In this document: positions 1 through 64,000 of the stretch, piece after piece
Layout of the letters: each line of letters starts with the position of its first letter
Position numbering within the stretch: the stretch's first letter is position 1
Assembly: GCA_963678065.2 (NCBI GenBank)
Contig: CAXXVZ010000002.1
Coordinates: forward strand, 288,001 to 352,000
Direction: 5' to 3'
DNA length: 64,000 nucleotides
DNA from: Treponemataceae bacterium
GTDB lineage: Bacteria; Spirochaetota; Spirochaetia; Treponematales; Rectinemataceae
The notes under the pieces: model-generated
The model's database searches: none
Seen by the model: the letters and a program-made list of their open reading frames with translations, nothing else
Told to the model about the DNA's origin: nothing
Program-made: the position numbers and the translations under genes

Positions 1-419
1 CCGCTTCCTCGATGGGGATCAACCTCCGCAAGGAAAAGCTGAAGGCTTTCGCCTTCGGGGCCGCCCTGGCGGGGGTCTCGGGCCTCCTGTACTCGTACGC
101 GATAAAATACCTTGAAGTCAGCTATTTTAGCCTCATGGGGCTCTCGTTCTTCCTCATGATGGTGGTCGGAGGCATCGGCAAGGTCTACGGGCCCCTGTTC
201 GGAAGCATTTTCCTGACCCTGCTTCCCCAGGTACTCGGAGGGAAGTTCAGCCAGCAGATGAATCTGGTGTACGGCTTCGTCCTCGTCTTTTTCATACTTC
301 TCGCTCCTGAGGGCTTCTACGGGATCTGGCGCCGCATCAGGAAGGCCCTCCGCGCCGGAAGGGGTTCGAAGGATGAAGTCGGGCCTGAAACCCGGCGCAG
401 AGAAGGAGGCGCGGCGTGA
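1..419 (+). CDS. livM: Branched-chain amino acid-type ABC permease (LivM-like), 5' truncated by window edge
   Basis: Hydrophobic ORF with KLKAFAFGAALAGVSGLLY and MMVVGGIGKVYGPLFGS motifs; stop overlaps next start (GTGA). Confidence 0.88.
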   Translation, partial: ASSMGINLRKEKLKAFAFGAALAGVSGLLYSYAIKYLEVSYFSLMGLSFFLMMVVGGIGKVYGPLFGSIFLTLLPQVLGGKFSQQMNLVYGFVLVFFILLAPEGFYGIWRRIRKALRAGRGSKDEVGPETRRREGGAA

Positions 420-1207
420 ACAGCGTGAAAGCGAATGCCGTCCTCGGCATCGAGGGGGTGTCGATCAGTTTCGGCGGCATCCAGGCCGTGGCAGAGCTGA
501 ATCTCGAAGTGCATGAGGGCGAGATCTTTTCCCTGATCGGCCCGAACGGAGCCGGGAAGACGACAGTCTTCAACATGATCAGCGGCTTCTACAAGCCCGA
601 CAAGGGAGCGATACGCTTCGGGGGCCGCGAGCTCGTGAGCCTCAAGCCGCACGAGATAGCCGCGCTCGGCGTCGGGCGCACCTTCCAGAATCTGGAGTTG
701 TTCTCCAAGATGAGCGTCCTCGAAAACCTGCTCATCGCCGAGCACCTGTTCACGCGGACCAATTTCTGGGGAGAGATTGCCGGTACTCCCCATGTGAAGC
801 GCGAAGAAAAACGCATAGAGGCGGAGGCCTTGGCGATCCTGCGCTTCCTCGACCTCGAAGATACCGCCTCGTCGCCGATCTCGGAGTTTCCGTACCCGGT
901 ACAGAAACGCATCGAACTCGCCCGCGCCCTCGCCCTGCGCCCCCGCCTGCTTCTGCTGGACGAACCGGCCGGCGGTCTGAACCGTGTGGAGACCACCGAG
1001 CTCGCGGGCATCATAAAACGCATCCGCGACGAGCGGGGGCTCACCATCCTTCTCGTCGAGCACGACATGTCGATGGTGATGAGCATCTCCGACAGGATCG
1101 TCGTCGTCGACCACGGCAGAAAAATAGCGGAAGGCAGGCCGGAAGCCATACAGAAAGACCCGAAGGTCATCGAGGCCTATCTCGGCAAGGGGGAGATCGA
1201 TGCTTGA
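416..1207 (+). CDS. livG: Liv-type ABC ATP-binding protein (LivG-like)
   Basis: Walker A GPNGAGKTT, GVGRTFQN, LLLLDEPAGG, VEHDM, C-terminal VIEAYLG. Confidence 0.93.
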   Translation: MNSVKANAVLGIEGVSISFGGIQAVAELNLEVHEGEIFSLIGPNGAGKTTVFNMISGFYKPDKGAIRFGGRELVSLKPHEIAALGVGRTFQNLELFSKMSVLENLLIAEHLFTRTNFWGEIAGTPHVKREEKRIEAEALAILRFLDLEDTASSPISEFPYPVQKRIELARALALRPRLLLLDEPAGGLNRVETTELAGIIKRIRDERGLTILLVEHDMSMVMSISDRIVVVDHGRKIAEGRPEAIQKDPKVIEAYLGKGEIDA

Positions 1208-1910
1208 GCTGAAGGAGGTATCCTGCTCGTACGGGAAAGTGCGGGCGCTGCGCGATTTCTCCCTGAAGATCGAAGAGGGTTCCATCGTGTCCATTCTGGG
1301 CGCGAATGGCGCGGGCAAATCGACCTGCCTCAGGGCGATCTCGCGCCTCGCAAAGCTTCAGTCCGGCCGCATTCTGTTTCAGGGCAAAGATATCACAGGC
1401 CTCGGGCCCTCAGAGGTCGTCCGGCTGGGACTCATCCAGGTTCCGGAAGGAAGAATGCTTTTCCCGCAACTCAACGTGGAAGAGAACCTGAACATGGGCG
1501 CGTATTGCAGGAAGGACCGGGAAGGCATCAGGAAGGACAAGGAAAAGATGTTCGGGTATTTCCCCATCCTGGAGCAGAGGCGGCGCCAGACAGCCGCGAC
1601 CCTGAGCGGCGGCGAGCAGCAGATGCTGGCCATAGCCCGGGGCCTCATGGCGAGGCCGAAGATTCTCCTCCTCGACGAGCCTTCGCTGGGCCTCGCGCCG
1701 GTGATCGTGGAGAACATATTCTCCTTCCTGCGCGAGCTGAAGAAGGCGGGCACGACGATTCTCCTCGTCGAACAGAACGCCGCGATGGCGCTGCGCATCG
1801 CGGACTCAGGCTATGTCCTCGAAACGGGCAGTCTGGCCATGTCGGGGCCGGCCTCCGAACTCCTGAAAGACAAAAAAGTGAGAGAATCATATCTCGGAAT
1901 CGGATCGTGA
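1200..1910 (+). CDS. livF: Liv-type ABC ATP-binding protein (LivF-like)
   Basis: GANGAGKST, QVPEGR, LSGGEQQMLAIARGLM, LLDEPSLGLAP, VEQN. Confidence 0.94.
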   Translation: MLELKEVSCSYGKVRALRDFSLKIEEGSIVSILGANGAGKSTCLRAISRLAKLQSGRILFQGKDITGLGPSEVVRLGLIQVPEGRMLFPQLNVEENLNMGAYCRKDREGIRKDKEKMFGYFPILEQRRRQTAATLSGGEQQMLAIARGLMARPKILLLDEPSLGLAPVIVENIFSFLRELKKAGTTILLVEQNAAMALRIADSGYVLETGSLAMSGPASELLKDKKVRESYLGIGS

Positions 1911-1965
1911 ACGTGGACGGGGGCCGTCGGCTCCCATGACACATACTGTGTTTACGGAGGAAATC

Positions 1966-3177
1966 ATGAGAAAAGGATTCGTGTGCGCGCTCGCGCTGTT
2001 TGTGGTTCTGGCGACGGCCTCGGTCTTCGCCGCGGGGAGCCCGGCGACGCCGGGCGTGACGGATGACAAAATCGTCATCGGTTACACCATGCCGATGTCG
2101 GGCGGGCTGGGGTACATGGGAAGTCAGACGGCCTACGCCACCGAGACCATCTTCGACAAGTACAACGCCCAGGGTGGAATCTACGGGCGGAAACTCGTTC
2201 TCGTGAAATACGACAGCGGAATGGACGCCGGCCAGGCCCTCGCGAATTACCGCAAGCTCATTCTCGAGGACAAGGTCTTCGCGGTTCTCTTCGGTTTCGG
2301 CTCCTTCGTCCGCCCCGCCTACTCCTTCTTCGAAGAGCAGAAAGTGCCCTGGCTCTTCCCCTGGGCCCCGCCCGAGGACGTGATGTTCCCGGCGCGCAAG
2401 TATCTGTTCAGCCTCTTCCCGACGACCGCCTCCCAGATGAAGGTCGAGGCAAACTGGATCGTCGACCAGAACAAGTGGAAGCGGCTCGCCTGCATCTACG
2501 GCGATTCGGCCTCGGGCAAGACCGGCCTCGACATGCTGAAGGAAATCCTCAAGGATTCTCCCGTCAAACTCGTCGCCGCCGAAGCCATCCCCAATGACGC
2601 GACTAGCGCCGCGGTCCAGGTGGCCAAGATAAGCCAGACCAATCCCGACATGGTGCTCATGATCGGCATGGTCCACCAGCCCGCCGCCGTGATCATCAAG
2701 GAGATCAAGAAAGTCGGACTCAAGACCGACATGATGGTGGCGATGTCCCTGATAGGGCCGACCATCCCGAAACTGCTCGAGGGAACCAATCTCGATGGGC
2801 TCTACGGAGCATGGTGGGGCGCGATCCAGTATCCGAACAGTCAGGCGACCGAGACCAAGCAGATGAAAGATCTCCGGATGCTCCTCATGAAGGCCCATCC
2901 CGAGATTTACAACGACTCGAATGTGGGTGGCAATGTCGAGCACGGCCTCAGCGTGGAAGTCTTCATCGAAGCCCTCAGAAGGGCCGGGAAGGATCTGACG
3001 CGGGAAGGCCTGATCAAGGCTCTCGAAACCATGAAAGCCTACGACACGGGCAAGGGGAATTTTGCGACCTTCTCCCCGACGCGGCGCGAGGGTATCGCGG
3101 GCGGCTTCGTGATCCAGATCCAGAAAGGCGACTGGGTACCGGTCAGCAAGTGGATCGATGTCGATGTAGGTCAATAA
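1966..3177 (+). CDS. Liv-family (type I PBP) ABC substrate-binding protein; ligand unknown
   Basis: GGAGG at 1956-1960 before ATG 1966; signal peptide; PGVTDDKIVIG, NAQGGIYGRKL, EALRRAGKDLTREGLIKALE. Confidence 0.9.
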   Translation: MRKGFVCALALFVVLATASVFAAGSPATPGVTDDKIVIGYTMPMSGGLGYMGSQTAYATETIFDKYNAQGGIYGRKLVLVKYDSGMDAGQALANYRKLILEDKVFAVLFGFGSFVRPAYSFFEEQKVPWLFPWAPPEDVMFPARKYLFSLFPTTASQMKVEANWIVDQNKWKRLACIYGDSASGKTGLDMLKEILKDSPVKLVAAEAIPNDATSAAVQVAKISQTNPDMVLMIGMVHQPAAVIIKEIKKVGLKTDMMVAMSLIGPTIPKLLEGTNLDGLYGAWWGAIQYPNSQATETKQMKDLRMLLMKAHPEIYNDSNVGGNVEHGLSVEVFIEALRRAGKDLTREGLIKALETMKAYDTGKGNFATFSPTRREGIAGGFVIQIQKGDWVPVSKWIDVDVGQ

Positions 3178-3207
3178 CCCGGATAGTCTGGATGGACTGA
3201 TGTGTGG

Positions 3208-3231
3208 CGGGGGCGCAAAAGCCCCCGTTTT
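3208..3231 (+). terminator. Intrinsic terminator/attenuating hairpin after the SBP gene
   Basis: CGGGGGC-gcaaaa-GCCCCCG followed by TTTT. Confidence 0.7.
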
Positions 3232-3288
3232 CACGCTCAAGGGACGACAGGTCCCGCCCTGAGGCAGGACGGGGAAAGGAGCTGACAG

Positions 3289-4383
3289 ATGCGAAAGGGA
3301 AATCCCTACCTCGGCGGTGGCCGGTACATTCAGAACAAAGGCGCCAGCACGCTGTTGGGCTCGGAGCTGAAGCGCCTCGGCGCGACGAGGGCCTTCATAC
3401 TCGGAGGGCACACGGCCCTTTCGATCGCGCTCGGCCGCATCGAACCCGGCCTGAATGAAGAGTCGATCGCGTACTCGGTCGAGGAATTCGCCGGCCACTG
3501 CACAATCGAAAAATGCGGCTCGCTCCGCGGGAAGGCCGCGGCCTTCGGCGCCGACATGATTGTCGGCATAGGCGGCGGCAAAGCCCTTGATACGGCCAAA
3601 ATGGTCGCCAACGGCATGAATCTCGGAGTGGTCACCATCCCGACATCGGCGGCCACCTGCGCGGCCTTCGCCGTCCTCAGCGTGATCTACGCCGCGAACG
3701 GCGATGTGCAGTACATCGCCTTCCTCGATCGCGAGGTACAGTGTGTCCTCGTCGATACCGACATCATGGTCTCCCATTGCCCTGCCAGAATGCTCGCCTC
3801 CGGAATCGCGGATGCGGTCGCGAAATATCCCGAGATCGCTTTCAGCATGGATTATTCCACGGATTGGGAGAAGTCGGTTCTCCCCTCGGCGGCGCTCACC
3901 CTTTCGAAATTCACCTGGGATCTCTTCGAAAAAACAGGGGCCAAAGCCATCGCCGACGTACGGAGTATGAAGCATTCCGCCGAAGTGGAGGATGTGCTGT
4001 GCACCAGCGTGGCTCTGACCGGGACCGTCTCCTCGCTCATCAGCGGAGGCCGGCAGCTGGCCGTCGCGCACACCTTCTACGACGGCGTCTGCAAGCATTT
4101 CAAGGCGCAGCAGAAACGTTTTCTCCACGGCGAAATCGTCTCCGCCGGCATACTCCTCCAGCTTCATGTCAACCGCGCGGAGCCGGAACAGATCGATCGG
4201 ACGAGAACCTTCCTGCGCTCGCTGGGAACGCCGGTCTCGCTTTTCGATCTCGGCATCGAACCGAGTCCCGGGAATATCGACCCCATTTTCACCTACATCC
4301 GGGACACGATGAATCTCGGGGAGGACTGGATGAACGGGCGGCTGCGCTCCGGGCTGGAAGGGATACTCGCGCGCCGGGACTGA
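3289..4383 (+). CDS. Iron-containing alcohol dehydrogenase, glycerol dehydrogenase-like
   Basis: GIGGGKALDTAK, IPTSAATCA, SGIADAVAK, AVAHTFYD, LHGEIV; AAGGAG RBS. Confidence 0.88.
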   Translation: MRKGNPYLGGGRYIQNKGASTLLGSELKRLGATRAFILGGHTALSIALGRIEPGLNEESIAYSVEEFAGHCTIEKCGSLRGKAAAFGADMIVGIGGGKALDTAKMVANGMNLGVVTIPTSAATCAAFAVLSVIYAANGDVQYIAFLDREVQCVLVDTDIMVSHCPARMLASGIADAVAKYPEIAFSMDYSTDWEKSVLPSAALTLSKFTWDLFEKTGAKAIADVRSMKHSAEVEDVLCTSVALTGTVSSLISGGRQLAVAHTFYDGVCKHFKAQQKRFLHGEIVSAGILLQLHVNRAEPEQIDRTRTFLRSLGTPVSLFDLGIEPSPGNIDPIFTYIRDTMNLGEDWMNGRLRSGLEGILARRD

Positions 4384-4459
4384 GGGGTCGGGACTGATGG
4401 GCCGGGACTGAGGGGTCGGGACTGATGGGCCGGGACTGAAGGGCCGAGACTGAGAGTTC
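4376..4459 (+). repeat. Tandem repeat, six 14-bp units, beginning across the dehydrogenase stop codon
   Basis: GGGACTGAGGGGTC / GGGACTGATGGGCC / GGGACTGAGGGGTC / GGGACTGATGGGCC / GGGACTGAAGGGCC / GAGACTGAGAGTTC. Confidence 0.95.
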
Positions 4460-4504
4460 CGGCTGCGCGGCCATGCGAACGCGATCTTTCCACGGAGGAC
4501 AAAC

Positions 4505-6967
4505 ATGCAAGCAGAAAGGCCCTTGCGGAAGGCCCGCTGGATATGGGTCGGGAAAACGATGCCGGAATCGGCCGGCCCCATCATCCGCCCCGCTTCCCCA
4601 TCGCCTGAAGATGTCAATCGCTACGCATATTTCCGCCTCGCCTTCGATCTCGATTCCCGAGCGATGCCCGCGACCGCCGTGATCCGCCTATCCGCCGACG
4701 GGCGCTACAAGCTCCGGGTCAACGGGAAACCGGCCTCCTCGGGGCCCCGGAGATCCACGGCTCTCATGAAGGAGGCGGACCGCGTCGACATCGCGTCCCT
4801 GCTGAGGCCGGGACGGAATGTCCTGGCGGCCCTGGTCCATACCTACGGCCGCGACACATCCTGGTACCAGATTCCCTTGCCGGACCAAAGAGCGCTGTTC
4901 GGCATCGGCGGATTTTTCTGCGAGGGGAGGATATGCGCGGATGATTCCTCCGGGAGGCTGAGCCACGGGGCCGTTCCGGAACCAATCCACCTCGACACAG
5001 GTCCGGAGTGGCGGTGCATGATGGCGACCGCCTGGGACCGCGAATCCCCCTTCCTCGGGATGGGTTTTCCGGAATGGTACGACGCGCGCGCCGAACCTTC
5101 GGGCTGGGATCTCCCTTCTTTCGACGATTCGGCCTGGGGCAGGCCGGTCGAACTCGTCGTGTCGGACCGGGGAAATGGTGCCGACCACGAACCCTTCCCC
5201 AACCTCGTGGATTCTTCGCCCTGCGTGGATCCGGTGCGGACGACAGTTTCGCTTCCGGAAGTGCTGGAAGTCCGCGGCGACGGGGAGCCGTGCCCCGTCG
5301 CTCTGCCCTGGCGCGCGTCCCCAGGACATCACCGGCTGATCGCGAGGTTTTGCGAATACTCGCTCGGATGCCTGGGCTTCGATATCGAACAGGCGGGAGA
5401 GCCGACCGGGGGCGGGAGTCGACTCTCCATCGCGACGGGAGAGCGCCTCGACGGGAACCGGCTCCACATACCGCCGGACATCGGCGGCATCGCGAACCGG
5501 GTCGACCATCGCTATGTGACAGGCGGGGGCAGACGCGAGTTCACTCTCTTCGAACCGACAGGCATGAAATATGCCCAGATCGAGGTTGAGGCCGGGAACG
5601 CTCCCCTGACACTTCACGGGCTCAGGCTCGTTGGGGAAACGAGGCCGGACCGGGGAGGATTCTTCGAGTGCTCCGATCCCGGACTGAACGCCATCTGGAA
5701 GGCCGGCTCCCGCACCGTGGCGCTGTGCACCATGGACACTATCGTCGATTGTCCCGGCAGGGAGCAGCGCGCCTGGCTGGGCGACGGGTATGTGAGCATC
5801 CTCGTCGGTCTGGTATCGCACGGACGCACGGAGGCCATGGCCAAATTCCTTTCCGATGCCGCGGCGGGGCAGCGCGGCGATGGCATGATCTGCGCGACTT
5901 CCTGCTGCGACCTCGCGGCCGACGGGACCGTGTATTGTCCCGATTTTGCGCTGCTCTGGCTTCTCTCCTGCGCGGAATACCACCGCTACACGGGCGACCG
6001 GGATCTGATTCTGCATCTTTTCCCGCAGATGGCGCGGCTTCTCCGGTGGTTCCTCCGTTATGTCGACGAAAGGAATCTGCTCGTCGACGTTCCCGGCTGG
6101 GTCTTCATCGAATGGGCGGGCGAATTGGAGAGAAAAGGAAGCCTTCTGGTTTTGAACGCGCTTTTCGCGGCCTCTCTCGACGCGGTGCGTGGCATGCTTC
6201 CCACGCTTTTCGACGGACTGCTGCCGGAAGCGAGGGGCCTGTCCGACAGAATCCGCGCGGCGATCGAACTCGATTTCTGGGACGAGGGTCGACAAGCCTA
6301 CAGGGATTCGCCGCGGCTGGAATCCCCGATCAGCCAGCAGGCGAATGCGGTGGCGCTCTGTTTCGGCGCGGCGCCCGACGAGAGGAGCGAAAGGGCCCTT
6401 TGCTCGATTCTGGATCAGGGCCGGGTCACTCTGACGAAAGCCTGGCGATGGGATGTCGACCGTCCCTTCGATCCCCGCAAGGGTGTCGTCATGGCGCAGC
6501 CGTTCTACGCGCGCTTCCTCCATCAGGCCCTGATGCTCCGCGGGCGCGCGGACGACCTGCTCGCGTCGATCCGGCGCTGGCTTCCCATGCTGGAAGACGG
6601 CGACACCTTCCGCGAATCCTGGCAACTGACCGCGGCGACGAGCATGTGCCACGGCTTCTCGTCCACTCCGACCTACGACCTTTCCACCTGTATTCTGGGG
6701 CTCTCGCCTGCCGTGCCGGGATTTTCGCGGGCCAGGCTGAAACCTTCGCTGTCTCCGGGCATCGCCTGGGCGAAAGGGGCCATTCCGACGCCTTTCGGGC
6801 TTCTGTGCGCCTCGTGGAGCACCGCGGACGAGGGCTGTTTCGATTGTACGGTCGATGTTCCCCGCGGGATAAGCCTCGAGGTCGAGGTGGACGGATTTGC
6901 TTCCGGGGATATCGTCGTGCGTGGGCCGGAAGTCCGCTCTTTCAGATTGCTGCGGTCCGGAGCCTAA
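4505..6967 (+). CDS. GH78 alpha-L-rhamnosidase-like glycoside hydrolase
   Basis: SADGRYKLRVNG N-terminal domain, FECSDPGLNAIW, DCPGREQRAWLGD, TFRESW, SMCHGFS, AKGAIPTPFG; GGAGG RBS. Confidence 0.88.
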   Translation: MQAERPLRKARWIWVGKTMPESAGPIIRPASPSPEDVNRYAYFRLAFDLDSRAMPATAVIRLSADGRYKLRVNGKPASSGPRRSTALMKEADRVDIASLLRPGRNVLAALVHTYGRDTSWYQIPLPDQRALFGIGGFFCEGRICADDSSGRLSHGAVPEPIHLDTGPEWRCMMATAWDRESPFLGMGFPEWYDARAEPSGWDLPSFDDSAWGRPVELVVSDRGNGADHEPFPNLVDSSPCVDPVRTTVSLPEVLEVRGDGEPCPVALPWRASPGHHRLIARFCEYSLGCLGFDIEQAGEPTGGGSRLSIATGERLDGNRLHIPPDIGGIANRVDHRYVTGGGRREFTLFEPTGMKYAQIEVEAGNAPLTLHGLRLVGETRPDRGGFFECSDPGLNAIWKAGSRTVALCTMDTIVDCPGREQRAWLGDGYVSILVGLVSHGRTEAMAKFLSDAAAGQRGDGMICATSCCDLAADGTVYCPDFALLWLLSCAEYHRYTGDRDLILHLFPQMARLLRWFLRYVDERNLLVDVPGWVFIEWAGELERKGSLLVLNALFAASLDAVRGMLPTLFDGLLPEARGLSDRIRAAIELDFWDEGRQAYRDSPRLESPISQQANAVALCFGAAPDERSERALCSILDQGRVTLTKAWRWDVDRPFDPRKGVVMAQPFYARFLHQALMLRGRADDLLASIRRWLPMLEDGDTFRESWQLTAATSMCHGFSSTPTYDLSTCILGLSPAVPGFSRARLKPSLSPGIAWAKGAIPTPFGLLCASWSTADEGCFDCTVDVPRGISLEVEVDGFASGDIVVRGPEVRSFRLLRSGA

Positions 6968-7989
6968 GACGACAGGCTTCCGAAAAACCGCAGGAAATTC
7001 AGGCCGGCGATCCCGGCGATCTCGGGTTCGGAAAAGCCCCGCTCCGAAAGGGCGCGGATTATCTTCGGAGAGTCGAAAAGGTTCTCGTAGCCAGCCATAT
7101 TTCCGGGCACGCCGTTAATATCGCTGCCGATCGCGAGATGTTCGGGACCCACGAGCCCGGCGCAGTGGGCCGCGTACCCGGCAAAAGTACCGAGATCGGG
7201 CACGCCCTTTCCTCCGCTGAAAAAGGGCCAGAGGCCGATGAGTCCTCCAGCCTGGGCGATTTCGCGCATGAGATCGTCACAGAGGTAGCGCGGGAAGTCC
7301 TGAAGGGAGCGCGGTCCGGTGTGGCTGCAGATCATGGGCGCGGTCGAGGCCGCCAGGGCGCCGGCGATGGTCTCGTCGTCCGCGTGGGCGAGATCGATGA
7401 TCAGGCCGAGCTTGTTGGCCCGCGCGATTACGGACCTGCCGAAATCCGACAGCCCCGTCCTCTCGGATTCCGGCACGATCTTCCCTCCCCAGCCGAAGGA
7501 AATCGAGCCGATCCGGTTCTTCGAGTAGTGGACGAGGCCGAGAAGCCTGACCCCGAGCCCGAAGACGAGGTCGAGCCGGTCTATATCCTCTCCGAGGAAA
7601 TCCCCGCCCTCGATGCCGGGGAGAAAAGACGAAACGCCCGCGGCCGCTGCGCCCTCCAGCCCGGCGGGATCGGAGACGACGATTCCCTTCGCCGCGGCCG
7701 CGGCTTTTTTGGCGGCTTCGAGCTGCCGCAACACGTTCCTGTAGGGGTCGACCTTTATCGGGAGAAAGGAATTCGGATCGCCCAGAACACAGAGGACGAA
7801 GCCGCTGACGCCGGTCGCCGGCAGATCGGCCAGAGCGACATCCGCGGGGATCGAATTTCCGGGTATGAGGCGCATGGCCTTCGGCAGGAGACCTTCGCGG
7901 TGTCCATGCACGTCGAAATAGAAGCCGACGGGAGGAGGAGCCGGCGGCAACTGCAAGCCCAATTCCTGTATGCGCTGTTCGATATCCAT
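6964..7989 (-). CDS. Membrane dipeptidase family (M19) amidohydrolase with a Rid-like N-terminal leader
   Basis: GIEGG, IIDLAH, CSHTG, RYLCDD, IGSDING, IAGLNFLRF; start placed at ATG 7989 because a promoter lies directly upstream. Confidence 0.82.
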   Translation of the reverse strand: MDIEQRIQELGLQLPPAPPPVGFYFDVHGHREGLLPKAMRLIPGNSIPADVALADLPATGVSGFVLCVLGDPNSFLPIKVDPYRNVLRQLEAAKKAAAAAKGIVVSDPAGLEGAAAAGVSSFLPGIEGGDFLGEDIDRLDLVFGLGVRLLGLVHYSKNRIGSISFGWGGKIVPESERTGLSDFGRSVIARANKLGLIIDLAHADDETIAGALAASTAPMICSHTGPRSLQDFPRYLCDDLMREIAQAGGLIGLWPFFSGGKGVPDLGTFAGYAAHCAGLVGPEHLAIGSDINGVPGNMAGYENLFDSPKIIRALSERGFSEPEIAGIAGLNFLRFFGSLSS

Positions 7990-7995
7990 GGGCGG

Positions 7996-8024
7996 ATTGT
8001 AGCCGGGTGGATCGCGGAGCTCAA
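7996..8024 (-). promoter_or_regulatory. Sigma70-type promoter, leaderless configuration
   Basis: TTGAGC-17 bp-TACAAT-6 bp-ATG(7989), no Shine-Dalgarno. Confidence 0.65.
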
Positions 8025-8084
8025 GGCGCCGCGGGCGCGCATGCGCCGCCATCGATTCCGGGATCGATATGGCCGACGATACGC

Positions 8085-9065
8085 TCAGACGGCGAGGATA
8101 GCCGCCGCCTGGATCGACGAAAACAGCCCCCTCCCAGGCCGCCAGCCTCCGAGGTACTTCCCCCCGCCAGGCGAGAAAACCAGGAGCTGCTCCCCCTTGT
8201 CGCCTTGATCCGGCCCGTGGCCTTGCCAGTTGACGACGAGGAGATTTCCACCCGGAAGCTCGCAAAAGTCGCAATAGAAGAAGGGCCGCGTCTCTTCCGG
8301 CGAGCGGATGCTCCGGATATGGCGCCCTTCGGAATCGAAGACCTGGAGTTCCGCCTGGTAGCCCGAGGCGACGAAGAACTCGCCGGGAGCCGATCCCCCG
8401 GAGATCGATTTTACAGCCTTCCACGCGTGGGGCTCCGCGAGGGTTGTGGAAATCTCGAATCGAGAGAGTACCTTACCTGACAGGTCGACTTCGAGGACGA
8501 AGCGGTTGGACGTCAGCATCAGAGCCAGCGTGCCGGATGACGGGTGACGCGCGAGGCGGACGAGCCTCACATACTCATATCCGGGGACGCGGAGCGTCCG
8601 GGCGACGGAGCCGTCTTTGTCGACGAAACGCAGGACGATGGCCGGTTCCGCGGGCCCGCCCCCGCCCCCTCCCGAATCTCCCGCTCTGGCCTCCTTATAG
8701 CTGCATTCTTCGGGATCACCCGCTTCTGCGCCATGTTCTATGGCTTCGGCGTCATGTTCTATGGAAGAGAGCAGCGTGATCCCGCCTTCGAGGCGGCAGG
8801 CCGTCATGGTTCCGGGAAAGCCGGTCTCCGCGCGCAGAAGCCCGCCTGTCCGCGCGTCGCGCTCCTCGTAGCCCGATCCGGTTCCGATCACGATCGCGCC
8901 GGCTTCGTCGACCTGGAGATCCCGCCCGGGAGGGACGGGCACGCTCCAGAGTGCGCGGAAGTTCTCCTCCGGAACGACCCGGTGGAGCATGCCGAGCCCT
9001 TCGTCCCGCAGGATGAGGTGCATTCCTCGGAGACTTTGGACAATTTCCGCCATGCCCGGCATCAT
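8085..9065 (-). CDS. Uncharacterised probable beta-propeller protein
   Basis: Repeated blade-like motifs (VLEVDLSGKV, LQVFDSEGRHI, LLVFSPGGG), HAWKAV and GNLLVVNWQGHG; downstream of the GH88 gene on the same strand. Confidence 0.6.
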   Translation of the reverse strand: MMPGMAEIVQSLRGMHLILRDEGLGMLHRVVPEENFRALWSVPVPPGRDLQVDEAGAIVIGTGSGYEERDARTGGLLRAETGFPGTMTACRLEGGITLLSSIEHDAEAIEHGAEAGDPEECSYKEARAGDSGGGGGGPAEPAIVLRFVDKDGSVARTLRVPGYEYVRLVRLARHPSSGTLALMLTSNRFVLEVDLSGKVLSRFEISTTLAEPHAWKAVKSISGGSAPGEFFVASGYQAELQVFDSEGRHIRSIRSPEETRPFFYCDFCELPGGNLLVVNWQGHGPDQGDKGEQLLVFSPGGGKYLGGWRPGRGLFSSIQAAAILAV

Positions 9066-9144
9066 ATCGCGGCCCGCCTCGCGCGAGCGATTCTCGTCTT
9101 CGTCGCTGTCATGCCGGAGCCCCCTTCAGCCCTTCGCGCCGCGC

Positions 9145-10329
9145 TCACCAGAACAGTTCCTTCCGGCCGCACAGGCGCAGGACAGCTTCGACGAAGTAGT
9201 AGTCGCCGTAGATGATGGGCCTGTCGTTCGGCATGTCGTTCCCGTCGCGGTGGTAGGCGTGGCTTCCGTGCAGGAGGAGCCCCTGCTCGTCCAGGCCCCA
9301 GGCTCCGCAGTCGCGATCCAGGGCTTTCAGCATTTTGATGGCGGCGCCGCGGTAGAGGCCCTTTCCCAGTTCGGGCACGCTGTCCGCGATTTCGAGGAGG
9401 CCGGCCGCGGCGATGGCGCCGGCAGTGCTGTCCTTGGCGGTCGACTCCGCGGGGGCGCGGAAATCGATGTGCGGAACCCAGTCGTCGCAGACGTTGGCTA
9501 TGAAATAGTGGGCGACCCGCTTGGCGGCGTCGAGGATGGCGGGGTCGCCCGTGTGCCGATGGCTCAGCGCGAAGCCGTAGAGTCCCCAGGCCTGGCCCCG
9601 CGACCAGGAAGAGCCGACGCCGTAGCCCTGGCCGCCTATTGTCTCGACAACCTCGCCCGTCTCCGGGTCGAAGTTCACGATGTGGTTCATCGAGCCGTCG
9701 GGTCTCTGGATGGCCCTCATGGCCGTGGCGACGTGCTCCCGCGCGACATTCGCGAAGCGCTCGTCCGCCGCCTCTTTCGAGGCCCAGTACAGTATGGGCA
9801 GGTTCATGAGACAGTCGACGATGGCCCAGCCGGTCTTGTCGTCGTTCCAGGCGCGGATGAACTTCCCTTTCACGTTGTACCTCGACGCGAGGAGACTCGC
9901 CGCCGTCATGGCGCGCCTGCGCGAGCGCTCGTTCCCGGTGAGCTTGTACGAGGCCACGCTCGTGAGCGTCCACATGAAGCCGACATCGTGGTGGAGCCCG
10001 TCGTAGTTGTACAGGGCCTCGTCCATCTGGTTTTCGCAGGACTCGGCGATGGCGCGGAAGGATTCCGTGCCCGTTTCGCGGTACATGAGCCACATGAGCC
10101 CCGACCAGAAAGAGTTGGTCCACCAGGAGATCGGGTTCTCCCTGTGCCAGCCTTTGTATTTTCCACCCTCCGACACGAAGGGAAAGCTGTCCCCGATCTC
10201 GGGCGCCGTCGCGCCGAGCTTGTTCACGATCCTGCCGCGCAGGTCGTCGAGCCAGAGCCTGTTTTCATGTGAAAGCTCCATGGTCCCTGAAAATTCAGCG
10301 GTCTTTGAAGGTTCGGTAGTCATCGGCAT
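9145..10329 (-). CDS. GH88 unsaturated glucuronyl hydrolase
   Basis: WWTNSFWSG, HHDVGFMW, FIRAWN, IVDCLMN, SWSRGQAWGLYGF, KDSTAGAIAA, IIYGDYYFVEA. Confidence 0.93.
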   Translation of the reverse strand: MPMTTEPSKTAEFSGTMELSHENRLWLDDLRGRIVNKLGATAPEIGDSFPFVSEGGKYKGWHRENPISWWTNSFWSGLMWLMYRETGTESFRAIAESCENQMDEALYNYDGLHHDVGFMWTLTSVASYKLTGNERSRRRAMTAASLLASRYNVKGKFIRAWNDDKTGWAIVDCLMNLPILYWASKEAADERFANVAREHVATAMRAIQRPDGSMNHIVNFDPETGEVVETIGGQGYGVGSSWSRGQAWGLYGFALSHRHTGDPAILDAAKRVAHYFIANVCDDWVPHIDFRAPAESTAKDSTAGAIAAAGLLEIADSVPELGKGLYRGAAIKMLKALDRDCGAWGLDEQGLLLHGSHAYHRDGNDMPNDRPIIYGDYYFVEAVLRLCGRKELFW

Positions 10330-10362
10330 TTCATTCCTCCTGTATCGAAACGATCTGACGCT

Positions 10363-11592
10363 TCACGGGATATTCCTTTTTATTTCGGCGCGGTATTCAG
10401 CGGGATTCCTGCCGAAATGCCTGCGGAAAAGCTCACTGAAACGCCGCGCGTCGCCGAGGCCGACGGCCTCGGCAATCTCGCCGCCCGTCATCCCTGTCGT
10501 GAGAAGGAGCTTCCTCCCCGCCTCGACGCGCACGCGTGCGAGATAATCCTTGAAATTGACGCCCGTCCTCTTCTTGAAAAGCGCGCTGAAATAGTAGGGA
10601 TTCATGCAGGCGACATCGGCGGCGACGTTGAGCGACACCGGCTCCGCATAGTGCTCGTTGATGTACGCGATGACGCGGCCGACGCTCGCCGATTCCGCTC
10701 CTCTGGACTCCACGGATTCCGCTCCGCTTCCGAAGGCGGCTCCGAGGGCGGATTCGCAGCTCCCCCTGATGCCCGAAACAGTGCTGACAGTGCTGCCGCG
10801 GACAGCTCCGATGGCGATGCGGAGTTCCGCCATCGAGCCGCCCGAAGCCAGTTCCGCCACGCCCGCGGGGTCTTCCTCCGGCCCGTGTCCGATCACGAGG
10901 AGGATGATCCCTTCCCGCTCGGCCGAAACCATCTTTTCCTTCGATCCGGAAAAGCGCCTGAAGAAATTCAGGGCGGCGAAATGGACGAGCCTTTTGCCGG
11001 GCGGAGGATTCTGGCCATTTTCCGCCCCGGAAACCCTCTCAACAAAAGCGAAGGCCGTGTAATAGGGCCATTCCCGCAGGGGAAGGAGATCGGAGTAATC
11101 ATCCTCGGGCCTGGGTTCGGGGACGGAACCGGCGATGGGATCCGCCGCGGCAGCGGCTTGTGGTCCGTGCCGCCCCTGATCCGCCTGGACTTCGCGGGAC
11201 AGAGGTGACCTCTCGCGCCCCGCAAGCTGGGCAGCCCTGGCGAGCGCGCGTTTGAGATCCTCGACATGGATGGGCTTCAAAAGGTAATCGACCGCGCCGT
11301 AAGCCACGGCATCCCGCGCAAACGAGAAGTCGCGGTGGCCGCTCAGGAAAATCACCTTCACGGGAAGACCCGAAACACAGACGAGCTTGAGTATCTCCAC
11401 GCCTGACATGCCCGGCATGCAGATGTCGGAGACGAGGATGTCGGGCTTGAGCTCCACGAGGAGACGGGCCGTCGCCTGCCCCTCCGATGCCTCGCCGACG
11501 ATGGTGTATCCAAGCTCCTCCCAGGGGATGATTTTTTTCAGGCCCCTGACGATGAAGGGCTCGTCGTCGGCTATGAGGACCCTATACGGCAT
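10363..11592 (-). CDS. YesN-like response regulator (receiver + AraC HTH)
   Basis: LIADDEP, SDICMPGMSG, DYLLKP; C-terminal MNPYYFSALFKKRTG and FSELFRRHFGRNP. Confidence 0.92.
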   Translation of the reverse strand: MPYRVLIADDEPFIVRGLKKIIPWEELGYTIVGEASEGQATARLLVELKPDILVSDICMPGMSGVEILKLVCVSGLPVKVIFLSGHRDFSFARDAVAYGAVDYLLKPIHVEDLKRALARAAQLAGRERSPLSREVQADQGRHGPQAAAAADPIAGSVPEPRPEDDYSDLLPLREWPYYTAFAFVERVSGAENGQNPPPGKRLVHFAALNFFRRFSGSKEKMVSAEREGIILLVIGHGPEEDPAGVAELASGGSMAELRIAIGAVRGSTVSTVSGIRGSCESALGAAFGSGAESVESRGAESASVGRVIAYINEHYAEPVSLNVAADVACMNPYYFSALFKKRTGVNFKDYLARVRVEAGRKLLLTTGMTGGEIAEAVGLGDARRFSELFRRHFGRNPAEYRAEIKRNIP

Positions 11593-13408
11593 CGGGGACC
11601 TCCGGTTCCGCCCGCGACCCGAGCGGAATGATGGCGCGCACGACTGTCCCCATACCCTGGGCTGTCTCTATGTCGAGGCCGGCCTTCTGCCCGTACCGCA
11701 GCTTGAGCCGGAAATGCACCCCGCTCAATCCGAGAAAGCGCGCGCTGGCAGTCTGCGCGACCTCTGCCGGCCGCGCATCCTGGACCGTCCCGGCCGTGCT
11801 CTGCCCGAGCGCCTTCTGTATCTCGGCCAGCTTTTCCGGACTCATGCCGACGCCATCGTCGTAGACGCAGATCTCCAGCCTGGCATCCGAATCGCGACCT
11901 TCGATGCGCGCGGTGACCCGCACCGTCCCCTTCCACTGCCGGGGACCGAGGCCGTGGAGCATGGCATTCTCCACGAGGGGCTGGAGGGTGAGCTTGGGCA
12001 CCTGCACGGAGCGGAGTGCCTCGGGGACGTCCATCTCGAGGGCGAATCCGCCATCCTTGCGCAGGGACAGAAGCCTGTAATAGTCGGCAGCCATGCCGAG
12101 CTCGCGATCGAGGCTCACCTCGTCGAAATCTTCCTCGAGAAGGTAGCGGAGCTGGGAGGACAGGGCTCGTATCATCTCGGCCGCCGTCTCGTCGCGGGCG
12201 TCGATGGCCGCCATCCTGATCACCTCGAGGGTGTTCGCGAGGAAGTGCGGCTTGAGACGCGATCGCAGCGCATCGAGCTCGGCCTCCCGCCTTCCGATGC
12301 GCGCGACGAATTCCCGGTCGATGTAGTCCTTGAGCTCGGCGCTCATCGTGTTGAACGAGCGGGAGAGAACGCCGAACTCGTCGTCCTGTCCCGCAGGGAG
12401 TCTCTGGCTGAAATCGCCCGACTCGACCTTCTTGAAGGCGCGCAGAATTCCCGAGAGCGGTCTCGAGAACATGCGTGAAAACAGAATGGCGAAGACCACG
12501 ATGGCGAGGGCACAGAAGACCGTGCCCGCGATCAGGTAGGGCAGGAGGCCGGCCGAATGAGCGGTGAGGTCGCGCTTGGAAACCCGGATCGAGAGGATCC
12601 AGTCCCTCATTTCCAGCGGGCGCGAAAGCTCGTAGAAGTCTGTCGCCTTTTTCCCGCCCGCCGCGGTCCCGGCGAAGAGCGCCCCGTTCCGGTCGACGAG
12701 GCTGTAGGAACCCTGGATGCCCAGGTCGAGCCCCGTGAGGCTCCTTCCGAACACGGCCGGATCGACATCGACGAGAATGATCGCGGGCGTGATCTCGCCA
12801 TCCCTCGAAGGAAGCGTCGAGAGGTCGTAATAATTCCGCGCAAAGGTGACGACGGAGGAGCCCGATTTCGCGTAGGCGCTGTCAGGGCGTGGCGGAACGA
12901 CGACGAGCTTCTTGCCCGAAGCGCGGATTCTCTCGAACCAGGGAAGGCTCCTGTAGTCGAAGCCGACGCGCAGCTCCTTGTTCCTTCTGGTTACCTGAAA
13001 AACTTTACCGTCATCTTCCACGAGGGTGGCCGCCTGAATCCATGGATCGGAATACAGGATGGCTTCCAGACAGCCTTCTATCTTGGACGCGACCGCGAGG
13101 CTGTCGGCCCTCGTTCCGGGACCGATAAAATCCGCGAGCCCGTTCGCGGTGCCCGTGCGGTAGGAATAGACGAGCTGGGTTACTTCGTCGTAGCCGCGCG
13201 CTATCGAGTCGACAGTCCCCGCGTGGTACTCGAGGAGGCGCTCGAAGTTGGCCATGGAAAAGCGCGCGAGGTTTTCCTGGAAGGCCAGGAACATGCCCAC
13301 GGAGAAGACCGCGAAGGGGATGAAGTCGAGGGCGAGGAGGGCTATCGCGAATTTCGCGAAAATGCCCGGACGGCGCGGCCTGAACCGCTTTTCGCCTCTG
13401 TGTGACAT
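11582..13408 (-). CDS. YesM-like sensor histidine kinase (Cache, HAMP, His_kinase, HATPase)
   Basis: Two TM segments, HAMP DEFGVLSRSFNTM, LKPHFLANTLE, LQPLVENAMLHG, DDGVGM. Confidence 0.92.
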   Translation of the reverse strand: MSHRGEKRFRPRRPGIFAKFAIALLALDFIPFAVFSVGMFLAFQENLARFSMANFERLLEYHAGTVDSIARGYDEVTQLVYSYRTGTANGLADFIGPGTRADSLAVASKIEGCLEAILYSDPWIQAATLVEDDGKVFQVTRRNKELRVGFDYRSLPWFERIRASGKKLVVVPPRPDSAYAKSGSSVVTFARNYYDLSTLPSRDGEITPAIILVDVDPAVFGRSLTGLDLGIQGSYSLVDRNGALFAGTAAGGKKATDFYELSRPLEMRDWILSIRVSKRDLTAHSAGLLPYLIAGTVFCALAIVVFAILFSRMFSRPLSGILRAFKKVESGDFSQRLPAGQDDEFGVLSRSFNTMSAELKDYIDREFVARIGRREAELDALRSRLKPHFLANTLEVIRMAAIDARDETAAEMIRALSSQLRYLLEEDFDEVSLDRELGMAADYYRLLSLRKDGGFALEMDVPEALRSVQVPKLTLQPLVENAMLHGLGPRQWKGTVRVTARIEGRDSDARLEICVYDDGVGMSPEKLAEIQKALGQSTAGTVQDARPAEVAQTASARFLGLSGVHFRLKLRYGQKAGLDIETAQGMGTVVRAIIPLGSRAEPEVPDAV

Positions 13409-13522
13409 GCTCCGTCCCGCTCCTTGCGTTCCCGCGTTTTCGCTTTTCGCGCTGTGTCCGGTGCGCAGGCCTCAACCTTTGGCCGCGCCGCGAAGGATTA
13501 ACCCTTGACTGACCTTCGGGGC

Positions 13523-14365
13523 TTAGCCCTTGGCCGCGCCGGCGGTGATTCCCTTCACGAAGTACTTCTGCAGGCTCAAGAATACCACGAGCACGGGAAT
13601 CATTGCACAGACCGTGCCGGCGAAGACGACGTCCCAGCGCGACGCGAACTGGTCGACGAAGGAGAATATCTCGACATTGATGGTCTTGGCCCGGTCCGAT
13701 GGCAGGACGAGCAGCGGCATGAGGAAATCGTTCCAGATTCCCATTCCGTTCAGCACGACGAGGCTGGCGGTGCAGGGCGCGAGGAGGGGAAACACGATGG
13801 ACCAGTAGGTCCGGAAGGGACTCGCGCCGTCGATGTAGGCCGATTCCTCGATCTCCCTCGGAACTCCCTTGATGAAGCTCGTGTACAAAAGGACGCCGAA
13901 GCAGGAGGCGCCCGAAATGTAGACGACGATGGGTCCGGCCATTGTTCCGAAGAGCCCGAAGACCTTCAGCTGCTTGAAGAGCGGAATCATGTAGACCTGG
14001 AAGGGAACCATCATGCCCGCGATGAAGAGGATGTAGAGGATCGAAGTCAGCTTCGATTTGTGCCGCTCGATGCCGTAGGCGGCCATCGGGACGAAAAAGA
14101 CGATGAGGATTTCGGAGACGATGGTGAGGAAGGCCGAATTGAGGACGGCTGCGGGGAATTTCGTTTTCTGGAAGAGGTAGGCGAAGTTGTTGAGGCGCAG
14201 TGCCTGAGGCATGGCGATGGGGTCGCGCAGTATTTCTCCGTTGGTCTTGAGCGCCGAAATGATGCTGAGGAAGATGGGGAAGAATGAGATGGCGGCGAGT
14301 ATGGCCGCGATACATGCGAGAAACCACGCCGCGCGGCGTTTGCGGCGGAACGACAGGCTTTTCAC
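13523..14365 (-). CDS. Carbohydrate ABC transporter permease (MalG-like)
   Basis: EAA loop EIEESAYIDGAS, WNDFLMP, QKYFVKGITAGAAKG; GTG start overlaps upstream TGA. Confidence 0.92.
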   Translation of the reverse strand: MKSLSFRRKRRAAWFLACIAAILAAISFFPIFLSIISALKTNGEILRDPIAMPQALRLNNFAYLFQKTKFPAAVLNSAFLTIVSEILIVFFVPMAAYGIERHKSKLTSILYILFIAGMMVPFQVYMIPLFKQLKVFGLFGTMAGPIVVYISGASCFGVLLYTSFIKGVPREIEESAYIDGASPFRTYWSIVFPLLAPCTASLVVLNGMGIWNDFLMPLLVLPSDRAKTINVEIFSFVDQFASRWDVVFAGTVCAMIPVLVVFLSLQKYFVKGITAGAAKG

Positions 14366-15231
14366 AGCTGCACCTCCCGCTTCCTGAGGAAGGTGACCTG
14401 GAAGACCGAGATTACGAGTATGACGGCGAAGAGCACGAGGGCCAGGGCCGTCCCGTACCCCTGTCTGCCCTCGCCGAAGGCGACGCGGTAGATGATGTAG
14501 GTGACCGTCTCGGAAGTGAAGCCGGGACCTCCGTCCGTCATGACGGCTATCTGGTCGAAGACTTTCATCCCGTTCACGAGGGCGAGAGTGAGGTTGACGG
14601 TCATCGCGCCCGCGATGAGGGGGAAGATGACGCTCGAGAATTGCCGCAGTCGCCCCGCCCCGTCGATGCGCGCCGCCTCCATGAGTTCCTGGGGCACTCC
14701 CTGGAGCGCGGCGAGGTAGATGACCATGTAGTATCCCGCCCCCTGCCAGATAATCGTGAGGATAATCGCGGGAACCGTGAAGCGCGGGTTGCCGAGCCAG
14801 TCCGTTTTCAGCGCCGCGAGGCCCAGTTTCTGAAGCACAGCGTTGATGACGCCGAAGTTGTAGTTGTACATGATCGACCATATGAATCCGACCACGATGC
14901 CGCTCAGAAGGACAGGCAGGTAGAATATGGTCCGGAAAATATTCTTGCTCTCTCCGAGGTTGTCGACGATGAGGGCGAGGACGAGGGCGAGTCCGTTCCA
15001 TCCGATCGTCAGGGAGAGCGCTATCATGAGCGTGTTCCCGAGCGCGTGGCCGAATCGCTGGCTCGAGAGTATTTCGCGGAAATTGGCGAGCCCGATGAAG
15101 GGCATGACGGGATTGACCCCATCCCAGGACGTCAGGCTGAACCACACCGAACTCGCGATCGGCGCGAGGACGAAGCCCGCGTACAGGATGAAGGCCGGGG
15201 CGATGAAGGCCAGGGCCGTCGTCTTTTTCAT
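14362..15231 (-). CDS. Carbohydrate ABC transporter permease (MalF-like)
   Basis: FIGLANF, ELMEAARIDGAG, MTDGGPG. Confidence 0.93.
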   Translation of the reverse strand: MKKTTALAFIAPAFILYAGFVLAPIASSVWFSLTSWDGVNPVMPFIGLANFREILSSQRFGHALGNTLMIALSLTIGWNGLALVLALIVDNLGESKNIFRTIFYLPVLLSGIVVGFIWSIMYNYNFGVINAVLQKLGLAALKTDWLGNPRFTVPAIILTIIWQGAGYYMVIYLAALQGVPQELMEAARIDGAGRLRQFSSVIFPLIAGAMTVNLTLALVNGMKVFDQIAVMTDGGPGFTSETVTYIIYRVAFGEGRQGYGTALALVLFAVILVISVFQVTFLRKREVQL

Positions 15232-15253
15232 TCTCTCCCCCCGACGCGCTGCC

Positions 15254-16525
15254 TTACTTCGGAATTCCGACCCCGGTCACGGGGTTGAAGGACTTGGCTT
15301 CGAGATCCCACTCGGCGTCGAGCCGCTTAAGCCCTTCGTCGAGACTCCCTCCGATGAGGAGTTCAGCAGCCGTCTTGTAGGCGAAGTTGCGGAAGGCGGG
15401 AGGCAGCTCGTTCAGGCTCACCTTGTTGTTCCACATGAGCTGTTTGGAAGGAACCTTTCCGTATACCGAGAGAACCTTTTCGAGCACGGGCGCGGCCTTG
15501 TAGTTGATCTCTTCGACCGTGGAGGGAATGGCGCTCATCGCGGAGGCGAACTTGACATAGTTGTCTTTCCTGAAGAAGAACTTGATGAAATCGACGCAGG
15601 CCTTGAGCCTGACCGGGTCCTTGGCGGCCTCGGCCGAGATCGCCCAACCCTGGGCAGTGGAGCCGCCGAAGAGATTCAGCTTGCCGTCGAGGGAAGGAAG
15701 CGGGAACCATCCGAGTTCGAAGGAGGGATCGGCGTCCTTGATCTGCTGGAACATCCAGGTGCCGGAGAAGAGCATGGCGGCCTTCCCGCTCACGAGGATG
15801 GATGCTGTCTGATTGTCGGCCGTGGAGAGGAAGCCAGGGTCGACATAGCCTGCGCGGAAAAGGTCGACGAAGGCCTGCATGCCGCGGCGGGGCTCGGCGT
15901 CCGTCCACTTCACCTTGCCTCGGTAGCGGTCGGCGATCCAGTTGGGATTCTTCGCGGTGACTTCGTCGAAGAAATACTTGCTCCAGAGGAAGCCGAGGTG
16001 CCAGATATCCTTGCCGCCCACGACCATCGGGGAGACGCTCTTCGCCTTGATCTTGTCGCAGAGTTCGGTGAACTCCTTGTAGGTCTTGGGCTCGGAGAGC
16101 TTGTTGTCGCGGAAGAATTTCGCGTTGTACATCATGCCGAGCGGAGCCTGAGCCATAAGGGAGACCGTGTAGACCTTGCCGTCGAACTGTACGGGATTTT
16201 CGACGAGGTCGACGACTTCCGCGGGCAGGACGGCGAGCTTCCCGGCGCGCACGTACATAGGCGTGTCGCGCATCTCGATCAGGTCGGGGAATTCGCCCAC
16301 CGCGTCTTTGACCTTGATGAAATCGAGGTAGGGGCCGGAGGGAGAGGGATATTCCGTCACCTTCACGCCGGGATTCGCCTTCATGAAGGCGGCCACGGAA
16401 TTGGAGATCAGTTCCTTGGCGAGCGGATCTCCGCCCGCGTAGATCATGGAAATCTTGATCTGCGCCGACGCGATGCCGGCCGCCATCGCGAGGGCTAGCG
16501 CTGCCATCACCAGTTTCTTCGACAT
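15254..16525 (-). CDS. Carbohydrate ABC substrate-binding protein
   Basis: Signal peptide, YNAKFF, PKTYKEF, GKAAMLFSGTW; first gene of the operon. Confidence 0.9.
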   Translation of the reverse strand: MSKKLVMAALALAMAAGIASAQIKISMIYAGGDPLAKELISNSVAAFMKANPGVKVTEYPSPSGPYLDFIKVKDAVGEFPDLIEMRDTPMYVRAGKLAVLPAEVVDLVENPVQFDGKVYTVSLMAQAPLGMMYNAKFFRDNKLSEPKTYKEFTELCDKIKAKSVSPMVVGGKDIWHLGFLWSKYFFDEVTAKNPNWIADRYRGKVKWTDAEPRRGMQAFVDLFRAGYVDPGFLSTADNQTASILVSGKAAMLFSGTWMFQQIKDADPSFELGWFPLPSLDGKLNLFGGSTAQGWAISAEAAKDPVRLKACVDFIKFFFRKDNYVKFASAMSAIPSTVEEINYKAAPVLEKVLSVYGKVPSKQLMWNNKVSLNELPPAFRNFAYKTAAELLIGGSLDEGLKRLDAEWDLEAKSFNPVTGVGIPK

Positions 16526-16845
16526 AGGGACCCCCTGTTATCATTCACGCGCTTCTCTCCCCGTGGATGTCCGGACTCGCCCGGCGGGGAAGAATGCGCA
16601 TTCTCTGCAGCATCATGGTGGGGGCGAATTCCCGAATCCGCAATGCGGCCTTTTTAGTGACTTGCTGCCTGATTTTTAAGCACGTGCCCCCTGTCGGCCA
16701 GAATCGGGGATGCCACTCCTTGCGCCCTTTCCGGACGGAATGAATACTGCGTGGGCAGGCGGCAGACCTGAAAGCGGCGCGGGCCCGGCGACCGCCTGTC
16801 GGCCCATCACGACTCACAGCAACAGGCCGCGGCAGGGAGAGCGAA

Positions 16846-19086
16846 ATGACGGACGCGAAGAACGACGAACCCTTCATCAACATCTGGTTCGGCAATTTCT
16901 ACGAGCCGGCCTACAGCGACAGGAGCTTCGTGGACCACGCCCTCGACGAGATACGGGAACTCGGCTTCAACAATGTCATGCTGGACTCGAAATCCTGGGA
17001 AGACTTCTTCGCGCGCTACGATGGCGCCCAGGCGAGCCCCTATGTGCACATGCAGGAATACATGATGGAAGCGATGCGTTCGCGTTCGCTGTCGCATAAC
17101 TTCCTCGCCATCTACCTCAACGGGGACAACCTCTATCCCCACATCCGTTTCAGCCCTCCCGTCTACGGCGAATCCGTGACAGCCGCCGACGGAAGCGACG
17201 GGCGCTGGTACAAATACTGGTCACCGAAAGCCCGCGACCTGATGATCTCCCACGTGGCCGGCCTCTTGCGTCTTTATCGCGACAATCACTCCGAATTGAA
17301 AGTCGACGGCCGCATCCGCCTTCCCCTGTGCAGCATGTGGGACCCCATCGTCGCCCCGAGCTTCGACGACGAAGGCATCGCGCGCTACCGGTCCTGGCTG
17401 GCCGCGGAGTACGGCCGCGACATCGGGCGGCTCAACGGTGCCTACGGGAGCGAGTTCGCCGGATTCGACGAGCTCGCTCCCGCCGATTACTGGTACCCGC
17501 TCAAGTACGGCGCGGCCACCCTGTTCACCAAAGACGATGTCGATGCCCTTTCGCCGGCCTTCCGGATCTGGACCGACAACATGAAGTGGAGGTTATTCGA
17601 ACTCGCAGACTATTTCGCCGCCATGAAAACCCGTTTCGCGGCCCTGGACTCCGGACTCTGGCTGAGTCCGAACATCAGCCAGTGGAACATCTTCCTCAAC
17701 ATCAACGGCTCGCGGCTTCCCGGAGTCTCCTTCGGCGACCTCTGGGACACGGCCAACCGCGGCATCGATCCCTTCGTCCTTTGCGACACTGTGGACAACT
17801 GCACGTTCACGGTCGTGCCTGTCAGTCCGCAGGGAGACGCCGACGCTTACGTCGCGGCCTGCCAGGCCGCCATGATACGGAGCATGAACCGCGGCAGGGA
17901 TTTCACGGTCGGCATCTTCTTCGGCCGCTTCCTGTACAACGACATCTACCGTTGCGTCAGCCCCGCCGAGACGGTCGCGAGCGTCGTCGCCTCGGGCGCG
18001 TCCGGCTACTTCGTCTACGGCTACGGCGGCATGGACGACGGCGGCATCATGCACAGGATGGACCCGGCCTTCAAGGAATCGATCCGTGCGGGAAATGCCT
18101 GGGCGAAGGAAGTCATCCCCCTTCTCGGCGCGAAAAAATCGGATGGCATCGCCATCCTCTACCCCTCGGCCATGGCACTCCTCGAACCTCTCGGCGTAGA
18201 GGGCAATGAGGAGAGGAGGCTGGATTTTCTCGGCTCGTACCGCTCGGCGTGCGACTCAGGCTTCCATCCCGACATCCTCTCGATAGAACAGATCGCCGAA
18301 GGCGGGCTCGAGGGCTACTCGACTCTCGTCATCCCCGCCGACGACTGCTACGCCGCACGGCCGGTTCCCGAAGCCGAGCGGAGGCTCGACGAATGGGTCC
18401 GCGCAGGTGGCACTCTCATCCACGGCCCGCGCGACCGCCTTGTCAAAAACGCCTTCGGGATCGAGGGGCGCCGGATGGAAAAGGATTGCATGCTCTACCA
18501 CGAAAAAGCGCTCGTGCAGGGCAGCGATTTCGAGTCTTTCTCTGAAGGGGAGGCTGTGGCCACGTGGATCGGAAGCGGTGGAATCTGCGTCGCGCGCCAC
18601 GGCAGAGGCGCCGGCCGGATCTACTCCTTCGGATTCAGATACGGCTACTCATATATCGCCCGCATCGCGCCCCACGTCCCGCAGGAACAGGGGAACCAGG
18701 AGTTGTACCCTGTCGCCTACCTGTCGCGCGATCCGTTCAGGGACATCCTCGCCGCGGACTTTGCCGATCGAGCTGGGGATATCGGCCCGAATGCCGGTCG
18801 CAGCCCCTGCCGGGGAGTCAAGGACATCGAGTTCGCCGCCTTCGAAAACGGGCTCGTCATTGTAAATCATTCGTCCTACCCGTACAGACTGGATGATCCG
18901 GCACGCGTCGACGCGGCCACAACCGCCGTCGCTGCTGGGGGCGGAGCGGCGGGCACAAATCCGGACATGGGCGCGCTCAGGTCTGGGGCTGGACAGCGGC
19001 ATTTCCAGATACCGGCGGGCAATGACATCCTCATGCCCCATTCGGCGGTGTTCATCGGAAGGCGCGGGAATCTACGGCCTGTCTAG
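16846..19086 (+). CDS. GH42-like glycoside hydrolase with trimerisation/GATase-like domain; specificity unknown
   Basis: IRELGFNNV, YRSWLAAEYGRDIGRLNGAYGSEFAGFDEL (GH42-like), IAILYP, LDEWVRAGGTLI, GRGAGRIYSFG; divergent from the ABC operon. Confidence 0.65.
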   Translation: MTDAKNDEPFINIWFGNFYEPAYSDRSFVDHALDEIRELGFNNVMLDSKSWEDFFARYDGAQASPYVHMQEYMMEAMRSRSLSHNFLAIYLNGDNLYPHIRFSPPVYGESVTAADGSDGRWYKYWSPKARDLMISHVAGLLRLYRDNHSELKVDGRIRLPLCSMWDPIVAPSFDDEGIARYRSWLAAEYGRDIGRLNGAYGSEFAGFDELAPADYWYPLKYGAATLFTKDDVDALSPAFRIWTDNMKWRLFELADYFAAMKTRFAALDSGLWLSPNISQWNIFLNINGSRLPGVSFGDLWDTANRGIDPFVLCDTVDNCTFTVVPVSPQGDADAYVAACQAAMIRSMNRGRDFTVGIFFGRFLYNDIYRCVSPAETVASVVASGASGYFVYGYGGMDDGGIMHRMDPAFKESIRAGNAWAKEVIPLLGAKKSDGIAILYPSAMALLEPLGVEGNEERRLDFLGSYRSACDSGFHPDILSIEQIAEGGLEGYSTLVIPADDCYAARPVPEAERRLDEWVRAGGTLIHGPRDRLVKNAFGIEGRRMEKDCMLYHEKALVQGSDFESFSEGEAVATWIGSGGICVARHGRGAGRIYSFGFRYGYSYIARIAPHVPQEQGNQELYPVAYLSRDPFRDILAADFADRAGDIGPNAGRSPCRGVKDIEFAAFENGLVIVNHSSYPYRLDDPARVDAATTAVAAGGGAAGTNPDMGALRSGAGQRHFQIPAGNDILMPHSAVFIGRRGNLRPV

Positions 19087-19316
19087 ACCATGAAAGCCGA
19101 CGGTCATAAGCCGCATCGACATCCACATCATGTCTTTGACAAATTGCCCGCGGCAAAAGCTCCGGAAAAAATTCGACTGTCGCTGTATCGTCTCGACCTG
19201 TCGGACCATTGAACGCTTCCCGGAGGGGTGGGTGTATTGCTTGCTTTGGGCTGTACGGGATGGCCCTGTCTCGCTGGCACCAAGTACTTCAGTCGACGCA
19301 ATACCCGCACAACCTG

Positions 19317-19715
19317 TCAGTACGCACATCCGGAGACGAGGATCACGTTGCCGCAGTGAATGCCAAAGTCGCCGGTGCGAATGACAGCGAATGACTTCTT
19401 CATCTCCGCGTGGAACTGCGGCCCCTGTACGAACTCAATGGGGATACCGTCCAGCAGTTTTTCGAGCTTCAAAAGCGTTTCCGGCGCACGCTCATGGATT
19501 TCGGTAGTGATGATCGCCCGTTCGACGCAGAACTCTGCGAGGACACCTTCGAGTACTTGCGCGTTTGTCGGAACATTCGGGATAAACGAAAGATCGACTA
19601 GTTCGACGTCATCCGGAATTCCAAAACCGGAATCGACAATCGCCACGTATTTCCTGTGGCCCGCACTCGCCAGCGCCCGCTTCAACTGCGGATTGAGAAT
19701 TCCGCCTCTTATCAT
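19317..19715 (-). CDS. RbsD/FucU family pyranase/mutarotase
   Basis: GILNPQL..LASAGH, IVDSGFGIP, VDLSF..NVP, AVIRTGD..GNVILVSG. Confidence 0.88.
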   Translation of the reverse strand: MIRGGILNPQLKRALASAGHRKYVAIVDSGFGIPDDVELVDLSFIPNVPTNAQVLEGVLAEFCVERAIITTEIHERAPETLLKLEKLLDGIPIEFVQGPQFHAEMKKSFAVIRTGDFGIHCGNVILVSGCAY

Positions 19716-19763
19716 GCCATCCCTCCGAAACTCGAAATCATTTGTTGCGCTTTTATTGAAGAA

Positions 19764-20735
19764 TCAATACGCCTCTTTCCACATGTATCGTCTCTTTGAC
19801 ATAGGGTGGTTTCTGATCTCAGCCATTATTGAAACCACATAACGCTCGACCGGAATCATCACTACGGGATTGAAAAATTCGACTACCGCATCGCTTATGG
19901 CGTTCAGACCCAAGTCCCTCGCGTCAATTACGGTTACCTTGGACGCGTGCTTCTTGAGGAACGCAAGACAGCGTTCGTCGAGAGGTCGCGTACGTCCTTC
20001 ACTCATAAAGAGTATTATCGGCAAGTTCCTGTCGGTGGTCTCGAATGGTCCGTGAAAATACTCGCCGGTATGAATGACTACGGCATGCTTCCATTGCATT
20101 TCCATAAAGTGGCATGCGGCCATAGTATAGGCAGTGCCGAAATTCGATCCGCTTGCCATCACATAGAATATTTCTTCATCCTTGTACTTTTCCGCAAATT
20201 CTTTTCCGATCGGCAAGATATACTTTTTAGCTTTGGAGACGATCAGGTCGATTTTTTCGAATGCTTCCATCGCTTCAGGGTATTCGCTGTATCCCTCGAA
20301 TTGTTCCAGGATCTCGAATCCCAGACGAAGCGATATCGCCTGATTTGCCTGACTATAAACCTGATCGTCGCCGTTGGAATACACTACGACATACCGGGCA
20401 TTTGCGGCCATTGGCGTATCCGGCCGCCCTGTCATCGCTATCGTCAATGCGCCTCTTGAATTGGCGACTTTGACCGCCTCTACGGTCTCACGAGTTCCTT
20501 GCAAGGAACACAGGATGCATATACACCGTTCATCCAATGCATCAGGTGCCGCATGAACGAACTCATTGCTTGTGTATAACCCTACACCAAAGGATTTTGC
20601 CTTGCTCGCGAGGAGGTATTTCCCTGGATAAATGGCCGCCAAGGATCCGCCACAACTGATGAAATACACGGCTTTAAGCCCGCCGGCAGCAGTTATCCTC
20701 GTCTTGATATCTGCGATGATGTTCTTCACGTCCAT
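19764..20735 (-). CDS. frlB: Fructosamine-6-phosphate deglycase (double SIS domain, FrlB family)
   Basis: CGGSLA, GTRETV, FMEMQW, HTGEYFHGPFETTD, SEGRTRPLDER, HPMSKRRYM; AAGGAG RBS before ATG 20735. Confidence 0.9.
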   Translation of the reverse strand: MDVKNIIADIKTRITAAGGLKAVYFISCGGSLAAIYPGKYLLASKAKSFGVGLYTSNEFVHAAPDALDERCICILCSLQGTRETVEAVKVANSRGALTIAMTGRPDTPMAANARYVVVYSNGDDQVYSQANQAISLRLGFEILEQFEGYSEYPEAMEAFEKIDLIVSKAKKYILPIGKEFAEKYKDEEIFYVMASGSNFGTAYTMAACHFMEMQWKHAVVIHTGEYFHGPFETTDRNLPIILFMSEGRTRPLDERCLAFLKKHASKVTVIDARDLGLNAISDAVVEFFNPVVMIPVERYVVSIMAEIRNHPMSKRRYMWKEAY

Positions 20736-20756
20736 GACCAAGCTCCTTCCTCCAGG

Positions 20757-20784
20757 GTGTCCCGCCCGGGTCCGGGCGGGACAC
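20757..20784. other. Perfect GC-rich hairpin between the SBP gene and frlB (probable mRNA-stabilising stem)
   Basis: GTGTCCCGCCCGG-gt-CCGGGCGGGACAC; no U-tract. Confidence 0.7.
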
Positions 20785-20799
20785 TGATTCGCTGTCTGT

Positions 20800-22374
20800 T
20801 TACTTGCTTACGACGACATCTTCGAGTGTAATTCCCGAAATGAACGTCAGGATGCCATCGAGATTCTTGAAATTGCTGACCTTATTGCTGCGAGCAAAGC
20901 ACTGCTCTCTGTAATTAATGTAGACAAATGGAGACAGATCGAGAGCTCTGAGTCTGAACTTGTCGTATATGGCAGCGCGTTTGGCCGGATCGAATGTCCG
21001 CCTGCCTTCAGCGAGCAGCTTTTCGATCTCATCGTCCTGGAACCATGCGGAGCTGTTGAGCCGGGGCTCGCCGCCAGCAAAGTAATTCGCGCACCAATCC
21101 ATGTCGACAATATTTCCTGTCGTACCGGTGATCAGGAAGTCGTATTGCCCTTTATTGGTCCTGTCGATGCGGGTGGCCCAATCCGGCAGTTCAACCTCGA
21201 CGGTTATGCCGATCTTCTTGAGACTGTCCTGGATCACAAGAGCGGTTTGCTTGTGCATCTCGTAGGTTGCGGTCGAGAGCATTTTGACCTTGAAACCGTT
21301 GGGGAAACCGGCCTCGGCGAGAAGCGCTTTGGCCTTCGCAAGATCGTACGAGAAGTACTTGTCGTACTTGCCATCGTAGCCGTTCTGCCCCAAGCGCGTC
21401 GGGAATCCGAAGATCTGGGTTCCTCTGCCCATAAATGCCGTATCGATGACAGCCTGCCTGTCGACTGCGTAGGCTACAGCTTTTCTGATTCTTGAATCAG
21501 CAAAGATGCTTCCTTTCTGGCAATTGAACTGGATCATCATGAACGGCGCTTCGGAAATATCGACTATAATTCCTTTTTCTTTCTGGAAGTTGATTACTTC
21601 CTTTGAAGGCACGTAATCAATAAGATCGACTTCCCCGGACCTGAGCGCATTTGCTCTCGTTGTATCATCGGTATAGAAAACGAACCGCAGTGTCTTTGTT
21701 GCCGGCTTATTCGGTTTATAGAATCCATTGACCGCGGTGAGCACGATCTCGCGGCCCTTTTCCCACTTTGTGAACTTATAGGGACCGCTTCCCATGGGGT
21801 TGGCATCGAGATCATTGTTGTGGGATTGGGTCCAGGCTTTTGAAACGATGGCGCTCTCAGGCAAGGCAAGATAATCGATAAAGGGAGCGACCGGCGCTTT
21901 CAGGATGATCTTGACGACCTTTGCCGATACCACTTCGCAACGATCGACGAGGGTTCTGAAATCAGCGCCGAACGTTGCTTTTGTCTTGGTATCCATGATC
22001 CGTTCGATCGAGAACTTTACATCTTCGGCAGTTACCGTTGTACCGTCGTGGAATGTCGCATTCGGTTTTATTTTGAATGTAAAGGTCAGGCCATCGTTTG
22101 ATACTGTATATGATTCCGCAACCTCGTACCCGATTTTCCCGTCGGCCTCGTAGCTGACAAGGCCACGATATACATTCTGCTTGATGATCCGGGTAGCTTG
22201 ACCTGACTGCATATGGGGATCCATGGTTGCAGGTTCCAGGCTAAGACCCATTCTGAGTTCATCCACCAAGCCGCTCGATGCGGCTGTGGCGCCTCCCGCT
22301 GCTCCGACCGCCAGCGTGCTTGCCAGCAACAGCGCGACTACGAAGCACGACTTGAAAAGCTTCAAACGCTTCAT
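20800..22374 (-). CDS. Peptide/opine-type ABC substrate-binding protein (family 5)
   Basis: Signal peptide, EPATMDPH, FHDGTTVTAEDVKFSIER, PMGSGPYKF, AKALLAEAGFPNGF. Confidence 0.93.
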   Translation of the reverse strand: MKRLKLFKSCFVVALLLASTLAVGAAGGATAASSGLVDELRMGLSLEPATMDPHMQSGQATRIIKQNVYRGLVSYEADGKIGYEVAESYTVSNDGLTFTFKIKPNATFHDGTTVTAEDVKFSIERIMDTKTKATFGADFRTLVDRCEVVSAKVVKIILKAPVAPFIDYLALPESAIVSKAWTQSHNNDLDANPMGSGPYKFTKWEKGREIVLTAVNGFYKPNKPATKTLRFVFYTDDTTRANALRSGEVDLIDYVPSKEVINFQKEKGIIVDISEAPFMMIQFNCQKGSIFADSRIRKAVAYAVDRQAVIDTAFMGRGTQIFGFPTRLGQNGYDGKYDKYFSYDLAKAKALLAEAGFPNGFKVKMLSTATYEMHKQTALVIQDSLKKIGITVEVELPDWATRIDRTNKGQYDFLITGTTGNIVDMDWCANYFAGGEPRLNSSAWFQDDEIEKLLAEGRRTFDPAKRAAIYDKFRLRALDLSPFVYINYREQCFARSNKVSNFKNLDGILTFISGITLEDVVVSK

Positions 22375-22462
22375 ACACTTCCTCCTTCACCCACCGCACG
22401 ATATCCGTCTGCCTCCAAGGTGGTTCGCAACGAAGCGACTCCCCGAAGACATAAATCCCCTG

Positions 22463-23299
22463 TCAAAAACCATCCTTGAGCTTAGGATCAAGAACGTCAC
22501 GAAGCGCGTCACCTAAAAGGTTCGTTGCAAGGATCATCAGACTGAGAAGAAGCGCGGGCCAGACCATATACATGATGTTCACGGACAGATAGTTTTTGGC
22601 GTCTCCGATCATTTGTCCCCACGAAGGATCCGGAGGTTGAACTCCCAAACCAAGGAAGCTCAAACCTGATTCCAGAAGAATCGCATTTGCGATGGTCAGA
22701 CTTATTTGAATCATGATCGGCGAAAAGATATTGGGGATGATCGACTTTGCCATCACCCGAAGGGAACTGGATCCGATGGATATGTCGCTTTCGACGAATT
22801 CCAGTTTTTTGATTTGAAGCGTTGCCGCAAATGACAATCTGGCGAAGTGCGGCGTATAAAGGATACCCACAGCGATCGTCAGGTTTTTTATGCCGGCTCC
22901 CCACAAGCCTACCACCATCATTGCGAGGAGTATCGGAGGAAAACACAGTATGATCTCCACCGCCCGCATGAGCGCGTTTCCGACGCGGCCGCCTACATAT
23001 GCGCCCGTCACACCGATGATCGTCCCGGAGATCAAGGCAATGATGGTTCCCACGATTGCGACAGTGATGGAAGGGCGTATTCCCACGATCAACCGACTGG
23101 CTATGCTTCGGCCAAATTCATCGGTGCCAAGCGGGTAGCTTGCCGACATTGGCTTGAGAATTTCCTTCGTATTCATCGCGCGGGGATCATGTCTGATGAA
23201 CGATGGCCCGAATATCGCGATGAACGCGAGGGGGATCAGTATCGCGAGACTTACTACGAATTTCGAGTTGTGAGCGCACCTTTTGAGTGTATCCATCAT
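22463..23299 (-). CDS. Peptide-type ABC permease (DppC/OppC-like)
   Basis: PLGTDEFGR, ESGLSFLGLGVQPPDPSWG, NLLGDALRDVLDPK. Confidence 0.93.
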   Translation of the reverse strand: MMDTLKRCAHNSKFVVSLAILIPLAFIAIFGPSFIRHDPRAMNTKEILKPMSASYPLGTDEFGRSIASRLIVGIRPSITVAIVGTIIALISGTIIGVTGAYVGGRVGNALMRAVEIILCFPPILLAMMVVGLWGAGIKNLTIAVGILYTPHFARLSFAATLQIKKLEFVESDISIGSSSLRVMAKSIIPNIFSPIMIQISLTIANAILLESGLSFLGLGVQPPDPSWGQMIGDAKNYLSVNIMYMVWPALLLSLMILATNLLGDALRDVLDPKLKDGF

Positions 23300-24252
23300 C
23301 CCACCTCCGCTCTCGCCCGTGGATCCACTACGCCATACAAAACATCAACGAGGAGATTGGCGAGGATGAACAGGGATGACATTACGAGGAGACAGCCTTG
23401 AATCAGGGGATAGTCTCTATGGTTTATTGCCTTGACCAAAAGCGTCGCCAAACCAGGCCAATTGAATACGTATTCGCACAGTACTGTGCCGCCGATCAGG
23501 TTCCCGAGTTGGAGCCCTATGATTGTGATCACCGGGATGATCGCATTCCGGATTACGTGTCGCCTGATGACAACCCGTTCCGGCAACCCCTTGGCCCTCA
23601 GCGCGCGCACCGAATCGCGCGACAGCGCCTCGAGCATGGATGACCGGGTCATACGCATGATTGAAGCCGCGAGACCTAGAGCCAATGTACTGGCAGGAAG
23701 TACCAGCTTCAGAATGTGCTTCAAGGGATTTTGTGAAAAATCGGTATAGCCGCTGGATGGCAGAATCTTCAGCTTCAGGGCGAATGCGACAACAAGCAGA
23801 TATCCCAGGACATAGACAGGAATTGAATTTCCTACAGAGGCGGCTACAGTCAGGGCCATATCAGACAATTTGCCTCGTTTCAACGCTGCCCAGATGCCAA
23901 ATGGTATTCCAATGAAGCAGGCAAGAATCAGTGAGGATATCGCGAGTTCCAAAGTCCTCGGCAACCTCGAAGCTATCGATACGCTGACACGCTCGCGCTC
24001 GCTGTACGATTTCCCCAAGTCGCCGCGCGACAAATGTAAAAGCCAATTGCCATATTGGACGAGCACAGGCTTGTCCAGACCGAGTTCTGCCCGCAACTCC
24101 GCGACTACGGCCGGATCAGGCGCGGTGTCGGTGCCGAGCATCATGAGAACAGGATCGCCGGGCATCATCAAGTCGGCGAAGAAGACTATCGTCATGACGA
24201 CTATGACTTGTACTAAAGCCATGGACAAACGTCTTGCCAAAAAACGAATCAT
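23296..24252 (-). CDS. Peptide-type ABC permease (DppB/OppB-like)
   Basis: MPGDP, LGLDKP, RMTRSSMLE, RAKGL, EYVFNWPGL, RDYPLIQG, DPR. Confidence 0.93.
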   Translation of the reverse strand: MIRFLARRLSMALVQVIVVMTIVFFADLMMPGDPVLMMLGTDTAPDPAVVAELRAELGLDKPVLVQYGNWLLHLSRGDLGKSYSERERVSVSIASRLPRTLELAISSLILACFIGIPFGIWAALKRGKLSDMALTVAASVGNSIPVYVLGYLLVVAFALKLKILPSSGYTDFSQNPLKHILKLVLPASTLALGLAASIMRMTRSSMLEALSRDSVRALRAKGLPERVVIRRHVIRNAIIPVITIIGLQLGNLIGGTVLCEYVFNWPGLATLLVKAINHRDYPLIQGCLLVMSSLFILANLLVDVLYGVVDPRARAEVG

Positions 24253-25235
24253 GGTTTTGCCCCCTCCGACCTTGCCAGGTGACACGCTACTGAATGCTCA
24301 CTCGACAGATACGAGACGACGGGCGGTTCCTTGCTGCAAATTCCCATTGCATACCTGCAACGCGGGTGGAATCTGCACCCTCGAGGCGGATCGACAGGGC
24401 TCGGAACCTCGCCCTGCAGAATTATTCTCTCTGGTTTTGCGGCAATCTCTATGTTTGGCATCGCCGACAGCAGTGCCTGAGTATACGGGTGGCTTGCACT
24501 TGAGTAGAGTTTATCGGCCCGGGCCATTTCGATGATCTGACCGAGATACATTACCGCAATCCGATCGGACATGAATTTTACGACAGACAGGTTGTGAGAG
24601 ATGAAAATATACGTCAATTGAAATTCAGCCTGGATGTCTTTGAGCAGATTCAGAATCTGCGCCTGAATAGACACGTCGAGCGCGGAAACCGGCTCATCGC
24701 AAACGATAAGTTTCGGATTCATCGCTATCGCGCGAGCTATTCCTATACGCTGTCGCTGCCCTCCGGAGAACTCGTGCGGGTACCTGTGCACATAATCCTT
24801 GCTCAATCCGACGAGATCCATAAGACGAAGCACTTCACGCTCCAGGCCGGCTTCAGGCCGGATCCCATGAACCCTGAACGGATCGGCGATTATATCCATG
24901 ACAGTTTGACGAGGATTCAGTGAATCGAATGGCTTCTGGAATACCATGCGCATCTGGGCACGCTGTTCGCGCAGTTTATGGCCTTTCAGTATCCGTAAAT
25001 CGCGGTTTTCAAACAGGATTTCGCCTTCGTCGGGCTCGATGAGTCTGAGCACGATTCTGGCCAGCGTGCTTTTGCCGCAACCGGATTCTCCGACCAATCC
25101 GAATGTCTCGCCTTTCATCACTGAAAATCCGACTCCATCTATGGCATGAACGAAAGCCCTGGATGAGCCGAAGAGCCCTCTTCGCACCGGGAAGTATTTT
25201 TTCAGGCTTCGTGTTTCCAGAAGGACTTCAGCCAA
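24249..25235 (-). CDS. Peptide-type ABC ATPase (DppF/OppF-like)
   Basis: [40 protein letters not shown]. Confidence 0.94.
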   Translation of the reverse strand: MAEVLLETRSLKKYFPVRRGLFGSSRAFVHAIDGVGFSVMKGETFGLVGESGCGKSTLARIVLRLIEPDEGEILFENRDLRILKGHKLREQRAQMRMVFQKPFDSLNPRQTVMDIIADPFRVHGIRPEAGLEREVLRLMDLVGLSKDYVHRYPHEFSGGQRQRIGIARAIAMNPKLIVCDEPVSALDVSIQAQILNLLKDIQAEFQLTYIFISHNLSVVKFMSDRIAVMYLGQIIEMARADKLYSSASHPYTQALLSAMPNIEIAAKPERIILQGEVPSPVDPPRGCRFHPRCRYAMGICSKEPPVVSYLSSEHSVACHLARSEGAKP

Positions 25236-26232
25236 TTCGGGCCCCCTCTTTTATTACCGAAGCCGCTTTCCAGCATTTGACCCGATGCCCGCCGGCAAAC
25301 TCGACCATGGCGGGTTCGGTCTCGAAGCAGACATGGTCCGCCATATGACAACGAGTGCAGAACCTGCAACCTTTGGGCATGGATTTGATATCCGGAACCG
25401 TTCCGACGATACTGTGCAAGCGTGATTCATTCGCATCGATTTTCGGTATCGAGTGCATGAGACCAATCGTATAGGGATGGATGGCGTTTTTAAAAATTGT
25501 CTTTGCAGGCGCCTCCTCCATCAGTTTTCCCGCGTACATCACAAGGATCCTGTCGGCTATCTCCGCGACGACGCCCAGGTCGTGCGTGATTATCACTATG
25601 CCCATTCCATATTCGTCGCGGATATTTCGCAGGAGATCGAGTATCTGTGCCTGCACCGTGACATCGAGAGCCGTAGTCGGTTCGTCAGCGATAAGAAGCT
25701 TGGGGTTGCATGCCAGGGCTATCGCGATCATCACACGCTGGCACATGCCGCCCGAGAGTTCGAACGGATATGAATTGAATACGCGCTCCGGGCTCGCAAT
25801 CCCGACCGATCGAAGAAGATTCAGCGCGCGTTCCCTGGCAATTCGGTTACCAATTCTTTCGTGAACCTGTATTGCCTCTACAATTTGATAGCCAGCCGTG
25901 AACAGCTGATCGAGAGACATCATAGGATCCTGGAAGATCATCGAAATGTCTTTCCCGCGAAGGCTGTACATCTCCTGTTCGTTGAGTGCCAGCACATCGC
26001 GGCCTTCGAACCGGATCGAACTCCCAGGCACAATGCGAGCCTGATTCGGCAATAACCGTATGATCGACAATGATGCCATCGTCTTTCCGCTGCCGCTTTC
26101 GCCGACAATCCCCACTGTCTCGCCCCGGTCGACTTCAAAGCTGAGGCCCTCGACGGCAGAAAATGACTGATGCTTCTTGCCGAACGCCATAGTGAGGTTT
26201 TCGACCGAGAGCAGCGGGGATGCATGCATCAC
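25228..26232 (-). CDS. Peptide-type ABC ATPase (DppD/OppD-like)
   Basis: [38 protein letters not shown]. Confidence 0.94.
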   Translation of the reverse strand: MMHASPLLSVENLTMAFGKKHQSFSAVEGLSFEVDRGETVGIVGESGSGKTMASLSIIRLLPNQARIVPGSSIRFEGRDVLALNEQEMYSLRGKDISMIFQDPMMSLDQLFTAGYQIVEAIQVHERIGNRIARERALNLLRSVGIASPERVFNSYPFELSGGMCQRVMIAIALACNPKLLIADEPTTALDVTVQAQILDLLRNIRDEYGMGIVIITHDLGVVAEIADRILVMYAGKLMEEAPAKTIFKNAIHPYTIGLMHSIPKIDANESRLHSIVGTVPDIKSMPKGCRFCTRCHMADHVCFETEPAMVEFAGGHRVKCWKAASVIKEGARIG

Positions 26233-27980
26233 CGAACTCTCTCCCTGAGCCTCGCGGTTTCCGGTTTGTTGACAATCAATGAATCATCAGCACCTTCCAG
26301 AACCACGCCATACGACTCAGTCGCTTTTTCTCTGGACACTTTCCCGTCAATGACATCGGACAGCACGGCTTCAGCCGATCGTTCGAATGGAATGCCATAT
26401 CCGCCCGATCCTGGCGTCAGGACACTCACGATGTCCCCTTTGTTGAGGAGTATGTCAGTGCATTTTGAAGGGAGACGATCTACCGATCCGCTCACGCGAC
26501 GCAGCGTGTACTGCCCACCATAGCCGCATTCCCCGCCATCGAGACCCCAAGGAGGAATAATCTGCCTGTCACCCAAACCGGTATAGGAGACTTTGTCCAT
26601 AAGGGCCTCGAAATCGCGCTGGATGCCAAGTCCGCCGCGATACTTTCCCGGGCCGCCGCTATCGGGGCGAAGTGCGTATTGTCTGATGAGCACCAAGGGG
26701 AATTCCATTTCCAACGCTTCTATCGGAAGATTCGAAGTGTTCGTCATATGGACCTGAACGCCGCTCAAACCGTCTTTGTGCCTGCTCGCGCCGGAGCCGC
26801 CCGCGATCGTCTCTAGGTATACGTAGAAGCGATCTTTGTCGTGAGGATCGGAGGCGCTGAAGATGGCCGATGTCACCGAACTGTTGCAGCATGCGATGGC
26901 GCGTTCCGGCACCGCTGGAGCCAGTGCTCCGAATATCACATCTGCCACACGCTGGCATGTATCGATCCTTTCTCCTACCGGAGCCGGATTTTGCGCATTG
27001 ATGATGAGTCCCGGCTCGGCAATCACATTGAATGCGCGGTAGATGCCGGCATTGGAAGGTATGTCCGGATCGATCAGCGCCTTCAAGGAATAGAACACAG
27101 TAGCCAGGAGACCATTATAGGTTACGTTGATCGGACCAGGTACCTGACGATGCGTACCGGCGAAGTTGAGTTCCATCGTATCGTCGAGGATGGTGATCTT
27201 TACGGAGATGGGGATGGGATCAGGACAGGCCGCGCCCGCGTCGTCCATATAATCGACGAATACATACTCGCCCTTTTTGATCTTCGAGATACCGGCGCGA
27301 AGCCTCCGCTCCGCATAATCCTGCAGCTCGTACATGCTGTCGATCAGGGTCGATCCGTAACGCCGGTATGCTTCGGCGAGGCGCCTGAGTCCCACGCGGT
27401 TGGACGCGATCTGCGCTTGAAGATCCCCGAAACGCTCCTTCGGAAGACGGCTGTTGACCATGAGAAAACCAAGAATGTCCTCATTCAACTCGCCTTTTTC
27501 GCATATGCGAACGAGAGGAATCTTGATTCCTTCCTGATAGATGCTGACAGCATCGCCGGACGTCGACCCCGGGACTTTTCCTCCGACATCGCTGTGATGT
27601 GCGAGATTGGCGACCCATCCTATAAGTTCATCGCCGTCAAATGCCGGCGCCACGACAGTGATGTCGGGCAAATGCGTTCCGCCGCCGTTGTAGGGATCGT
27701 TTCCCATGAACATATCGCCAGGTTTTATTGCCTGGAGAGGATGTTTCTTGTAGACTTCCTTGACTATTCCAAGCAGGGAACCGAGATGCATCGCCACATG
27801 CTCTGCCTGGGAGACCATATTCCCTTCGGGATCAAATATCGCCGTGGAGATATCGCGACGTTCTTTTATATTGGTCGAGTAGGCACTCTTTATGAGCGCG
27901 ACACCCATCTCTTCGGCTACTGAAAGCAGCAAATTGCCGATGATCTCGACGGTTACGGCATCGATCTTTCCTTTCGTCAT
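26229..27980 (-). CDS. Hydantoinase B / 5-oxoprolinase family subunit
   Basis: SAYSTNIKERRDISTAIFD, GGTHLPD, AHHSDVGG, MTNTSNLPIEALE, SGGPGKYRGGLG, TPGSGGYG. Confidence 0.94.
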   Translation of the reverse strand: MTKGKIDAVTVEIIGNLLLSVAEEMGVALIKSAYSTNIKERRDISTAIFDPEGNMVSQAEHVAMHLGSLLGIVKEVYKKHPLQAIKPGDMFMGNDPYNGGGTHLPDITVVAPAFDGDELIGWVANLAHHSDVGGKVPGSTSGDAVSIYQEGIKIPLVRICEKGELNEDILGFLMVNSRLPKERFGDLQAQIASNRVGLRRLAEAYRRYGSTLIDSMYELQDYAERRLRAGISKIKKGEYVFVDYMDDAGAACPDPIPISVKITILDDTMELNFAGTHRQVPGPINVTYNGLLATVFYSLKALIDPDIPSNAGIYRAFNVIAEPGLIINAQNPAPVGERIDTCQRVADVIFGALAPAVPERAIACCNSSVTSAIFSASDPHDKDRFYVYLETIAGGSGASRHKDGLSGVQVHMTNTSNLPIEALEMEFPLVLIRQYALRPDSGGPGKYRGGLGIQRDFEALMDKVSYTGLGDRQIIPPWGLDGGECGYGGQYTLRRVSGSVDRLPSKCTDILLNKGDIVSVLTPGSGGYGIPFERSAEAVLSDVIDGKVSREKATESYGVVLEGADDSLIVNKPETARLRERVR

Positions 27981-30040
27981 TTCCTGCCTCCAACGTTAGA
28001 GACGATCAAGTTATCGAATCCGTCCGTATATGCCTTCCAGCCGGGAGGAATGACGGACGTCGAGTCCATCTGCTCGATGATTGCCGGCCCTTCTATCGTG
28101 CAACCCGGCTCGATATCTTCCCTTTGATACACCACGGTAGGCCGATATGCTTTCTCGCCTTCGAAGCGAACATTTCGTGTTTCCAGCGGCTTGGGTGGCA
28201 GCGCATCGGGCCGGATCGAGCGGGCGGCAAGTTCCGGTTTCACGATGATGCCGATGGCGCTCAGGCGATAATTCACCATCTGCACGCGCATATTCTTGTT
28301 ATGGTAGCCGTATGAACGGTTGTGTTCGTCGTGGAATTTCCCGATCATCGCGGCCATCGCCGATTCATCGAAATCCCTGTCTACATCGATTGCTATCTCA
28401 TAGTTTTGCCGTTCATAGCGGCACTCAACGGCACAGGTGTAGCGCCTGTCTTTCCGTTTGACGTTCTGCTTGTCGAGCATCGCGTCGCCTTCTTCGAGAA
28501 GACTTGCGATAATGGCCTTGACCTTGCCAAGATTTTCCCGATTGGCGATCAGGACGTTGGAACGGCTTACGTCGAACTTCGTATCGGCCATGAGCAGACC
28601 GAGCGAACAGAGTGTACCCGGAGCCGGAGGAATGAGAACCTTGGAGATGCCCATCTCTTCGGCAACCTCGCACGCATGGAGCGGGCCGGCTCCTCCGAAC
28701 GCCATAAGCGTAAATTCCCGCACATCGTAGCCGCGCTCGACAGAGACCATACGGATAGCGCGTATCATGTTCGAGTTTACGACCGATACCACACCTGCCG
28801 CGGCGTCCTGAATGCTCAATGCCGACTTGCTGCAGATCCTCGTTTCCAATGCTTTCTCCGCAAGCTGTATATCGACATCCATACGGCCGCCGAGAATCTT
28901 TGTCCTGTTGAGCTTGCCAAGCACGATATTTGCGTCCGATACGGTAGGTTCTACGCCACCGCGCATGTAGCATGCCGGCCCTGGCGTGGCGCCCGCGCTC
29001 CGTGGTCCGACCTTCAAGGCTCCGCCATCATCGATGGATGCAATAGATCCGCCGCCCGCGCCGACTGTGATGACATCCAGCATCGGTATGCGGGCTGGAT
29101 AGCCCTCAACCAGGCGCTCATTCGAAACCTGCATTTTGCCGTTCTCGATGAGGCTGATATCGGCACTCGTGCCACCCATATCGAATGATATCACTTTGTC
29201 CATCCCGCACCGGCTTCCGATATATGCCGCGCCTACGACGCCGGCGCTTGGACCGGAAACTGCCGTTTTGATCGGACAATCGACTGTCTCGCCGATCGAT
29301 ATGACCGATCCGTTCGATTGCGTCACATATGGAGCTACGCTGATTCCCGCTTTTTTGATTGATTGCTCGAAATTATGGACATACTTTGCCATCACAGGGC
29401 CAAGATAGGCATTCAACACTGTTGTACTCATCCTGGAGTACTCGCGGAATTCAGGCACCAGCGCGCTAGAGATTGTCACATACGCTTCCGGAAATTCCTT
29501 GTCGATGATGCTTTTTATTTTTTTCTCGTGATCGGGGTTTATGAATGAGAAAAGCGTGCACACGGCTATTGCTTCCGCCCCGCGCTTTTTCAAGTGAGAG
29601 ACAGCTTTCAGGACACTTTCATCATCCAGGGGCTCTCGCACGGAACCGTCGCAAAGAATGCGCTCATCGACTTCGCATTTGAGGTCGGCCGCGACCAGGC
29701 TTTCCGGCTTATCCTTGAGCAGATCGTATAATGAAGGCCGTTTTTGCCAGCCTATCTCCATGAGGTCTTTGAAACCTCTCGTGGTGACCAGCCCGAGCCT
29801 TGCTCCTTTTTTTTCTATCAAAGCGTTTGTAGCGACGGTAGTGCCATGTGCCAGGTATTCAACATCGAGCGGATCTATTTTCTCTTCTTCGAGAATGTGC
29901 AGTATTCCGCTGACGATCGATTTGGAAGGATCCTGTGGCGTCGAACTCTGCTTATAGTTGAACAATCGTCCTGTTTTGGTATTGAACACAGAGAAATCCG
30001 TGAAAGTACCACCCACATCGACACCAATCATAAAACCCAT
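27977..30040 (-). CDS. Hydantoinase A / 5-oxoprolinase family ATP-binding subunit
   Basis: GVDVGGTFTD, HGTTVATNALIE, DMGGTSADI, GAGGGSIA, GPRSAGATPGPACY, FGGAGPLHA. Confidence 0.94.
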   Translation of the reverse strand: MGFMIGVDVGGTFTDFSVFNTKTGRLFNYKQSSTPQDPSKSIVSGILHILEEEKIDPLDVEYLAHGTTVATNALIEKKGARLGLVTTRGFKDLMEIGWQKRPSLYDLLKDKPESLVAADLKCEVDERILCDGSVREPLDDESVLKAVSHLKKRGAEAIAVCTLFSFINPDHEKKIKSIIDKEFPEAYVTISSALVPEFREYSRMSTTVLNAYLGPVMAKYVHNFEQSIKKAGISVAPYVTQSNGSVISIGETVDCPIKTAVSGPSAGVVGAAYIGSRCGMDKVISFDMGGTSADISLIENGKMQVSNERLVEGYPARIPMLDVITVGAGGGSIASIDDGGALKVGPRSAGATPGPACYMRGGVEPTVSDANIVLGKLNRTKILGGRMDVDIQLAEKALETRICSKSALSIQDAAAGVVSVVNSNMIRAIRMVSVERGYDVREFTLMAFGGAGPLHACEVAEEMGISKVLIPPAPGTLCSLGLLMADTKFDVSRSNVLIANRENLGKVKAIIASLLEEGDAMLDKQNVKRKDRRYTCAVECRYERQNYEIAIDVDRDFDESAMAAMIGKFHDEHNRSYGYHNKNMRVQMVNYRLSAIGIIVKPELAARSIRPDALPPKPLETRNVRFEGEKAYRPTVVYQREDIEPGCTIEGPAIIEQMDSTSVIPPGWKAYTDGFDNLIVSNVGGRK

Positions 30041-30109
30041 CTGACTACCCCTTCAATCCGAACAAGGTCTGCTTCAATGGCCTGCGTATAGTGACATTCG
30101 CCACCAACG

Positions 30110-30991
30110 CTATGTGTGATCCGAACCGAAACGCGTGCCATAGCCGAATGCGCCGTGCTCCATACAGGTTTTTGCGGCCATTGCCGCGCCGTTTTCAAGC
30201 GATTCCCTCACCAAGCGGTTATATTTCTCTGAGCCAGTTTCCAGTTCGCCAGCGAAAGCCTTTTTGCCTCTCATGAGGGAGACGAGAAATCCCGCAGCGA
30301 ATGAATCTCCCGCGCCTAGCGTATCCACCGCTTTGACCTGATACGCTTCCTGCCGGAAAATCGCATGCCCATCGAATAACAATGAGCCGCGCTGCCCCAT
30401 TGTAGCGATTATTATTCCGCAGCCCTCACGGTGCAGCCTTCTGCACGCGTCGATCACATGGTCGGCGGCAACATCGCCGCATGAAATGAATCCAAACGAC
30501 ACGTTCGGGGATACTTCTCTGCTTCGAGCGGGGTCTTTCCATGAATTGGAAAAGTCGTAAGAGACAGGAACCTTCAACGATGCAACCAGCCCCAACTGAG
30601 TGTCGAAATGGCCATTGTTGCTCGTATGCACGAGATCGAAATTCTTTATATATGCACAGTCAGCGGAAGTCAGACGGATGGGGTGATCTTTCGCGACGCC
30701 GCCTTTGTTGCTTTGTACAAATATGCGCTCACCATCGACAATATCGACCATCGCGTAGCCGTTCTCACCTTCGTAGTGCCTGCAGTGTGAGCGATCTATT
30801 TCGATAGCATCAAGCACCGAGAGTACGTGCGCCGCGATTTCATCGGTACCGAACACGCCCATATAGGCAGCCGGAACGCCCAATTGCTTTGCGAATACCG
30901 CAACATTGAGCGCCTGCCCGCCAGGATACATGTATCCCGAATTCAAGTACTTATCGCAGACGTTGTCTCCGATACCGATTACGCCAAGCAA
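30110..30991 (-). CDS. frlD: Fructosamine 6-kinase (PfkB family, FrlD-like)
   Basis: IGDNVCDKY, YPGGQALNVAV, GVFGTD, GENGYA, SYDFS, DTLGAGDSF; TTG start. Confidence 0.88.
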   Translation of the reverse strand: MLGVIGIGDNVCDKYLNSGYMYPGGQALNVAVFAKQLGVPAAYMGVFGTDEIAAHVLSVLDAIEIDRSHCRHYEGENGYAMVDIVDGERIFVQSNKGGVAKDHPIRLTSADCAYIKNFDLVHTSNNGHFDTQLGLVASLKVPVSYDFSNSWKDPARSREVSPNVSFGFISCGDVAADHVIDACRRLHREGCGIIIATMGQRGSLLFDGHAIFRQEAYQVKAVDTLGAGDSFAAGFLVSLMRGKKAFAGELETGSEKYNRLVRESLENGAAMAAKTCMEHGAFGYGTRFGSDHT

Positions 30992-31032
30992 AGTGCCCCC
31001 TGACGAATAAACGAGCCGTATTCACATTCATC

Positions 31033-31087
31033 ACAGTCGTCTTATGACTGTATAAGTTATCATAGAACGTATTATTCCAGTTGTCAA
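31033..31087 (-). promoter_or_regulatory. Sigma70 promoter of the frlD operon with candidate GntR operators
   Basis: TTGACA (31087-31082)-17 bp-TATGAT (31064-31059); inverted repeat ACAGTC-N7-GACTGT at 31033-31051 and GTTATCATAGAAC at 31056-31068 overlapping the -10. Confidence 0.8.
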
Positions 31088-31112
31088 TCTTTTTTTTGCT
31101 CAGATTGATAGG

Positions 31113-31835
31113 CTAAAACACAAACTTATACCTGTCTCCCCGTATGAATTGGAGAGAGAGATGCACCGGACGGCTGGCGTCGTCGTATACGATCCCTTTG
31201 AGCCTGAAAAGAGGGGAGTTTGGCCGAATGTTCAGTTGAGATGCGATGGCGAAAGTAGCCAGCGATAGCTCAAGAGTCTTTTTGGCGCTGGAAAGCCTGA
31301 CCCCATGCTCCTTGAGCACCTCGTAAAGAGATTTAGTCTCCAAGTCAGACTGCATGAGATACGAGAAAGGTTTATAAGAGAAATAATTATTCTCAAGAAG
31401 AAGCAGATCGCCATCCGCGTACCGAAGACGCTGGATATGAATCACGTGATCGCCTGGTTCAATGAGCAGCTCTCGGCGTTCGCTTTCGTCTGGTTCCCTG
31501 ATCTCGCGTTTTATGACCTTGCTTCCAGGCCGCATCCCATTGTATGCGCATGCGGTCGAGAAACTGACGAATTCGATTATCTTTCGCTCCAGTTTCGGTT
31601 TTTCGACAAATGTTCCTTTGCCCTGGTGCTTTTCGAGCACCCCTTCCTTAACCAGCTCGGTGATGGCTTTCCGAACGGTGATGCGGCTTATTTTGTACTT
31701 TTCACTCAACTCGCTTTCAGATGGAATACAGGTACCATACCCGTATTCACCGGATTCAACTGCTGCGGCCAAGACTTCCTTCAGCTGTTGATAGAGTGGA
31801 GTCACGATGTTTTGATCAAGAATTTGCTGAGGCAT
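31113..31835 (-). CDS. frlR: GntR/HutC-family regulator with UTRA domain (FrlR-like)
   Basis: PLYQQLKE, IPSESEL, ISRITVRKAI, QGKGTFV, RLRYADG, SLYEVL, RGDRYKF. Confidence 0.88.
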   Translation of the reverse strand: MPQQILDQNIVTPLYQQLKEVLAAAVESGEYGYGTCIPSESELSEKYKISRITVRKAITELVKEGVLEKHQGKGTFVEKPKLERKIIEFVSFSTACAYNGMRPGSKVIKREIREPDESERRELLIEPGDHVIHIQRLRYADGDLLLLENNYFSYKPFSYLMQSDLETKSLYEVLKEHGVRLSSAKKTLELSLATFAIASQLNIRPNSPLFRLKGIVYDDASRPVHLSLQFIRGDRYKFVF

Positions 31836-31855
31836 TCATATCTCCTGCCTGGAAT

Positions 31856-31897
31856 GTTATAATATGTCATAATACGATGCGATCGGCATTTTGCCAA
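31856..31897 (-). promoter_or_regulatory. Promoter of the GntR gene with operator-like boxes (probable autoregulation)
   Basis: TTGGCA (31897-31892)-17 bp-TATTAT (31874-31869); + strand GTTATAATATGTC 31856-31868 and GTCATAATACGAT 31866-31878 resemble the frlD box GTCATAAGACGAC. Confidence 0.65.
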
Positions 31898-32074
31898 GCA
31901 TAATAGTATTCCTTAATGACCACTAGATGCTGGACACGGAAGGCGCTCCGCCTGACGAATATCTGTCAAACTGCGATCGCTCGAGCCTTAAAAACGCGCT
32001 CATCGAATCGCCAGACACCCGCCACAAACCGGAAAGAAGACAAATTTTTTCTATATTTATACCGAATTTTCCAA

Positions 32075-32103
32075 TTGACTCCGTCCGGAGCGCAGAACAT
32101 ACT
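32075..32103 (+). promoter_or_regulatory. Possible sigma70 promoter for the M20 amidohydrolase
   Basis: TTGACT-17 bp-CATACT with an AT-rich upstream tract. Confidence 0.5.
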
Positions 32104-32165
32104 CAAAATGTCGCCCATTCGGGGGCGGAATTATATGATTCCAGATCCATTCCAAGGAGGAAGCA

Positions 32166-33416
32166 ATGCATTCCGGAAGAATCTTCGCGACAGTCATGAT
32201 CCTGGCATTCGTGTTGTCCTTTCCCGCGATAGCGGCGGGCAAGGCTGACATAAACGCGACAGTGGATGCCATGAGCGGGCAGATCATCGGAATCGCCGAT
32301 TACATCTACCAGAATCCCGAACTCGGGAACAAGGAATACAAAGCGGTCGAACTGCTGACGAAGACCCTGGCCGAAAACGGCTTCGCGATAGAGAAGGGTG
32401 TCGCCGGCCTGGAGACGGCATTCATCGCCACCTACAAGAACGCAGGCGGCGGTCCGGCCATTTCGTTCATGGCCGAGTATGATGCCCTCGAAGGACTCGG
32501 GCATGGCTGCGGTCACAACATCATCGCCGCATCCTGCGCCGGGGCCGCGATCGCGCTCTCGAAAAACCTCGGCGACAGGCCGGCGACAGTGATCGTTTTC
32601 GGCTGCCCGGCCGAAGAGACGACGAGCGGGAAAATCCCCATGGCCGCCGCGGGCCTCTTCAGGCGGGCGGATGTCGGCATGCAGATGCATCCCGGTTCAG
32701 GCAAGGCCGGAGTGGGCAGCATATCGCTCGCCCTCAACCTGATCGACTTCAACTACGAGGGCAAAGCCAGCCACGCCGCGGCCAGCCCCGAACTCGGGCG
32801 CAGCGCTCTCGACGGCGTCATGATGCTCTTCCAGGGCATCGAATTCCTGCGGGAGCACGTCCGCCAGGACATCCGCATGCACGGCATCGTCACCAACGGC
32901 GGGCAGGCGGCCAATATCGTTCCGGAAAAGGCGGCGGCGCGGTTCTACATCCGTGGATTGCAGCGCCCTTACCTGAACAGCGTGGTCGAGAGGGTATACG
33001 CAGTGGCCAACGGAGCGGCGATGGCCACGGGAACGACTGTCACCATCAAGGAAGTCAAGCAGTACGACAACGTGGTGAATGTCCCTTCGTTCATGAAGCT
33101 GATCCAGGATGACGGCAAGGAAGCCGGGGTCGACGAGATACCGACGCCTCCCCCCGTCACCACGGCGGCGGGATCCACGGATTTCGGAACGGCCTCCTCG
33201 CAGATCCCCTGCGTCATGTTCTCCCTCCCCACAGCGCCCGAAGGCGTCTCCGGACATTCGCGCGACTACGTCACCGCGAACGGGACCCCGATGGCGCACG
33301 ACGCGGCCATTCAGGCGGCCAGAATAATGGCCCTGGCCGGCTACGACATCATCGAGAATCCCGCCCTGCTGCAGAAGATCAAGGACGACTGGAAGATCGC
33401 GGTTTCCGGCAAATAA
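32166..33416 (+). CDS. M20D/AbgB-like amidohydrolase with predicted signal peptide
   Basis: NPELGNKE, AEYDAL, GHGCGHN, GCPAEE, GKASHAAASPELGRSALD, GGQAANIVP, GSTDFG; AAGGAGG RBS. Confidence 0.9.
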   Translation: MHSGRIFATVMILAFVLSFPAIAAGKADINATVDAMSGQIIGIADYIYQNPELGNKEYKAVELLTKTLAENGFAIEKGVAGLETAFIATYKNAGGGPAISFMAEYDALEGLGHGCGHNIIAASCAGAAIALSKNLGDRPATVIVFGCPAEETTSGKIPMAAAGLFRRADVGMQMHPGSGKAGVGSISLALNLIDFNYEGKASHAAASPELGRSALDGVMMLFQGIEFLREHVRQDIRMHGIVTNGGQAANIVPEKAAARFYIRGLQRPYLNSVVERVYAVANGAAMATGTTVTIKEVKQYDNVVNVPSFMKLIQDDGKEAGVDEIPTPPPVTTAAGSTDFGTASSQIPCVMFSLPTAPEGVSGHSRDYVTANGTPMAHDAAIQAARIMALAGYDIIENPALLQKIKDDWKIAVSGK

Positions 33417-33474
33417 GTGCTAAAAAGAGCTCCGGGAGACTCCGGAGAGGCACATGAACGACCCCGAAATCCGG

Positions 33475-33506
33475 CGGCCGGCCCCTTAACAGGGACCGGC
33501 CGTTTT
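33475..33506 (+). terminator. Intrinsic terminator between convergent genes
   Basis: CGGCCGGCCCC-ttaaca-GGGACCGGCCG followed by TTTT (imperfect stem). Confidence 0.65.
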
Positions 33507-33559
33507 CATGTCGCCCGCCGTCCTCGTGCGGCCGGAATCCGTCAAATACGCCTGCCTCG

Positions 33560-34051
33560 TCATGTCCGCCAGTACTCGCTCCCGTCGGGTTTGCGGTCGA
33601 GGAAGCGGTACTCGATCAAATACCGCCTGATGGTCACGTAGTCGTCCCACACAGGCAACAGGATCGCGTTGACTTCTTTTTCCTTGTATCGGCGCACCGG
33701 CTCGAAGAGTTCCGCGATTCGACGCAGAAGGACGAGTTTCTCTTTCTGGCGCTTCGGCCAGGAGTGCATGACGAATCCGGACTGTGCGCTCCCGGCGCTG
33801 GCCGGATATTCGATGAACTGCCCTGCGCCAGCTCCTTTTTCGTCGAGAAGCTTCATGAGGGCGAGGAAGACGCGCGCCTCGGACTCCCGCCTGCGCAGCT
33901 GGAAGCGGTGGTTGCGCACGGTGGAGGCGGACTTGCCGCCGAGGGCCGATGCGATCTCGGCATCGCTCTTCCCTTCGTAGAGCAAGGAAAGAACCCTATC
34001 GTAGTCAAACAAGCAGGCACGGCGTCCGGCCCCGGAGGAAAGACGCAACAT
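33560..34051 (-). pseudogene. DUF2087-domain protein with HTH; appears truncated, start uncertain
   Basis: YEGKSDAEIA...STVRNHRFQLR and YKEKEVNAIL...DDYVTIRRYLIEYRFLDR; no convincing start or RBS, and shorter than the homologues I recall. Confidence 0.55.
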
Positions 34052-34105
34052 CCGAATACTAAAGTATATTTATTCAATTTTCCGTATATACTTCACATCT
34101 CCACA

Positions 34106-34133
34106 TTGACAGCGGGCCTCCGGATGCTACAAT
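34106..34133 (+). promoter_or_regulatory. Sigma70 promoter of the dpp operon
   Basis: TTGACA-16 bp-TACAAT with an extended -10 (TGn). Confidence 0.7.
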
Positions 34134-34172
34134 CATTCTACGTCTGAAACCACCTTATCAAGGAGAGGACCG

Positions 34173-35759
34173 ATGAGAATGCTTAAACTGTGTCTATCCA
34201 TTCTCTTTCTGACCGTAGTTGCCGCAGCAGGGTTCTGCGCCGGAGCGAACTACCTCACCGTCTCGATGACGACCGACCCAGCAACGGCCGACGTCCAGAA
34301 AACCACCGACGCGTACGGGATACCCCTCAACATCTACGACCGCCTCGTCGAAGCCGATACGGTCAGGCCTGGCGAATCCAGAATCTCACCCGGACTCGCG
34401 GAAAAATGGGATGTCTCCGCGAACGGACTCGTCTACACCTTCACGCTCCGCAAGGGCGTCAAGTTCCACAACGGCGAAACGCTCAAGGCTGACGACGTAC
34501 TCTTCACCTTCGACCGCATGCTCGACCCTGCCACCAAGGCACTCAACACCGACTTCCTCGATATGATCGCCGGCGCCGACGACAGAATGTCCGGCAAAGC
34601 GTCCAAGGTGTCGGGACTCAAGGTTATCGACGACTACACCATCCAGATCACCCTCGCGAAGCCCTTCGCGCCCTTCATCGCGAATCTCGCGACCCCGGCG
34701 GGCTCCATCTACAACCGCAAGGCGACCGTCGCCGCGGGAGACCAGTTCGGCCTCGATCCCGCCAAGACCGTCGGAACCGGACCTTACCGCCTGGATTCCT
34801 GGATTGTGAACGACAGCTGCACCCTCGTCGCCTTCCCCGGCTACTGGGAGGGCAAGCCCTCTCTCGAAGGCATCCAGATGCTCGTCGTTCCCGATGCGAA
34901 CACCGAGCGCATGATGTTCGAAACCGGCAAGCTCGACGTCCTCGACCTCGACAACGCCCGCTCCCAGGTTCCCTACTTCATGGGAAGCGACAAGTGGAAG
35001 AACCAGATCGTGAGCGGTCCCCGCGTCGGAATCTACTATTATGCCATCAACGAGAACATCAAACCCTTCGACGACCTCCGCGTGCGCAAGGCGCTCCAGA
35101 TGGCCATAGACAGAAAGACCCTCCTCGACAAGCTCTTCAACGGCAGGGGCAGCCTCGAGAACGGCATATTCCCGAAGGGCCTCCTCGCCAACAATCCAGC
35201 CCTCCCCGCCATCTCCTACGATCCCAAGCAGGCCAAGGATCTCCTCGCCAAGGCCGGCTACGCGAACGGCTTCGACATGGAGATCGCGCAGATCACCGAC
35301 AGCCCGTCCACCCTCAAGATCAATGAAGCCGTCCAGGCCATGCTCGGGCAGGTCGGCATCCGCGTGAAGATCACCCAGATGGACTCCGCCACCTACTACG
35401 CGACCCGCAAACAGGGCAAGCTCCCGGCCTACGAGTCCGACTGGTCAGCCGACTTCAACGATCCGGACAACTTCATCTACACCTTCTTCTCCGAGAAGAA
35501 CACGGCCGCCAGGTCCTACAACTACAAAAACACCGCCGTATTCGACAAGCTCGAGGAAGCGCGCGTCATGGTCGACCAGCCCAAGCGCATGAAGGTCTAC
35601 CAGGATCTCGAGAAGATCGTCGTCCAGGACGATGCGGCCTGGATTCCCCTCTTCTCCCTCGAACACCTCTTCGTAGTCCAGCCCAAGGTCAAGAACTTCA
35701 AGGTCTCCTGGAACGGTTGGAGCAACATGCCCTACAACGGCGTGGTCATCTCCAAGTAA
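34173..35759 (+). CDS. Dipeptide/oligopeptide ABC substrate-binding protein
   Basis: Signal peptide, PGLAEKWDVS, LRKGVKFHNGE, VGTGPYRL, AKDLLAKAGY, WSADFNDPDNF. Confidence 0.94.
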   Translation: MRMLKLCLSILFLTVVAAAGFCAGANYLTVSMTTDPATADVQKTTDAYGIPLNIYDRLVEADTVRPGESRISPGLAEKWDVSANGLVYTFTLRKGVKFHNGETLKADDVLFTFDRMLDPATKALNTDFLDMIAGADDRMSGKASKVSGLKVIDDYTIQITLAKPFAPFIANLATPAGSIYNRKATVAAGDQFGLDPAKTVGTGPYRLDSWIVNDSCTLVAFPGYWEGKPSLEGIQMLVVPDANTERMMFETGKLDVLDLDNARSQVPYFMGSDKWKNQIVSGPRVGIYYYAINENIKPFDDLRVRKALQMAIDRKTLLDKLFNGRGSLENGIFPKGLLANNPALPAISYDPKQAKDLLAKAGYANGFDMEIAQITDSPSTLKINEAVQAMLGQVGIRVKITQMDSATYYATRKQGKLPAYESDWSADFNDPDNFIYTFFSEKNTAARSYNYKNTAVFDKLEEARVMVDQPKRMKVYQDLEKIVVQDDAAWIPLFSLEHLFVVQPKVKNFKVSWNGWSNMPYNGVVISK

Positions 35760-35809
35760 ACCGGCCCGTCCGCTGCCGCCCGGGCACCAGCACCCGGGAG
35801 GATTTGCCT

Positions 35810-35846
35810 CCGCGAATCCACGCCTTCCAAGGTTGTGGATTCGCGG
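35810..35846. other. Long hairpin downstream of the dpp SBP gene
   Basis: CCGCGAATCCAC...GTGGATTCGCGG 12-bp stem with an inner CCTT/AAGG stem. Confidence 0.7.
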
Positions 35847-35882
35847 GTTTGCCGGCATGCGGACAGGACCGGGAGGTCATCC

Positions 35883-36820
35883 ATGAGACGCTACATCCTC
35901 AAAAAACTGATCCTCGCCATTCCGGTCATGTTCGGCATGGTCTTCATCACCTTCTTCCTGCTCAATGTCGTCCCGGGCGACCCTGTCGCCCTCATGATGA
36001 AAGAGCACATCAGCCCCGATGTCGTGGCGCGGGTCCGGGCGCAGATGCATCTCGACGATCCCGCGATCGTGAGGTTCTTCCGTTTCCTGTGGAACGCACT
36101 CCACGGCGATTTCGGCATCTCCTACAAGCTGAACAGACCTGTCGCCTCTCTCCTCCTCGCGGCCTTCCCGAACACCCTCGCGCTGGCGGTCGCGGCGGCC
36201 CTCGTCTCCTGGCTGATCGGCATCCCCGCGGGAATCCTTTCCGCCGTCAGGCGCTACTCCTTTGCCGACAATTTCTTCATGGGCTTCTCCGTCATGGGCG
36301 TCTCGATGCCGGTGTTCTGGACGGGGCTGCTCTTCCAGTACATCTTCGCGCTCAAGCTCGGCATCCTGCCCGTCGCGGGTTTCAGGGGCCCCGAGTACCT
36401 CGTCATGCCGGCCATCGTCCTCGGGTGGAGTTCGGCGGGCACCATCGCGCGGCTCACCCGGTCGAGTCTCCTCGAAGTCATGCGCAACGACTACATCCGT
36501 ACGGCGCGGGCAAAAGGCTTGCGTGAAATCAAGGTCATCCTCGATCACGCGCTCAAGAACTCCCTCCTCCCCGTCGTGACCGTCATGGCCCTCCAGGTGG
36601 CGGGTCTCCTGTCGGGGGCCGTCATCACCGAGAGCGTCTTCGGCATTCCGGCATCGGCCGGGTGGCCGTGAACGCCATCCAGAGCCGCGACATGCCCCTT
36701 CTCCAGGGCTCCGTCGTGCTCACGACATTCCTCGTGATCGCGGGGAACATCATCGCCGACATCATGTACTCCTACCTCGATCCGCGGATCAAATACAACA
36801 AACCGGGGGCCGCCCGATGA
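35883..36820 (+). pseudogene. DppB-like permease with a single-base frameshift at ~36650 (true lesion or sequencing error)
   Basis: Frame reads ...ITESVFGIP then shifts; another frame continues GIGRVAVNAIQSRDMPLLQGSVV...YSYLDPRIKY to TGA 36818-36820, overlapping the next ATG. Confidence 0.88.
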
Positions 36821-37746
36821 ACCGCAAAAAACCATCCAGTCTGGCGACTGGCGCCGGCGCGGCGCGGAAGACAAGCCCGGAAGACGAAACTCTCCTCGCC
36901 CCCGTTCCATCGTTCTGGAAGGATATTGTGCGCTCCTTCGCGAACAACAAGGCAGCGATCACGGGAGGGGCCGTGGTCCTGGCCATCCTCCTCGTCGCCG
37001 TCTTTGCTCCCCTCCTGTCTCCCCACGACCCCTACAAGGTCGACCTCGGCAGTCAGTTTCTGAAACCGGACGGCAGCTACCTTGTCGGCACAGACATGTT
37101 CGGCCGGGACGTGTTCTCCCGCATCCTGTACGGCACAAGGATTTCGCTGCTCGCCGGCATCGTGCCGACCCTCATCTCCATGACCATCGGCATCGCGATC
37201 GGCATCGCCTCGGGCTACTACGGCGGCAAGGTCGACTTCGCCCTCATGATGCTCGCCGACATGGTCCTGGCCTTCCCCTCTCTCCTCCTCGCGATGATCG
37301 TCATGTACACCCTCGGAGCGACGCTGCTCAACATATTCATCGCGCTGAGCCTGGTCGGCTGGGCCGGCACGGCGCGGGTCGTCCGCTCGCAGACGCTCGC
37401 GCTCAAGAACAAGGAATTCGTCGAAGCATCCCGGGCGATCGGAACCTCGAACTTCACCATCATGGCGCGGCACATCTTCCCCAACTGCGTTCCTCAGCTC
37501 CTCGTCCTCTTTACCCTGAACATCCCGGGCGCCATCCTCGCCGAGGCCAGCCTCAGCTTCCTCGGGATCGGAGCCCAGCCGCCGGCCGCGAGCTGGGGCC
37601 TCATGGTCTCGAACGGACGGGAATACCTGTTCAACGCCCCCTGGGTGGCCATCGCTCCGGGCATCGCCATCCTGGTGACCGTTCTGGCCTTCAACTTCCT
37701 CGGCGACGGGCTGCGCGACGCCCTCGACCCCTACCTCAAATCCTGA
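36817..37746 (+). CDS. DppC-like permease
   Basis: GTDMFGRDVFSRILYG, EASLSFLGIGAQPP, FNFLGDGLRDALDP. Confidence 0.94.
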   Translation: MNRKKPSSLATGAGAARKTSPEDETLLAPVPSFWKDIVRSFANNKAAITGGAVVLAILLVAVFAPLLSPHDPYKVDLGSQFLKPDGSYLVGTDMFGRDVFSRILYGTRISLLAGIVPTLISMTIGIAIGIASGYYGGKVDFALMMLADMVLAFPSLLLAMIVMYTLGATLLNIFIALSLVGWAGTARVVRSQTLALKNKEFVEASRAIGTSNFTIMARHIFPNCVPQLLVLFTLNIPGAILAEASLSFLGIGAQPPAASWGLMVSNGREYLFNAPWVAIAPGIAILVTVLAFNFLGDGLRDALDPYLKS

Positions 37747-37758
37747 CAAGGCGGAGTC

Positions 37759-38823
37759 ATGATGGAAAATGAAGCGCGCCCTCTCCTGGAAATCCGCGGC
37801 CTCACGACGCGGTTCCGTACCCGGGACGGCATCGTGAACGCCGTGAGTGATGTGAGCATCACGGTGAAAAAAGGCGAAATCGTCGGCATCGTCGGAGAAT
37901 CCGGCTGCGGGAAGAGTGTCACCTCGCTCTCGGTCCTCCGCCTCGTGGCCGCGCCGGGCGAGATCGCCGGCGGCTCGATCCTCCTCGACGGAGAGGATCT
38001 GCTCGCGAAGACAGACAGGCAGATGCTCAAGGTCAGGGGCAAGGACATCTCGATGATCTTCCAGGAGCCGATGACCTCCCTCAATCCCGTCTACACGGTG
38101 GGAAGGCAGGTGGCCGAGGCTCTTCTCGTCCACAATCCCGGACTCGACCGCCGTCAGGCGAGCCGTCAGGCAAAGCGGCAGGCGAAAGAGGCGGCGATCA
38201 GAATATTCGGACTCGTCGGTATCCCCGAACCGGAATCACGCTTCGACGCGTATCCGCACCAGCTCTCGGGCGGGCTCAGGCAGCGCATAATGATCGCGAT
38301 GGCGCTGATTTGCAAACCCAAGCTCGTCATCGCCGACGAGCCGACGACGGCCCTGGATGTCACGATCGAGGCCCAGATTCTCCGGCTCATGCAGTCGCTC
38401 CGGAAGGAGATAGGAGTCTCGATCATGCTGATATCGCACAACCTCGGCGTGATCGCGGAAGTCTGCGACCGCGTGTACGTGATGTACGCGGGCAGGATCA
38501 TGGAGGAGGCCGACGTGTTCGAGCTTTTCGGGCGCACGCTCCACCCCTACACAGCCGGCCTGCTCGCGTCGATACCGCGGAAAAACGGGGACAGGGAGCC
38601 GGGTGGGCGGCTTCACAGCATTCCTGGCAACGTTCCCGACATGACGCGGCTGCCCTCGGGATGCAGGTTCAGCCCCCGCTGCGAGGAGGCCATGGACATC
38701 TGCCGGCGAAAGGAGCCGCGGCTCGAAGAGCCGATGCTCGGGGAGCCAAAGCCCGCCGGCGCGGGAGCCTGTCACCGCGTGCGCTGCTGGAAATACGCGC
38801 GGCCTGAAAGGAGCGGATCATGA
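37759..38823 (+). CDS. DppD-like ABC ATPase
   Basis: [37 protein letters not shown]. Confidence 0.94.
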
Positions 38824-39800
38824 GCGGCTTTCTGGTCGAGGCCGATGGGCTCGTGAAGCATTTCCCTGTGGAGAAAGGGGTCTTTTCCGCGAAGGGCGCC
38901 GTCGTCCACGCGGTCGACGGTGTCAGCCTGAAAATACGCGAGCGGGAGACACTCGCCTGCGTGGGCGAGTCCGGCTGCGGCAAGAGCACGCTCGGTCGCC
39001 TTCTCATCAGGCTGATCGATCCCACCGCCGGAACCGTCCGTTTCGGCGGAGAGGACATCATGGGCCTCAAGGGAGGCGAACTGCGGAAGAAGAAGCGCGA
39101 CATGCAGATCATCTTCCAGGACCCTTACGCCTCGCTCGACCCGCGCATGAAGGTTCTCGACATCGTCGGGGAGCCGCTCTCGACCCACAAGATCGCGAGA
39201 GGGAAGGAGCTGGAAGAGCGAGTCGGGGAACTCCTCGAGATGGTGGGGCTCGGGAAACCCTTCATGTCGAGGTACCCGCACATGTTTTCCGGAGGCCAGC
39301 GGCAGAGGATAGGGATAGCGCGGGCCCTCGCGCTCAATCCTAAATTCATCGTCTGCGACGAGCCTGTCTCGGCCCTCGACGTGTCCATCCAGTCCCAGGT
39401 CATCAATCTTCTCCTCGACCTGCGCGAAAAAAAGAACCTGACATACTTCTTCATTTCTCACGACCTGAACGTGGTCAGGCACCTCTCGGACACGGTCTGT
39501 GTGATGTTCCTCGGCAAGGTCATGGAGTACGGGCCGACGCGCGAGGTCTACAGCCGGCCCCTGCACCCCTACTCGCTCTTTCTCATCTCGGCGGCCCCGG
39601 TTCCCGACCCGAACGCGCGCTACGCGGAGAAGCTCATTCTGCAGGGAGAGATACCGAGCCCGGTCAATCCGCCCCGGGGATGCAGATTCCACACGCGATG
39701 TCCCTACGCCCGCGACATCTGCAAAGACGAAGAGCCGGTCCCGACAGGAAGCGCGGAGCGGTACGTCGCCTGCCATTTCCCCCTCGACGCGAGGATCTGA
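38820..39800 (+). CDS. DppF-like ABC ATPase
   Basis: [34 protein letters not shown]. Confidence 0.94.
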
Positions 39801-39881
39801 AAAGGCGTAGATTGCTCCCGGGGGCAGGCGCGCGCCCTTCAGACCGCGCGATTCGACTAGATCCGGCACGGAGGAAGAACC

Positions 39882-40706
39882 ATGAAATTGCTTATCGCCG
39901 TCGATATGGAGGGCGCCACGGGCGTCGTGAGCTGGGACCACGTGGACCCCAAGACTTCCGAGTATCTGCGCTTCAGGCACCTTCTGACCGCCGATGTCAA
40001 CGCCGCGATCGAGGGCGCCCTCGACGCGGGAGTAACGGACATTCAAGTCTCGGACGGGCACTGGAACTCGGGCAACGTCCTCATCGAGGAGCTGAACCCT
40101 AAAGCCCGGCTCAACACGGGGACATCCTCGCCCTTCTCCATGGTCCAGAACGTGCAGAACGGAGTCGACGCGGTTTTCTTCGTCGGTTACCACGCGAGGG
40201 TCGGAACGCCGAACGCGATCCTCGATCACACCTGGTCCTCGGTCCGGGTCGCGAATCTGTGGATCAACGGGCGGATCTCCGGAGAGACAGGGCTGAACGG
40301 CTCCGTCTGCGGAGCTTTCGGCGCGCCGGTGCTCCTCGTGACGGGAGACCAGTCCGTGGCGGCGGAGGCTCGCGAGTGGATCGAAGGGGTAGAAACCGCC
40401 GTCGTAAAGACAGCAGTCGGCCGCGTCTGCGCGCAGTGCCTGCCGCCCACGGCGACGAGGCCTCTCATCCGCGAGGCGGCCGCGCGCGCGGTGCGGCGCC
40501 ATCTCGCCGGCGAGGGACCGAAACCCCTGAAGACGGGGAATCCGGTCACGATACGGATCGAGTTCATGACCAGTCAGATGGCGGACATGGCGAGCCTCTT
40601 CCCGGGCTCAACGCGCGTCGACGGACGCACGATCGAGTTCCAGTCGGCGGACATGCCCTCGGCCTACCGGGGCTTCAGGGCCGCGGTCAATCTGGGGAGC
40701 GTGTAG
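39882..40706 (+). CDS. dppA: D-aminopeptidase, peptidase family M55 (Bacillus DppA-type)
   Basis: VDMEGATGV, SDGH, FFVGYHAR, LDHT, GETGLN, VTGD; ends a dpp operon. Confidence 0.92.
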   Translation: MKLLIAVDMEGATGVVSWDHVDPKTSEYLRFRHLLTADVNAAIEGALDAGVTDIQVSDGHWNSGNVLIEELNPKARLNTGTSSPFSMVQNVQNGVDAVFFVGYHARVGTPNAILDHTWSSVRVANLWINGRISGETGLNGSVCGAFGAPVLLVTGDQSVAAEAREWIEGVETAVVKTAVGRVCAQCLPPTATRPLIREAAARAVRRHLAGEGPKPLKTGNPVTIRIEFMTSQMADMASLFPGSTRVDGRTIEFQSADMPSAYRGFRAAVNLGSV

Positions 40707-40717
40707 AAGCTGGCAGG

Positions 40718-42142
40718 CTACTGCGCCTGCCCGACCTCGCTGCGCTCGATCTTGATCTCACTCCGTTCGATCCCGACTATCTTCCAGCCCTTCTTCCCCT
40801 TTTTGAGCGTCAGCTCATCCGAGGTGATCCGCCCCTCCGGGAGGGGCGAGACGCCTTCCCGGCCCGCGCTCATAGTCCACAAGGTATAGTCGGCGCGCAG
40901 CTTCGCGCTGTCTTCCCCGACCGATTCGGGTGCGAGAGTGAGGCCGGTGATGCCGAAGACCATGGTGCCCGAATCGAGCGCCGGCTTGCCTTTGCTCACC
41001 CATTCAGTTGCGGTGATATAGGGCGACTTGCGCTCGTAGGCCATGCGCATCTTTGTCAGGACGGTCAGGTTCGTGACAAGCGAGTCGTCAGCCTTGGACG
41101 CGGAGCGCTCGGCAGTCACCTCCAGCACCGTGCCATCCAGGCTATCTATGGCCTTGTAGTAGGTTTCGGCCAGGGCCACGGGGCCGAGTCCGGAAAAATC
41201 GGGCCGTTTCCCCCTGTCGACGACGACGGAGCCGATCACAACGCCGAGAATGGCGATGCTGATGCCGACCGCGGCGAGGATTCCGCCTCTTTTCCGCAGG
41301 AAATCGCCGCGGCGTTTCTCCCGCCGCAATCTCTCCTCGCTCTCCACCCTTTGCTTGCCGGCCACGGCCGCTTTGGATGGATCGACATCTCCGAGCCAGC
41401 CATCCCCGGCGCGATCACGCAGCGCGGCGACCCAGGCAGGCAGATCGGCGCCCGAGGGCTGCGAGAGGCTCGCGTCGATACGGGATACGAGGGACGGATG
41501 CAGGCGGGGCTGGACCTGGGCCGAGGGGACGAAGCCGCCGCGCGTGAAGGCCGGAATGTCTGCCTTCGCTTCGGCTTCGAAGGCGGACCGGCCGCAGGCG
41601 AGGCGGTAGGCGATCTGCGCAAGAAGGAAGACAGCTTCGGAGTCGGCATCCTGGGCTTTGCCCGATCGCAGGAAGGCCACAGACTCCGACCTCTCATCCG
41701 GAGGAAGTTTCGCGAATGCGAGCTGGACAATCTTCGGGGGAAGGAAGAGCACCCCATCGGCGCCCGTCATGATACCGCAGGACGAGATCTCGCGCGGAAG
41801 GCATCCCCTCTGCGCAAGCGCGGCGAAGGCGCCGGCCAGATCGAGTACGGCCGCCTCCGCGCGCGCGCGCTCGTCCTTCCCGGCGCCCTGCGTTTCGCAG
41901 GCGCGGATCGACAGGTCCAGGCTGAGGCCCGAAAAGGCCGGACCGGCGAGGACAGTCGCACCGTCTTCGTCGATCGACGATTCGACCTTCCACTCCAGGA
42001 CTTCGTCGCCCTTCACGAGATAGCCCGTGTCGCCCATCATGCGGGACATGAGCTGCGCCGAATTTCTCTGCTGGGATACCGGTATCCTGATACCCGTCCT
42101 GTCACCGCCGTCAAAAAATCCGGAGACAATCATTTCATACAT
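40718..42142 (-). CDS. Hypothetical single-pass membrane protein; start uncertain
   Basis: Long ORF; one TM segment (GGILAAVGISIAILGVVIGSVVV) after a basic patch; N-terminal half loosely kinase C-lobe-like (LAYRLACGRSAF-type segment). Confidence 0.6.
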   Translation of the reverse strand: MYEMIVSGFFDGGDRTGIRIPVSQQRNSAQLMSRMMGDTGYLVKGDEVLEWKVESSIDEDGATVLAGPAFSGLSLDLSIRACETQGAGKDERARAEAAVLDLAGAFAALAQRGCLPREISSCGIMTGADGVLFLPPKIVQLAFAKLPPDERSESVAFLRSGKAQDADSEAVFLLAQIAYRLACGRSAFEAEAKADIPAFTRGGFVPSAQVQPRLHPSLVSRIDASLSQPSGADLPAWVAALRDRAGDGWLGDVDPSKAAVAGKQRVESEERLRREKRRGDFLRKRGGILAAVGISIAILGVVIGSVVVDRGKRPDFSGLGPVALAETYYKAIDSLDGTVLEVTAERSASKADDSLVTNLTVLTKMRMAYERKSPYITATEWVSKGKPALDSGTMVFGITGLTLAPESVGEDSAKLRADYTLWTMSAGREGVSPLPEGRITSDELTLKKGKKGWKIVGIERSEIKIERSEVGQAQ

Positions 42143-42268
42143 TGTACGATAGATGATATCGACGCGGGAGCCGTACTGTCGAGGGCCGCGGGAGCGAAAA
42201 ACCTGGTCTCCGCGGACTCGGGCGGGCCTGAGGAAAAAGAGATGCAGCCGCTTCATAACAAAAAGTTT

Positions 42269-42297
42269 TTGACCACCCGGGCGCAAAACCGTATAAT
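42269..42297 (+). promoter_or_regulatory. Near-consensus sigma70 promoter upstream of the lipoprotein gene
   Basis: TTGACC-17 bp-TATAAT. Confidence 0.78.
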
Positions 42298-42361
42298 TCG
42301 GTCCATGGCATGAAATTGCCGATTTAAACAATCCATCTTCTGGTGTCCGGGAGAATCGACG

Positions 42362-44296
42362 ATGAAATCTCTTTCGCCTCTGTCGGGTTTACTCGTACTG
42401 AGCGTTCTGTTCGCCTCATGCACCAGCGTCACGACCGTCCAGACCGTGGCCACGCCCGCATTCTCCGTTTCCGCGGGCAGCTACACCTCGAGCGTCGCCC
42501 TGAGCATCACGAGCTCGACGAGCGGGGCCAGCATCCGCTACACGACTGACGGCAGCGCGCCGACCAGCAGCTCCGGGACCCTGTACTCCGCGGCCATCAC
42601 GATATCGTCGACACAGACAATCAAAGCCATCGCCTTCAAGACGGGCTGGAACGATTCCGAAGTCGCGAGCGCCACCTACACCATCTCCTCGTCTCCCTCC
42701 ACATACTCGTATTCGAAGGCCAATCCCCTCTTCGAGGTCGATTTCTCGGGGTCATTCTCCATGACCCTGACGGTCTCCGGGGCGGAGGGATCCTCGGTCT
42801 ACCTCGTCAAGGCCAACCCTTCCTCCTCCTCCGCCTCGGCATCGACGACAGGCAAAGCGGCGTCAGCGACCGGAAGCGAGGCATCCTCGATCGCCGCGGC
42901 CTCATCATCCACCGCCTCGTATTCGAGCTCGGGAAGACCGACCCGCTACGAGCACGCGGCGGCGGCGGAGTTCAACGCCAATCCGCCTGCGGTCACGATT
43001 GCCGCGCGCGGGATTGCCGCCTCGGCTTCCGTGAGCTACGGCGACGGGAGTTCCAGCCTCGTCGTCGACTCTTCCGCGAAATCCTTCTGGGTGGAAAACT
43101 CCTCAGGCGCCTGGGTGCAAAAAACCGCCACGCTGAGGGCTGTCGGCCGTTACTGCTACGTGTGGGTCGCGGACGAGTGCTTCAGCGCAAGCTCGACGGC
43201 GGACAACGACAACGCGATCACGGGAGCGCAGGCCGCCGCGATCCAGGCAAAATTCGACGGCAGCTCTGCCGCTTCCTGGACGGACGGCATTTTCAAGAAC
43301 GTCACCTCGATCTTCGGATACGAGTATGGCGGCGGAGCGGGAGGCTCGGGCGGACGCGACGGGGACCAGCACATCGCGATTCTCGTGTACGACATAGGCG
43401 GCGACTACATCTCGACACAGACGGGCGGCGTGCTCGGCTATTTCTGGGGCAAGGACTACTACGACCAGACGACTCTGGACTCGTACTACGGCACGGACAG
43501 CTACAAGACCAACTATTCGGAAATTTTCTACGTCGACACGCATTTCACCGACAAGTATCCATCCTACATACTTTCCACGCTCGCCCACGAATACCAGCAC
43601 ATGATCAACTTCAACCGGAAAACGGTGGAGAACGGCCTGTCCTCTCCGAGCTGGTGCAACGAGATGTGCTCGATGGTGGCCGAGGATTTCGTCGACGCCA
43701 ACATCGGACTCGATCCCGCGACGGACGGCCCGATCTCCCGCTTCCCCGAGTTCGCCTACCACTACGCGGAGTCAGGCGTCACCGACTGGTCCAGCTCGCT
43801 CAAGAACTACGCAGGAGCCTTCGCCTTCGGGGCCTATCTCGAGAGGAATTACGGGGGAGCCAGTCTGTTCAAGGCCATGTCGGACAATTCGTCGGTCGGG
43901 ACGACCTCGATCACAACCGCGCTCTCCAGCCTCGGCTACTCCGACACCTTCGACGCCGCCTTCCTGAAGTATGGGCAGGCCCTCGTGTTCACGAACCAAC
44001 CCACGGGCGCTTCCGTGAAGAGCTTCAAGCAGGAATCCGCCGTCTACATCGACAGCATGAAATTCACCGCCCAGGCCATCGATCTCGATACTGTTCAGCA
44101 ATACGACCTGTCCGCAGGCAGCTCGACGGGGTCCTACGGCATCAGACTGTACGATCCCTCGACGATGGTGGAGCTCCGCCCCTACGGTTACTCGGTCCAC
44201 AGCCGGACAGCCTGGCAGAACCTGAGCGGGAGCCTTTCGCTGACGCTGACCGCCCCGACGGACTCCGACGTGAAGTTCTACATCATGGTCAAATGA
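42362..44296 (+). CDS. Lipoprotein: FN3-associated/chitobiase-like domain plus M30-like zinc metallopeptidase
   Basis: Lipobox LFASC; VATPAFS..GSY, IRYTTDGSAPT, TIKAIAFK; GYFWGKD, TLAHEYQHMINF and WCNEMCSMVAED. Confidence 0.85.
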   Translation: MKSLSPLSGLLVLSVLFASCTSVTTVQTVATPAFSVSAGSYTSSVALSITSSTSGASIRYTTDGSAPTSSSGTLYSAAITISSTQTIKAIAFKTGWNDSEVASATYTISSSPSTYSYSKANPLFEVDFSGSFSMTLTVSGAEGSSVYLVKANPSSSSASASTTGKAASATGSEASSIAAASSSTASYSSSGRPTRYEHAAAAEFNANPPAVTIAARGIAASASVSYGDGSSSLVVDSSAKSFWVENSSGAWVQKTATLRAVGRYCYVWVADECFSASSTADNDNAITGAQAAAIQAKFDGSSAASWTDGIFKNVTSIFGYEYGGGAGGSGGRDGDQHIAILVYDIGGDYISTQTGGVLGYFWGKDYYDQTTLDSYYGTDSYKTNYSEIFYVDTHFTDKYPSYILSTLAHEYQHMINFNRKTVENGLSSPSWCNEMCSMVAEDFVDANIGLDPATDGPISRFPEFAYHYAESGVTDWSSSLKNYAGAFAFGAYLERNYGGASLFKAMSDNSSVGTTSITTALSSLGYSDTFDAAFLKYGQALVFTNQPTGASVKSFKQESAVYIDSMKFTAQAIDLDTVQQYDLSAGSSTGSYGIRLYDPSTMVELRPYGYSVHSRTAWQNLSGSLSLTLTAPTDSDVKFYIMVK

Positions 44297-44323
44297 GGGC
44301 AGCCGCGACGGGGCGGACGCGCA

Positions 44324-44352
44324 TTGCGCAGATTCCATCCCGTCGCTAGTAT
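44324..44352 (+). promoter_or_regulatory. Possible sigma70 promoter, near-leaderless, for the MFS gene
   Basis: TTGCGC-17 bp-TAGTAT-9 bp-ATG, no Shine-Dalgarno. Confidence 0.5.
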
Positions 44353-44361
44353 ACGTTCATC

Positions 44362-45672
44362 ATGACAAAAACTTTGATCCTCTCCTTCGGCAAACGGAAT
44401 TTTCCGGCCCTCGGCCACCGCAATTTCCGTCTGTTCTGGGGCGGGCAGTGCGTGTCGCTTATCGGGACATGGATGCAGAACATCGGGCAATCCTGGCTCG
44501 TGCTCAAACTGACGGGCAGTCCCATGAAGCTCGGCGTGGTTTCGGCCGTCCAGTTCCTGCCTGTACTTCTGTTTTCGCTTTTCGCCGGCCCCTTCGTAGA
44601 CCGCTTTCCGAAGAAACGCATGCTGCTCTTCACGCAATCCATGCTCATGATCCTCGCCTTCGTCCTCGCCGCCCTTACGGGCTTCGGGCTTGTCAGGTAC
44701 TGGCATGTCCTCGTGCTCGCCCTCCTCCTCGGCCTCACGAATACCCTCGATATCCCTACGCGGCAATCGTTCATCATAGAGATGGTCGGGAGAGAGGACC
44801 TCATGAATGCCATCTCGCTCAACTCGACGATGTTCAACCTGGCCCGCATCGTCGGGCCGGCCGTGGCGGGGCTCATGATCGGCGCGATCGGAATCGCACC
44901 CTGCTTCGTCCTGAATGGACTCAGCTTCATCGCCGTGATCGCGGCGCTCACCCGGATCGACTCGGGAAAGCCGCAGGAAAAGACAGCAGCGGACGCGACC
45001 GCGGCGGGCAAAAAAAAGCTGGAGCTCGCCTCGCTTCTGCGGGACACGGGCGAGGGATTGCGCTACATCGGAGGCAAACCGGGCATACTCTGGCCCCTCG
45101 CACTCCTCGGCGGCATGAGCCTCTTCGTCCTCAACTTCAGCGTAGTCATCCCCGTCTTCGCGCGCGACAGCATCGGGGGCGACGCGACGGAATACGGCTT
45201 CCTCATGACAGCGATGGGTATCGGCTCCCTCGCCGGAGCGGTCACCCTCGCGGTGAAAAGTTCCGGCGGGCCGAAAATCGGCCGGCTCCTCGTGGGGGCC
45301 TTCGGGATGTCCGCCTTCAGCCTCCTCATCGGCCTGCAGGGAAACTTCGCCCTGTCCTGCGCCCTTCTGATATTGACCGGATTCTTCACCATCCTCTGCA
45401 CGACGCAGGCGAATGTTCTCGTGCAGATCCGCTCCGAAGACGGGATGCGCGGGCGGGTCATGAGCGTGTTTTCCATGGTCTTCGGCGGGGTTACGCCGAT
45501 CGGCAGCCTCTACGCAGGCGCCCTCATCGAAGCGGCGGGCGCGGCCTTCTGCCTCGTCGCGAGCGGGATCATCGGACTCGTGATGGCGGCGGCATGCTCA
45601 GTGGTCGTGCAGCTATCCGGGACCAGGAAAAACAGCGGCGATGGGGGACAAGGGCCGGCAATTCGCGGATAA
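44362..45672 (+). CDS. MFS transporter (DHA3/MFS_3-like)
   Basis: HRNFRLFWGGQCVSLIGTWMQ, PTRQSF, NAISLNS..FNLARIVGPAVAG, MRGRVMS. Confidence 0.92.
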   Translation: MTKTLILSFGKRNFPALGHRNFRLFWGGQCVSLIGTWMQNIGQSWLVLKLTGSPMKLGVVSAVQFLPVLLFSLFAGPFVDRFPKKRMLLFTQSMLMILAFVLAALTGFGLVRYWHVLVLALLLGLTNTLDIPTRQSFIIEMVGREDLMNAISLNSTMFNLARIVGPAVAGLMIGAIGIAPCFVLNGLSFIAVIAALTRIDSGKPQEKTAADATAAGKKKLELASLLRDTGEGLRYIGGKPGILWPLALLGGMSLFVLNFSVVIPVFARDSIGGDATEYGFLMTAMGIGSLAGAVTLAVKSSGGPKIGRLLVGAFGMSAFSLLIGLQGNFALSCALLILTGFFTILCTTQANVLVQIRSEDGMRGRVMSVFSMVFGGVTPIGSLYAGALIEAAGAAFCLVASGIIGLVMAAACSVVVQLSGTRKNSGDGGQGPAIRG

Positions 45673-45691
45673 TCCTGGAACATGGACCCGG

Positions 45692-47440
45692 TTATGCGGG
45701 GCGGAATATGACTTCCGAGACGGCGACCGATCTCTCCTCGCCCGGAGCAAAGCCCGCGACCCTCAGTTTGACGCGGTAGCTTCCCGCCGCGGCGATGACG
45801 ATCCTCCCCGTGACGGTGATCTGTTCCGGGAAGTATTTCGCCCGCGGATCGTCCACCGTTTCATCCTCCCGAAGCTCGCTTTCGAGGCGCTGCCCCGCCA
45901 TTTCCAGGGAGACCCTGTGCCCCCTCCCTGCAGGAGGAAGTTCCGGATGCGTTTTTACGGACACCACCGTGGCGACATACTCTCCGGGTTCGAAAACCCT
46001 GCACGACCAGGACAACCAGGTTTTCCGGTTTGTCCAGCCTGCCGTGTACCCGGGACGCGATATTCGGGCCTTGCCGTATGCGGGAGCGTGTATTCGGGCC
46101 ATGCGGACCGGCAGCCTGATGCATGAGTCGGGCTGCTGCATGAGGCCGGAATCGACGCACAAATCTCCTTCAAACTCCAGCGCGACCACTCCGATATTCA
46201 GGGGAGGAGAGGCCCCGAAACCTTCGATATACAGAATATCCCTTTCGGGATTCCGCTCGATACACTGCCTGACCGCAAGTTTCTCGGACGGATCGGACAG
46301 GCACCAAGCCTCTTTCACTCTGCTCTTGAGTCCGTAAAGCGTAAAAGTACCCTGGGGCCACGAGAACATGAAAAGATAGAGTCGTCCACGCTTCCAGGTC
46401 ACCCGGCCCCAGGAGAAATCGAAGGAGAATGGGCTCGCCTGGGTGCCGTAGATGGCTTCGCCGTTTATTTTCATCCACGCTCCGATTCCCTTCAGTCTTT
46501 CGACACTTTCAGGCGGGAAAAAGCCATCGCCGTCAGGACCCACATTGAGAATGTAATTGACTCCCTTGGCGGCGAGATCGACGAGGAGACAGAGCAGTGT
46601 GTCCAGGGATTTCCATTCCCTGTCGCCGGATTTGTATCCCCATGTGTCGTTCATCGTGCCAGGGGTTTCATAGTCTCCGTCTATCCCGCCGGCGGGCAAC
46701 TGGTTGTCGCCGAGGCTGCCGTAATCGCCGAGGTCATGACCGATCCGGCCACTCACGAGACAGTCAGGCTGGAACGACCTGACATATTCCGCGAGCTCCC
46801 GGCTGTGTTCCGCGCTGATCGTGTACGGCGTATCGAACCAGATGAGTCCGATCGGGCCGTATCCCGTCAGCAGCTCCCTGAGTTGGGGTTTTACCTTCCT
46901 CTCGAGATAGGCGCGAAAATCCTTTTTTGCCGGGTCGAAATCCCAGTCATTCCAGGCGCCGTCGGGATCGTGCCAGTCCTGATCCTGCGAATAATAGAAA
47001 CCCAGTCTGATTCCCGCTTCCGCGCAAGCCGTCGAGAGCTCCTTGAGAGGGTCCCGCTTCCATGGAGTCGCGGCGACGATATTGTAGGGGTTGTCCGGAG
47101 AGTCGAACATCGCGAATCCGTCATGATGTTTGGCGGTGATGACGATGTACTTCATTCCGGCTTCTTTGGCAAGCGCGACCCATTCCACCGCGTCGAATCC
47201 CGAAGGAACAAATCCGGCCGCGATCGATGCGTATTCGTTTCTGGGAATGCGTCGCGCGTGCATGATCCATTCGCCTATACCGTCCACTTCCTCACCCTTC
47301 CAGAATCCCGCAAGCTTCGAGTACAGCCCCCAGTGGATGAACAGCCCGAATCGCGCTTCCCGCCACCAACGAAGGGCCTCTTCATTGAAAACCTCAGCCT
47401 GTCCACGACCGCCGAAGAGGTCCCTTTTGGTCAACTTCAT
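45692..47440 (-). CDS. GH29 alpha-L-fucosidase with C-terminal extension
   Basis: WWREARFGLFIHWGLYS, AGMKYIVITAKHHDGF, GFYYS..DW, IWFDTP, TMNDTWGY, LNVGPDGDG, WMKINGEAIYGT. Confidence 0.93.
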   Translation of the reverse strand: MKLTKRDLFGGRGQAEVFNEEALRWWREARFGLFIHWGLYSKLAGFWKGEEVDGIGEWIMHARRIPRNEYASIAAGFVPSGFDAVEWVALAKEAGMKYIVITAKHHDGFAMFDSPDNPYNIVAATPWKRDPLKELSTACAEAGIRLGFYYSQDQDWHDPDGAWNDWDFDPAKKDFRAYLERKVKPQLRELLTGYGPIGLIWFDTPYTISAEHSRELAEYVRSFQPDCLVSGRIGHDLGDYGSLGDNQLPAGGIDGDYETPGTMNDTWGYKSGDREWKSLDTLLCLLVDLAAKGVNYILNVGPDGDGFFPPESVERLKGIGAWMKINGEAIYGTQASPFSFDFSWGRVTWKRGRLYLFMFSWPQGTFTLYGLKSRVKEAWCLSDPSEKLAVRQCIERNPERDILYIEGFGASPPLNIGVVALEFEGDLCVDSGLMQQPDSCIRLPVRMARIHAPAYGKARISRPGYTAGWTNRKTWLSWSCRVFEPGEYVATVVSVKTHPELPPAGRGHRVSLEMAGQRLESELREDETVDDPRAKYFPEQITVTGRIVIAAAGSYRVKLRVAGFAPGEERSVAVSEVIFRPA

Positions 47441-48726
47441 GCCGGATCTCCTGCGGCCAAAGCCTCTTCCATCGCTATCGCGGCCCACTCGTGGAGCCGG
47501 CGCGGCTCGTTCAGGACCGTGGAGTTATCTTTCATGATAATTTCGAGGGACACTCCCGCCTCTCGGGTTTTCCGGATAACCTGCCGCAGTTCAGTCCGGG
47601 CGCGTCCGGGATTCCAGACCCGGTCGACGAAGACGGCCGGATTGGGTTTCCACGAGAAGACGAATGCGTTCCCGTAATTCCGGATCGCTTCGTCGAGATC
47701 TGCCCAGGGACTCATGGATATTTTCCGGAGCTTGGGTATGCGTCTGACCTGTTCATGCTTCGCGTGGAGGGCTTCGCAGCAGCCGTAATAATTGTATCCC
47801 CAGCGCGAGAGCCACGGGATGTCATGTCGCAAGGCGAATTCCCAATGCATCTCGGGAGAAACGCCGGAAAATATCTGGGCATTCGAACAGCCCCACATCT
47901 CGGAAGGACCCGCGATTCCGTCCCCGGCCTCGTTTCCGGCCTGCGAATCCGCCACATTGCCGTAACCTCCGGACCCGACGCGCACATTCGTGGTTCCGAT
48001 GGAGAGAAGCCCTTCGCGCCCGAACGAGTCGAGAACCTTCAGCGCTTCCGATACATATGTGCCGACCGCGAGATTGACGAGGTCGGGCTGGAGCACGAGG
48101 TCCATCATAGCCTGTTGGACTCCCCAGACACGTATGAGGTTATCCCATGGCGTATACCAGATGTGCCGGACTCCCCTCAGCTTGACGGGGAGCACCTGTC
48201 CGAATGCCTCGAGGGCAGCGCCGTAGGCCAGCTCGGTTTTCTGTCGGTCGTAAGACGCCGGCATGAGGCGGACCAGCCTCTCGACATCCTTCTCGTCCTC
48301 TATCTGCGGGACGAACTCGTGGGAACTGATCCCCTGCTCCCCGGCCTGCGGAATCGTCTTTTCCAGCACATCGAGCCTGAAGGAGCCGCCGGTCCACGAT
48401 TTCGTCACCTCGAACCAGGGCGACACGATCATGTCGCAGGGCATGTGGCGCCATTGGTAGAGGATTTTCCTTAGCCGGAACTCCCACTCTTTCGCGAGTT
48501 CGCCGGTGCATCGGAGAGTCAACTCACCTTCCGAATCCAGTTCGTGCCAGGGAATCTCGTTGATCCAGACCATAGGTCTTTCCGCTCTGTTTTCGTTGAG
48601 ATCCGCCCACAGCCGTCCCCGCGTCGCGTTGCCCGGATCGGCAGCCGCAGCGGCGTATTCGTCGGCGAGACGAACGAGAATTCCCCTGTCCCGCGGGGAG
48701 ATAGCGCCATATTCACCGGTCTCCAT
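47437..48726 (-). CDS. URO-D/MtaA-fold protein, paralogue 1
   Basis: EIPWHE, VSPEMHWEF, YYGCCEALH, LRKISMSPW, FSWKPNP, EIIMKD. Confidence 0.7.
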   Translation of the reverse strand: METGEYGAISPRDRGILVRLADEYAAAAADPGNATRGRLWADLNENRAERPMVWINEIPWHELDSEGELTLRCTGELAKEWEFRLRKILYQWRHMPCDMIVSPWFEVTKSWTGGSFRLDVLEKTIPQAGEQGISSHEFVPQIEDEKDVERLVRLMPASYDRQKTELAYGAALEAFGQVLPVKLRGVRHIWYTPWDNLIRVWGVQQAMMDLVLQPDLVNLAVGTYVSEALKVLDSFGREGLLSIGTTNVRVGSGGYGNVADSQAGNEAGDGIAGPSEMWGCSNAQIFSGVSPEMHWEFALRHDIPWLSRWGYNYYGCCEALHAKHEQVRRIPKLRKISMSPWADLDEAIRNYGNAFVFSWKPNPAVFVDRVWNPGRARTELRQVIRKTREAGVSLEIIMKDNSTVLNEPRRLHEWAAIAMEEALAAGDPA

Positions 48727-48734
48727 ATGCCATC

Positions 48735-49802
48735 CTACCTTTTGCGCATTTCCAGGTACGCTTCCTGGTAAATGAGAGCGCTCTCGACGGGAGTGTTCTG
48801 GGGAATATGGTTGCCCGTGCAGAATATGAAGCCCGGGTATGGTTTCCCGGTATCCATGCAGCGTTTGACTTCCGCGCGTATCTCCTCTTTCGTGCCCGAC
48901 AGCAGCACCCGCGTATCCGCGTTTCCGACGAACCCGTGCGTCTTGCCGTAGCGTTCGGCGAAGAGAGCCATATCGCTCATGGGCTCCATGACGACCGTAT
49001 CCGCCCCGCACTCGATGATGTCCCCGAAAAACGCCGTCCAGTCACCGTCGGACGTGAACATGATTTTCTTTCCCGCTTCCTTGAGCGGAGCCCAGAGTTT
49101 TTTCATGCTGGGGAAAATATACCTGCGGTACCAGGCCGGATTCACGACAGGTCCGGAGGTCCAGCACAAATCGTCGTGGGACATTATCACGGGAATCCGT
49201 GAGTCGGCGTAGGCTTCATAGAATTGCCGTACCCACCCGTAATACCGATCCACTATTTGGCCGAAGCGGTCCGGATCGAGTCCGAGACTGGTCAGCAGCA
49301 TGTCCCAGCCGAAAATGTCGATGAGACCCGAGAACATGGTAATGTAGACGCCTCCCGTATTGACGGTGTCCTCGTTCTCCCTGCAGAGTTCGTCATACTT
49401 GGCTTCGAATTCCGCGATGAGCGCGCTTCGGGGAAAAATTCCGTATTCTTCGATGGGGTCGAAGGTGAACACCTCTTCGGGATCGGAGAAGGGACAGGCT
49501 ATGCTTTCCCGCCGATCCCCGCTTCCGTCCGCCAGCTCGGCGTAGACGGCGTGTCCCATGTCGGTGAATCTGCCCTTGTTCCTCTGGAAAAATTTCCTGT
49601 TTACATACGTCGACCAATCGAATGCGTAATCCCAGGCCTTGATGAATCTCCGCGAGGCTTCTCTGCGGTTTTCGATGATATCGGTATCGATTCCCGTCAC
49701 GGCTTTCAGAAGAGGCCAGTGACTCTCCGCCGAATACTCGGTCCGGGGCACGGTATCGGTGAACTCCAGATTGAGGGCGGCAAGCCCGCTTTTCAATGAC
49801 AT
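48735..49802 (-). CDS. URO-D/MtaA-fold protein, paralogue 2
   Basis: SHDDLCWTSGP, WYRRYIFP, FTSDGD, GNADTRVLLSGTKEEIRAEVKRC, GFIFCTGNHIP. Confidence 0.82.
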   Translation of the reverse strand: MSLKSGLAALNLEFTDTVPRTEYSAESHWPLLKAVTGIDTDIIENRREASRRFIKAWDYAFDWSTYVNRKFFQRNKGRFTDMGHAVYAELADGSGDRRESIACPFSDPEEVFTFDPIEEYGIFPRSALIAEFEAKYDELCRENEDTVNTGGVYITMFSGLIDIFGWDMLLTSLGLDPDRFGQIVDRYYGWVRQFYEAYADSRIPVIMSHDDLCWTSGPVVNPAWYRRYIFPSMKKLWAPLKEAGKKIMFTSDGDWTAFFGDIIECGADTVVMEPMSDMALFAERYGKTHGFVGNADTRVLLSGTKEEIRAEVKRCMDTGKPYPGFIFCTGNHIPQNTPVESALIYQEAYLEMRKR

Positions 49803-49836
49803 CGTCGGTCCTCCATTGTATGGTTCACGGCGAGGA

Positions 49837-50901
49837 TCAGGCGCCTTTTGCGGCGAATTCCCGTGCTGCGTCGTAGATCGCGAGGATGTTCGCAGTGGGC
49901 ACTTCCGGAAGGAAACTCTGACTCGGTCCGAGAATGTATCCTCCGCCGGGGCTCATCGTTTCAAGAGTCGAGAGGACTGCCCGGCGCACATCGTCCGGAG
50001 TGCCGAAGGGCAGCAGTTCCTGGGTATCTATTCCGCCGTTGAACGACATCATGCGGCCGAATTTCCCCTTGAGCGTCGCGGGATCCATGCCCCGCGCGGC
50101 GACCTGCATCGGATTCATCGCGGTCACGCCCATCTGCGCAAAATCCGGAATGAGCGCCGAAACGCTGCCGCAGGAATGGAACTGCACGAGATAGCCGGAA
50201 TCCCTGGCGAGATCTATAAGCCTGACGAGCCTTGGCTTTACATACCTCCGCCACAGGTCCGCGCTCGTGAGCATATCCTGCTGGGTGCCGTAATCGTCGC
50301 CCATGAAAAAAACCTGCATCCGGTTTTTCAACCGCGAGAATATCCTTTTGTTGATTTCGAGGGAAATTTCCGTGATCCTGTCGAGGACGAAGCACAACAG
50401 CTCCGGATCATCGTAGAAGAGCATCATGTAACGTTCCATCCCGAAGAGCATCTGCGCGATGTAGGTGACCGGGGCCCAATACCCGCCATAGACGCAATAG
50501 TCGTCCGCGTTCGAAGCCGCTTTTTCTATCGCGTCGTAATCCACATCGTCCGGATCGAGATACAGATGGCTGTCGGCCTCTTCGATCGTATCCGTATCCG
50601 CGAGAGGATGACCGACGGCGGTGCCGAACTGCCTGTCCACGAGCGCGCCCCAGGCATTCTTCACACGCTTTTCGTCGAAGGGTTTTGCGGGGACAGAGGC
50701 CGATGTGTAGACAACCGTGTTCCTGAAATCCACTCCCAGCGAGCGCAGCATGGCTTCCTTGTCGCTCGTTCCCAATGCGGCGCACACGCGCGCCACAACA
50801 TCGGCCGATGGCTCGATATCGAAATCGACAGCTATCCTGTCGGCCTCCCGGCGCGTCATGGCGCAAAGAGCCCTTTCCCTGGGGGACATCTGAATGTTCA
50901 T
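49837..50901 (-). CDS. URO-D/MtaA-fold protein, paralogue 3
   Basis: MSPRER, GDDYGTQ, FHSCGSV, NPMQ, GGIDTQELLPFGTPDDV, GGYILGPS. Confidence 0.88.
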   Translation of the reverse strand: MNIQMSPRERALCAMTRREADRIAVDFDIEPSADVVARVCAALGTSDKEAMLRSLGVDFRNTVVYTSASVPAKPFDEKRVKNAWGALVDRQFGTAVGHPLADTDTIEEADSHLYLDPDDVDYDAIEKAASNADDYCVYGGYWAPVTYIAQMLFGMERYMMLFYDDPELLCFVLDRITEISLEINKRIFSRLKNRMQVFFMGDDYGTQQDMLTSADLWRRYVKPRLVRLIDLARDSGYLVQFHSCGSVSALIPDFAQMGVTAMNPMQVAARGMDPATLKGKFGRMMSFNGGIDTQELLPFGTPDDVRRAVLSTLETMSPGGGYILGPSQSFLPEVPTANILAIYDAAREFAAKGA

Positions 50902-50927
50902 GCTATTCTCCGGTGCGCGGAAAACAT

Positions 50928-50951
50928 GCCGGCGGCGGTGAAGCCGCCGGC
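50928..50951 (-). other. Hairpin downstream of the SBP gene (weak terminator or stabiliser)
   Basis: GCCGGCGGC-6 nt-GCCGCCGGC followed by ATGTTTT on the minus strand. Confidence 0.6.
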
Positions 50952-50964
50952 CTCTGGTCATTTT

Positions 50965-52497
50965 TTATTTTTCGAATTTTTCCTGATAGACAGCCTTCGC
51001 TTCGGCGATGACTTCCTTTCCGCCCGAACTCATCCACTCCGCGACGAACTTGTCGAATTCGGCAAGAGAGCGCTGGCCGGTTATGAAGCCGGCGAAGGCT
51101 TTCTCCTCTATCGTCTGCAGATTGACCTTGTATTTTTTCCAGGCTTCGAGCGGGTATCCGGCGATGGCATCCATGGGGCCGATGGCTTTGGACCGTTCCT
51201 TCGCGATCCAGGCTCCGTCCTTGGTGGCTCCGTCGTAGATGTCGTAATTGGGGAACCAGGGGAAATAATTCATGCCGTATTCACCGCGTTTCTCGAAGGT
51301 GTCATAGGGAGGAATCCATTCGGGATAACCTTGGGCGTTCTTTTTGTAGGTGATGCCTTCATCGCCGTGGTAGATTTTGACTTCCCACTTTTCGGTACTG
51401 AGAAGTTCGTCCCAGATCTGGAACCAGCGACGCATCTTTGCCTGGTCTTTCTCAAGGTGCTTTCCGAACACGACCATAGGTATGACTTCCATGACATTCA
51501 TCTGGCGCATGCCCCTGTCGCCCCTTGGACCTGTTATGGGGGCGATGGTGGTGGGCTTGGCTTTCGGATTCACCGCGACCACGGGATCGTAGAGTTTCCC
51601 GGAGAAATATTTGACCGAGGGACCAGCCGTCCACCAATAGGTATCGGGGATGAGGCCGAACTTTCCGTTGATCCACTTTTCCTGAAACACATTGTAATTG
51701 TCGACAAAGAACGAAGGATCGATGACGCCATCCTTGTACCACTTGTTGAGCAGGGTCAGCGCTTCCTTGGTTTCGGGGAGGATGGAGCCATAGACAAGCT
51801 CGCCGTTCTTGATCTGGAAAATCTGAGGATGCGCTCCGAAAGCTCCGTAGATCGGGGCGAACATCTGGACCTGTCCTGGCGTGTTGTAGAAACTCATCCC
51901 GTAGGTGTCTTTTATCCCGTTGCCGTCGGGATCGTTGTTGCGGAATGCGTAGAGCACTTTTTCGAGGTCGACGAGCGTCGTAGGGGTCTTCATGCCGAGC
52001 TTTTCGAGCCAATCCATGCGGATGGACATGACACGACAGTGGTCTCCCAGGGGCCAGGCCGTGGGGAACCCATAGTTTTTACCTTTGACACTCGAGAACG
52101 CGAAGGCGCCTGGCTGGATTTTCATCAGGTACTCGTACATGCGGGGCGCTTCTTTCTGGATGAGCTCGCGCGGAACTTCCGCGATGACACCCTGCTCGGC
52201 GAATTTACTCAGCATGTTGTAATCGTAGGCGATGAACGCGTCGATCTTCTCGCCTGAAGCGATCATCAGCTGAAGTTTCTGTTTGTTCTCCTCCGTGCTC
52301 AGGCCCTTGTTGTTGAGCGCCTTGAATTTCACATTGAAGGCTTTTTCGATCGCGACCTTGATGGCCGCGTCCTGCGGAATTTCATAATCGTAGACGATGG
52401 TCATCTCCATCGGTTTTGCCGAACCTTGGGCATGGACATTGAGCGAAACCGCGAGCGCCAACGCAACGAATCCGGAAATGATTCTGCCTTTCGTCAT
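50965..52497 (-). CDS. Carbohydrate ABC substrate-binding protein (LplA-like)
   Basis: Signal peptide, LMIASGE, IRMDWLEKLGMKTP, AFRNNDPDGNGIKDT, WYKDGVID, FDKFVAEW. Confidence 0.9.
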   Translation of the reverse strand: MTKGRIISGFVALALAVSLNVHAQGSAKPMEMTIVYDYEIPQDAAIKVAIEKAFNVKFKALNNKGLSTEENKQKLQLMIASGEKIDAFIAYDYNMLSKFAEQGVIAEVPRELIQKEAPRMYEYLMKIQPGAFAFSSVKGKNYGFPTAWPLGDHCRVMSIRMDWLEKLGMKTPTTLVDLEKVLYAFRNNDPDGNGIKDTYGMSFYNTPGQVQMFAPIYGAFGAHPQIFQIKNGELVYGSILPETKEALTLLNKWYKDGVIDPSFFVDNYNVFQEKWINGKFGLIPDTYWWTAGPSVKYFSGKLYDPVVAVNPKAKPTTIAPITGPRGDRGMRQMNVMEVIPMVVFGKHLEKDQAKMRRWFQIWDELLSTEKWEVKIYHGDEGITYKKNAQGYPEWIPPYDTFEKRGEYGMNYFPWFPNYDIYDGATKDGAWIAKERSKAIGPMDAIAGYPLEAWKKYKVNLQTIEEKAFAGFITGQRSLAEFDKFVAEWMSSGGKEVIAEAKAVYQEKFEK

Positions 52498-52562
52498 CGA
52501 TAGCTCCTCCCCCTCTGTGTATTTTCAAGCTGGTCCGGGTAAGTGTGGCGGGACCGGTCCCG

Positions 52563-53444
52563 TCAGCCTTTGACCGAACCGAGCATGATTCCTTTCGTAA
52601 AATGCTTCTGTATGAACGGATAGATCATCATGATGGGCACCACGGAAACGATGATGACGGCTGCCCTGATCTGCAGAAGCTGAAAATCCGTGCTCTGCGC
52701 TTTTCTGACATCGTTCATCATTTCTCCGGAATTCTGGATCAATATTTCCCTGAGGACTATCTGAAGAACCTGTTTCGATTGTTCGGTTATGTAGAGCATC
52801 GCATCGAACCAGTTATTCCAGTGCCAGACCGCAACCCAGAGGCCGATCGTGGCAAGTACCGGTTTGGAGAGGGGAATGATGATCCTGAAAAAAACCGCGA
52901 TGTCTCCGGCTCCGTCGAGCTTCGCCGATTCCTCGAGTGATTCCGGGATGGACCGGAAAAAATTACGGATGATGATGATATTGAAAGTGCTCACAACGCC
53001 TTGGACGATGAGGGCGAAGCGTGTATTGATAAGACCGAGTTTCCGCATCAAAAGGTAGTTCGGGATGACCCCGCCATCGAAGAGCATGGTGAATACGAAC
53101 AGAAACGTAAAAAATTTGACGCCGGGAAATTTCTTTTTGGACAGAGGATAGGCAGTGATGCTGTAGATGAACAGCGCGAGGCAGGTTCCGAAAACGGTGC
53201 GGATTGTCGAATTCAGGAATCCCGTCCAGATGTTCTTCGACTTGAGTATGAGTCCGTACGTAGCGAATGTCAGCTCTTTGAAGTTCGGGAACATATGAAA
53301 ACCGGGACTGTAAGCCTCTTTCGTCGTGCTGACCGAAAGGGTGAGCTGGTTGATGAAGGGGTACATCGTGCTGAGGGCGAGGGCAGTCAGCACAATATAG
53401 TTGAATGCCTCGAAAATAATGCGCTCGGGACTTTTCCGTTTCAT
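52563..53444 (-). CDS. Carbohydrate ABC permease (LplC-like)
   Basis: AYPLSKK, FDGGVIPNY, SLEESAKLDGA, WNNWFDA, YPFIQKHFTKG. Confidence 0.92.
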   Translation of the reverse strand: MKRKSPERIIFEAFNYIVLTALALSTMYPFINQLTLSVSTTKEAYSPGFHMFPNFKELTFATYGLILKSKNIWTGFLNSTIRTVFGTCLALFIYSITAYPLSKKKFPGVKFFTFLFVFTMLFDGGVIPNYLLMRKLGLINTRFALIVQGVVSTFNIIIIRNFFRSIPESLEESAKLDGAGDIAVFFRIIIPLSKPVLATIGLWVAVWHWNNWFDAMLYITEQSKQVLQIVLREILIQNSGEMMNDVRKAQSTDFQLLQIRAAVIIVSVVPIMMIYPFIQKHFTKGIMLGSVKG

Positions 53445-53451
53445 GTTCCGC

Positions 53452-54381
53452 CTACCACAGACTGCTTTCTTTCCCGCCGAGGGAAACCGCGATCCTGTTC
53501 GAGATGTAAATAAGCACCAATCCGACCAACGATTTGGAAAAACCGACAGCGGCTCCGTAGCTGTAATTGAATTCCACAATGCCTTTCTTGAACACGAAGG
53601 TGTCGATGATCTCGCCTATCTCAAGCACGAGGGGATTGAACAGATTGTAGATCTGGTCAAACCCCGCGTTCAGAATAAAACCGGTATTGAGGATCAGAAG
53701 AATCGCCGCCACCGGAAGTATCGAAGGTATGGTTATGTGGATAGTCTGCCGGAAACGTCCGGCTCCATCGATTTCCGCGGCCTCGTAGAGGTCGGGATCG
53801 ATGGAGGAAAGAGCCGCCATGTAGACGACGGAACTCCATCCCATCTCCCTCCAGATCGCGGTTCCCACAACGAGACTCAAGAAATATTTTGGAATCGCGA
53901 AAAACAAGAGGGGTCCCTTTCCGGAAAGTCCGCGAAGATAATTGACCGGACCTTCGGGAGAGAATACCCGGAGAAAAATTCCCGCGAGCACGACCCAGGA
54001 AATAAAATACGGCAGGTAGATAAGAGTCAGGTACACTCTCTTGGTTCTGGTTCGGGAAACCTCGTTGAGCAGCAACGCTATGAGTATGGGCACCGGAAAA
54101 CCGATAAAAAGCTTGAGTCCGCTGATGACGAAAGTATTTTTCAGGGCATTCAGGAAAAATCTGTCGGAGAAGGCCTCGCGGAAATATTTGAGGCCGACCC
54201 ACTCGCTGCCGAGAATCCCCTTGCCGAAATTGAATTCCTTGAATGCGATGAGGAGTCCGTAGATCGGCACGTATTTGAAGATGATGAGCAGTATCACGCC
54301 CGGAATCATCATGAGATACATCTGCCTGTAGTAATTCATGCGCCCGAGGCGCACTCGCATCCCGGCAATTCCCCGCGCCAT
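53452..54381 (-). CDS. Carbohydrate ABC permease (LplB-like)
   Basis: SEWVGLKYF, YLPYFISWVV, LYEAAEIDGA, AAVGFSKS. Confidence 0.92.
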   Translation of the reverse strand: MARGIAGMRVRLGRMNYYRQMYLMMIPGVILLIIFKYVPIYGLLIAFKEFNFGKGILGSEWVGLKYFREAFSDRFFLNALKNTFVISGLKLFIGFPVPILIALLLNEVSRTRTKRVYLTLIYLPYFISWVVLAGIFLRVFSPEGPVNYLRGLSGKGPLLFFAIPKYFLSLVVGTAIWREMGWSSVVYMAALSSIDPDLYEAAEIDGAGRFRQTIHITIPSILPVAAILLILNTGFILNAGFDQIYNLFNPLVLEIGEIIDTFVFKKGIVEFNYSYGAAVGFSKSLVGLVLIYISNRIAVSLGGKESSLW

Positions 54382-56439
54382 TCAGTCCCCCAGTCCCTGA
54401 ACCAGGATGATTTTGTGGATAAAGACCGTGCCGGCATCCACACGGGAGCCGCGTTCCGATCCGACGGATACGAGAGGCCTGTCTTCCGGATATACCTCTC
54501 TCGCGGTCACCGGTCTGTCGGTTCCGAACACAAGCTGCCCCGCCGGTATCGGAGGGCAATCTCCTCCGCTCATGCCCGGTATCATCGACACGATGTGGAT
54601 GATCATCTCCGCGCCGCGCCGGAAAGCGGTGAAACCGACCGTACCGGGATTGGCGGTCTCGAGCCTCACAAGGGGATCCGGCAACGCCAGGTCAAGCACC
54701 GCGGACAGGAATCCCTTGACCCAGGCGCCATCCTCCGCGGCAAAGCCGAAGAGGTCGAATCCGGCATACCAGAAGGTTCCGGCACCGATGGCCATGCGGA
54801 CGATGAGTGGCTCTCCGGTCCTCCTCGCGGGCGGCGGATATCCCCAGTTGACCCAGGTCTCCGGCCCGAGGATGACAGCCGGCTCGACGAAAACCGCTGT
54901 CGGGTCGACCGGAGAGGAGAAACGGATGGATGCAGAACTTATCGGCGGCGTAGTGTCCGGGATGCCGGCCCTGAAACCATCCGGGTTGAATCCGGCGTAG
55001 CCTCCCCAGTGATTGACCGCATATTCGTCCCGCAGCCCGGTGAAATGGATGCCGGTCGACGCGGCGAATGCGTAATCTGCGGCCAGTGTCCCGTCAGGCT
55101 TGCGAAGACCGGATTCTCCCGACGCGATGACCGTGCTGCCTGCGCGCATGAATGTTTCCAGCTTTTCCCATGTCCCCGGCCCGAAGACGAGGACCTCGGG
55201 CAGGATGATCACGCGGAGCGAAGCGAGCATCCCGGAGGAAAGCTCCGCTTCGGGAACGACTGTCCAGGTGCGCTTCGAAAAATCGCAACATTTCATGGCG
55301 CCGAGCACCGCGCTCACATGCCGGTTGGGTGTCCGGGTCCGTGCGATGGCGTGAGCGACCACGGCGCCGGCGGTTCCGACCCTCACGGAATCATCGCTCT
55401 GCACGATGCCAATATCCGCGACTATAGTTCGGTTTCCGAGGAGATGCTCGAACTTCTTTACTTCGCGATAGGCCGCGCCGATGCGTCTCGCCTCTTCGCG
55501 CTCGAGCGTACCGTCGGGCCTCTGGGGCTCGGAATACATGAAAACCCGGCACCCCTGCGCGGCGATCTGGGCCGCGGCAGCCACATAGACGCTTTCGGGA
55601 AGGTAGTTGTAGACACTGGAAACATCTCCGGGTCCGAGTTGGGGGAACCGCCCTGTCGCCCTCGCAAATGCGGCGGAAAGCCAGTTTCCCGCCCAGGGTT
55701 CCGTGAAATGATAATCGAGCTTGTCCCGTATGCGCTTGGGGTAATGAGAAGAGAAATTGATCGTGACGGCGAGTCCCGGATCGATGGATTTTACGGTCGA
55801 AACCACATCGTCCAGAAAACCTTCGGCGCAATCGTCCAGAAATCCGAGAACCTCGGCTGAGACCCCGGAGAGTCCTTCCCCGGTTTCCGGAAGCGGATAA
55901 CCGTACCGCTCGCCAAAAATCCTGCGGCATTCCGGACAGTAACACAGGGACTTGCCGAAAATGTCCAGGAAGAGACTGTCCGGGTGATAGCGGGATACAA
56001 TCTCCGTGAGCTGATCCAGGACATAGCGACGGTAGCCGGTCATATAACAGGCCATGCGCCATTTCGCGTTCCGCGAGGCACTGCGCAATTCCTCTCCATC
56101 CGCCTTTCTGATTGCCCAGTCCGGATGCTTCCCTGTTATCGTATTATCATATTCCACAGAGTAATATGCGTTGAACTCAATGTCTTTCTTTCTGAGTTCC
56201 GCCACCGTTTCCGCCACCCAATCCCGATCGAGCGCGGGATGTCTTTCTCCACAGACAGTATCGTAATACGAGTATCCCCAGTGGTCCTTGCAGTACACCA
56301 TGAGGCTGTCGATACCTGCCGTACCGAAGAATGAGGCATGCTCTGCGATATCGAGTCTGTCGAAGGTGACTGCTGGAGGCGCGGGAGAGTGATTGTCGAT
56401 CAGATAGCCGCGAAACCTTTTTTTGTAAAGATCGGCCAT
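54382..56439 (-). CDS. GHL6/GH151-like putative alpha-L-fucosidase with GATase-like domain
   Basis: YCKDHWGYSYYDT, HPALDRD, AYYSV, HPDW, FLDI, CYCPEC, VIILPEV; first gene of the operon. Confidence 0.75.
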   Translation of the reverse strand: MADLYKKRFRGYLIDNHSPAPPAVTFDRLDIAEHASFFGTAGIDSLMVYCKDHWGYSYYDTVCGERHPALDRDWVAETVAELRKKDIEFNAYYSVEYDNTITGKHPDWAIRKADGEELRSASRNAKWRMACYMTGYRRYVLDQLTEIVSRYHPDSLFLDIFGKSLCYCPECRRIFGERYGYPLPETGEGLSGVSAEVLGFLDDCAEGFLDDVVSTVKSIDPGLAVTINFSSHYPKRIRDKLDYHFTEPWAGNWLSAAFARATGRFPQLGPGDVSSVYNYLPESVYVAAAAQIAAQGCRVFMYSEPQRPDGTLEREEARRIGAAYREVKKFEHLLGNRTIVADIGIVQSDDSVRVGTAGAVVAHAIARTRTPNRHVSAVLGAMKCCDFSKRTWTVVPEAELSSGMLASLRVIILPEVLVFGPGTWEKLETFMRAGSTVIASGESGLRKPDGTLAADYAFAASTGIHFTGLRDEYAVNHWGGYAGFNPDGFRAGIPDTTPPISSASIRFSSPVDPTAVFVEPAVILGPETWVNWGYPPPARRTGEPLIVRMAIGAGTFWYAGFDLFGFAAEDGAWVKGFLSAVLDLALPDPLVRLETANPGTVGFTAFRRGAEMIIHIVSMIPGMSGGDCPPIPAGQLVFGTDRPVTAREVYPEDRPLVSVGSERGSRVDAGTVFIHKIILVQGLGD

Positions 56440-56532
56440 GACATGTCTCCGGAACGAAAGATTTTGATAGGGACGGTAAAAACATCCTAAGTCCGGTTTT
56501 CAGGGAAATGAATATCCAATGTGGACAAGAAT

Positions 56533-56562
56533 TTGACAAATTCGGCAATATGGATCGATACT
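56533..56562 (+). promoter_or_regulatory. Possible leaderless promoter for the AraC gene
   Basis: TTGACA-18 bp-GATACT-6 bp-ATG(56569). Confidence 0.5.
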
Positions 56563-56568
56563 GGCCCC

Positions 56569-57456
56569 ATGAAGCACGATATCGGGATTCTCGGTACGGG
56601 GTTTTCATCCCACTACGGACGGTACAGCGTGCGCGTGAGCAGCGCCCGCACCCTTGTCTGGAGAGAATATCCGACGAATCGGCGGCACATGCACAAAGAG
56701 GAGTATGAGTTCAACCTGGTGCTGGATGGCTCAGGCGAATACCATCACCGGGACAGGGTGTATCCTCTCGAAAAAGGAGACATTTTCGTATCGGAACCCT
56801 ACGTCCCCCACGAGATCAGCTCGTTGCGAACGAAAGACCTCCATGTGCTCTGGCTCAATGTCTACATAGATGAGGTCGACGCGAAGGTCGCCCCCCGGTA
56901 TGAAGACAGGCTGATGGATGAATTCATGCGGGGGCACCAGAACTATCTGTCGGGTCGGACATTTCTCCTCGGCTATCTCCCGATCCTGTCCAGAACGGCA
57001 TCCAGCACGAGTGCCCGGAAACTCAGCGGGCAACATCTCGTACAGAGTCTCTTTTTCGATCTCGTCGAACTCTTCAACATCGCCAAACCCGATTTCGACA
57101 ATCCGGACATGAATATCGACCAGAAGCCTTTCACCATTCTCAATAAAGCCAGCAATTTCATCATGGCGAATCTTTCCGGGGAACTTTCGATCAACGACAT
57201 CGCCCGTTCGGTATTCACTTCAGAGAGGAATCTCCGCCACCTTTTCCGGAAACACATGAACATTACCGTTGTCGACTATGTCAATTCCAAAAAAATGGAA
57301 CACGCGGGCTATCTTTTAACCCTGCAACTTCAGGTACAAGAGGTCAGCGAGGCCGTCGGCATCGCGTCTCCCGCCCAGTTCAGCCGCCTCTTCAAGCGAT
57401 ATCAGGGAATCGCACCCAAAAAATTCCAGGAAAACCACGAACCGATTTACACATAG
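56569..57456 (+). CDS. AraC-family regulator with cupin sensor domain, divergent from the fucosidase operon (alternative GTG start at 56521)
   Basis: RHMHKEEYEF, KGDIFV..PYVPHEI; SERNLRHLFRK, FSRLFKRYQGIAP. Confidence 0.9.
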   Translation: MKHDIGILGTGFSSHYGRYSVRVSSARTLVWREYPTNRRHMHKEEYEFNLVLDGSGEYHHRDRVYPLEKGDIFVSEPYVPHEISSLRTKDLHVLWLNVYIDEVDAKVAPRYEDRLMDEFMRGHQNYLSGRTFLLGYLPILSRTASSTSARKLSGQHLVQSLFFDLVELFNIAKPDFDNPDMNIDQKPFTILNKASNFIMANLSGELSINDIARSVFTSERNLRHLFRKHMNITVVDYVNSKKMEHAGYLLTLQLQVQEVSEAVGIASPAQFSRLFKRYQGIAPKKFQENHEPIYT

Positions 57457-57530
57457 AAGAGCGCTGCCGGACAGGTCGCGGTGTCGACCTTCATGGTTTC
57501 TGTTTTATGCGGTCCCGCCCTGTCGCCGCG

Positions 57531-57560
57531 GCTTATCTCGCTCGCTTATCTCGCTCGCTT
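57531..57560 (+). repeat. 13-bp tandem duplication abutting the SNF2 promoter
   Basis: GCTTATCTCGCTC x2 followed by GCTT. Confidence 0.85.
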
Positions 57561-57587
57561 GCCCCGCCCCGCGATTTTCCGTATCAT
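57559..57587 (+). promoter_or_regulatory. Sigma70 promoter, near-leaderless, for the SNF2 gene
   Basis: TTGCCC-17 bp-TATCAT-8 bp-ATG(57596), no Shine-Dalgarno. Confidence 0.6.
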
Positions 57588-57595
57588 TCCGGTCC

Positions 57596-60382
57596 ATGGC
57601 CGATGAAACCGCGAAAAGCAGCCTCCTGCGCCTCAGCCCGGCGGGCCATCTCCGGCCGGTCGCGGGAATCACGGACCATCCATCGCCCGCGGTGCAAAAA
57701 GCGATGGAGGCTTTCATATCGGGCGAGGCCGCGGGGCTTTTCGGACTGGCCGCCCGTCCCGGAAGTGGGGACCTGCCGCCGGAGTTGGCTTTCTGGCGGG
57801 ATTTCGCCGCCCGCTGCCTGACAGAGCGCTGCCACAGACCCCCGGGCGCGGCGGTCCTCGAGCCGGTCGCGCCGCTGCCGGAGGCGGAGATCATGAGCCT
57901 CCTCCTGGGCGCTCCGCCCATGGAAGGGGCCGAGTACCTCACGGCGGAAGTTCTCGAGCGTCTCTGGCAGTCGCTCGACGAGTGGATCCGGAGCGAAGCG
58001 GCGGCCGCGGGCGGTTTTGAGGCTTTCCTTTCAGCGCGGGCGCCGCTCTGGCGGCAGGTCGGCAGGGTATGCTTTCACCTTGCGGAGAACAGGAAGGATC
58101 CGGAATTTCCCTTCGCATTCCTCGCCACCTATGCGCCCCGCCTCGCCGGGTCCAGCCAAGTCCGCTACCAGCCGCTCGCAAAAGCCCTGCAGGAATTCGC
58201 GGGCGAACGCAACCGCAAGGCCCTCGTGCACCTCCTCACCCCCATCCACAGCGCGGCCGGGAAAAGCGCCATCATCCGCGATCTGCTCGACACCAACGAC
58301 ATTTATCATCCGCTGGCGTGGACAGCGGATGAGGCGTACCGCTTTCTGGGCGAAATCCCCCTGTTCGAGGAGAGCGGCGTTCTGGTGCGCGTCCCCGACT
58401 GGTGGGCAAAACGGCCGCGCCCCCGGGTAACTGTCAGCATCGGTTCCAGGGCGAGAGGGCTCTTGGGCGCGACATCGATGCTGGATTTCGATGTCGCCGT
58501 CGCGCTCGGCGACGAAACGATCACGGAAAAAGAAATCAAGGAGATCCTCGCAGGCGGGGCGGGGCTGTTTCTGCTCAAGGGGAAATGGGTGGAAGTCGAC
58601 CCCGACCGCCTGTCCGAAGCCCTAGCGCATTGGAAAAAGGTGGAGAAACGCGTCGGCGCTGACGGCATCTCCTTTGTGGAGGGCATGCGCCTTCTGGCCG
58701 GCGCCCCTTCGGATCTCGCTTCGCTCGAGGAGGAATCCGTCAGACAGTGGTCCTTCGTGGACTCAGGTACATGGCTGAAGGATACGCTCGCGAGCCTCCG
58801 TTCGCCCACGGCTATCGAGGCCGCACTGCCCGGCGCGGATTTGCTCGCGACGCTGCGTCACTACCAGGAATCGGGTCTGCGCTGGCTGTGGCTTTTGTCC
58901 CGCATGGGGCTCGGCGCCTGCCTCGCGGACGACATGGGCCTCGGAAAAACCATCCAAGTTCTGGCCCTTCTCCTTCTCGTCAAAAAGGAATCCTCAAGGA
59001 AATCTCCGACCAAATCCGCGAAGAGGTCCGCCGGAAAAATCTCGAAGGAGGCTGTAAAGGAAGCAAAAAATCCTTCTCTCCTTGTCCTCCCGGCCTCTCT
59101 GCTCGCCAACTGGAAGGCGGAGATGGAGCGCTTTGCGCCCTCGCTGCGCGCCCGCTTCGTCCACCCTTCGATGATGCCGAAAGGCGGCGCCGCAGGCGAT
59201 GCTGCAGGCGCCGCCAAAGGCGACCCCGGACTTGTCGACCTGCGGGATGTCGACCTCGTCGTGACGACCTACGGGATGCTGCTCCGTCAGCCTTGGATCG
59301 AGGATGTGGCGTGGAATCTCCTGATTCTGGACGAGGCGCAGGCCATAAAGAATCCCGGCTCGCGACAGACCAAGGCGGTGAAAAAGCTGCGCGCGCGGGC
59401 CCGCATTGCGCTTACGGGAACCCCCGTGGAGAACCGGCTGTCGGATCTCTGGTCGCTTTTTGACTTTCTCTGCCCCGGGCTTCTGGGATCGGCAGCGCGT
59501 TTCAAGGAATTTGTCGCGACTATGGAGAAGCGCGAGGGAGAGCGGTACGCCCCCTTGCGCAACCTGGTCGGGCCGTACATTCTGCGCAGGCTCAAGACCG
59601 ACCGCGCCGTGATCGCGGACCTGCCGGACAAAACCGAAGTTTGCGCCTTCTGCAGTCTGACAAAGACGCAGGCCGCGCTGTACCGCTCGGTCGTGACAGA
59701 TCTGAAGGAAAATCTGCGCGGTTCCCAGGGTATCGCCCGCAAGGGGATCATCCTCTCGACCCTGATGAAACTCAAGCAGGTCTGCAACCATCCCGCACAG
59801 CTCTCCGGCGACGGCGACTGGGATCCGCAGGCGAGTGGAAAGTTCGCCCGCCTCGCGGAGATCTGCGAGGAGATCGCTTCCCGCCAGGATCGCGTCCTCG
59901 TGTTCACGCAATTCCGCGAGATGACAACGCCTGTCGCCGCCTTTCTGGCCGGGATATTCGGCAGGGAGGGCCTCGTCCTGCACGGCGGCACGCCCGTGAA
60001 GGAGCGGCGGAAACTCGTCGAATCCTTCCAGGAAGAGGACGGTCCGCCCTTCTTCGTGCTGTCCCTCAAGGCCGGCGGCACAGGCCTCAACCTCACTGCC
60101 GCCTCGCATGTCATCCACTTCGACCGCTGGTGGAATCCGGCGGTGGAGAACCAGGCGACGGACCGCGCGTTCCGCATCGGCCAGAAAAAGAATGTCCTGG
60201 TGCACAAATTCGTCTGCCAGGGCACCGTCGAAGAGAAAATCGACGAGCTGATCGGTGAAAAGTCGGCTCTGGCGCGGGATCTCCTGGAGGGCGGGGCCGA
60301 AGTCATGCTCACCGGGATGACGGATGCGCAGCTGCTCGCTACAGTGAGTCTGGACCTGGACCGCGCTCAGTCCGGGTTTTGA
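57596..60382 (+). CDS. SNF2-family helicase-like ATPase (YwqA/HelZ type)
   Basis: LRHYQ, LADDMGLGKT, LDEAQAIKN, LTGTPVENRL, LRRLK, LVFTQF, SLKAGGTGLNL, RWWNPAVENQATDRAFRIGQ. Confidence 0.95.
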   Translation: MADETAKSSLLRLSPAGHLRPVAGITDHPSPAVQKAMEAFISGEAAGLFGLAARPGSGDLPPELAFWRDFAARCLTERCHRPPGAAVLEPVAPLPEAEIMSLLLGAPPMEGAEYLTAEVLERLWQSLDEWIRSEAAAAGGFEAFLSARAPLWRQVGRVCFHLAENRKDPEFPFAFLATYAPRLAGSSQVRYQPLAKALQEFAGERNRKALVHLLTPIHSAAGKSAIIRDLLDTNDIYHPLAWTADEAYRFLGEIPLFEESGVLVRVPDWWAKRPRPRVTVSIGSRARGLLGATSMLDFDVAVALGDETITEKEIKEILAGGAGLFLLKGKWVEVDPDRLSEALAHWKKVEKRVGADGISFVEGMRLLAGAPSDLASLEEESVRQWSFVDSGTWLKDTLASLRSPTAIEAALPGADLLATLRHYQESGLRWLWLLSRMGLGACLADDMGLGKTIQVLALLLLVKKESSRKSPTKSAKRSAGKISKEAVKEAKNPSLLVLPASLLANWKAEMERFAPSLRARFVHPSMMPKGGAAGDAAGAAKGDPGLVDLRDVDLVVTTYGMLLRQPWIEDVAWNLLILDEAQAIKNPGSRQTKAVKKLRARARIALTGTPVENRLSDLWSLFDFLCPGLLGSAARFKEFVATMEKREGERYAPLRNLVGPYILRRLKTDRAVIADLPDKTEVCAFCSLTKTQAALYRSVVTDLKENLRGSQGIARKGIILSTLMKLKQVCNHPAQLSGDGDWDPQASGKFARLAEICEEIASRQDRVLVFTQFREMTTPVAAFLAGIFGREGLVLHGGTPVKERRKLVESFQEEDGPPFFVLSLKAGGTGLNLTAASHVIHFDRWWNPAVENQATDRAFRIGQKKNVLVHKFVCQGTVEEKIDELIGEKSALARDLLEGGAEVMLTGMTDAQLLATVSLDLDRAQSGF

Positions 60383-60418
60383 CACAGTCCTGGTTTTGAT
60401 GCAGTCCTTGTATTGCGT
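60368..60418 (+). repeat. Three 17-bp tandem units spanning the SNF2 stop codon
   Basis: CAGTCCGGGTTTTGACA / CAGTCCTGGTTTTGATG / CAGTCCTTGTATTGCGT. Confidence 0.85.
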
Positions 60419-60445
60419 GCGGCGACTCCGCACGGGGAGGCTAAA

Positions 60446-61573
60446 GTGGGTTATGGATATGACGGATGGCCGCGCTACGTTCCCGTGGCGGAGCGGCGTC
60501 GTACTGCCAGGCGCGAGATGGAAAAGCTGGCAAAAAAGGGCGCACTTGTTCAGCCTGTCGTCATAGAGGGGAAAAAAATCGCGAAGACTTTCTGGGGGAA
60601 AGCCTGGTGCGACAACCTCGAAGGTTACAGCGATTTCGCGAACCGGCTTCCCCGCGGCAGGACCTACGTCAGGAACGGCTCGGTCTGCCACCTCGAGATC
60701 GCCGAGGGCGAAGTGCGGGCGAAAGTGAGCGGCAGCGAACTGTACACCGTGACGATCGGCATCAAGCCGCTCGGCGCAAAGGCCTGGGACGACATAAAGA
60801 AACGCTGCACAGGAAAGATCGCCTCGCTCCTGGACCTTCTGGGCGGAAAACTGGCGGACGGGGTCATGGAGATCGTGACCGACCGGAAGAACGGCCTCTT
60901 TCCCAAGCCGGGCGAGATTACGATGGACTGCAGCTGCCCCGACTGGGCCGATATGTGCAAGCACGTGGCGGCGGTCCTCTATGGCGTGGGTGCACGGCTC
61001 GACGAACGCCCGGAACTGCTCTTCCTTTTGCGCGGCGTCAATCACCTGGATCTCATCTCGGCCACTGTCGAGGACGCCGTGGCGACGGTCGTGAAGGGCG
61101 GCTCGCGCAGGCGGATCGCGGAAAGCGAACTCTCCGAAGTTTTTGGCGTCGATATGGAGGAGGGCAGCGCAGGCAAAGCGGCGCCCGCGTCAAAACCCGA
61201 ACCCGCCGGCAAAAAGCCCGTCACAGCCGAAAGCCGTGACCGAAAGAAGGCCGCGCCGATTCCCAAAGTTCTTCCCAAAGCCTCTGTCAAATCCTCTGGC
61301 AAAATTCCTAAAAAAGCTCCCGTCCGGTCTGTCCCTCGCGCCGCCCCGCAACCGTTTCCCGGGGAAATCACCGGCACGCAGATCTGCGCGTTTCGTGCGC
61401 GTCTGGGTTTGACCGCGAAAGACTTTGCAAAGCTCCTGGGAGTCTCGGGCGGCGCGGTTTCGGTCTGGGAGAGAAACAACAAGGCGCTCAACCTGCAGGA
61501 CCGGAGCCGCAGGGCACTCGAAAAGGTCTGGAACGCGAACATGAAACCGAAGCGCAGGCGGGGAAACAATTGA
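60446..61573 (+). CDS. SWIM zinc-finger protein (YwqB type) with Lys/Pro-rich linker and C-terminal XRE-like HTH
   Basis: GGGGAGG RBS before GTG; NRLPRGRTYVRNG, CSCPDWADMCKH, LFLLRG; C-terminal FRARLGLTAKDFAKLLGVSGGAVSVWE. Confidence 0.9.
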   Translation: MGYGYDGWPRYVPVAERRRTARREMEKLAKKGALVQPVVIEGKKIAKTFWGKAWCDNLEGYSDFANRLPRGRTYVRNGSVCHLEIAEGEVRAKVSGSELYTVTIGIKPLGAKAWDDIKKRCTGKIASLLDLLGGKLADGVMEIVTDRKNGLFPKPGEITMDCSCPDWADMCKHVAAVLYGVGARLDERPELLFLLRGVNHLDLISATVEDAVATVVKGGSRRRIAESELSEVFGVDMEEGSAGKAAPASKPEPAGKKPVTAESRDRKKAAPIPKVLPKASVKSSGKIPKKAPVRSVPRAAPQPFPGEITGTQICAFRARLGLTAKDFAKLLGVSGGAVSVWERNNKALNLQDRSRRALEKVWNANMKPKRRRGNN

Positions 61574-61782
61574 TGTAAGCGACAACATACGGCTTGCGTC
61601 AACCTCCGGGTAACGGAGCGCCATATCCAGCGGAGTGATACTGCTTCTAGGAGAGGATGGATTCCCTGGACATTGAATCACTTATCGCTTTGAACCGTCT
61701 TTGACCTTGTCCAAAAACGATGACATCCTCAATGGAGCCCGCGAGGACCATTCATCCCACGGAGCCGAAGGTTGTGGAACTG

Positions 61783-62070
61783 TTATGTGCCTAGCGAGAA
61801 CAGAATCGTCCAACCAATGAAATCGTTCTCGAGCGCGGCCTTGAGGTCGCGCTCGATAGTCTTTATGACAAACTCGTTGATTGCGTAACAGGCCGGACAC
61901 TCCTGGCCGGGCCTTCCGAGATCGAGATGGACCACGATAGTCTTTTCGGGCGCGTGATAGCTGATCTTCTTTACGAGACCCAGCTCGGCCAGGCTCAGTT
62001 CGGATTGTGGTTCCCTGACGCGATCGAGTATGGCGTCGAATTTTTCTCTTACGGATAGATCCAATTCCAT
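61783..62070 (-). CDS. DUF59/SufT-like small protein with CxxC
   Basis: ILDRVREPQSELSLAELGLVKKI resembles the DUF59 N-terminus; ECPAC. Confidence 0.7.
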   Translation of the reverse strand: MELDLSVREKFDAILDRVREPQSELSLAELGLVKKISYHAPEKTIVVHLDLGRPGQECPACYAINEFVIKTIERDLKAALENDFIGWTILFSLGT

Positions 62071-62715
62071 TTATGCCTGCTCTTTTTCTTTTCCGAAGAA
62101 CCCAGGAAGATGTTTGAGGATAGCTTCCATATTGCCCTTCACCTGCCCGTTCCAGGGTGATTCGTGAATAAAAAACGTTTTGTTCTCCGGGAATGAACAG
62201 AAATGCCGGAGTCGTACAGGTTCCGGCAGTGCATCGAGAATGGTTTGCAGATTCGATGAGAGATCGGTACCTTTCCAGAGGAGTACGAAGCTCTTTTCGC
62301 CTTTGGCAACCTCGCGGCGCTGCATCGAATCGATACCGGTGATATTGGCTTTCTTAAGATACGAAGCCTCGACGAGATGGCTCTCTCCGCGAAGCTTTTT
62401 CTGGGTGAAAATATTGACGAAAAAACGGTCTCTTACACCGATCAAGAGAGAAAAAGGAAGATAGAGGAGCGAATGCCTCGGACTCAGCGTAACAGTGCCC
62501 TTGGCGCTCGTGTATGGATCATTGAGCAAATATGTAAAATTGTACCCTATCGATCCGCCGATATTGACATAGTTGGAAGTTATCGGTCTGAGGGCTTCCT
62601 CAAGATCCTTCGACAAGGTCGATACGATCCAGCGGTTTTTTTTCGTACCGTAGAAGTACGCGCCCGTGGAAACAGCGGCCAGGATTACGATCGCGGTGAT
62701 GATGAAGGGGTTCAT
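62071..62715 (-). CDS. Hypothetical protein with N-terminal membrane anchor
   Basis: AAGGA RBS before ATG; hydrophobic N-terminus; YVNIGGSIGYNF and LSPRHSLLYLPFS. Confidence 0.7.
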   Translation of the reverse strand: MNPFIITAIVILAAVSTGAYFYGTKKNRWIVSTLSKDLEEALRPITSNYVNIGGSIGYNFTYLLNDPYTSAKGTVTLSPRHSLLYLPFSLLIGVRDRFFVNIFTQKKLRGESHLVEASYLKKANITGIDSMQRREVAKGEKSFVLLWKGTDLSSNLQTILDALPEPVRLRHFCSFPENKTFFIHESPWNGQVKGNMEAILKHLPGFFGKEKEQA

Positions 62716-62729
62716 GTTTTCCTTTACGG

Positions 62730-63650
62730 TTATGGCACGGCTGCCAGAAAATCTGCCACCAGCTCGTTTGTGTCGATGCCGGCAAGGTCGTCTCTGGTAT
62801 GAAGACCGCCTGGCATGAAATCGAATCCAAAAAGGGGGGATGCCGCGAGGCGACTGTCGATAGTCCATGAAGTCAAAGAAATACCGCGTTTGTTCAGGCA
62901 GATTCCAGACAGAGGAATATCGATTCTGTCGAGTTCGTCCTTGATGCGGATCGCCTCGGAGACGGACAGGACATCCGGGTTCAGGACCACCGCCACATAG
63001 CTTTCCTTTCCGAAAAGCGACGAGAGGCCGGCGAGACGGCGTTTGATCGAGCCAAGCTTGCCATAGACTTTGTCGTCATCCTTGTCGACGCAGCTTGAAG
63101 CCACAGGAGAGGCGGGGTTGATCCTTGTTATGGTCGAACGTTTTTCGAGTATGCGCTCGCGCAATTTCGTCAATTCGGCAATCCAGAGATTGGAGATGGC
63201 GGGCATGGCGAGAAAACGCAGCGACAGCGCAGTGGGGGGCGTATCATAGACGACGATGTCGTAATCTCCCGCAAGATCACAGCGGATATGCTCGATGGCC
63301 CAGAGCATGGCGTATTCTTCGGTTCCCGGAGAGTATTTCATGATGTCAAAAAACGAATCGAGATTGAAGGTAAGGTTGTAGGAATATGTTGCCTTCATCT
63401 CTTCGCGGCTCTCGTCGAGATAGCGCTTGATCCAGTAATTCAGATCGACTTCGAGCGCGTACAGATTTGGTTCCACATAGGCGGGAGCATGAGTGAGCGC
63501 CAGACCGAGTACGTCGCCGAGGTTGTGCGCCGGGTCAAGCGATGCGACGAGGACCCGTTCCCCCGATCGCGCGAGGAAGAGCGCGAAAGCTGCGGACATT
63601 GTCGTCTTTCCGACTCCGCCCTTTCCCAAAAAAAAAGCATTTGTTTTCAA
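62730..63650 (-). CDS. Single-domain ArsA/Get3-family ATPase
   Basis: GKGGVGKTT, SLDPAHNLGD, SPGTEE, YDTPPT, VVLNPD, CLNK; TTG start. Confidence 0.9.
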   Translation of the reverse strand: MKTNAFFLGKGGVGKTTMSAAFALFLARSGERVLVASLDPAHNLGDVLGLALTHAPAYVEPNLYALEVDLNYWIKRYLDESREEMKATYSYNLTFNLDSFFDIMKYSPGTEEYAMLWAIEHIRCDLAGDYDIVVYDTPPTALSLRFLAMPAISNLWIAELTKLRERILEKRSTITRINPASPVASSCVDKDDDKVYGKLGSIKRRLAGLSSLFGKESYVAVVLNPDVLSVSEAIRIKDELDRIDIPLSGICLNKRGISLTSWTIDSRLAASPLFGFDFMPGGLHTRDDLAGIDTNELVADFLAAVP

Positions 63651-63688
63651 TACGAAGCCACCTGTTTCAATTGATGTTCAACCAACAT

Positions 63689-63967
63689 TCAATCGACTTC
63701 GAACATACTCATGAGAGATGCGAGGGGATCCTGCGCCATATCAGTTCTCGCGAGCATGATGGTAAGTTCCCGCTCCAGATAAGGCAGAAGCTCGATCGCG
63801 ATGGGAACGGGAGGCGATGGCATGCCGACAAAGCCACCAAGAAGGAGGAGCGAGAAAATATTCTCGAGTTCCTTGAGCTCGAACTCGAGCATGCTCGAAG
63901 CCTTTTCACGGTTGACCTGCAAAATCGTATCAAAAAACGTGCAGAACTTTGCCGCCAACGAAGCCAT
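63689..63967 (-). CDS. Small membrane-associated protein of the type found beside CstA and ArsA-like genes
   Basis: GGAGG RBS; LEFELKELENIFSLLLLGGFVGMPSPP..IELLPYLEREL motif. Confidence 0.72.
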   Translation of the reverse strand: MASLAAKFCTFFDTILQVNREKASSMLEFELKELENIFSLLLLGGFVGMPSPPVPIAIELLPYLERELTIMLARTDMAQDPLASLMSMFEVD

Positions 63968-64000
63968 GGATCCTCCATCAGGAAGCGATAGTACTGTTCA

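Follow-up and report, generated by a model that had tools for sequence, protein, structure and literature searches.

The window, by which we mean the whole 64,000-nt stretch of DNA analysed here, carries at positions 19317-31835 a cluster of eleven genes that probably (at roughly 70%) serves to import N-(1-deoxyfructosyl)-5-oxoproline (fructosyl-pyroglutamate, dfop) and to break it down to glucose-6-phosphate and glutamate by way of a lactamase, FrlD and FrlB. In the proposed route, an AgaA-type ABC transporter would import dfop, HydA and HydB would open the lactam ring in an ATP-driven reaction, FrlD would phosphorylate the sugar at the 6-position before or after ring opening, and FrlB would complete the deglycation to glucose-6-phosphate and glutamate. 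An RbsD-like protein could accelerate the pyranose-to-furanose change and so free the 6-OH for FrlD, and FrlR is the likely regulator of the operon. On chemical grounds, a Schiff-base deglycase could not cleave the amide that the lactam nitrogen forms, so ring opening would be needed. This succession of lactam import, ring opening, 6-phosphorylation and deglycation was put forward in a first-pass annotation and is supported by the AgaA grouping of the binding protein, by gene linkage and by the Ti plasmid pTiChry5; the substrate itself, like each reaction, we infer from gene content, families, motifs and linkage.

All 11 open reading frames are intact, lie on the minus strand and contain no internal stops. 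The co-oriented run from frlR through frlD, hydA, hydB, the ABC transporter genes and frlB to the RbsD-like gene is confirmed in place, order, strand and families as originally read, and the overlapping stop and start codons described through much of it are found at five of the ten junctions, from hydA to dppC, with gaps of 48-121 nt at the remaining five. The assembly across the cluster is supported by sequencing-run contigs: one contig of run X3, possibly the source, wholly spans the stretch, and in run X5, which belongs to a separate study, the region from rbsD through frlR is covered by overlapping contigs that differ by 1-2%. The one RNA run that matched the stretch holds 0.06 of the stretch's words. 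Mobile-element repeats were not seen at the edges of the cluster. A divergent M20 amidohydrolase (32166-33416) was excluded from it, having no counterpart in cassette loci among the matches listed.

The outermost gene encodes a FrlR-like regulator (31113-31835) with Pfam GntR and UTRA domains and 34% identity to E. coli FrlR, scoring under its curated NCBIfam cut-off. A predicted sigma-70 promoter for the catabolic operon lies on the minus strand in the gap between frlR and frlD (31059-31087; TTGACA-17-TATGAT, 11/12 matches, a consensus match only), and a sigma-70-like site with 10/12 matches lies upstream of frlR; the scan overall returned 14 sites versus 11.6 +/- 3.4 in shuffles, which is no excess. 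Since such sites stand both before frlR and between frlR and frlD, frlR probably forms a separate transcription unit. The initial description of a single cluster including frlR thus holds for contiguity and co-orientation and is refined by the predicted promoter that separates frlR from frlD. In clostridial cassettes an FrlR-related gene sits after frlB. A TTATGAC half-site occurs at the two promoters as a candidate operator, but the sequences preceding homologous genes did not clearly share it.

Judged by its sequence, the binding protein (20800-22374; SBP_bac_5) belongs to the AgaA group. Its best PDB match is AgaA (6HLX, E 8.9e-141; second-best 4.5e-57), and it is 46% identical to AgaA, 46% to the pTiChry5 protein and 27% to E. 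coli DppA. The first permease (23296-24285, with the true start probably at 24252, where an ATGA overlap occurs) is 56% identical to the first aga permease and 42% to another Ti-plasmid permease; the corresponding values for the second permease (22463-23299) are 52% and 37%. The two oligo_HPY-containing ATPases, of DppD type (25228-26232) and DppF type (24249-25235), are each 51% identical to one half of AgaD, the N-terminal and C-terminal half, respectively.

HydA (27977-30040; Hydantoinase_A) and HydB (26229-27980; Hydantoinase_B) are the putative subunits A and B of an ATP-dependent lactamase and resemble AgaF and AgaG over their full length (44% and 45% identity), with 42% and 40% identity to the pTiChry5 copies. 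HydA contains the actin-like ATP motifs DVGGTFTD and DMGGTS, and HydB residues D43, H103, D106 and H128 align with D41, H99, D102 and H124 of caprolactamase, which we take to be zinc ligands. The pair has the two subunits, ATP motifs and Asp/His/Asp/His metal site of the ATP-dependent lactamase family. Against the curated CapA and CapB models the proteins score 600 and 304 bits, far below the cut-offs of 1000, and in the tree they are not strict AgaF/AgaG orthologs. Close HydA/HydB homologs occur in other sugar contexts too; at locus L166 a pair 69/72% identical to that of the window adjoins a TRAP transporter, an FGGY kinase and an FrlC-like gene, with no frlB or frlD in the 11-kb contig.

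The PfkB-family protein FrlD (30110-30991), a putative fructosamine 6-kinase with an intact DTLGAGD motif, finds its best NCBIfam model in fructoselysine 6-kinase (NF007321; 177 bits versus 69 for the runner-up, under the cut-off of 247) and is 29% identical to E. coli FrlD, 34% to the Ti-plasmid moc kinase and 36% to the kinase of the pTiChry5 cassette. The SIS-domain protein FrlB (19764-20741) is matched best in the PDB by 9OTJ (E 1e-82) and by 3EUA, a 'fructose-aminoacid-6-phosphate deglycase' (E 8e-81). Its predicted catalytic Glu and His are E214 and H230, 16 residues apart, the spacing reported for SIS deglycases (PMC10285752). By closest matches this candidate fructosamine-6-phosphate deglycase falls with FraB and B. 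subtilis FrlB, a type reported to act on alpha-glycated amino acids (PMC12632257; PMC4941530); to E. coli FrlB it is 25% identical, scoring 105 bits where the cut-off is 430. The RbsD/FucU-type putative pyranase (19317-19715; Pfam RbsD_FucU) is 34% identical to E. coli RbsD and keeps His20. Among the matches listed it has no counterpart in any other cassette locus, and the RbsD-like gene, at first counted as part of the combination, is here treated as an accessory add-on.

The neighbourhood check of frlB/frlD with hydantoinase A/B that had been proposed returned conserved linkage. Outside the window and among the matches listed, 24 loci have an AgaA-type binding protein, a set in which some plasmids were chosen by hand and some loci are closely related (L002/L010, L004/L195); 14 of these carry hydB, frlB and frlD within 8 kb without agaE, six carry agaE, and four are partial or different. 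In a background of 136 loci whose binding proteins are distant, frlB/frlD was present at one and hydB at two, again among the matches listed, so that gene co-occurrence is well above background. A hydB-seeded search of 214 scored genomes gave two new matches, both with the window's core order frlD-hydA-hydB-ABC-frlB. Three named phyla show the linkage, and the gene set is kept in several different orders among the matches listed. Cultivable carriers of the cassette include Paenibacillus flagellatus, Neorhizobium galegae and Youngiibacter fragilis. Individual loci depart from the linkage: L164 combines the binding protein with HydA/B and a PfkB kinase but has no frlB in 25 kb, and L087 has the binding protein alone. 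A strict either/or of agaE versus frlB/frlD was rejected by L168, which holds agaE together with frlB/frlD, and by L023. With 3-4 candidates scored per genome, a search of 300 genomes from the host phylum gave no copy of the binding protein; it occurred in 2 of 399 genomes sampled from one clostridial class, counting the centre, and in 1 of 401 Bacilli (centre only), and among 401 Hyphomicrobiales the top score was in the centre only, with nine further genomes holding more distant copies. Nor was it found in 40 close relatives, and a genus search with hydB gave 1 of 7, the centre only.

The Amadori-opine plasmid pTiChry5 (NZ_KX388536) carries a cassette of hydA-hydB-SIS-FrlD-ABC, co-oriented and adjoining trbI, in the slot that holds agaG-F-E and agaD-A on an octopine-type plasmid and agaA-G on mannityl-opine plasmids; a separate mocD/mocE-like pair is kept. 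The position of the cassette in the agaA-G slot points to dfop as its substrate. The chemistry fits the exchange of genes in this slot, a reduced mannityl lactam pairing with an oxidase and a fructosyl lactam with a kinase and deglycase. It shares with the window the same catabolic functions, a single co-oriented run and the lack of AgaE, and differs in gene-by-gene identity (28-56%), gene order, a LysR regulator, a glutamine amidotransferase neighbour and the lack of RbsD. Only 6 of 9 plasmids with a presumed chrysopine synthase have the cassette, and these six are near-identical and so represent one lineage; it is absent from pTi2788, and the A. larrymoorei plasmid tested had no AgaA-type protein. 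Vaudequin-Dransart in 1995 reportedly found dfop use in Chry strains and in agropinic-acid degraders and none in fig strains. Shao 2018 reportedly describes pTiChry5; in the literature searched no experimental test of the cassette was found, and this copy may already be annotated elsewhere. The initial statement that no characterised locus with this combination was known agrees with the lack of a prior description in the searched literature, but the combination is not unique, being present also on the long-studied pTiChry5.

A different glycated ring, such as fructosyl-aspartimide, a glycated hydantoin or diketopiperazine, or the lactam of another sugar, would be handled by the same logic of import, ring opening, kinase and deglycase. 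The lactamases and deglycases of different cassettes form no single clades in the tree, clostridial-type and rhizobial ones being deeply divergent, and HydB of the window resembles AgaG at least as much as the pTiChry5 copy; substrates may thus differ between cassette lineages. The aligned pocket region likewise varies, with GTTGN in the binding protein of the window as in the clostridial ones, GTAGD in pTiChry5 and GSLGE in AgaA. The sugar context of the L166 pair and the extra RbsD-like gene could hint at another sugar, and the lactamase family is broad, caprolactamase being inactive on 5-oxoproline (PMC6061476). Nevertheless, the sole cassette whose ecological setting is known lies on an Amadori-opine plasmid, and fructosyl-pyroglutamate is the glycated lactam of wide reported occurrence: the term or a variant appears in 46 papers, and the 20 of them listed deal mostly with plant or food metabolomics. 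We consider another ring substrate unlikely.

Less likely still are two adjacent functions, in which a peptide transporter would supply FrlD and FrlB with ordinary fructosyl-amino acids or peptides, and HydA and HydB would act on free 5-oxoproline or hydantoins. The transporter does belong to a peptide family, and databases call these binding proteins glutathione or peptide binders. However, R355, W405 and D408 of mature DppA, presumably the residues gripping peptide ends, are replaced in the alignment by E372, T418 and N421, which sets the window protein apart from the Dpp dipeptide transporter; PxpA and PxpC-family genes elsewhere in the genome cover free 5-oxoproline, and the gene set persists across phyla in several orders. 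Agropinic acid, opened to mannopinic acid and oxidised by a dehydrogenase encoded elsewhere to fructosyl-glutamate for FrlD and FrlB, is a very improbable substrate: the binding protein and lactamase are equally close to AgaA/F/G and the pTiChry5 proteins and the moc-region aldo/keto reductase has a relative of 42% identity elsewhere in the genome, but aldo/keto reductases are common, no dehydrogenase or AgaE-like gene is found in the window cluster or in clostridial or rhizobial frl-type cassettes, and agropinic acid is a tumour opine and an unlikely clostridial food.

With dfop as the favoured substrate, the cassette constitutes a full candidate route for a ring-closed Amadori compound. Fructosyl-pyroglutamate is a Maillard product common in plants and foods, often reported from their extracts, and its ring-closed form demands an additional step; to our knowledge, the substrates of known bacterial Amadori pathways are open-chain fructosyl-amino acids, and no enzymes for the ring-closed form are named in the searched literature. 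More tentatively, and at somewhat less than even odds, free-living anaerobes, paenibacilli, rhizobia and actinomycetes may feed on fructosyl-pyroglutamate through an undescribed, patchy pathway from which the agropinic-acid system was derived by exchange of kinase and deglycase for an oxidase. In a quick tree (partial row L090 left out), the deep forks bearing on whether Ti-plasmid AgaA nests inside frl-type proteins are unsupported either way. The cassette would also explain what binding proteins currently annotated as binders of glutathione or peptides do, identify the probable dfop-use genes on chrysopine Ti plasmids and suggest a possible saprophytic origin of a lactam-opine pathway.

The analogy with the Agrobacterium aga system drawn in the first-pass annotation is borne out by the AgaA-group binding protein (46%), the permeases (52-56%) and ATPases (51%), the AgaF/G-like two-subunit lactamase (44-45%) and the Ti-plasmid cassette. 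Presumably agaA-D encode the transporter, agaF and agaG the lactamase and agaE the oxidase, the gene names here being set by position around the PDB AgaA. Unlike aga, the window cluster is chromosomal, has FrlD and FrlB, split ATPases and a GntR regulator, and lacks AgaE, for which no homolog was found in the cluster or, at E 1e-8, in the genome. It shares with Salmonella fraBDAE and B. subtilis frlBONMD the kinase and deglycase core for alpha-glycated amino acids, and with fra an added preparatory hydrolase, there the asparaginase FraE. In the window, by contrast, the preparatory step would fall to a predicted intracellular ATP-dependent lactamase and the ABC transporter belongs to the peptide family, with neither FraE asparaginase nor FraA permease families among the 11 genes. 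From E. coli frlABCDR it differs in lacking the FrlA permease, the FrlC epimerase and an epsilon-type FrlB. Both HydA and HydB align over their full length with CapAB, N-methylhydantoinase and 5-oxoprolinase, motifs intact, whereas the predicted window substrate is an N-glycated lactam. The cluster represents no new category but a further form of two known systems, aga and frl/fra.

All 11 co-oriented genes claimed in the first-pass annotation (frlR, frlD, hydA, hydB, a five-gene ABC transporter, frlB and an rbsD-like gene) are intact and lie on the minus strand between 31835 and 19317, with families as expected, and the overlapping stop and start codons that it described occur at five of the ten junctions. 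A promoter scan places a promoter-like site with a strong consensus match between frlR and frlD, suggesting that the catabolic transcription unit probably runs from frlD through rbsD. Contigs from a second study span the cluster, differing by 1-2%; one, from sequencing run X5 (depth 5.45), carries an extra base in hydA at 29993, a possible frameshift there or an error.

The closest solved structure to the binding protein is AgaA (6HLX, E 8.9e-141), with the next match 84 orders of magnitude behind. The remaining transporter proteins share 51-56% identity with the products of genes beside agaA, and HydA/HydB share 44/45% with the neighbouring hydantoinase pair, bearing out the earlier likening to the Agrobacterium aga system, in which AgaA serves as the binding protein for agropinic acid and AgaF/G open its ring. 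Alignments show that the DppA positions that we take to grip peptide ends are changed in the cluster binding protein, and that the lactamase has intact ATP motifs and retains four presumed metal ligands. The deglycase (nearest structures 9OTJ and 3EUA) shares only 25% identity with E. coli FrlB and has E214/H230, a pair that FraB carries with identical numbering (in a passage of PMC10285752). According to an extract of PMC12632257, the preferred substrates of B. subtilis FrlB/FrlD are alpha-glycated amino acids.

The simplest reading is that the cluster serves uptake and breakdown of fructosyl-pyroglutamate (N-(1-deoxyfructosyl)-5-oxoproline), a pathway whose every reaction we infer. The imported compound would undergo ATP-driven opening of its lactam ring, a route described for the ATP-dependent lactamase family in a section of PMC6061476, then 6-phosphorylation, and deglycation would yield glucose-6-phosphate and glutamate. 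Deglycation cannot work on a reduced mannityl lactam, which pairs with an oxidase, whereas it can on a fructosyl lactam, which pairs with a kinase and deglycase. The compound is available: its name or a variant of it occurs in 46 papers, and a tea table gives it at m/z 290.09 (excerpt of PMC8892000), although not every database annotation of this sort is verified. Because PxpA and PxpC-family genes lie side by side away from the cluster, free 5-oxoproline is probably dealt with elsewhere in the genome; these genes adjoin a two-part D-glutamate cyclase (L191, G000 C3:1780139-1784029, on a contig of the same genome). Another locus on that contig (L192:6264-10885, G000 C3) holds a second FrlB-like SIS gene, its product 30% identical to that of the cluster's frlB, beside a Gfo/Idh/MocA oxidoreductase, sugar ABC permeases and a ROK regulator.

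The linkage of frl genes with hydantoinase A/B, for which a neighbourhood search had been proposed, recurs across genomes. Two binding-protein-seeded scans returned at least 160 loci, sorted by score together with two plasmid loci. Among the matches listed, the 16 high-scoring loci include hydB in 14, frlB in 13 and frlD in 13 (at one, L001, frl content counted here lies in a separate operon); the 10 middle-scoring loci have hydB in two and frl genes in none, and the 136 low-scoring loci have hydB in two and frl genes in one, Agromyces L023, itself a cassette of linked hydantoinase and frl genes. With later additions, 14 of the 24 non-window loci above 400 bits, a non-random sample including close kin, carry hydB, frlB and frlD within 8 kb and lack agaE, the aga oxidase gene; agaE is present in six, and four are short, partial or different. 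Named carriers are Youngiibacter, Clostridium, Paenibacillus, Neorhizobium, Microvirga, Oryzicola, Agrobacterium and Agromyces, and several arrangements of the genes occur among them; the Neorhizobium galegae VafX2 cassette (L179:2400-12100) looks split in many genes, through decay or sequencing error. As a separate test, a hydB-seeded search of one clostridial family matched 3 of 214 scored genomes, and in both new matches the core genes, frlD through frlB, are ordered as in the window.

On the Ti plasmid pTiChry5, hydA, hydB, a SIS deglycase gene, a fructoselysine-kinase-like gene and an AgaA-type transporter come after a LysR gene in a single run adjoining trbI; an octopine-type plasmid has agaG-F-E and agaD-A between trbI and moc genes, and three further plasmids also have the agaE arrangement beside moc. 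pTiChry5 retains a mocD/mocE-like pair 82% identical to the octopine-type pair, which its cassette's own deglycase/kinase pair matches at only 27% and 37%. Chilton reportedly described, in 1995, the Amadori opines of chrysopine-type tumours. Fructosyl-pyroglutamate would be one of these: Vaudequin-Dransart reportedly found in 1995 that Chry strains and agropinic-acid degraders use it and fig strains do not. A presumed chrysopine synthase occurs on nine plasmids, six of which, nearly identical to one another, carry the cassette. No AgaA-type protein was found on pTi2788 or one A. larrymoorei plasmid, the latter fitting the reported pattern of use. Extracts of PMC4231840 place Amadori opines in chrysopine-type tumours, and extracts of PMC6733357 and PMC8554961 infer that hydantoinase pairs open lactam opines on other Ti plasmids. 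Ti-plasmid AgaA and pTiChry5-type proteins are sister groups (support 100), which is all that the tree shows on whether AgaA arose from the frl type. A glutamine amidotransferase gene adjoining the pTiChry5 cassette (L178:8815-9579) has no match in the other loci compared.

Several observations count against the pathway reading. The window HydB shares 40% identity with the pTiChry5 copy versus 45% with AgaG, and in trees neither cassette lactamases nor cassette deglycases form a single group. HydA/B at 69/72% identity to the cluster's occur with BtpA, an FGGY kinase, an FrlC-like TIM barrel and a TRAP transporter (L166:85-10157), possibly a pathway for another sugar lactam. Another locus (L164:4957-19953) joins an AgaA-type transporter and HydA/B to genes for a PfkB kinase, an amidohydrolase and an enolase-family protein and lacks frlB; L087 has the binding protein alone, and L168 has both agaE and frl genes. 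The RbsD-like gene, whose product has only four homologs at E 1e-20, has no counterpart in any other cassette locus compared.

The cluster was likely acquired by transfer, given its G+C of 52% against a genome median of 60% (equally low in 8% of 418 same-sized windows), the absence of its binding protein from 40 relatives and 300 genomes of the host phylum in homology searches, and the grouping of that protein with clostridial and metagenome proteins (support 100). Divergent from frlR lies an M20 amidohydrolase gene of ordinary G+C (32166-33416, plus strand) that has no match in cassette loci, followed by an apparently shortened DUF2087 gene (33560-34051, minus strand), where a run X5 contig aligns with gaps over 33650-34061. 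The DppB-type permease gene of a second peptide ABC operon (35835-36790, plus strand) changes frame near 36655, being broken or misassembled. A 746-aa protein (16846-19086, plus strand) has no Pfam or NCBIfam match and is grouped by Atlas with GH42-like beta-galactosidases (score 0.99; the family on 10-31% of top-cluster members); its gene faces those of a sugar ABC transporter and a two-component system. The stretches 4505-10329 and 45692-56439 hold many genes for glycan use, among them those for alpha-rhamnosidase, GH88, alpha-fucosidase and GHL6 hydrolase, together with two of the URO-D family.

The gene cluster is real and conserved, and the proposed pathway is directly testable. In the open-access literature covered, neither this combination of genes nor any enzymes for fructosyl-pyroglutamate were found described; a role for the pTiChry5 copy may already have been proposed in Shao 2018. 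At its front end, transporter and lactamase, the cluster resembles aga but lacks AgaE; at its back end it resembles fra/frl but lacks FraE, FraA or FrlC. Its component families are all known, and the cluster is a member of neither system.

Follow-up and report, generated by a model that had tools for sequence, protein, structure and literature searches.

The stretch of DNA analysed, 64,000 nucleotides long and referred to below as the window, carries an operon whose genes all lie on the minus strand and which is transcribed divergently from the gene of an AraC-family regulator (Table 1). Pfam, PDB and fold searches recovered in place the gene set that a sequence-only reading had listed, namely AraC, a GH151-like protein, two permeases, a solute-binding protein, three URO-D-fold proteins (U1, U2 and U3) and GH29. 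Residues 41-446 of the GHL6 protein match the alpha-L-fucosidase 6TVK in PDB sequence comparison, a distant likeness (E = 1.8e-22) that makes the GH151 assignment one by overall sequence and not by catalytic residues; 6TVK is described as the GH151 enzyme ALfuk2, the source of the family label (PMC10154630). The GH29 protein is a clear member of its family. The solute-binding protein was without a match in the Pfam scan and resembles the family-1 binding proteins AlgQ1 (6e-21) and 5xs8 (5e-21) in the PDB sequence search. Between its gene and U1 lies a terminator-like hairpin, which is a consensus match only. Judged from the reading frames, translation likely starts at MKRKS for permease 2 and at MKLTK for GH29, the latter overlapping the U3 stop codon. 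The operon is best explained as encoding an importer of fucosylated oligosaccharides together with two alpha-L-fucosidase-type hydrolases acting on them. Among the operon genes and the scanned ORFs elsewhere in the window (37 of 43), there was no heme, corrinoid, activase or fucose isomerase, kinase or aldolase family, in agreement with the sequence-only reading, and no acceptor methyltransferase.

Table 1. Features of the operon and of related loci elsewhere in the genome (contigs C3 and C4)
Feature	Position	Strand	Evidence or remark
AraC-family regulator (cupin sensor and HTH)	56521..57456	+	Pfam HTH_18 3e-16, AraC_binding 1.7e-11, Cupin_2 8.2e-11
GH151-like alpha-L-fucosidase candidate (Pfam GHL6), operon gene 1	54382..56439	-	GHL6 1.4e-24
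ABC permease 1 (CUT1 type)	53452..54381	-	BPD_transp_1 1.7e-15
ABC permease 2	52563..53444 (ORF to 53579)	-	BPD_transp_1 2.5e-11; start inferred, likely 53444
Large extracellular solute-binding protein, oligosaccharide type	50965..52497	-	PDB sequence matches
G+C-rich hairpin, 9 G-C pairs, T-rich tail	50928..50951	-	Terminator-like scan; consensus match only
U1, URO-D/MtaA-family	49837..50901 (ORF to 50961)	-	PF01208 6e-21; start likely 50901
U2, URO-D-family	48735..49802	-	PF01208 3.7e-22
U3, URO-D-fold protein, start METGEY	47437..48726	-	AF2/Foldseek, iterated HMM, hhalign
GH29 alpha-L-fucosidase	45692..47440 (ORF to 47488)	-	Alpha_L_fucos 6.2e-79; 9rzx GH29 1.5e-101; start likely 47440
Corrinoid carrier, 211 aa, DxHxxG motif, small His-on type	C4:259650-260282		
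RACE activase, adjoining corrinoid carrier	C4:260457-262322		
Pterin-binding protein	C4:68961-69974		
MtaA-like paralogue	C3:944404-945777		

The earlier claim of three strongly diverged URO-D-fold paralogues holds for U1 and U2 by PF01208 and for U3 by fold and profile searches. The AF2 model of U2 (pLDDT 93.9) has 4ay7 as its first Foldseek match (4.2e-13), and hhalign relates U2 to the U1 family at 99.7%. U3 had no Pfam, NCBIfam or PDB sequence match; HemE and MtaA structures lead the Foldseek list of its AF2 model (pLDDT 86.8; E = 1.2e-6), it is also picked up by an HMM built iteratively, in this genome, from U1 and U2, and hhalign places it with the U1 family at 83% (E = 8.7e-6). It has 2316 homologues, with a Pfam domain in 0 of the 120 listed, and by sequence and model comparison it is the founder of a large unannotated family in the URO-D superfamily. 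The U2 orthologue family is highly conserved (2064 homologues at E <= 1e-20), with T-x-D, H and HDD invariant in alignment A2, and the invariant residues of U3 include C280, H294, C316-C317-E318 and E395 (alignment A1). The motifs FHSCG, FTSDG and YGCCE, at which the paralogues had been said to differ in their presumed metal site, are present, occupy common profile columns and are each conserved within their own orthologue family. At the metal-site positions of MtaA, U1 has H242-x-C244 and Q328 (alignments A3 and A4), U2 has T250-x-D252 and H332, with no Cys or His in its first motif, and U3 has Cys-Cys-Glu and Glu. The His-Cys-Cys zinc triad is thus absent from U1, U2 and U3.

In NCBIfam, models of MtaA/CmuA methyltransferases come closer than HemE, and none of the three proteins scores as HemE or bona fide MtaA. 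The MtaA/MtbA/CmuA family (TIGR01463; 4ay7) has the fold and Pfam family in common with them and provides the best models for U1 and U2; 4ay7 is also the best PDB sequence match of U1 (E = 2.5e-6), which retains His-x-Cys. However, U1 and U2 reach at most a quarter of the family cut-off (56.7 bits versus 244 for the MtaA-type model that is best for U1; 52 and 38.5 bits versus 235.4 for MtaA/CmuA), Gln replaces the third zinc ligand in U1, no carrier gene is adjacent and the context is glycan-catabolic; coenzyme M would not be expected as the acceptor. The Pfam family name and the HemE structures among the Foldseek matches, which include the first match of U3, are all that speaks for one paralogue being the organism's HemE for tetrapyrrole synthesis. 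Almost certainly none is, as the sequence-only reading had held, because the hemE equivalog model did not match U1 or U3 and gave U2 26.6 bits versus a cut-off of 302.95, among the four strongest PF01208 paralogues, which were scanned with this model, the highest score was 100.4 bits, the scanned window ORFs include no heme gene, and the family is massively expanded in this genome. Moreover, phylum genomes with one strong HemE-like match (E 1e-72 to 1e-139) form a separate set with no URO-D expansion.

The genome contains 44 URO-D-superfamily ORFs. Of the enrichment beside glycoside hydrolases and sugar transporters on which the earlier reading depended, that near sugar transporters was found: an ABC permease lies within 5 kb of 28 of the 44, compared with 35.5% of background ORFs (p = 1.4e-4), and U3 relatives lie by fucosidases. 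Outside the window the genome further encodes two small corrinoid proteins and a single RACE-type activase. The 211-aa carrier and the activase (C4:259650-262322) have a PocR-AraC regulator and CobW as neighbours, with GH3 and an esterase on the flanks; the second carrier adjoins an H-x-D-type URO-D paralogue, and the one DUF1638 gene adjoins a second U3 copy. An ORF at C3:944326-945759 is a 48% orthologue of an MtaA-like paralogue inside the carrier/activase islands of two relatives (L073 and L091). The suggestion, made from the operon, of a corrinoid partner encoded elsewhere is backed by the genome search and by co-occurrence.

Among the genomes searched, the U3 family and the URO-D expansion are confined to activase-bearing genomes. 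The activase is present in 24 of 24 U3-carrying genomes tested. In a phylum sample of 151 genomes, which are related and thus not independent, it occurs in 42 (28%) and U3 in 14, all 14 being activase-positive (Fisher p = 2.7e-9); at genus level, all 11 U3 genera fall among the 32 of 87 that are activase-positive (p = 4.6e-6). With a threshold of at least eight URO-D candidates, picked after the data were seen, the expansion was found in 24 genomes of this sample, all activase-positive, and in 0 of 109 activase-negative genomes. The activase was detected in 5 of 201 Bacteroidota sampled (about 2%) versus 7 of 7 U3-carrying Bacteroidota tested. The activase was likewise detected in Pontiella, Vallitalea and a Phycisphaerales MAG, whose genomes each encode a carrier of about 210 aa; the carrier adjoins the activase in Pontiella and in both Bacteroidales MAGs. 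The co-occurrence could instead mirror a shared lifestyle.

The neighbourhoods of U3 in relatives were compared at 80 loci. A carrier, activase, DUF1638 or CobW gene lies within 10 kb of U3 in five of them (L044, L053, L069, L073 and L091), and in L044 these are immediately followed by genes for a pterin-binding protein and MTHFR. Near U3 were also found rhaM mutarotase (29/80), an RbsA-type ATPase (26/80), an SSF symporter (15/80), GH29 (14/80) and sulfatase (11/80) genes; monosaccharide transporters, mutarotase genes and fucosidases thus adjoin U3 relatives. A Spirochaetales MAG (L028) carries AraC, a U1-like gene, a solute-binding protein, two permeases, a GH151-like gene (40%), U2 (67%) and U3 (50%) in one string. 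The neighbours of U2 orthologues in L111-L113 were uninformative.

These results bear on whether the paralogues are corrinoid-independent, metal-dependent sugar converters on a URO-D barrel, acting as isomerase, epimerase or decarboxylase or by MetE-like direct methyl transfer. The locus has no carrier, the metal-site residues of U1, U2 and U3 are all unlike those of MtaA, the invariant residues of U2 could hold a metal other than zinc, and the superfamily is described as including cofactor-free HemE and cobalamin-independent MetE (PMC10418091). MetE is among the Foldseek matches, as are, weakly, rhamnose isomerase and a psicose-producing enzyme. However, the restriction of U3 and of the expansion to activase-bearing genomes, the carrier, activase, DUF1638, CobW, pterin-binding protein and MTHFR genes adjoining U3 in several relatives, and the H-x-D paralogue directly adjoining a carrier weaken this alternative, which the sequence-only reading had offered as another metal-dependent step and which we consider unlikely.

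Corrinoid-dependent methyltransferases might also use donors other than sugars, such as methoxylated aromatic aglycones or other methylated small molecules co-imported with glycosides. The activase co-occurrence applies equally to such donors, the characterised UroD-superfamily O-demethylases named in PMC10418091 work on phenolic methyl ethers, and the paralogue at the second carrier lies among CoA-transferases, a 3-hydroxyacyl-CoA dehydrogenase and an aldehyde:ferredoxin oxidoreductase, with no sugar genes. This explanation is nevertheless quite improbable, considering that the operon content is purely glycan (an ABC importer for oligosaccharides plus two fucosidase-type hydrolases) and that no aromatic-catabolism gene was seen among the scanned window ORFs. 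Furthermore, the U3 modules of relatives occur with rhaM mutarotase and with transporters of the SSF or monosaccharide-type ABC class, so that free sugars fit better than aromatics.

The trio may alternatively divide the labour, with U1 and/or U2 loading the carrier from the sugar and U3, as an MtaA-like acceptor side, unloading the carrier by passing its methyl group to a thiol or another acceptor. The invariant C280, C316, C317, E318 and E395 of U3 stand at MtaA metal-site columns; U3 has 1-4 copies per genome versus 11-99 URO-D candidates in the same genomes; its cross-phylum identity (44-50%) exceeds that of adjacent U1-like genes to U1 (29-36%); a U1-like gene lies beside it (same strand, <400 nt) in 24 of the 80 loci; and a pterin-type acceptor enzyme was mostly not found, the pterin-binding protein of the L044 type occurring in only one of the 151 phylum genomes, G000 itself. 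However, U3 lies mostly in substrate loci and not in carrier/activase islands, of which L073 and L091 hold a separate MtaA-like paralogue, and only 14 of the 42 activase-positive genomes carry it, so that it cannot be a general acceptor enzyme; such a division is accordingly rather doubtful.

Corrinoid O-demethylase systems of anaerobes consist of methyltransferase I, a corrinoid protein, methyltransferase II and an activating enzyme. This genome, too, encodes a UroD-superfamily methyltransferase, a small His-on corrinoid protein and a RACE-type activase, and by analogy this scheme is the predicted working principle of the trio. However, such systems as described form compact operons for aryl methyl ethers, whereas here the methyltransferases are scattered over sugar loci, the carrier/activase island is separate and aliphatic methyl ethers of sugars are proposed as substrates. 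Among such systems, OdmB and VdmB are named in PMC10418091. Type 1 mlp clusters (Kountz and Balskus preprint, PMC10418091) likewise combine several MtaA-like paralogues with a corrinoid protein and an activase outside methanogenesis, and likewise have no folate methyltransferase in the cluster as described; unlike the operon, they hold carrier and activase inside the cluster, with an invariant His-Cys-Cys site and sulfur or selenium contexts. The words 'sugar' and 'carbohydrate' do not occur in that preprint. Cytochrome P450 demethylases of methylated sugars, as described (PMC6292453), have the proposed net reaction in common, removal of a sugar O-methyl group enabling catabolism, but are unrelated monooxygenase-type enzymes, and the system proposed for the operon would need no oxygen.

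Considering these results, we favour, with a probability of about 0.45 and thus tentatively, the prediction that U1, U2 and U3 belong to a dispersed set of corrinoid methyltransferases, each specific for its substrate, which act as O-demethylases of methylated fucose or related sugars and share one carrier/activase hub. Fucosylated oligosaccharides would be imported and cleaved. In the cytoplasm, the three proteins would strip methylated fucose, or sugars neighbouring it, of O-methyl groups, each transferring the methyl of the sugar ether to Co(I) of the common 211-aa corrinoid protein, which the activase would hold in the reduced state. The methyl may then pass to tetrahydrofolate via the pterin-binding protein or to a thiol, through an MtaA-like paralogue (for instance that at C3:944404-945777). 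The differences among H-x-C...Q, T-x-D...H and C-C-E...E may correspond to distinct substrates or steps. In this hub-and-spoke scheme, a single carrier and a single activase would serve some forty methyltransferases dispersed in sugar loci.

Several points count against O-demethylation of sugars through a shared hub. Carrier and activase are in neither the operon nor the window, and two carriers for about 44 methyltransferases are unlike the layout of described systems, in which the carrier is encoded together with its methyltransferase (PMC10418091). No precedent for Co(I) cleavage of an aliphatic (sugar) methyl ether was found in the literature searched, and the MtaA/CmuA scores far under the cut-offs and the missing zinc triad also count against it. 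In the earlier proposal of O-demethylation with a partner encoded elsewhere, comparative evidence now supports non-heme enzymes and a corrinoid partner, while the O-methyl-sugar substrate and the direction in which the methyl group moves are what we infer. If the prediction is true, the trio would take methyl groups off sugars in an oxygen-independent way, with a B12 carrier encoded elsewhere in the genome as the likely intermediate.

The operon comprises eight close-set minus-strand genes and a divergent AraC regulator (Table), with intergenic gaps of 0 to ~65 nt, and the start of its last gene, for a GH29 fucosidase, overlaps the stop codon of U3, one of the three genes for URO-D/MtaA-fold proteins (U1, U2 and U3). 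Genes for an MFS_3 transporter and an SNF2 helicase flank the operon, and a promoter scan found 6 sites against 6.0 +/- 2.3 in shuffles, giving no evidence of promoters. Judging from its sequence, the hairpin that separates the binding-protein gene from U1 could act as a partial terminator or stabilise the RNA, thereby setting the ratio of binding protein to enzyme, and it favours the listed start of U1. The product of the first gene, a GHL6-domain hydrolase, matched the α-L-fucosidase 6TVK (ALfuk2) with E 1.8e-22 over query residues 41-446, and the two permeases and the extracellular binding protein make up a CUT1-type carbohydrate ABC importer. ALfuk2 belongs to GH151 according to an excerpt of its description (PMC10154630), with D154 as the catalytic Asp nucleophile and E235 as the Glu acid/base, whereas the GHL6 protein is likened to it by overall sequence match. 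No ABC ATPase gene was found in the operon or among 37 of the 43 other window ORFs, and the same scan confirmed the claim, made from the sequence alone, that the locus has no heme, corrinoid, activase or fucose-catabolic genes. A fucose-isomerase-family gene lies elsewhere in the genome, on contig C4 (seven matches, six above the cut-off).

Table. Coordinates of the operon genes and of other features in the window and on contigs C3, C4 and C5 of the same genome
Feature	Location	Strand	Description
Further glycan locus	4505-16525		rhamnosidase-like protein (Bac_rhamnosid6H), GH88-like protein, CUT1 permease, binding protein; response regulator with AraC output, Cache/HAMP histidine kinase
ORF, 746 aa	16846-19086	+	no Pfam match (E<=1e-8)
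Segment of lower G+C	20800-31835	-	G+C 0.50-0.55 vs ~0.60-0.65 around; GntR/UTRA regulator, PfkB kinase, hydantoinase A/B (oxoprolinase-type) pair, Opp-type ABC system, SIS protein
ORF, 537 aa	40718-42331	-	no Pfam match (E<=1e-8)
Operon	45692-57456		eight genes and divergent AraC regulator
GH29 fucosidase	45692-47440	-	Pfam 6.2e-79, 266.4 bits vs PF01120 cut-off 25.2; solved GH29 9rzx 1.5e-101; last transcribed
U3	47437-48726	-	no Pfam match; URO-D fold
U2	48735-49802	-	PF01208
U1	49837-50901	-	PF01208
G+C hairpin	50928-50951	-	9 G-C pairs, T-rich tail
Binding protein, 510 aa	50965-52497	-	no Pfam match; resembles AlgQ1-type oligosaccharide-binding proteins
Two BPD_transp_1 permeases	53452-54381; 52563-53444	-	Pfam
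GHL6-domain hydrolase	54382-56439	-	first transcribed; 6TVK match
ORF, 386 aa	60413-61573	+	no Pfam match (E<=1e-8)
MtaA-like orthologue	C3:944326-945759		amid housekeeping genes
Pterin-binding protein	C4:68961-69974		
Island locus L108	C4:250000-269000		12/14 ORFs scanned
Carrier and activase island	C4:259650-264839		
Carrier 1, 211 aa	C4:259650-260282		B12-binding_2 + B12-binding, DxHxxG
Activase	C4:260457-262322		single copy in genome; RACo_C_ter 4.5e-66 + Raco_middle
Locus L015	C4:278103-297600		
Second U3 copy	C4:289317-290615		45% identical
Fucose-isomerase-family gene	C4:313469		
Locus L027	C5:1074941-1089693		
Carrier 2	C5:~1082993-1083577		small corrinoid protein

The sequence-only reading had described three divergent URO-D-fold proteins, which proved right even for U3, the one that the libraries leave unnamed. 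U1 and U2 matched PF01208 with 75.3 bits (6e-21) and 79.2 bits (3.7e-22), respectively, at a cut-off of 23.9, and U3 gave no sequence match in Pfam, NCBIfam or PDB. In Foldseek, the first 25 listed matches of the U3 AF2 model (pLDDT 86.8, built on 28 of 120 listed homologues) were all HemE/MtaA structures (best E 1.2e-6, TM 0.48-0.59), with MetE and BHMT following weakly, and the first match of the U2 model (pLDDT 93.9) was the MtaA-type methyltransferase 4ay7 (4.2e-13, TM 0.65-0.68); the UroD-type (beta/alpha)8 fold was found in both models. Furthermore, iterating an HMM within the genome, with U1 and U2 as its starting point, recovered both U3 copies, and hhalign linked the families of U3 and U1 at 83% (E 8.7e-6) and those of U2 and U1 at 99.7% with 18% identity. 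Of 7998 scored candidates for the U3 family, 2316 are homologues at E<=1e-3, and at least 582 confirmed stretches lie in one-genome-per-species contigs; the matches listed come from Spirochaetota, Planctomycetota, Bacteroidota, Verrucomicrobiota/Kiritimatiellia (Pontiella), Lentisphaerae (Victivallis), Chloroflexia and Bacillota (Vallitalea), and among the 120 listed homologues none has a Pfam domain and each name given is 'hypothetical protein'. At E<=1e-20, U2 has 2064 homologues, and identity over the 120 listed ranges from 52 to 99%. For U1, 8952 cluster representatives were found at E<=1e-3, the closest just 54% identical, and the sequences suggest a fast-diversifying family.

HemE identity was rejected on the TIGR01464 scores (cut-off 302.95 bits), U1 and U3 giving no match and U2 26.6 bits. 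Neither the operon nor the 37 further window ORFs covered by the scan include a tetrapyrrole-pathway gene. U1 and U2 also lay far under the curated cut-offs of all NCBIfam models, the best model for U1 being of MtaA type (56.7 bits vs a cut-off of 244), and the MtaA/CmuA model TIGR01463 (cut-off 235.4 bits) gave 52 bits for U1, 38.5 for U2 and none for U3. The four strongest PF01208 paralogues of the genome, namely the three top matches and one beside the second small corrinoid protein, were scanned with NCBIfam, and the three top matches scored 115-179 bits with the MtaA/CmuA model and at most 100.4 bits with hemE. Among 151 genomes of the same phylum with completeness of at least 80 (the phylum sample), those with a single strong HemE-like match (E 1e-72 to 1e-139) were distinct from those with expansions.

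The three motifs at the presumed metal site share columns in the profile alignments of U1 with U3 and of U1 with U2. U1 carries H242-x-C244 as its first motif and Q328 at the position of the third zinc ligand of MtaA, and a comparison of 24 close cluster representatives showed H242 to be invariant and C244 to be conserved to at least 90%, with Q, H or N at position 328. U2 carries T250-x-D252 and H332, which are invariant in 24 orthologues from several phyla together with H209-D210-D211, H84 and E273. In U3, the motif is C316-C317-E318, with C317 on the Cys column, G315 on the His column and the third-ligand position at ~E395; C316, C317, E318, E395, C280 and H294 are invariant in 28 relatives. 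Since each variant is conserved within its own family, it is a family feature and not decay, and the difference claimed between the paralogues holds as H-x-C...Q, T-x-D...H and C-C-E...E. Of the 44 superfamily ORFs of the genome, 20 have H-x-C as the first motif, 15 have H-x-D, three H-x-H and six another. The methanol:corrinoid methyltransferase MtaB polarises an aliphatic C-O bond with a Cys/Cys/Glu zinc site, and MetH and BHMT have a Cys...Cys-Cys site for homocysteine. None of U1, U2 and U3 has the canonical MtaA zinc triad, His-x-Cys...Cys, which speaks against a corrinoid-dependent methyl transfer by these proteins. The MtaA-like triad is given as His-Cys-Cys in an excerpt of a preprint (PMC10418091).

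PF01208 matched at 36 places in the genome and B12-binding models at nine, two of the latter being small corrinoid proteins (carriers). Candidates for a corrinoid partner encoded elsewhere, as supposed from the sequence alone, were indeed located: both carriers and one RACE-type ATP-dependent reductive activase lie outside the window. Carrier 1, whose DxHxxG motif is invariant, is 64-78% identical to 25 relatives chosen from 120 listed, and these are labelled corrinoid or MtbC1-like proteins in the sources. It is divergent from the activase, which is followed in the island by a PocR-AraC regulator and CobW; GH3 and esterase genes adjoin, and a URO-D paralogue with a D-x-D motif and an AraC gene lie 7 kb away. 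Other C1 enzymes of the genome are a pterin-binding protein, MTHFR and formate-THF ligase. A Bacteroidales MAG (L109) and Pontiella (L110) have comparable islands, the former beside formate-THF ligase and sulfatase genes, the latter with DUF1638, SSF and GH5. In L027, a URO-D paralogue of the H-x-D type adjoins carrier 2; this locus also contains two family-III CoA-transferases, a 3-hydroxyacyl-CoA dehydrogenase and an aldehyde:ferredoxin oxidoreductase, and it may be a pathway for a non-sugar methyl donor. Methyltransferase, carrier and activase do not occur together in the operon or the window, and a locus without a carrier, like the ratio of ~44 methyltransferases to two carriers, counts against corrinoid dependence.

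Among 80 U3 loci, of which 42 span 15 kb or more, however, corrinoid machinery was found within 10 kb of U3 in five. L073 and L091 contain CobW, DUF1638, an MtaA-like URO-D protein, the activase and a carrier that shares 65% identity with that of the window's genome, so that methyltransferase, carrier and activase stand together there; they do so partly in L044, where a pterin-binding protein and MTHFR directly follow the module, then DUF1638 and the activase, and in L069, with two carriers and DUF1638. The fifth locus, L053, has DUF1638. The MtaA-like gene of the L073 and L091 islands has a 48% orthologue on contig C3. As a general acceptor enzyme, the L044-type pterin-binding protein was dropped because, with it as the query, a match was found only in G000 among the 151 genomes (E<=1e-40). 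The small Pfam-less proteins that follow U3 in L015 and L073 were considered as hidden corrinoid proteins and rejected, giving no B12-binding match even at E<=5; one showed a weak PEMT-like membrane signal.

A U1-like gene was found anywhere in 39/80 U3 loci and on the same strand within 400 nt of U3 in 24/80, and near U3 were rhaM mutarotase (29/80), RbsA-type ATPase (26/80), SSF symporter (15/80), GH29 (14/80), sulfatase (11/80) and GH95 (3/80) genes; Pfam confirmed the neighbour families on 23 representatives of the 40 largest clusters and on 64/96 called ORFs of eight loci. An extra ~390-aa URO-D gene often adjoins the U1-like gene (L055, L083, L089, L096 and L107). The U1-like proteins beside U3 have H-C-C-G-G and S-H-D motifs, and U1 of the window is thus a more distant member of the group. 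The second U3 copy of the genome lies in L015, the canonical U3 module, in which one strand carries a CUT2-type ABC system (Peripla_BP_4 and two BPD_transp_2), two URO-D genes and a rhaM homologue, and the other LacI, U3 and a 194-aa membrane-like protein, followed by the genome's only DUF1638 gene. L028, from a Spirochaetales MAG, mirrors the window with AraC, U1-like, SBP, two permeases, GH151-like (40%), U2 (67%) and U3 (50%) genes. L096 has a hydantoinase A/B pair and an Opp-type ATPase adjoining its U3 module, as seen also in the lower-G+C segment of the window. The loci of U2 orthologues (L111-L113) have mostly housekeeping neighbours and one sugar kinase/SIS/epimerase group. The check on enrichment beside sugar transporters that accompanied the sequence-only reading came out in its favour, 28/44 superfamily ORFs of the genome lying within 5 kb of an ABC permease vs 35.5% of 3,500-odd background ORFs (p = 1.4e-4, with paralogue clusters that are not independent).

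Co-occurrence with the activase was a test that the corrinoid reading could have failed. In the phylum sample, the activase family was found in 42/151 genomes and U3 in 14/151, and all 14 U3 genomes were activase-positive (Fisher p = 2.7e-9, for related genomes, 8/14 of which are from one family). At the genus level, 11/11 U3 genera were positive against a background of 32/87 (p = 4.6e-6). U2 orthologues (E<=1e-60) occurred in 4/151 genomes, all four positive for both U3 and the activase. Furthermore, when URO-D copy number was taken from first-look candidate counts, since scored PF01208 matches were limited to 12 for each genome of this sample, with a threshold picked post hoc on data already seen, the 24 genomes with at least eight candidates (up to 99) corresponded to 24/42 activase-positive vs 0/109 activase-negative genomes. 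Genomes such as G128, G040 and G064 have 60-99 first-look candidates in 3-5 Mb, an unusually large expansion of one superfamily. A sample of 201 genomes from the phylum to which G001, a Bacteroidales MAG, belongs gave U3 in that genome alone and the activase in five, and the U3-carrying Bacteroidota reached through U3 loci, chosen independently of the activase, were positive in 7/7 cases. Pontiella sulfatireligans, Vallitalea maricola and a Phycisphaerales MAG have the activase and a corrinoid protein of about 210-226 aa, and in Pontiella, as in both Bacteroidales MAGs, at most ~2 kb separates the carrier from the activase. In total, the activase was present in 24/24 U3 genomes tested, and among 14 control genomes the family matched Methanosarcina only. 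Lifestyle could, however, confound the co-occurrence.

The data fit a hub-and-spoke system, in which one carrier and activase with accessory proteins would serve many substrate-specific methyltransferases sited in the loci of their substrates. The gene context points to methylated sugars as the methyl donors, here most simply methylated fucose, because importers of oligo- and monosaccharides, fucosidases, rhamnose-type mutarotases and sulfatases surround these genes; the substrate, direction and acceptor of methyl transfer are what we infer within this scheme. For U3, loading of the carrier from an aliphatic ether is one possibility, in keeping with its siting in substrate loci and its presence in just 14/42 activase-positive genomes, and unloading of the carrier onto a thiol is another, for which its low copy number (1-4 per genome) and higher conservation argue. 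We tentatively propose, at a probability of about one in three, that glycan degraders of at least four tested phyla share an oxygen-independent, B12-dependent sugar demethylation, in which one carrier and activase would serve tens of URO-D-fold methyltransferases, and U3 would be a zinc (Cys/Cys/Glu) family that activates the aliphatic methyl ethers of 6-deoxy-sugars (methyl-fucose/methyl-rhamnose).

Sugar methyl ethers stop ordinary sugar catabolism, and cytochrome P450 sugar demethylases require oxygen. In the full-text literature outside subscription journals and bioRxiv supplements, nothing was found that places URO-D/MtaA-like proteins in sugar loci or describes a corrinoid-dependent demethylation of sugars, and the lack of precedent in the papers searched for Co(I) cleavage of a sugar ether weighs against the corrinoid reading. 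The only sugar-demethylating enzyme found in the literature searched is, from an excerpt of its report, a cytochrome P450 monooxygenase (PMC6292453), and 2-O-methyl-fucose occurs in pectin RG-II, as an excerpt of another paper states (PMC10154630). The nearest work is the preprint of Kountz and Balskus on mlp clusters (PMC10418091), which, in its excerpted text, differ from the present loci in their sulfur/selenium contexts and in having carrier and activase inside the cluster. Newly described here are the co-occurrence with the activase, the hub island and the U3 family as a defined group. If true, the proposal would account for the use of methylated glycans without oxygen and for the 20-99 'uroporphyrinogen decarboxylase' candidates of some Spirochaetota, and would assign a function to two or more large families that lack annotation, including U3 (>2300, E<=1e-3) and U2 (>2000, E<=1e-20). 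It would also provide a defined protein set for direct assay and would connect the breakdown of glycans with C1 metabolism and the demand for B12.
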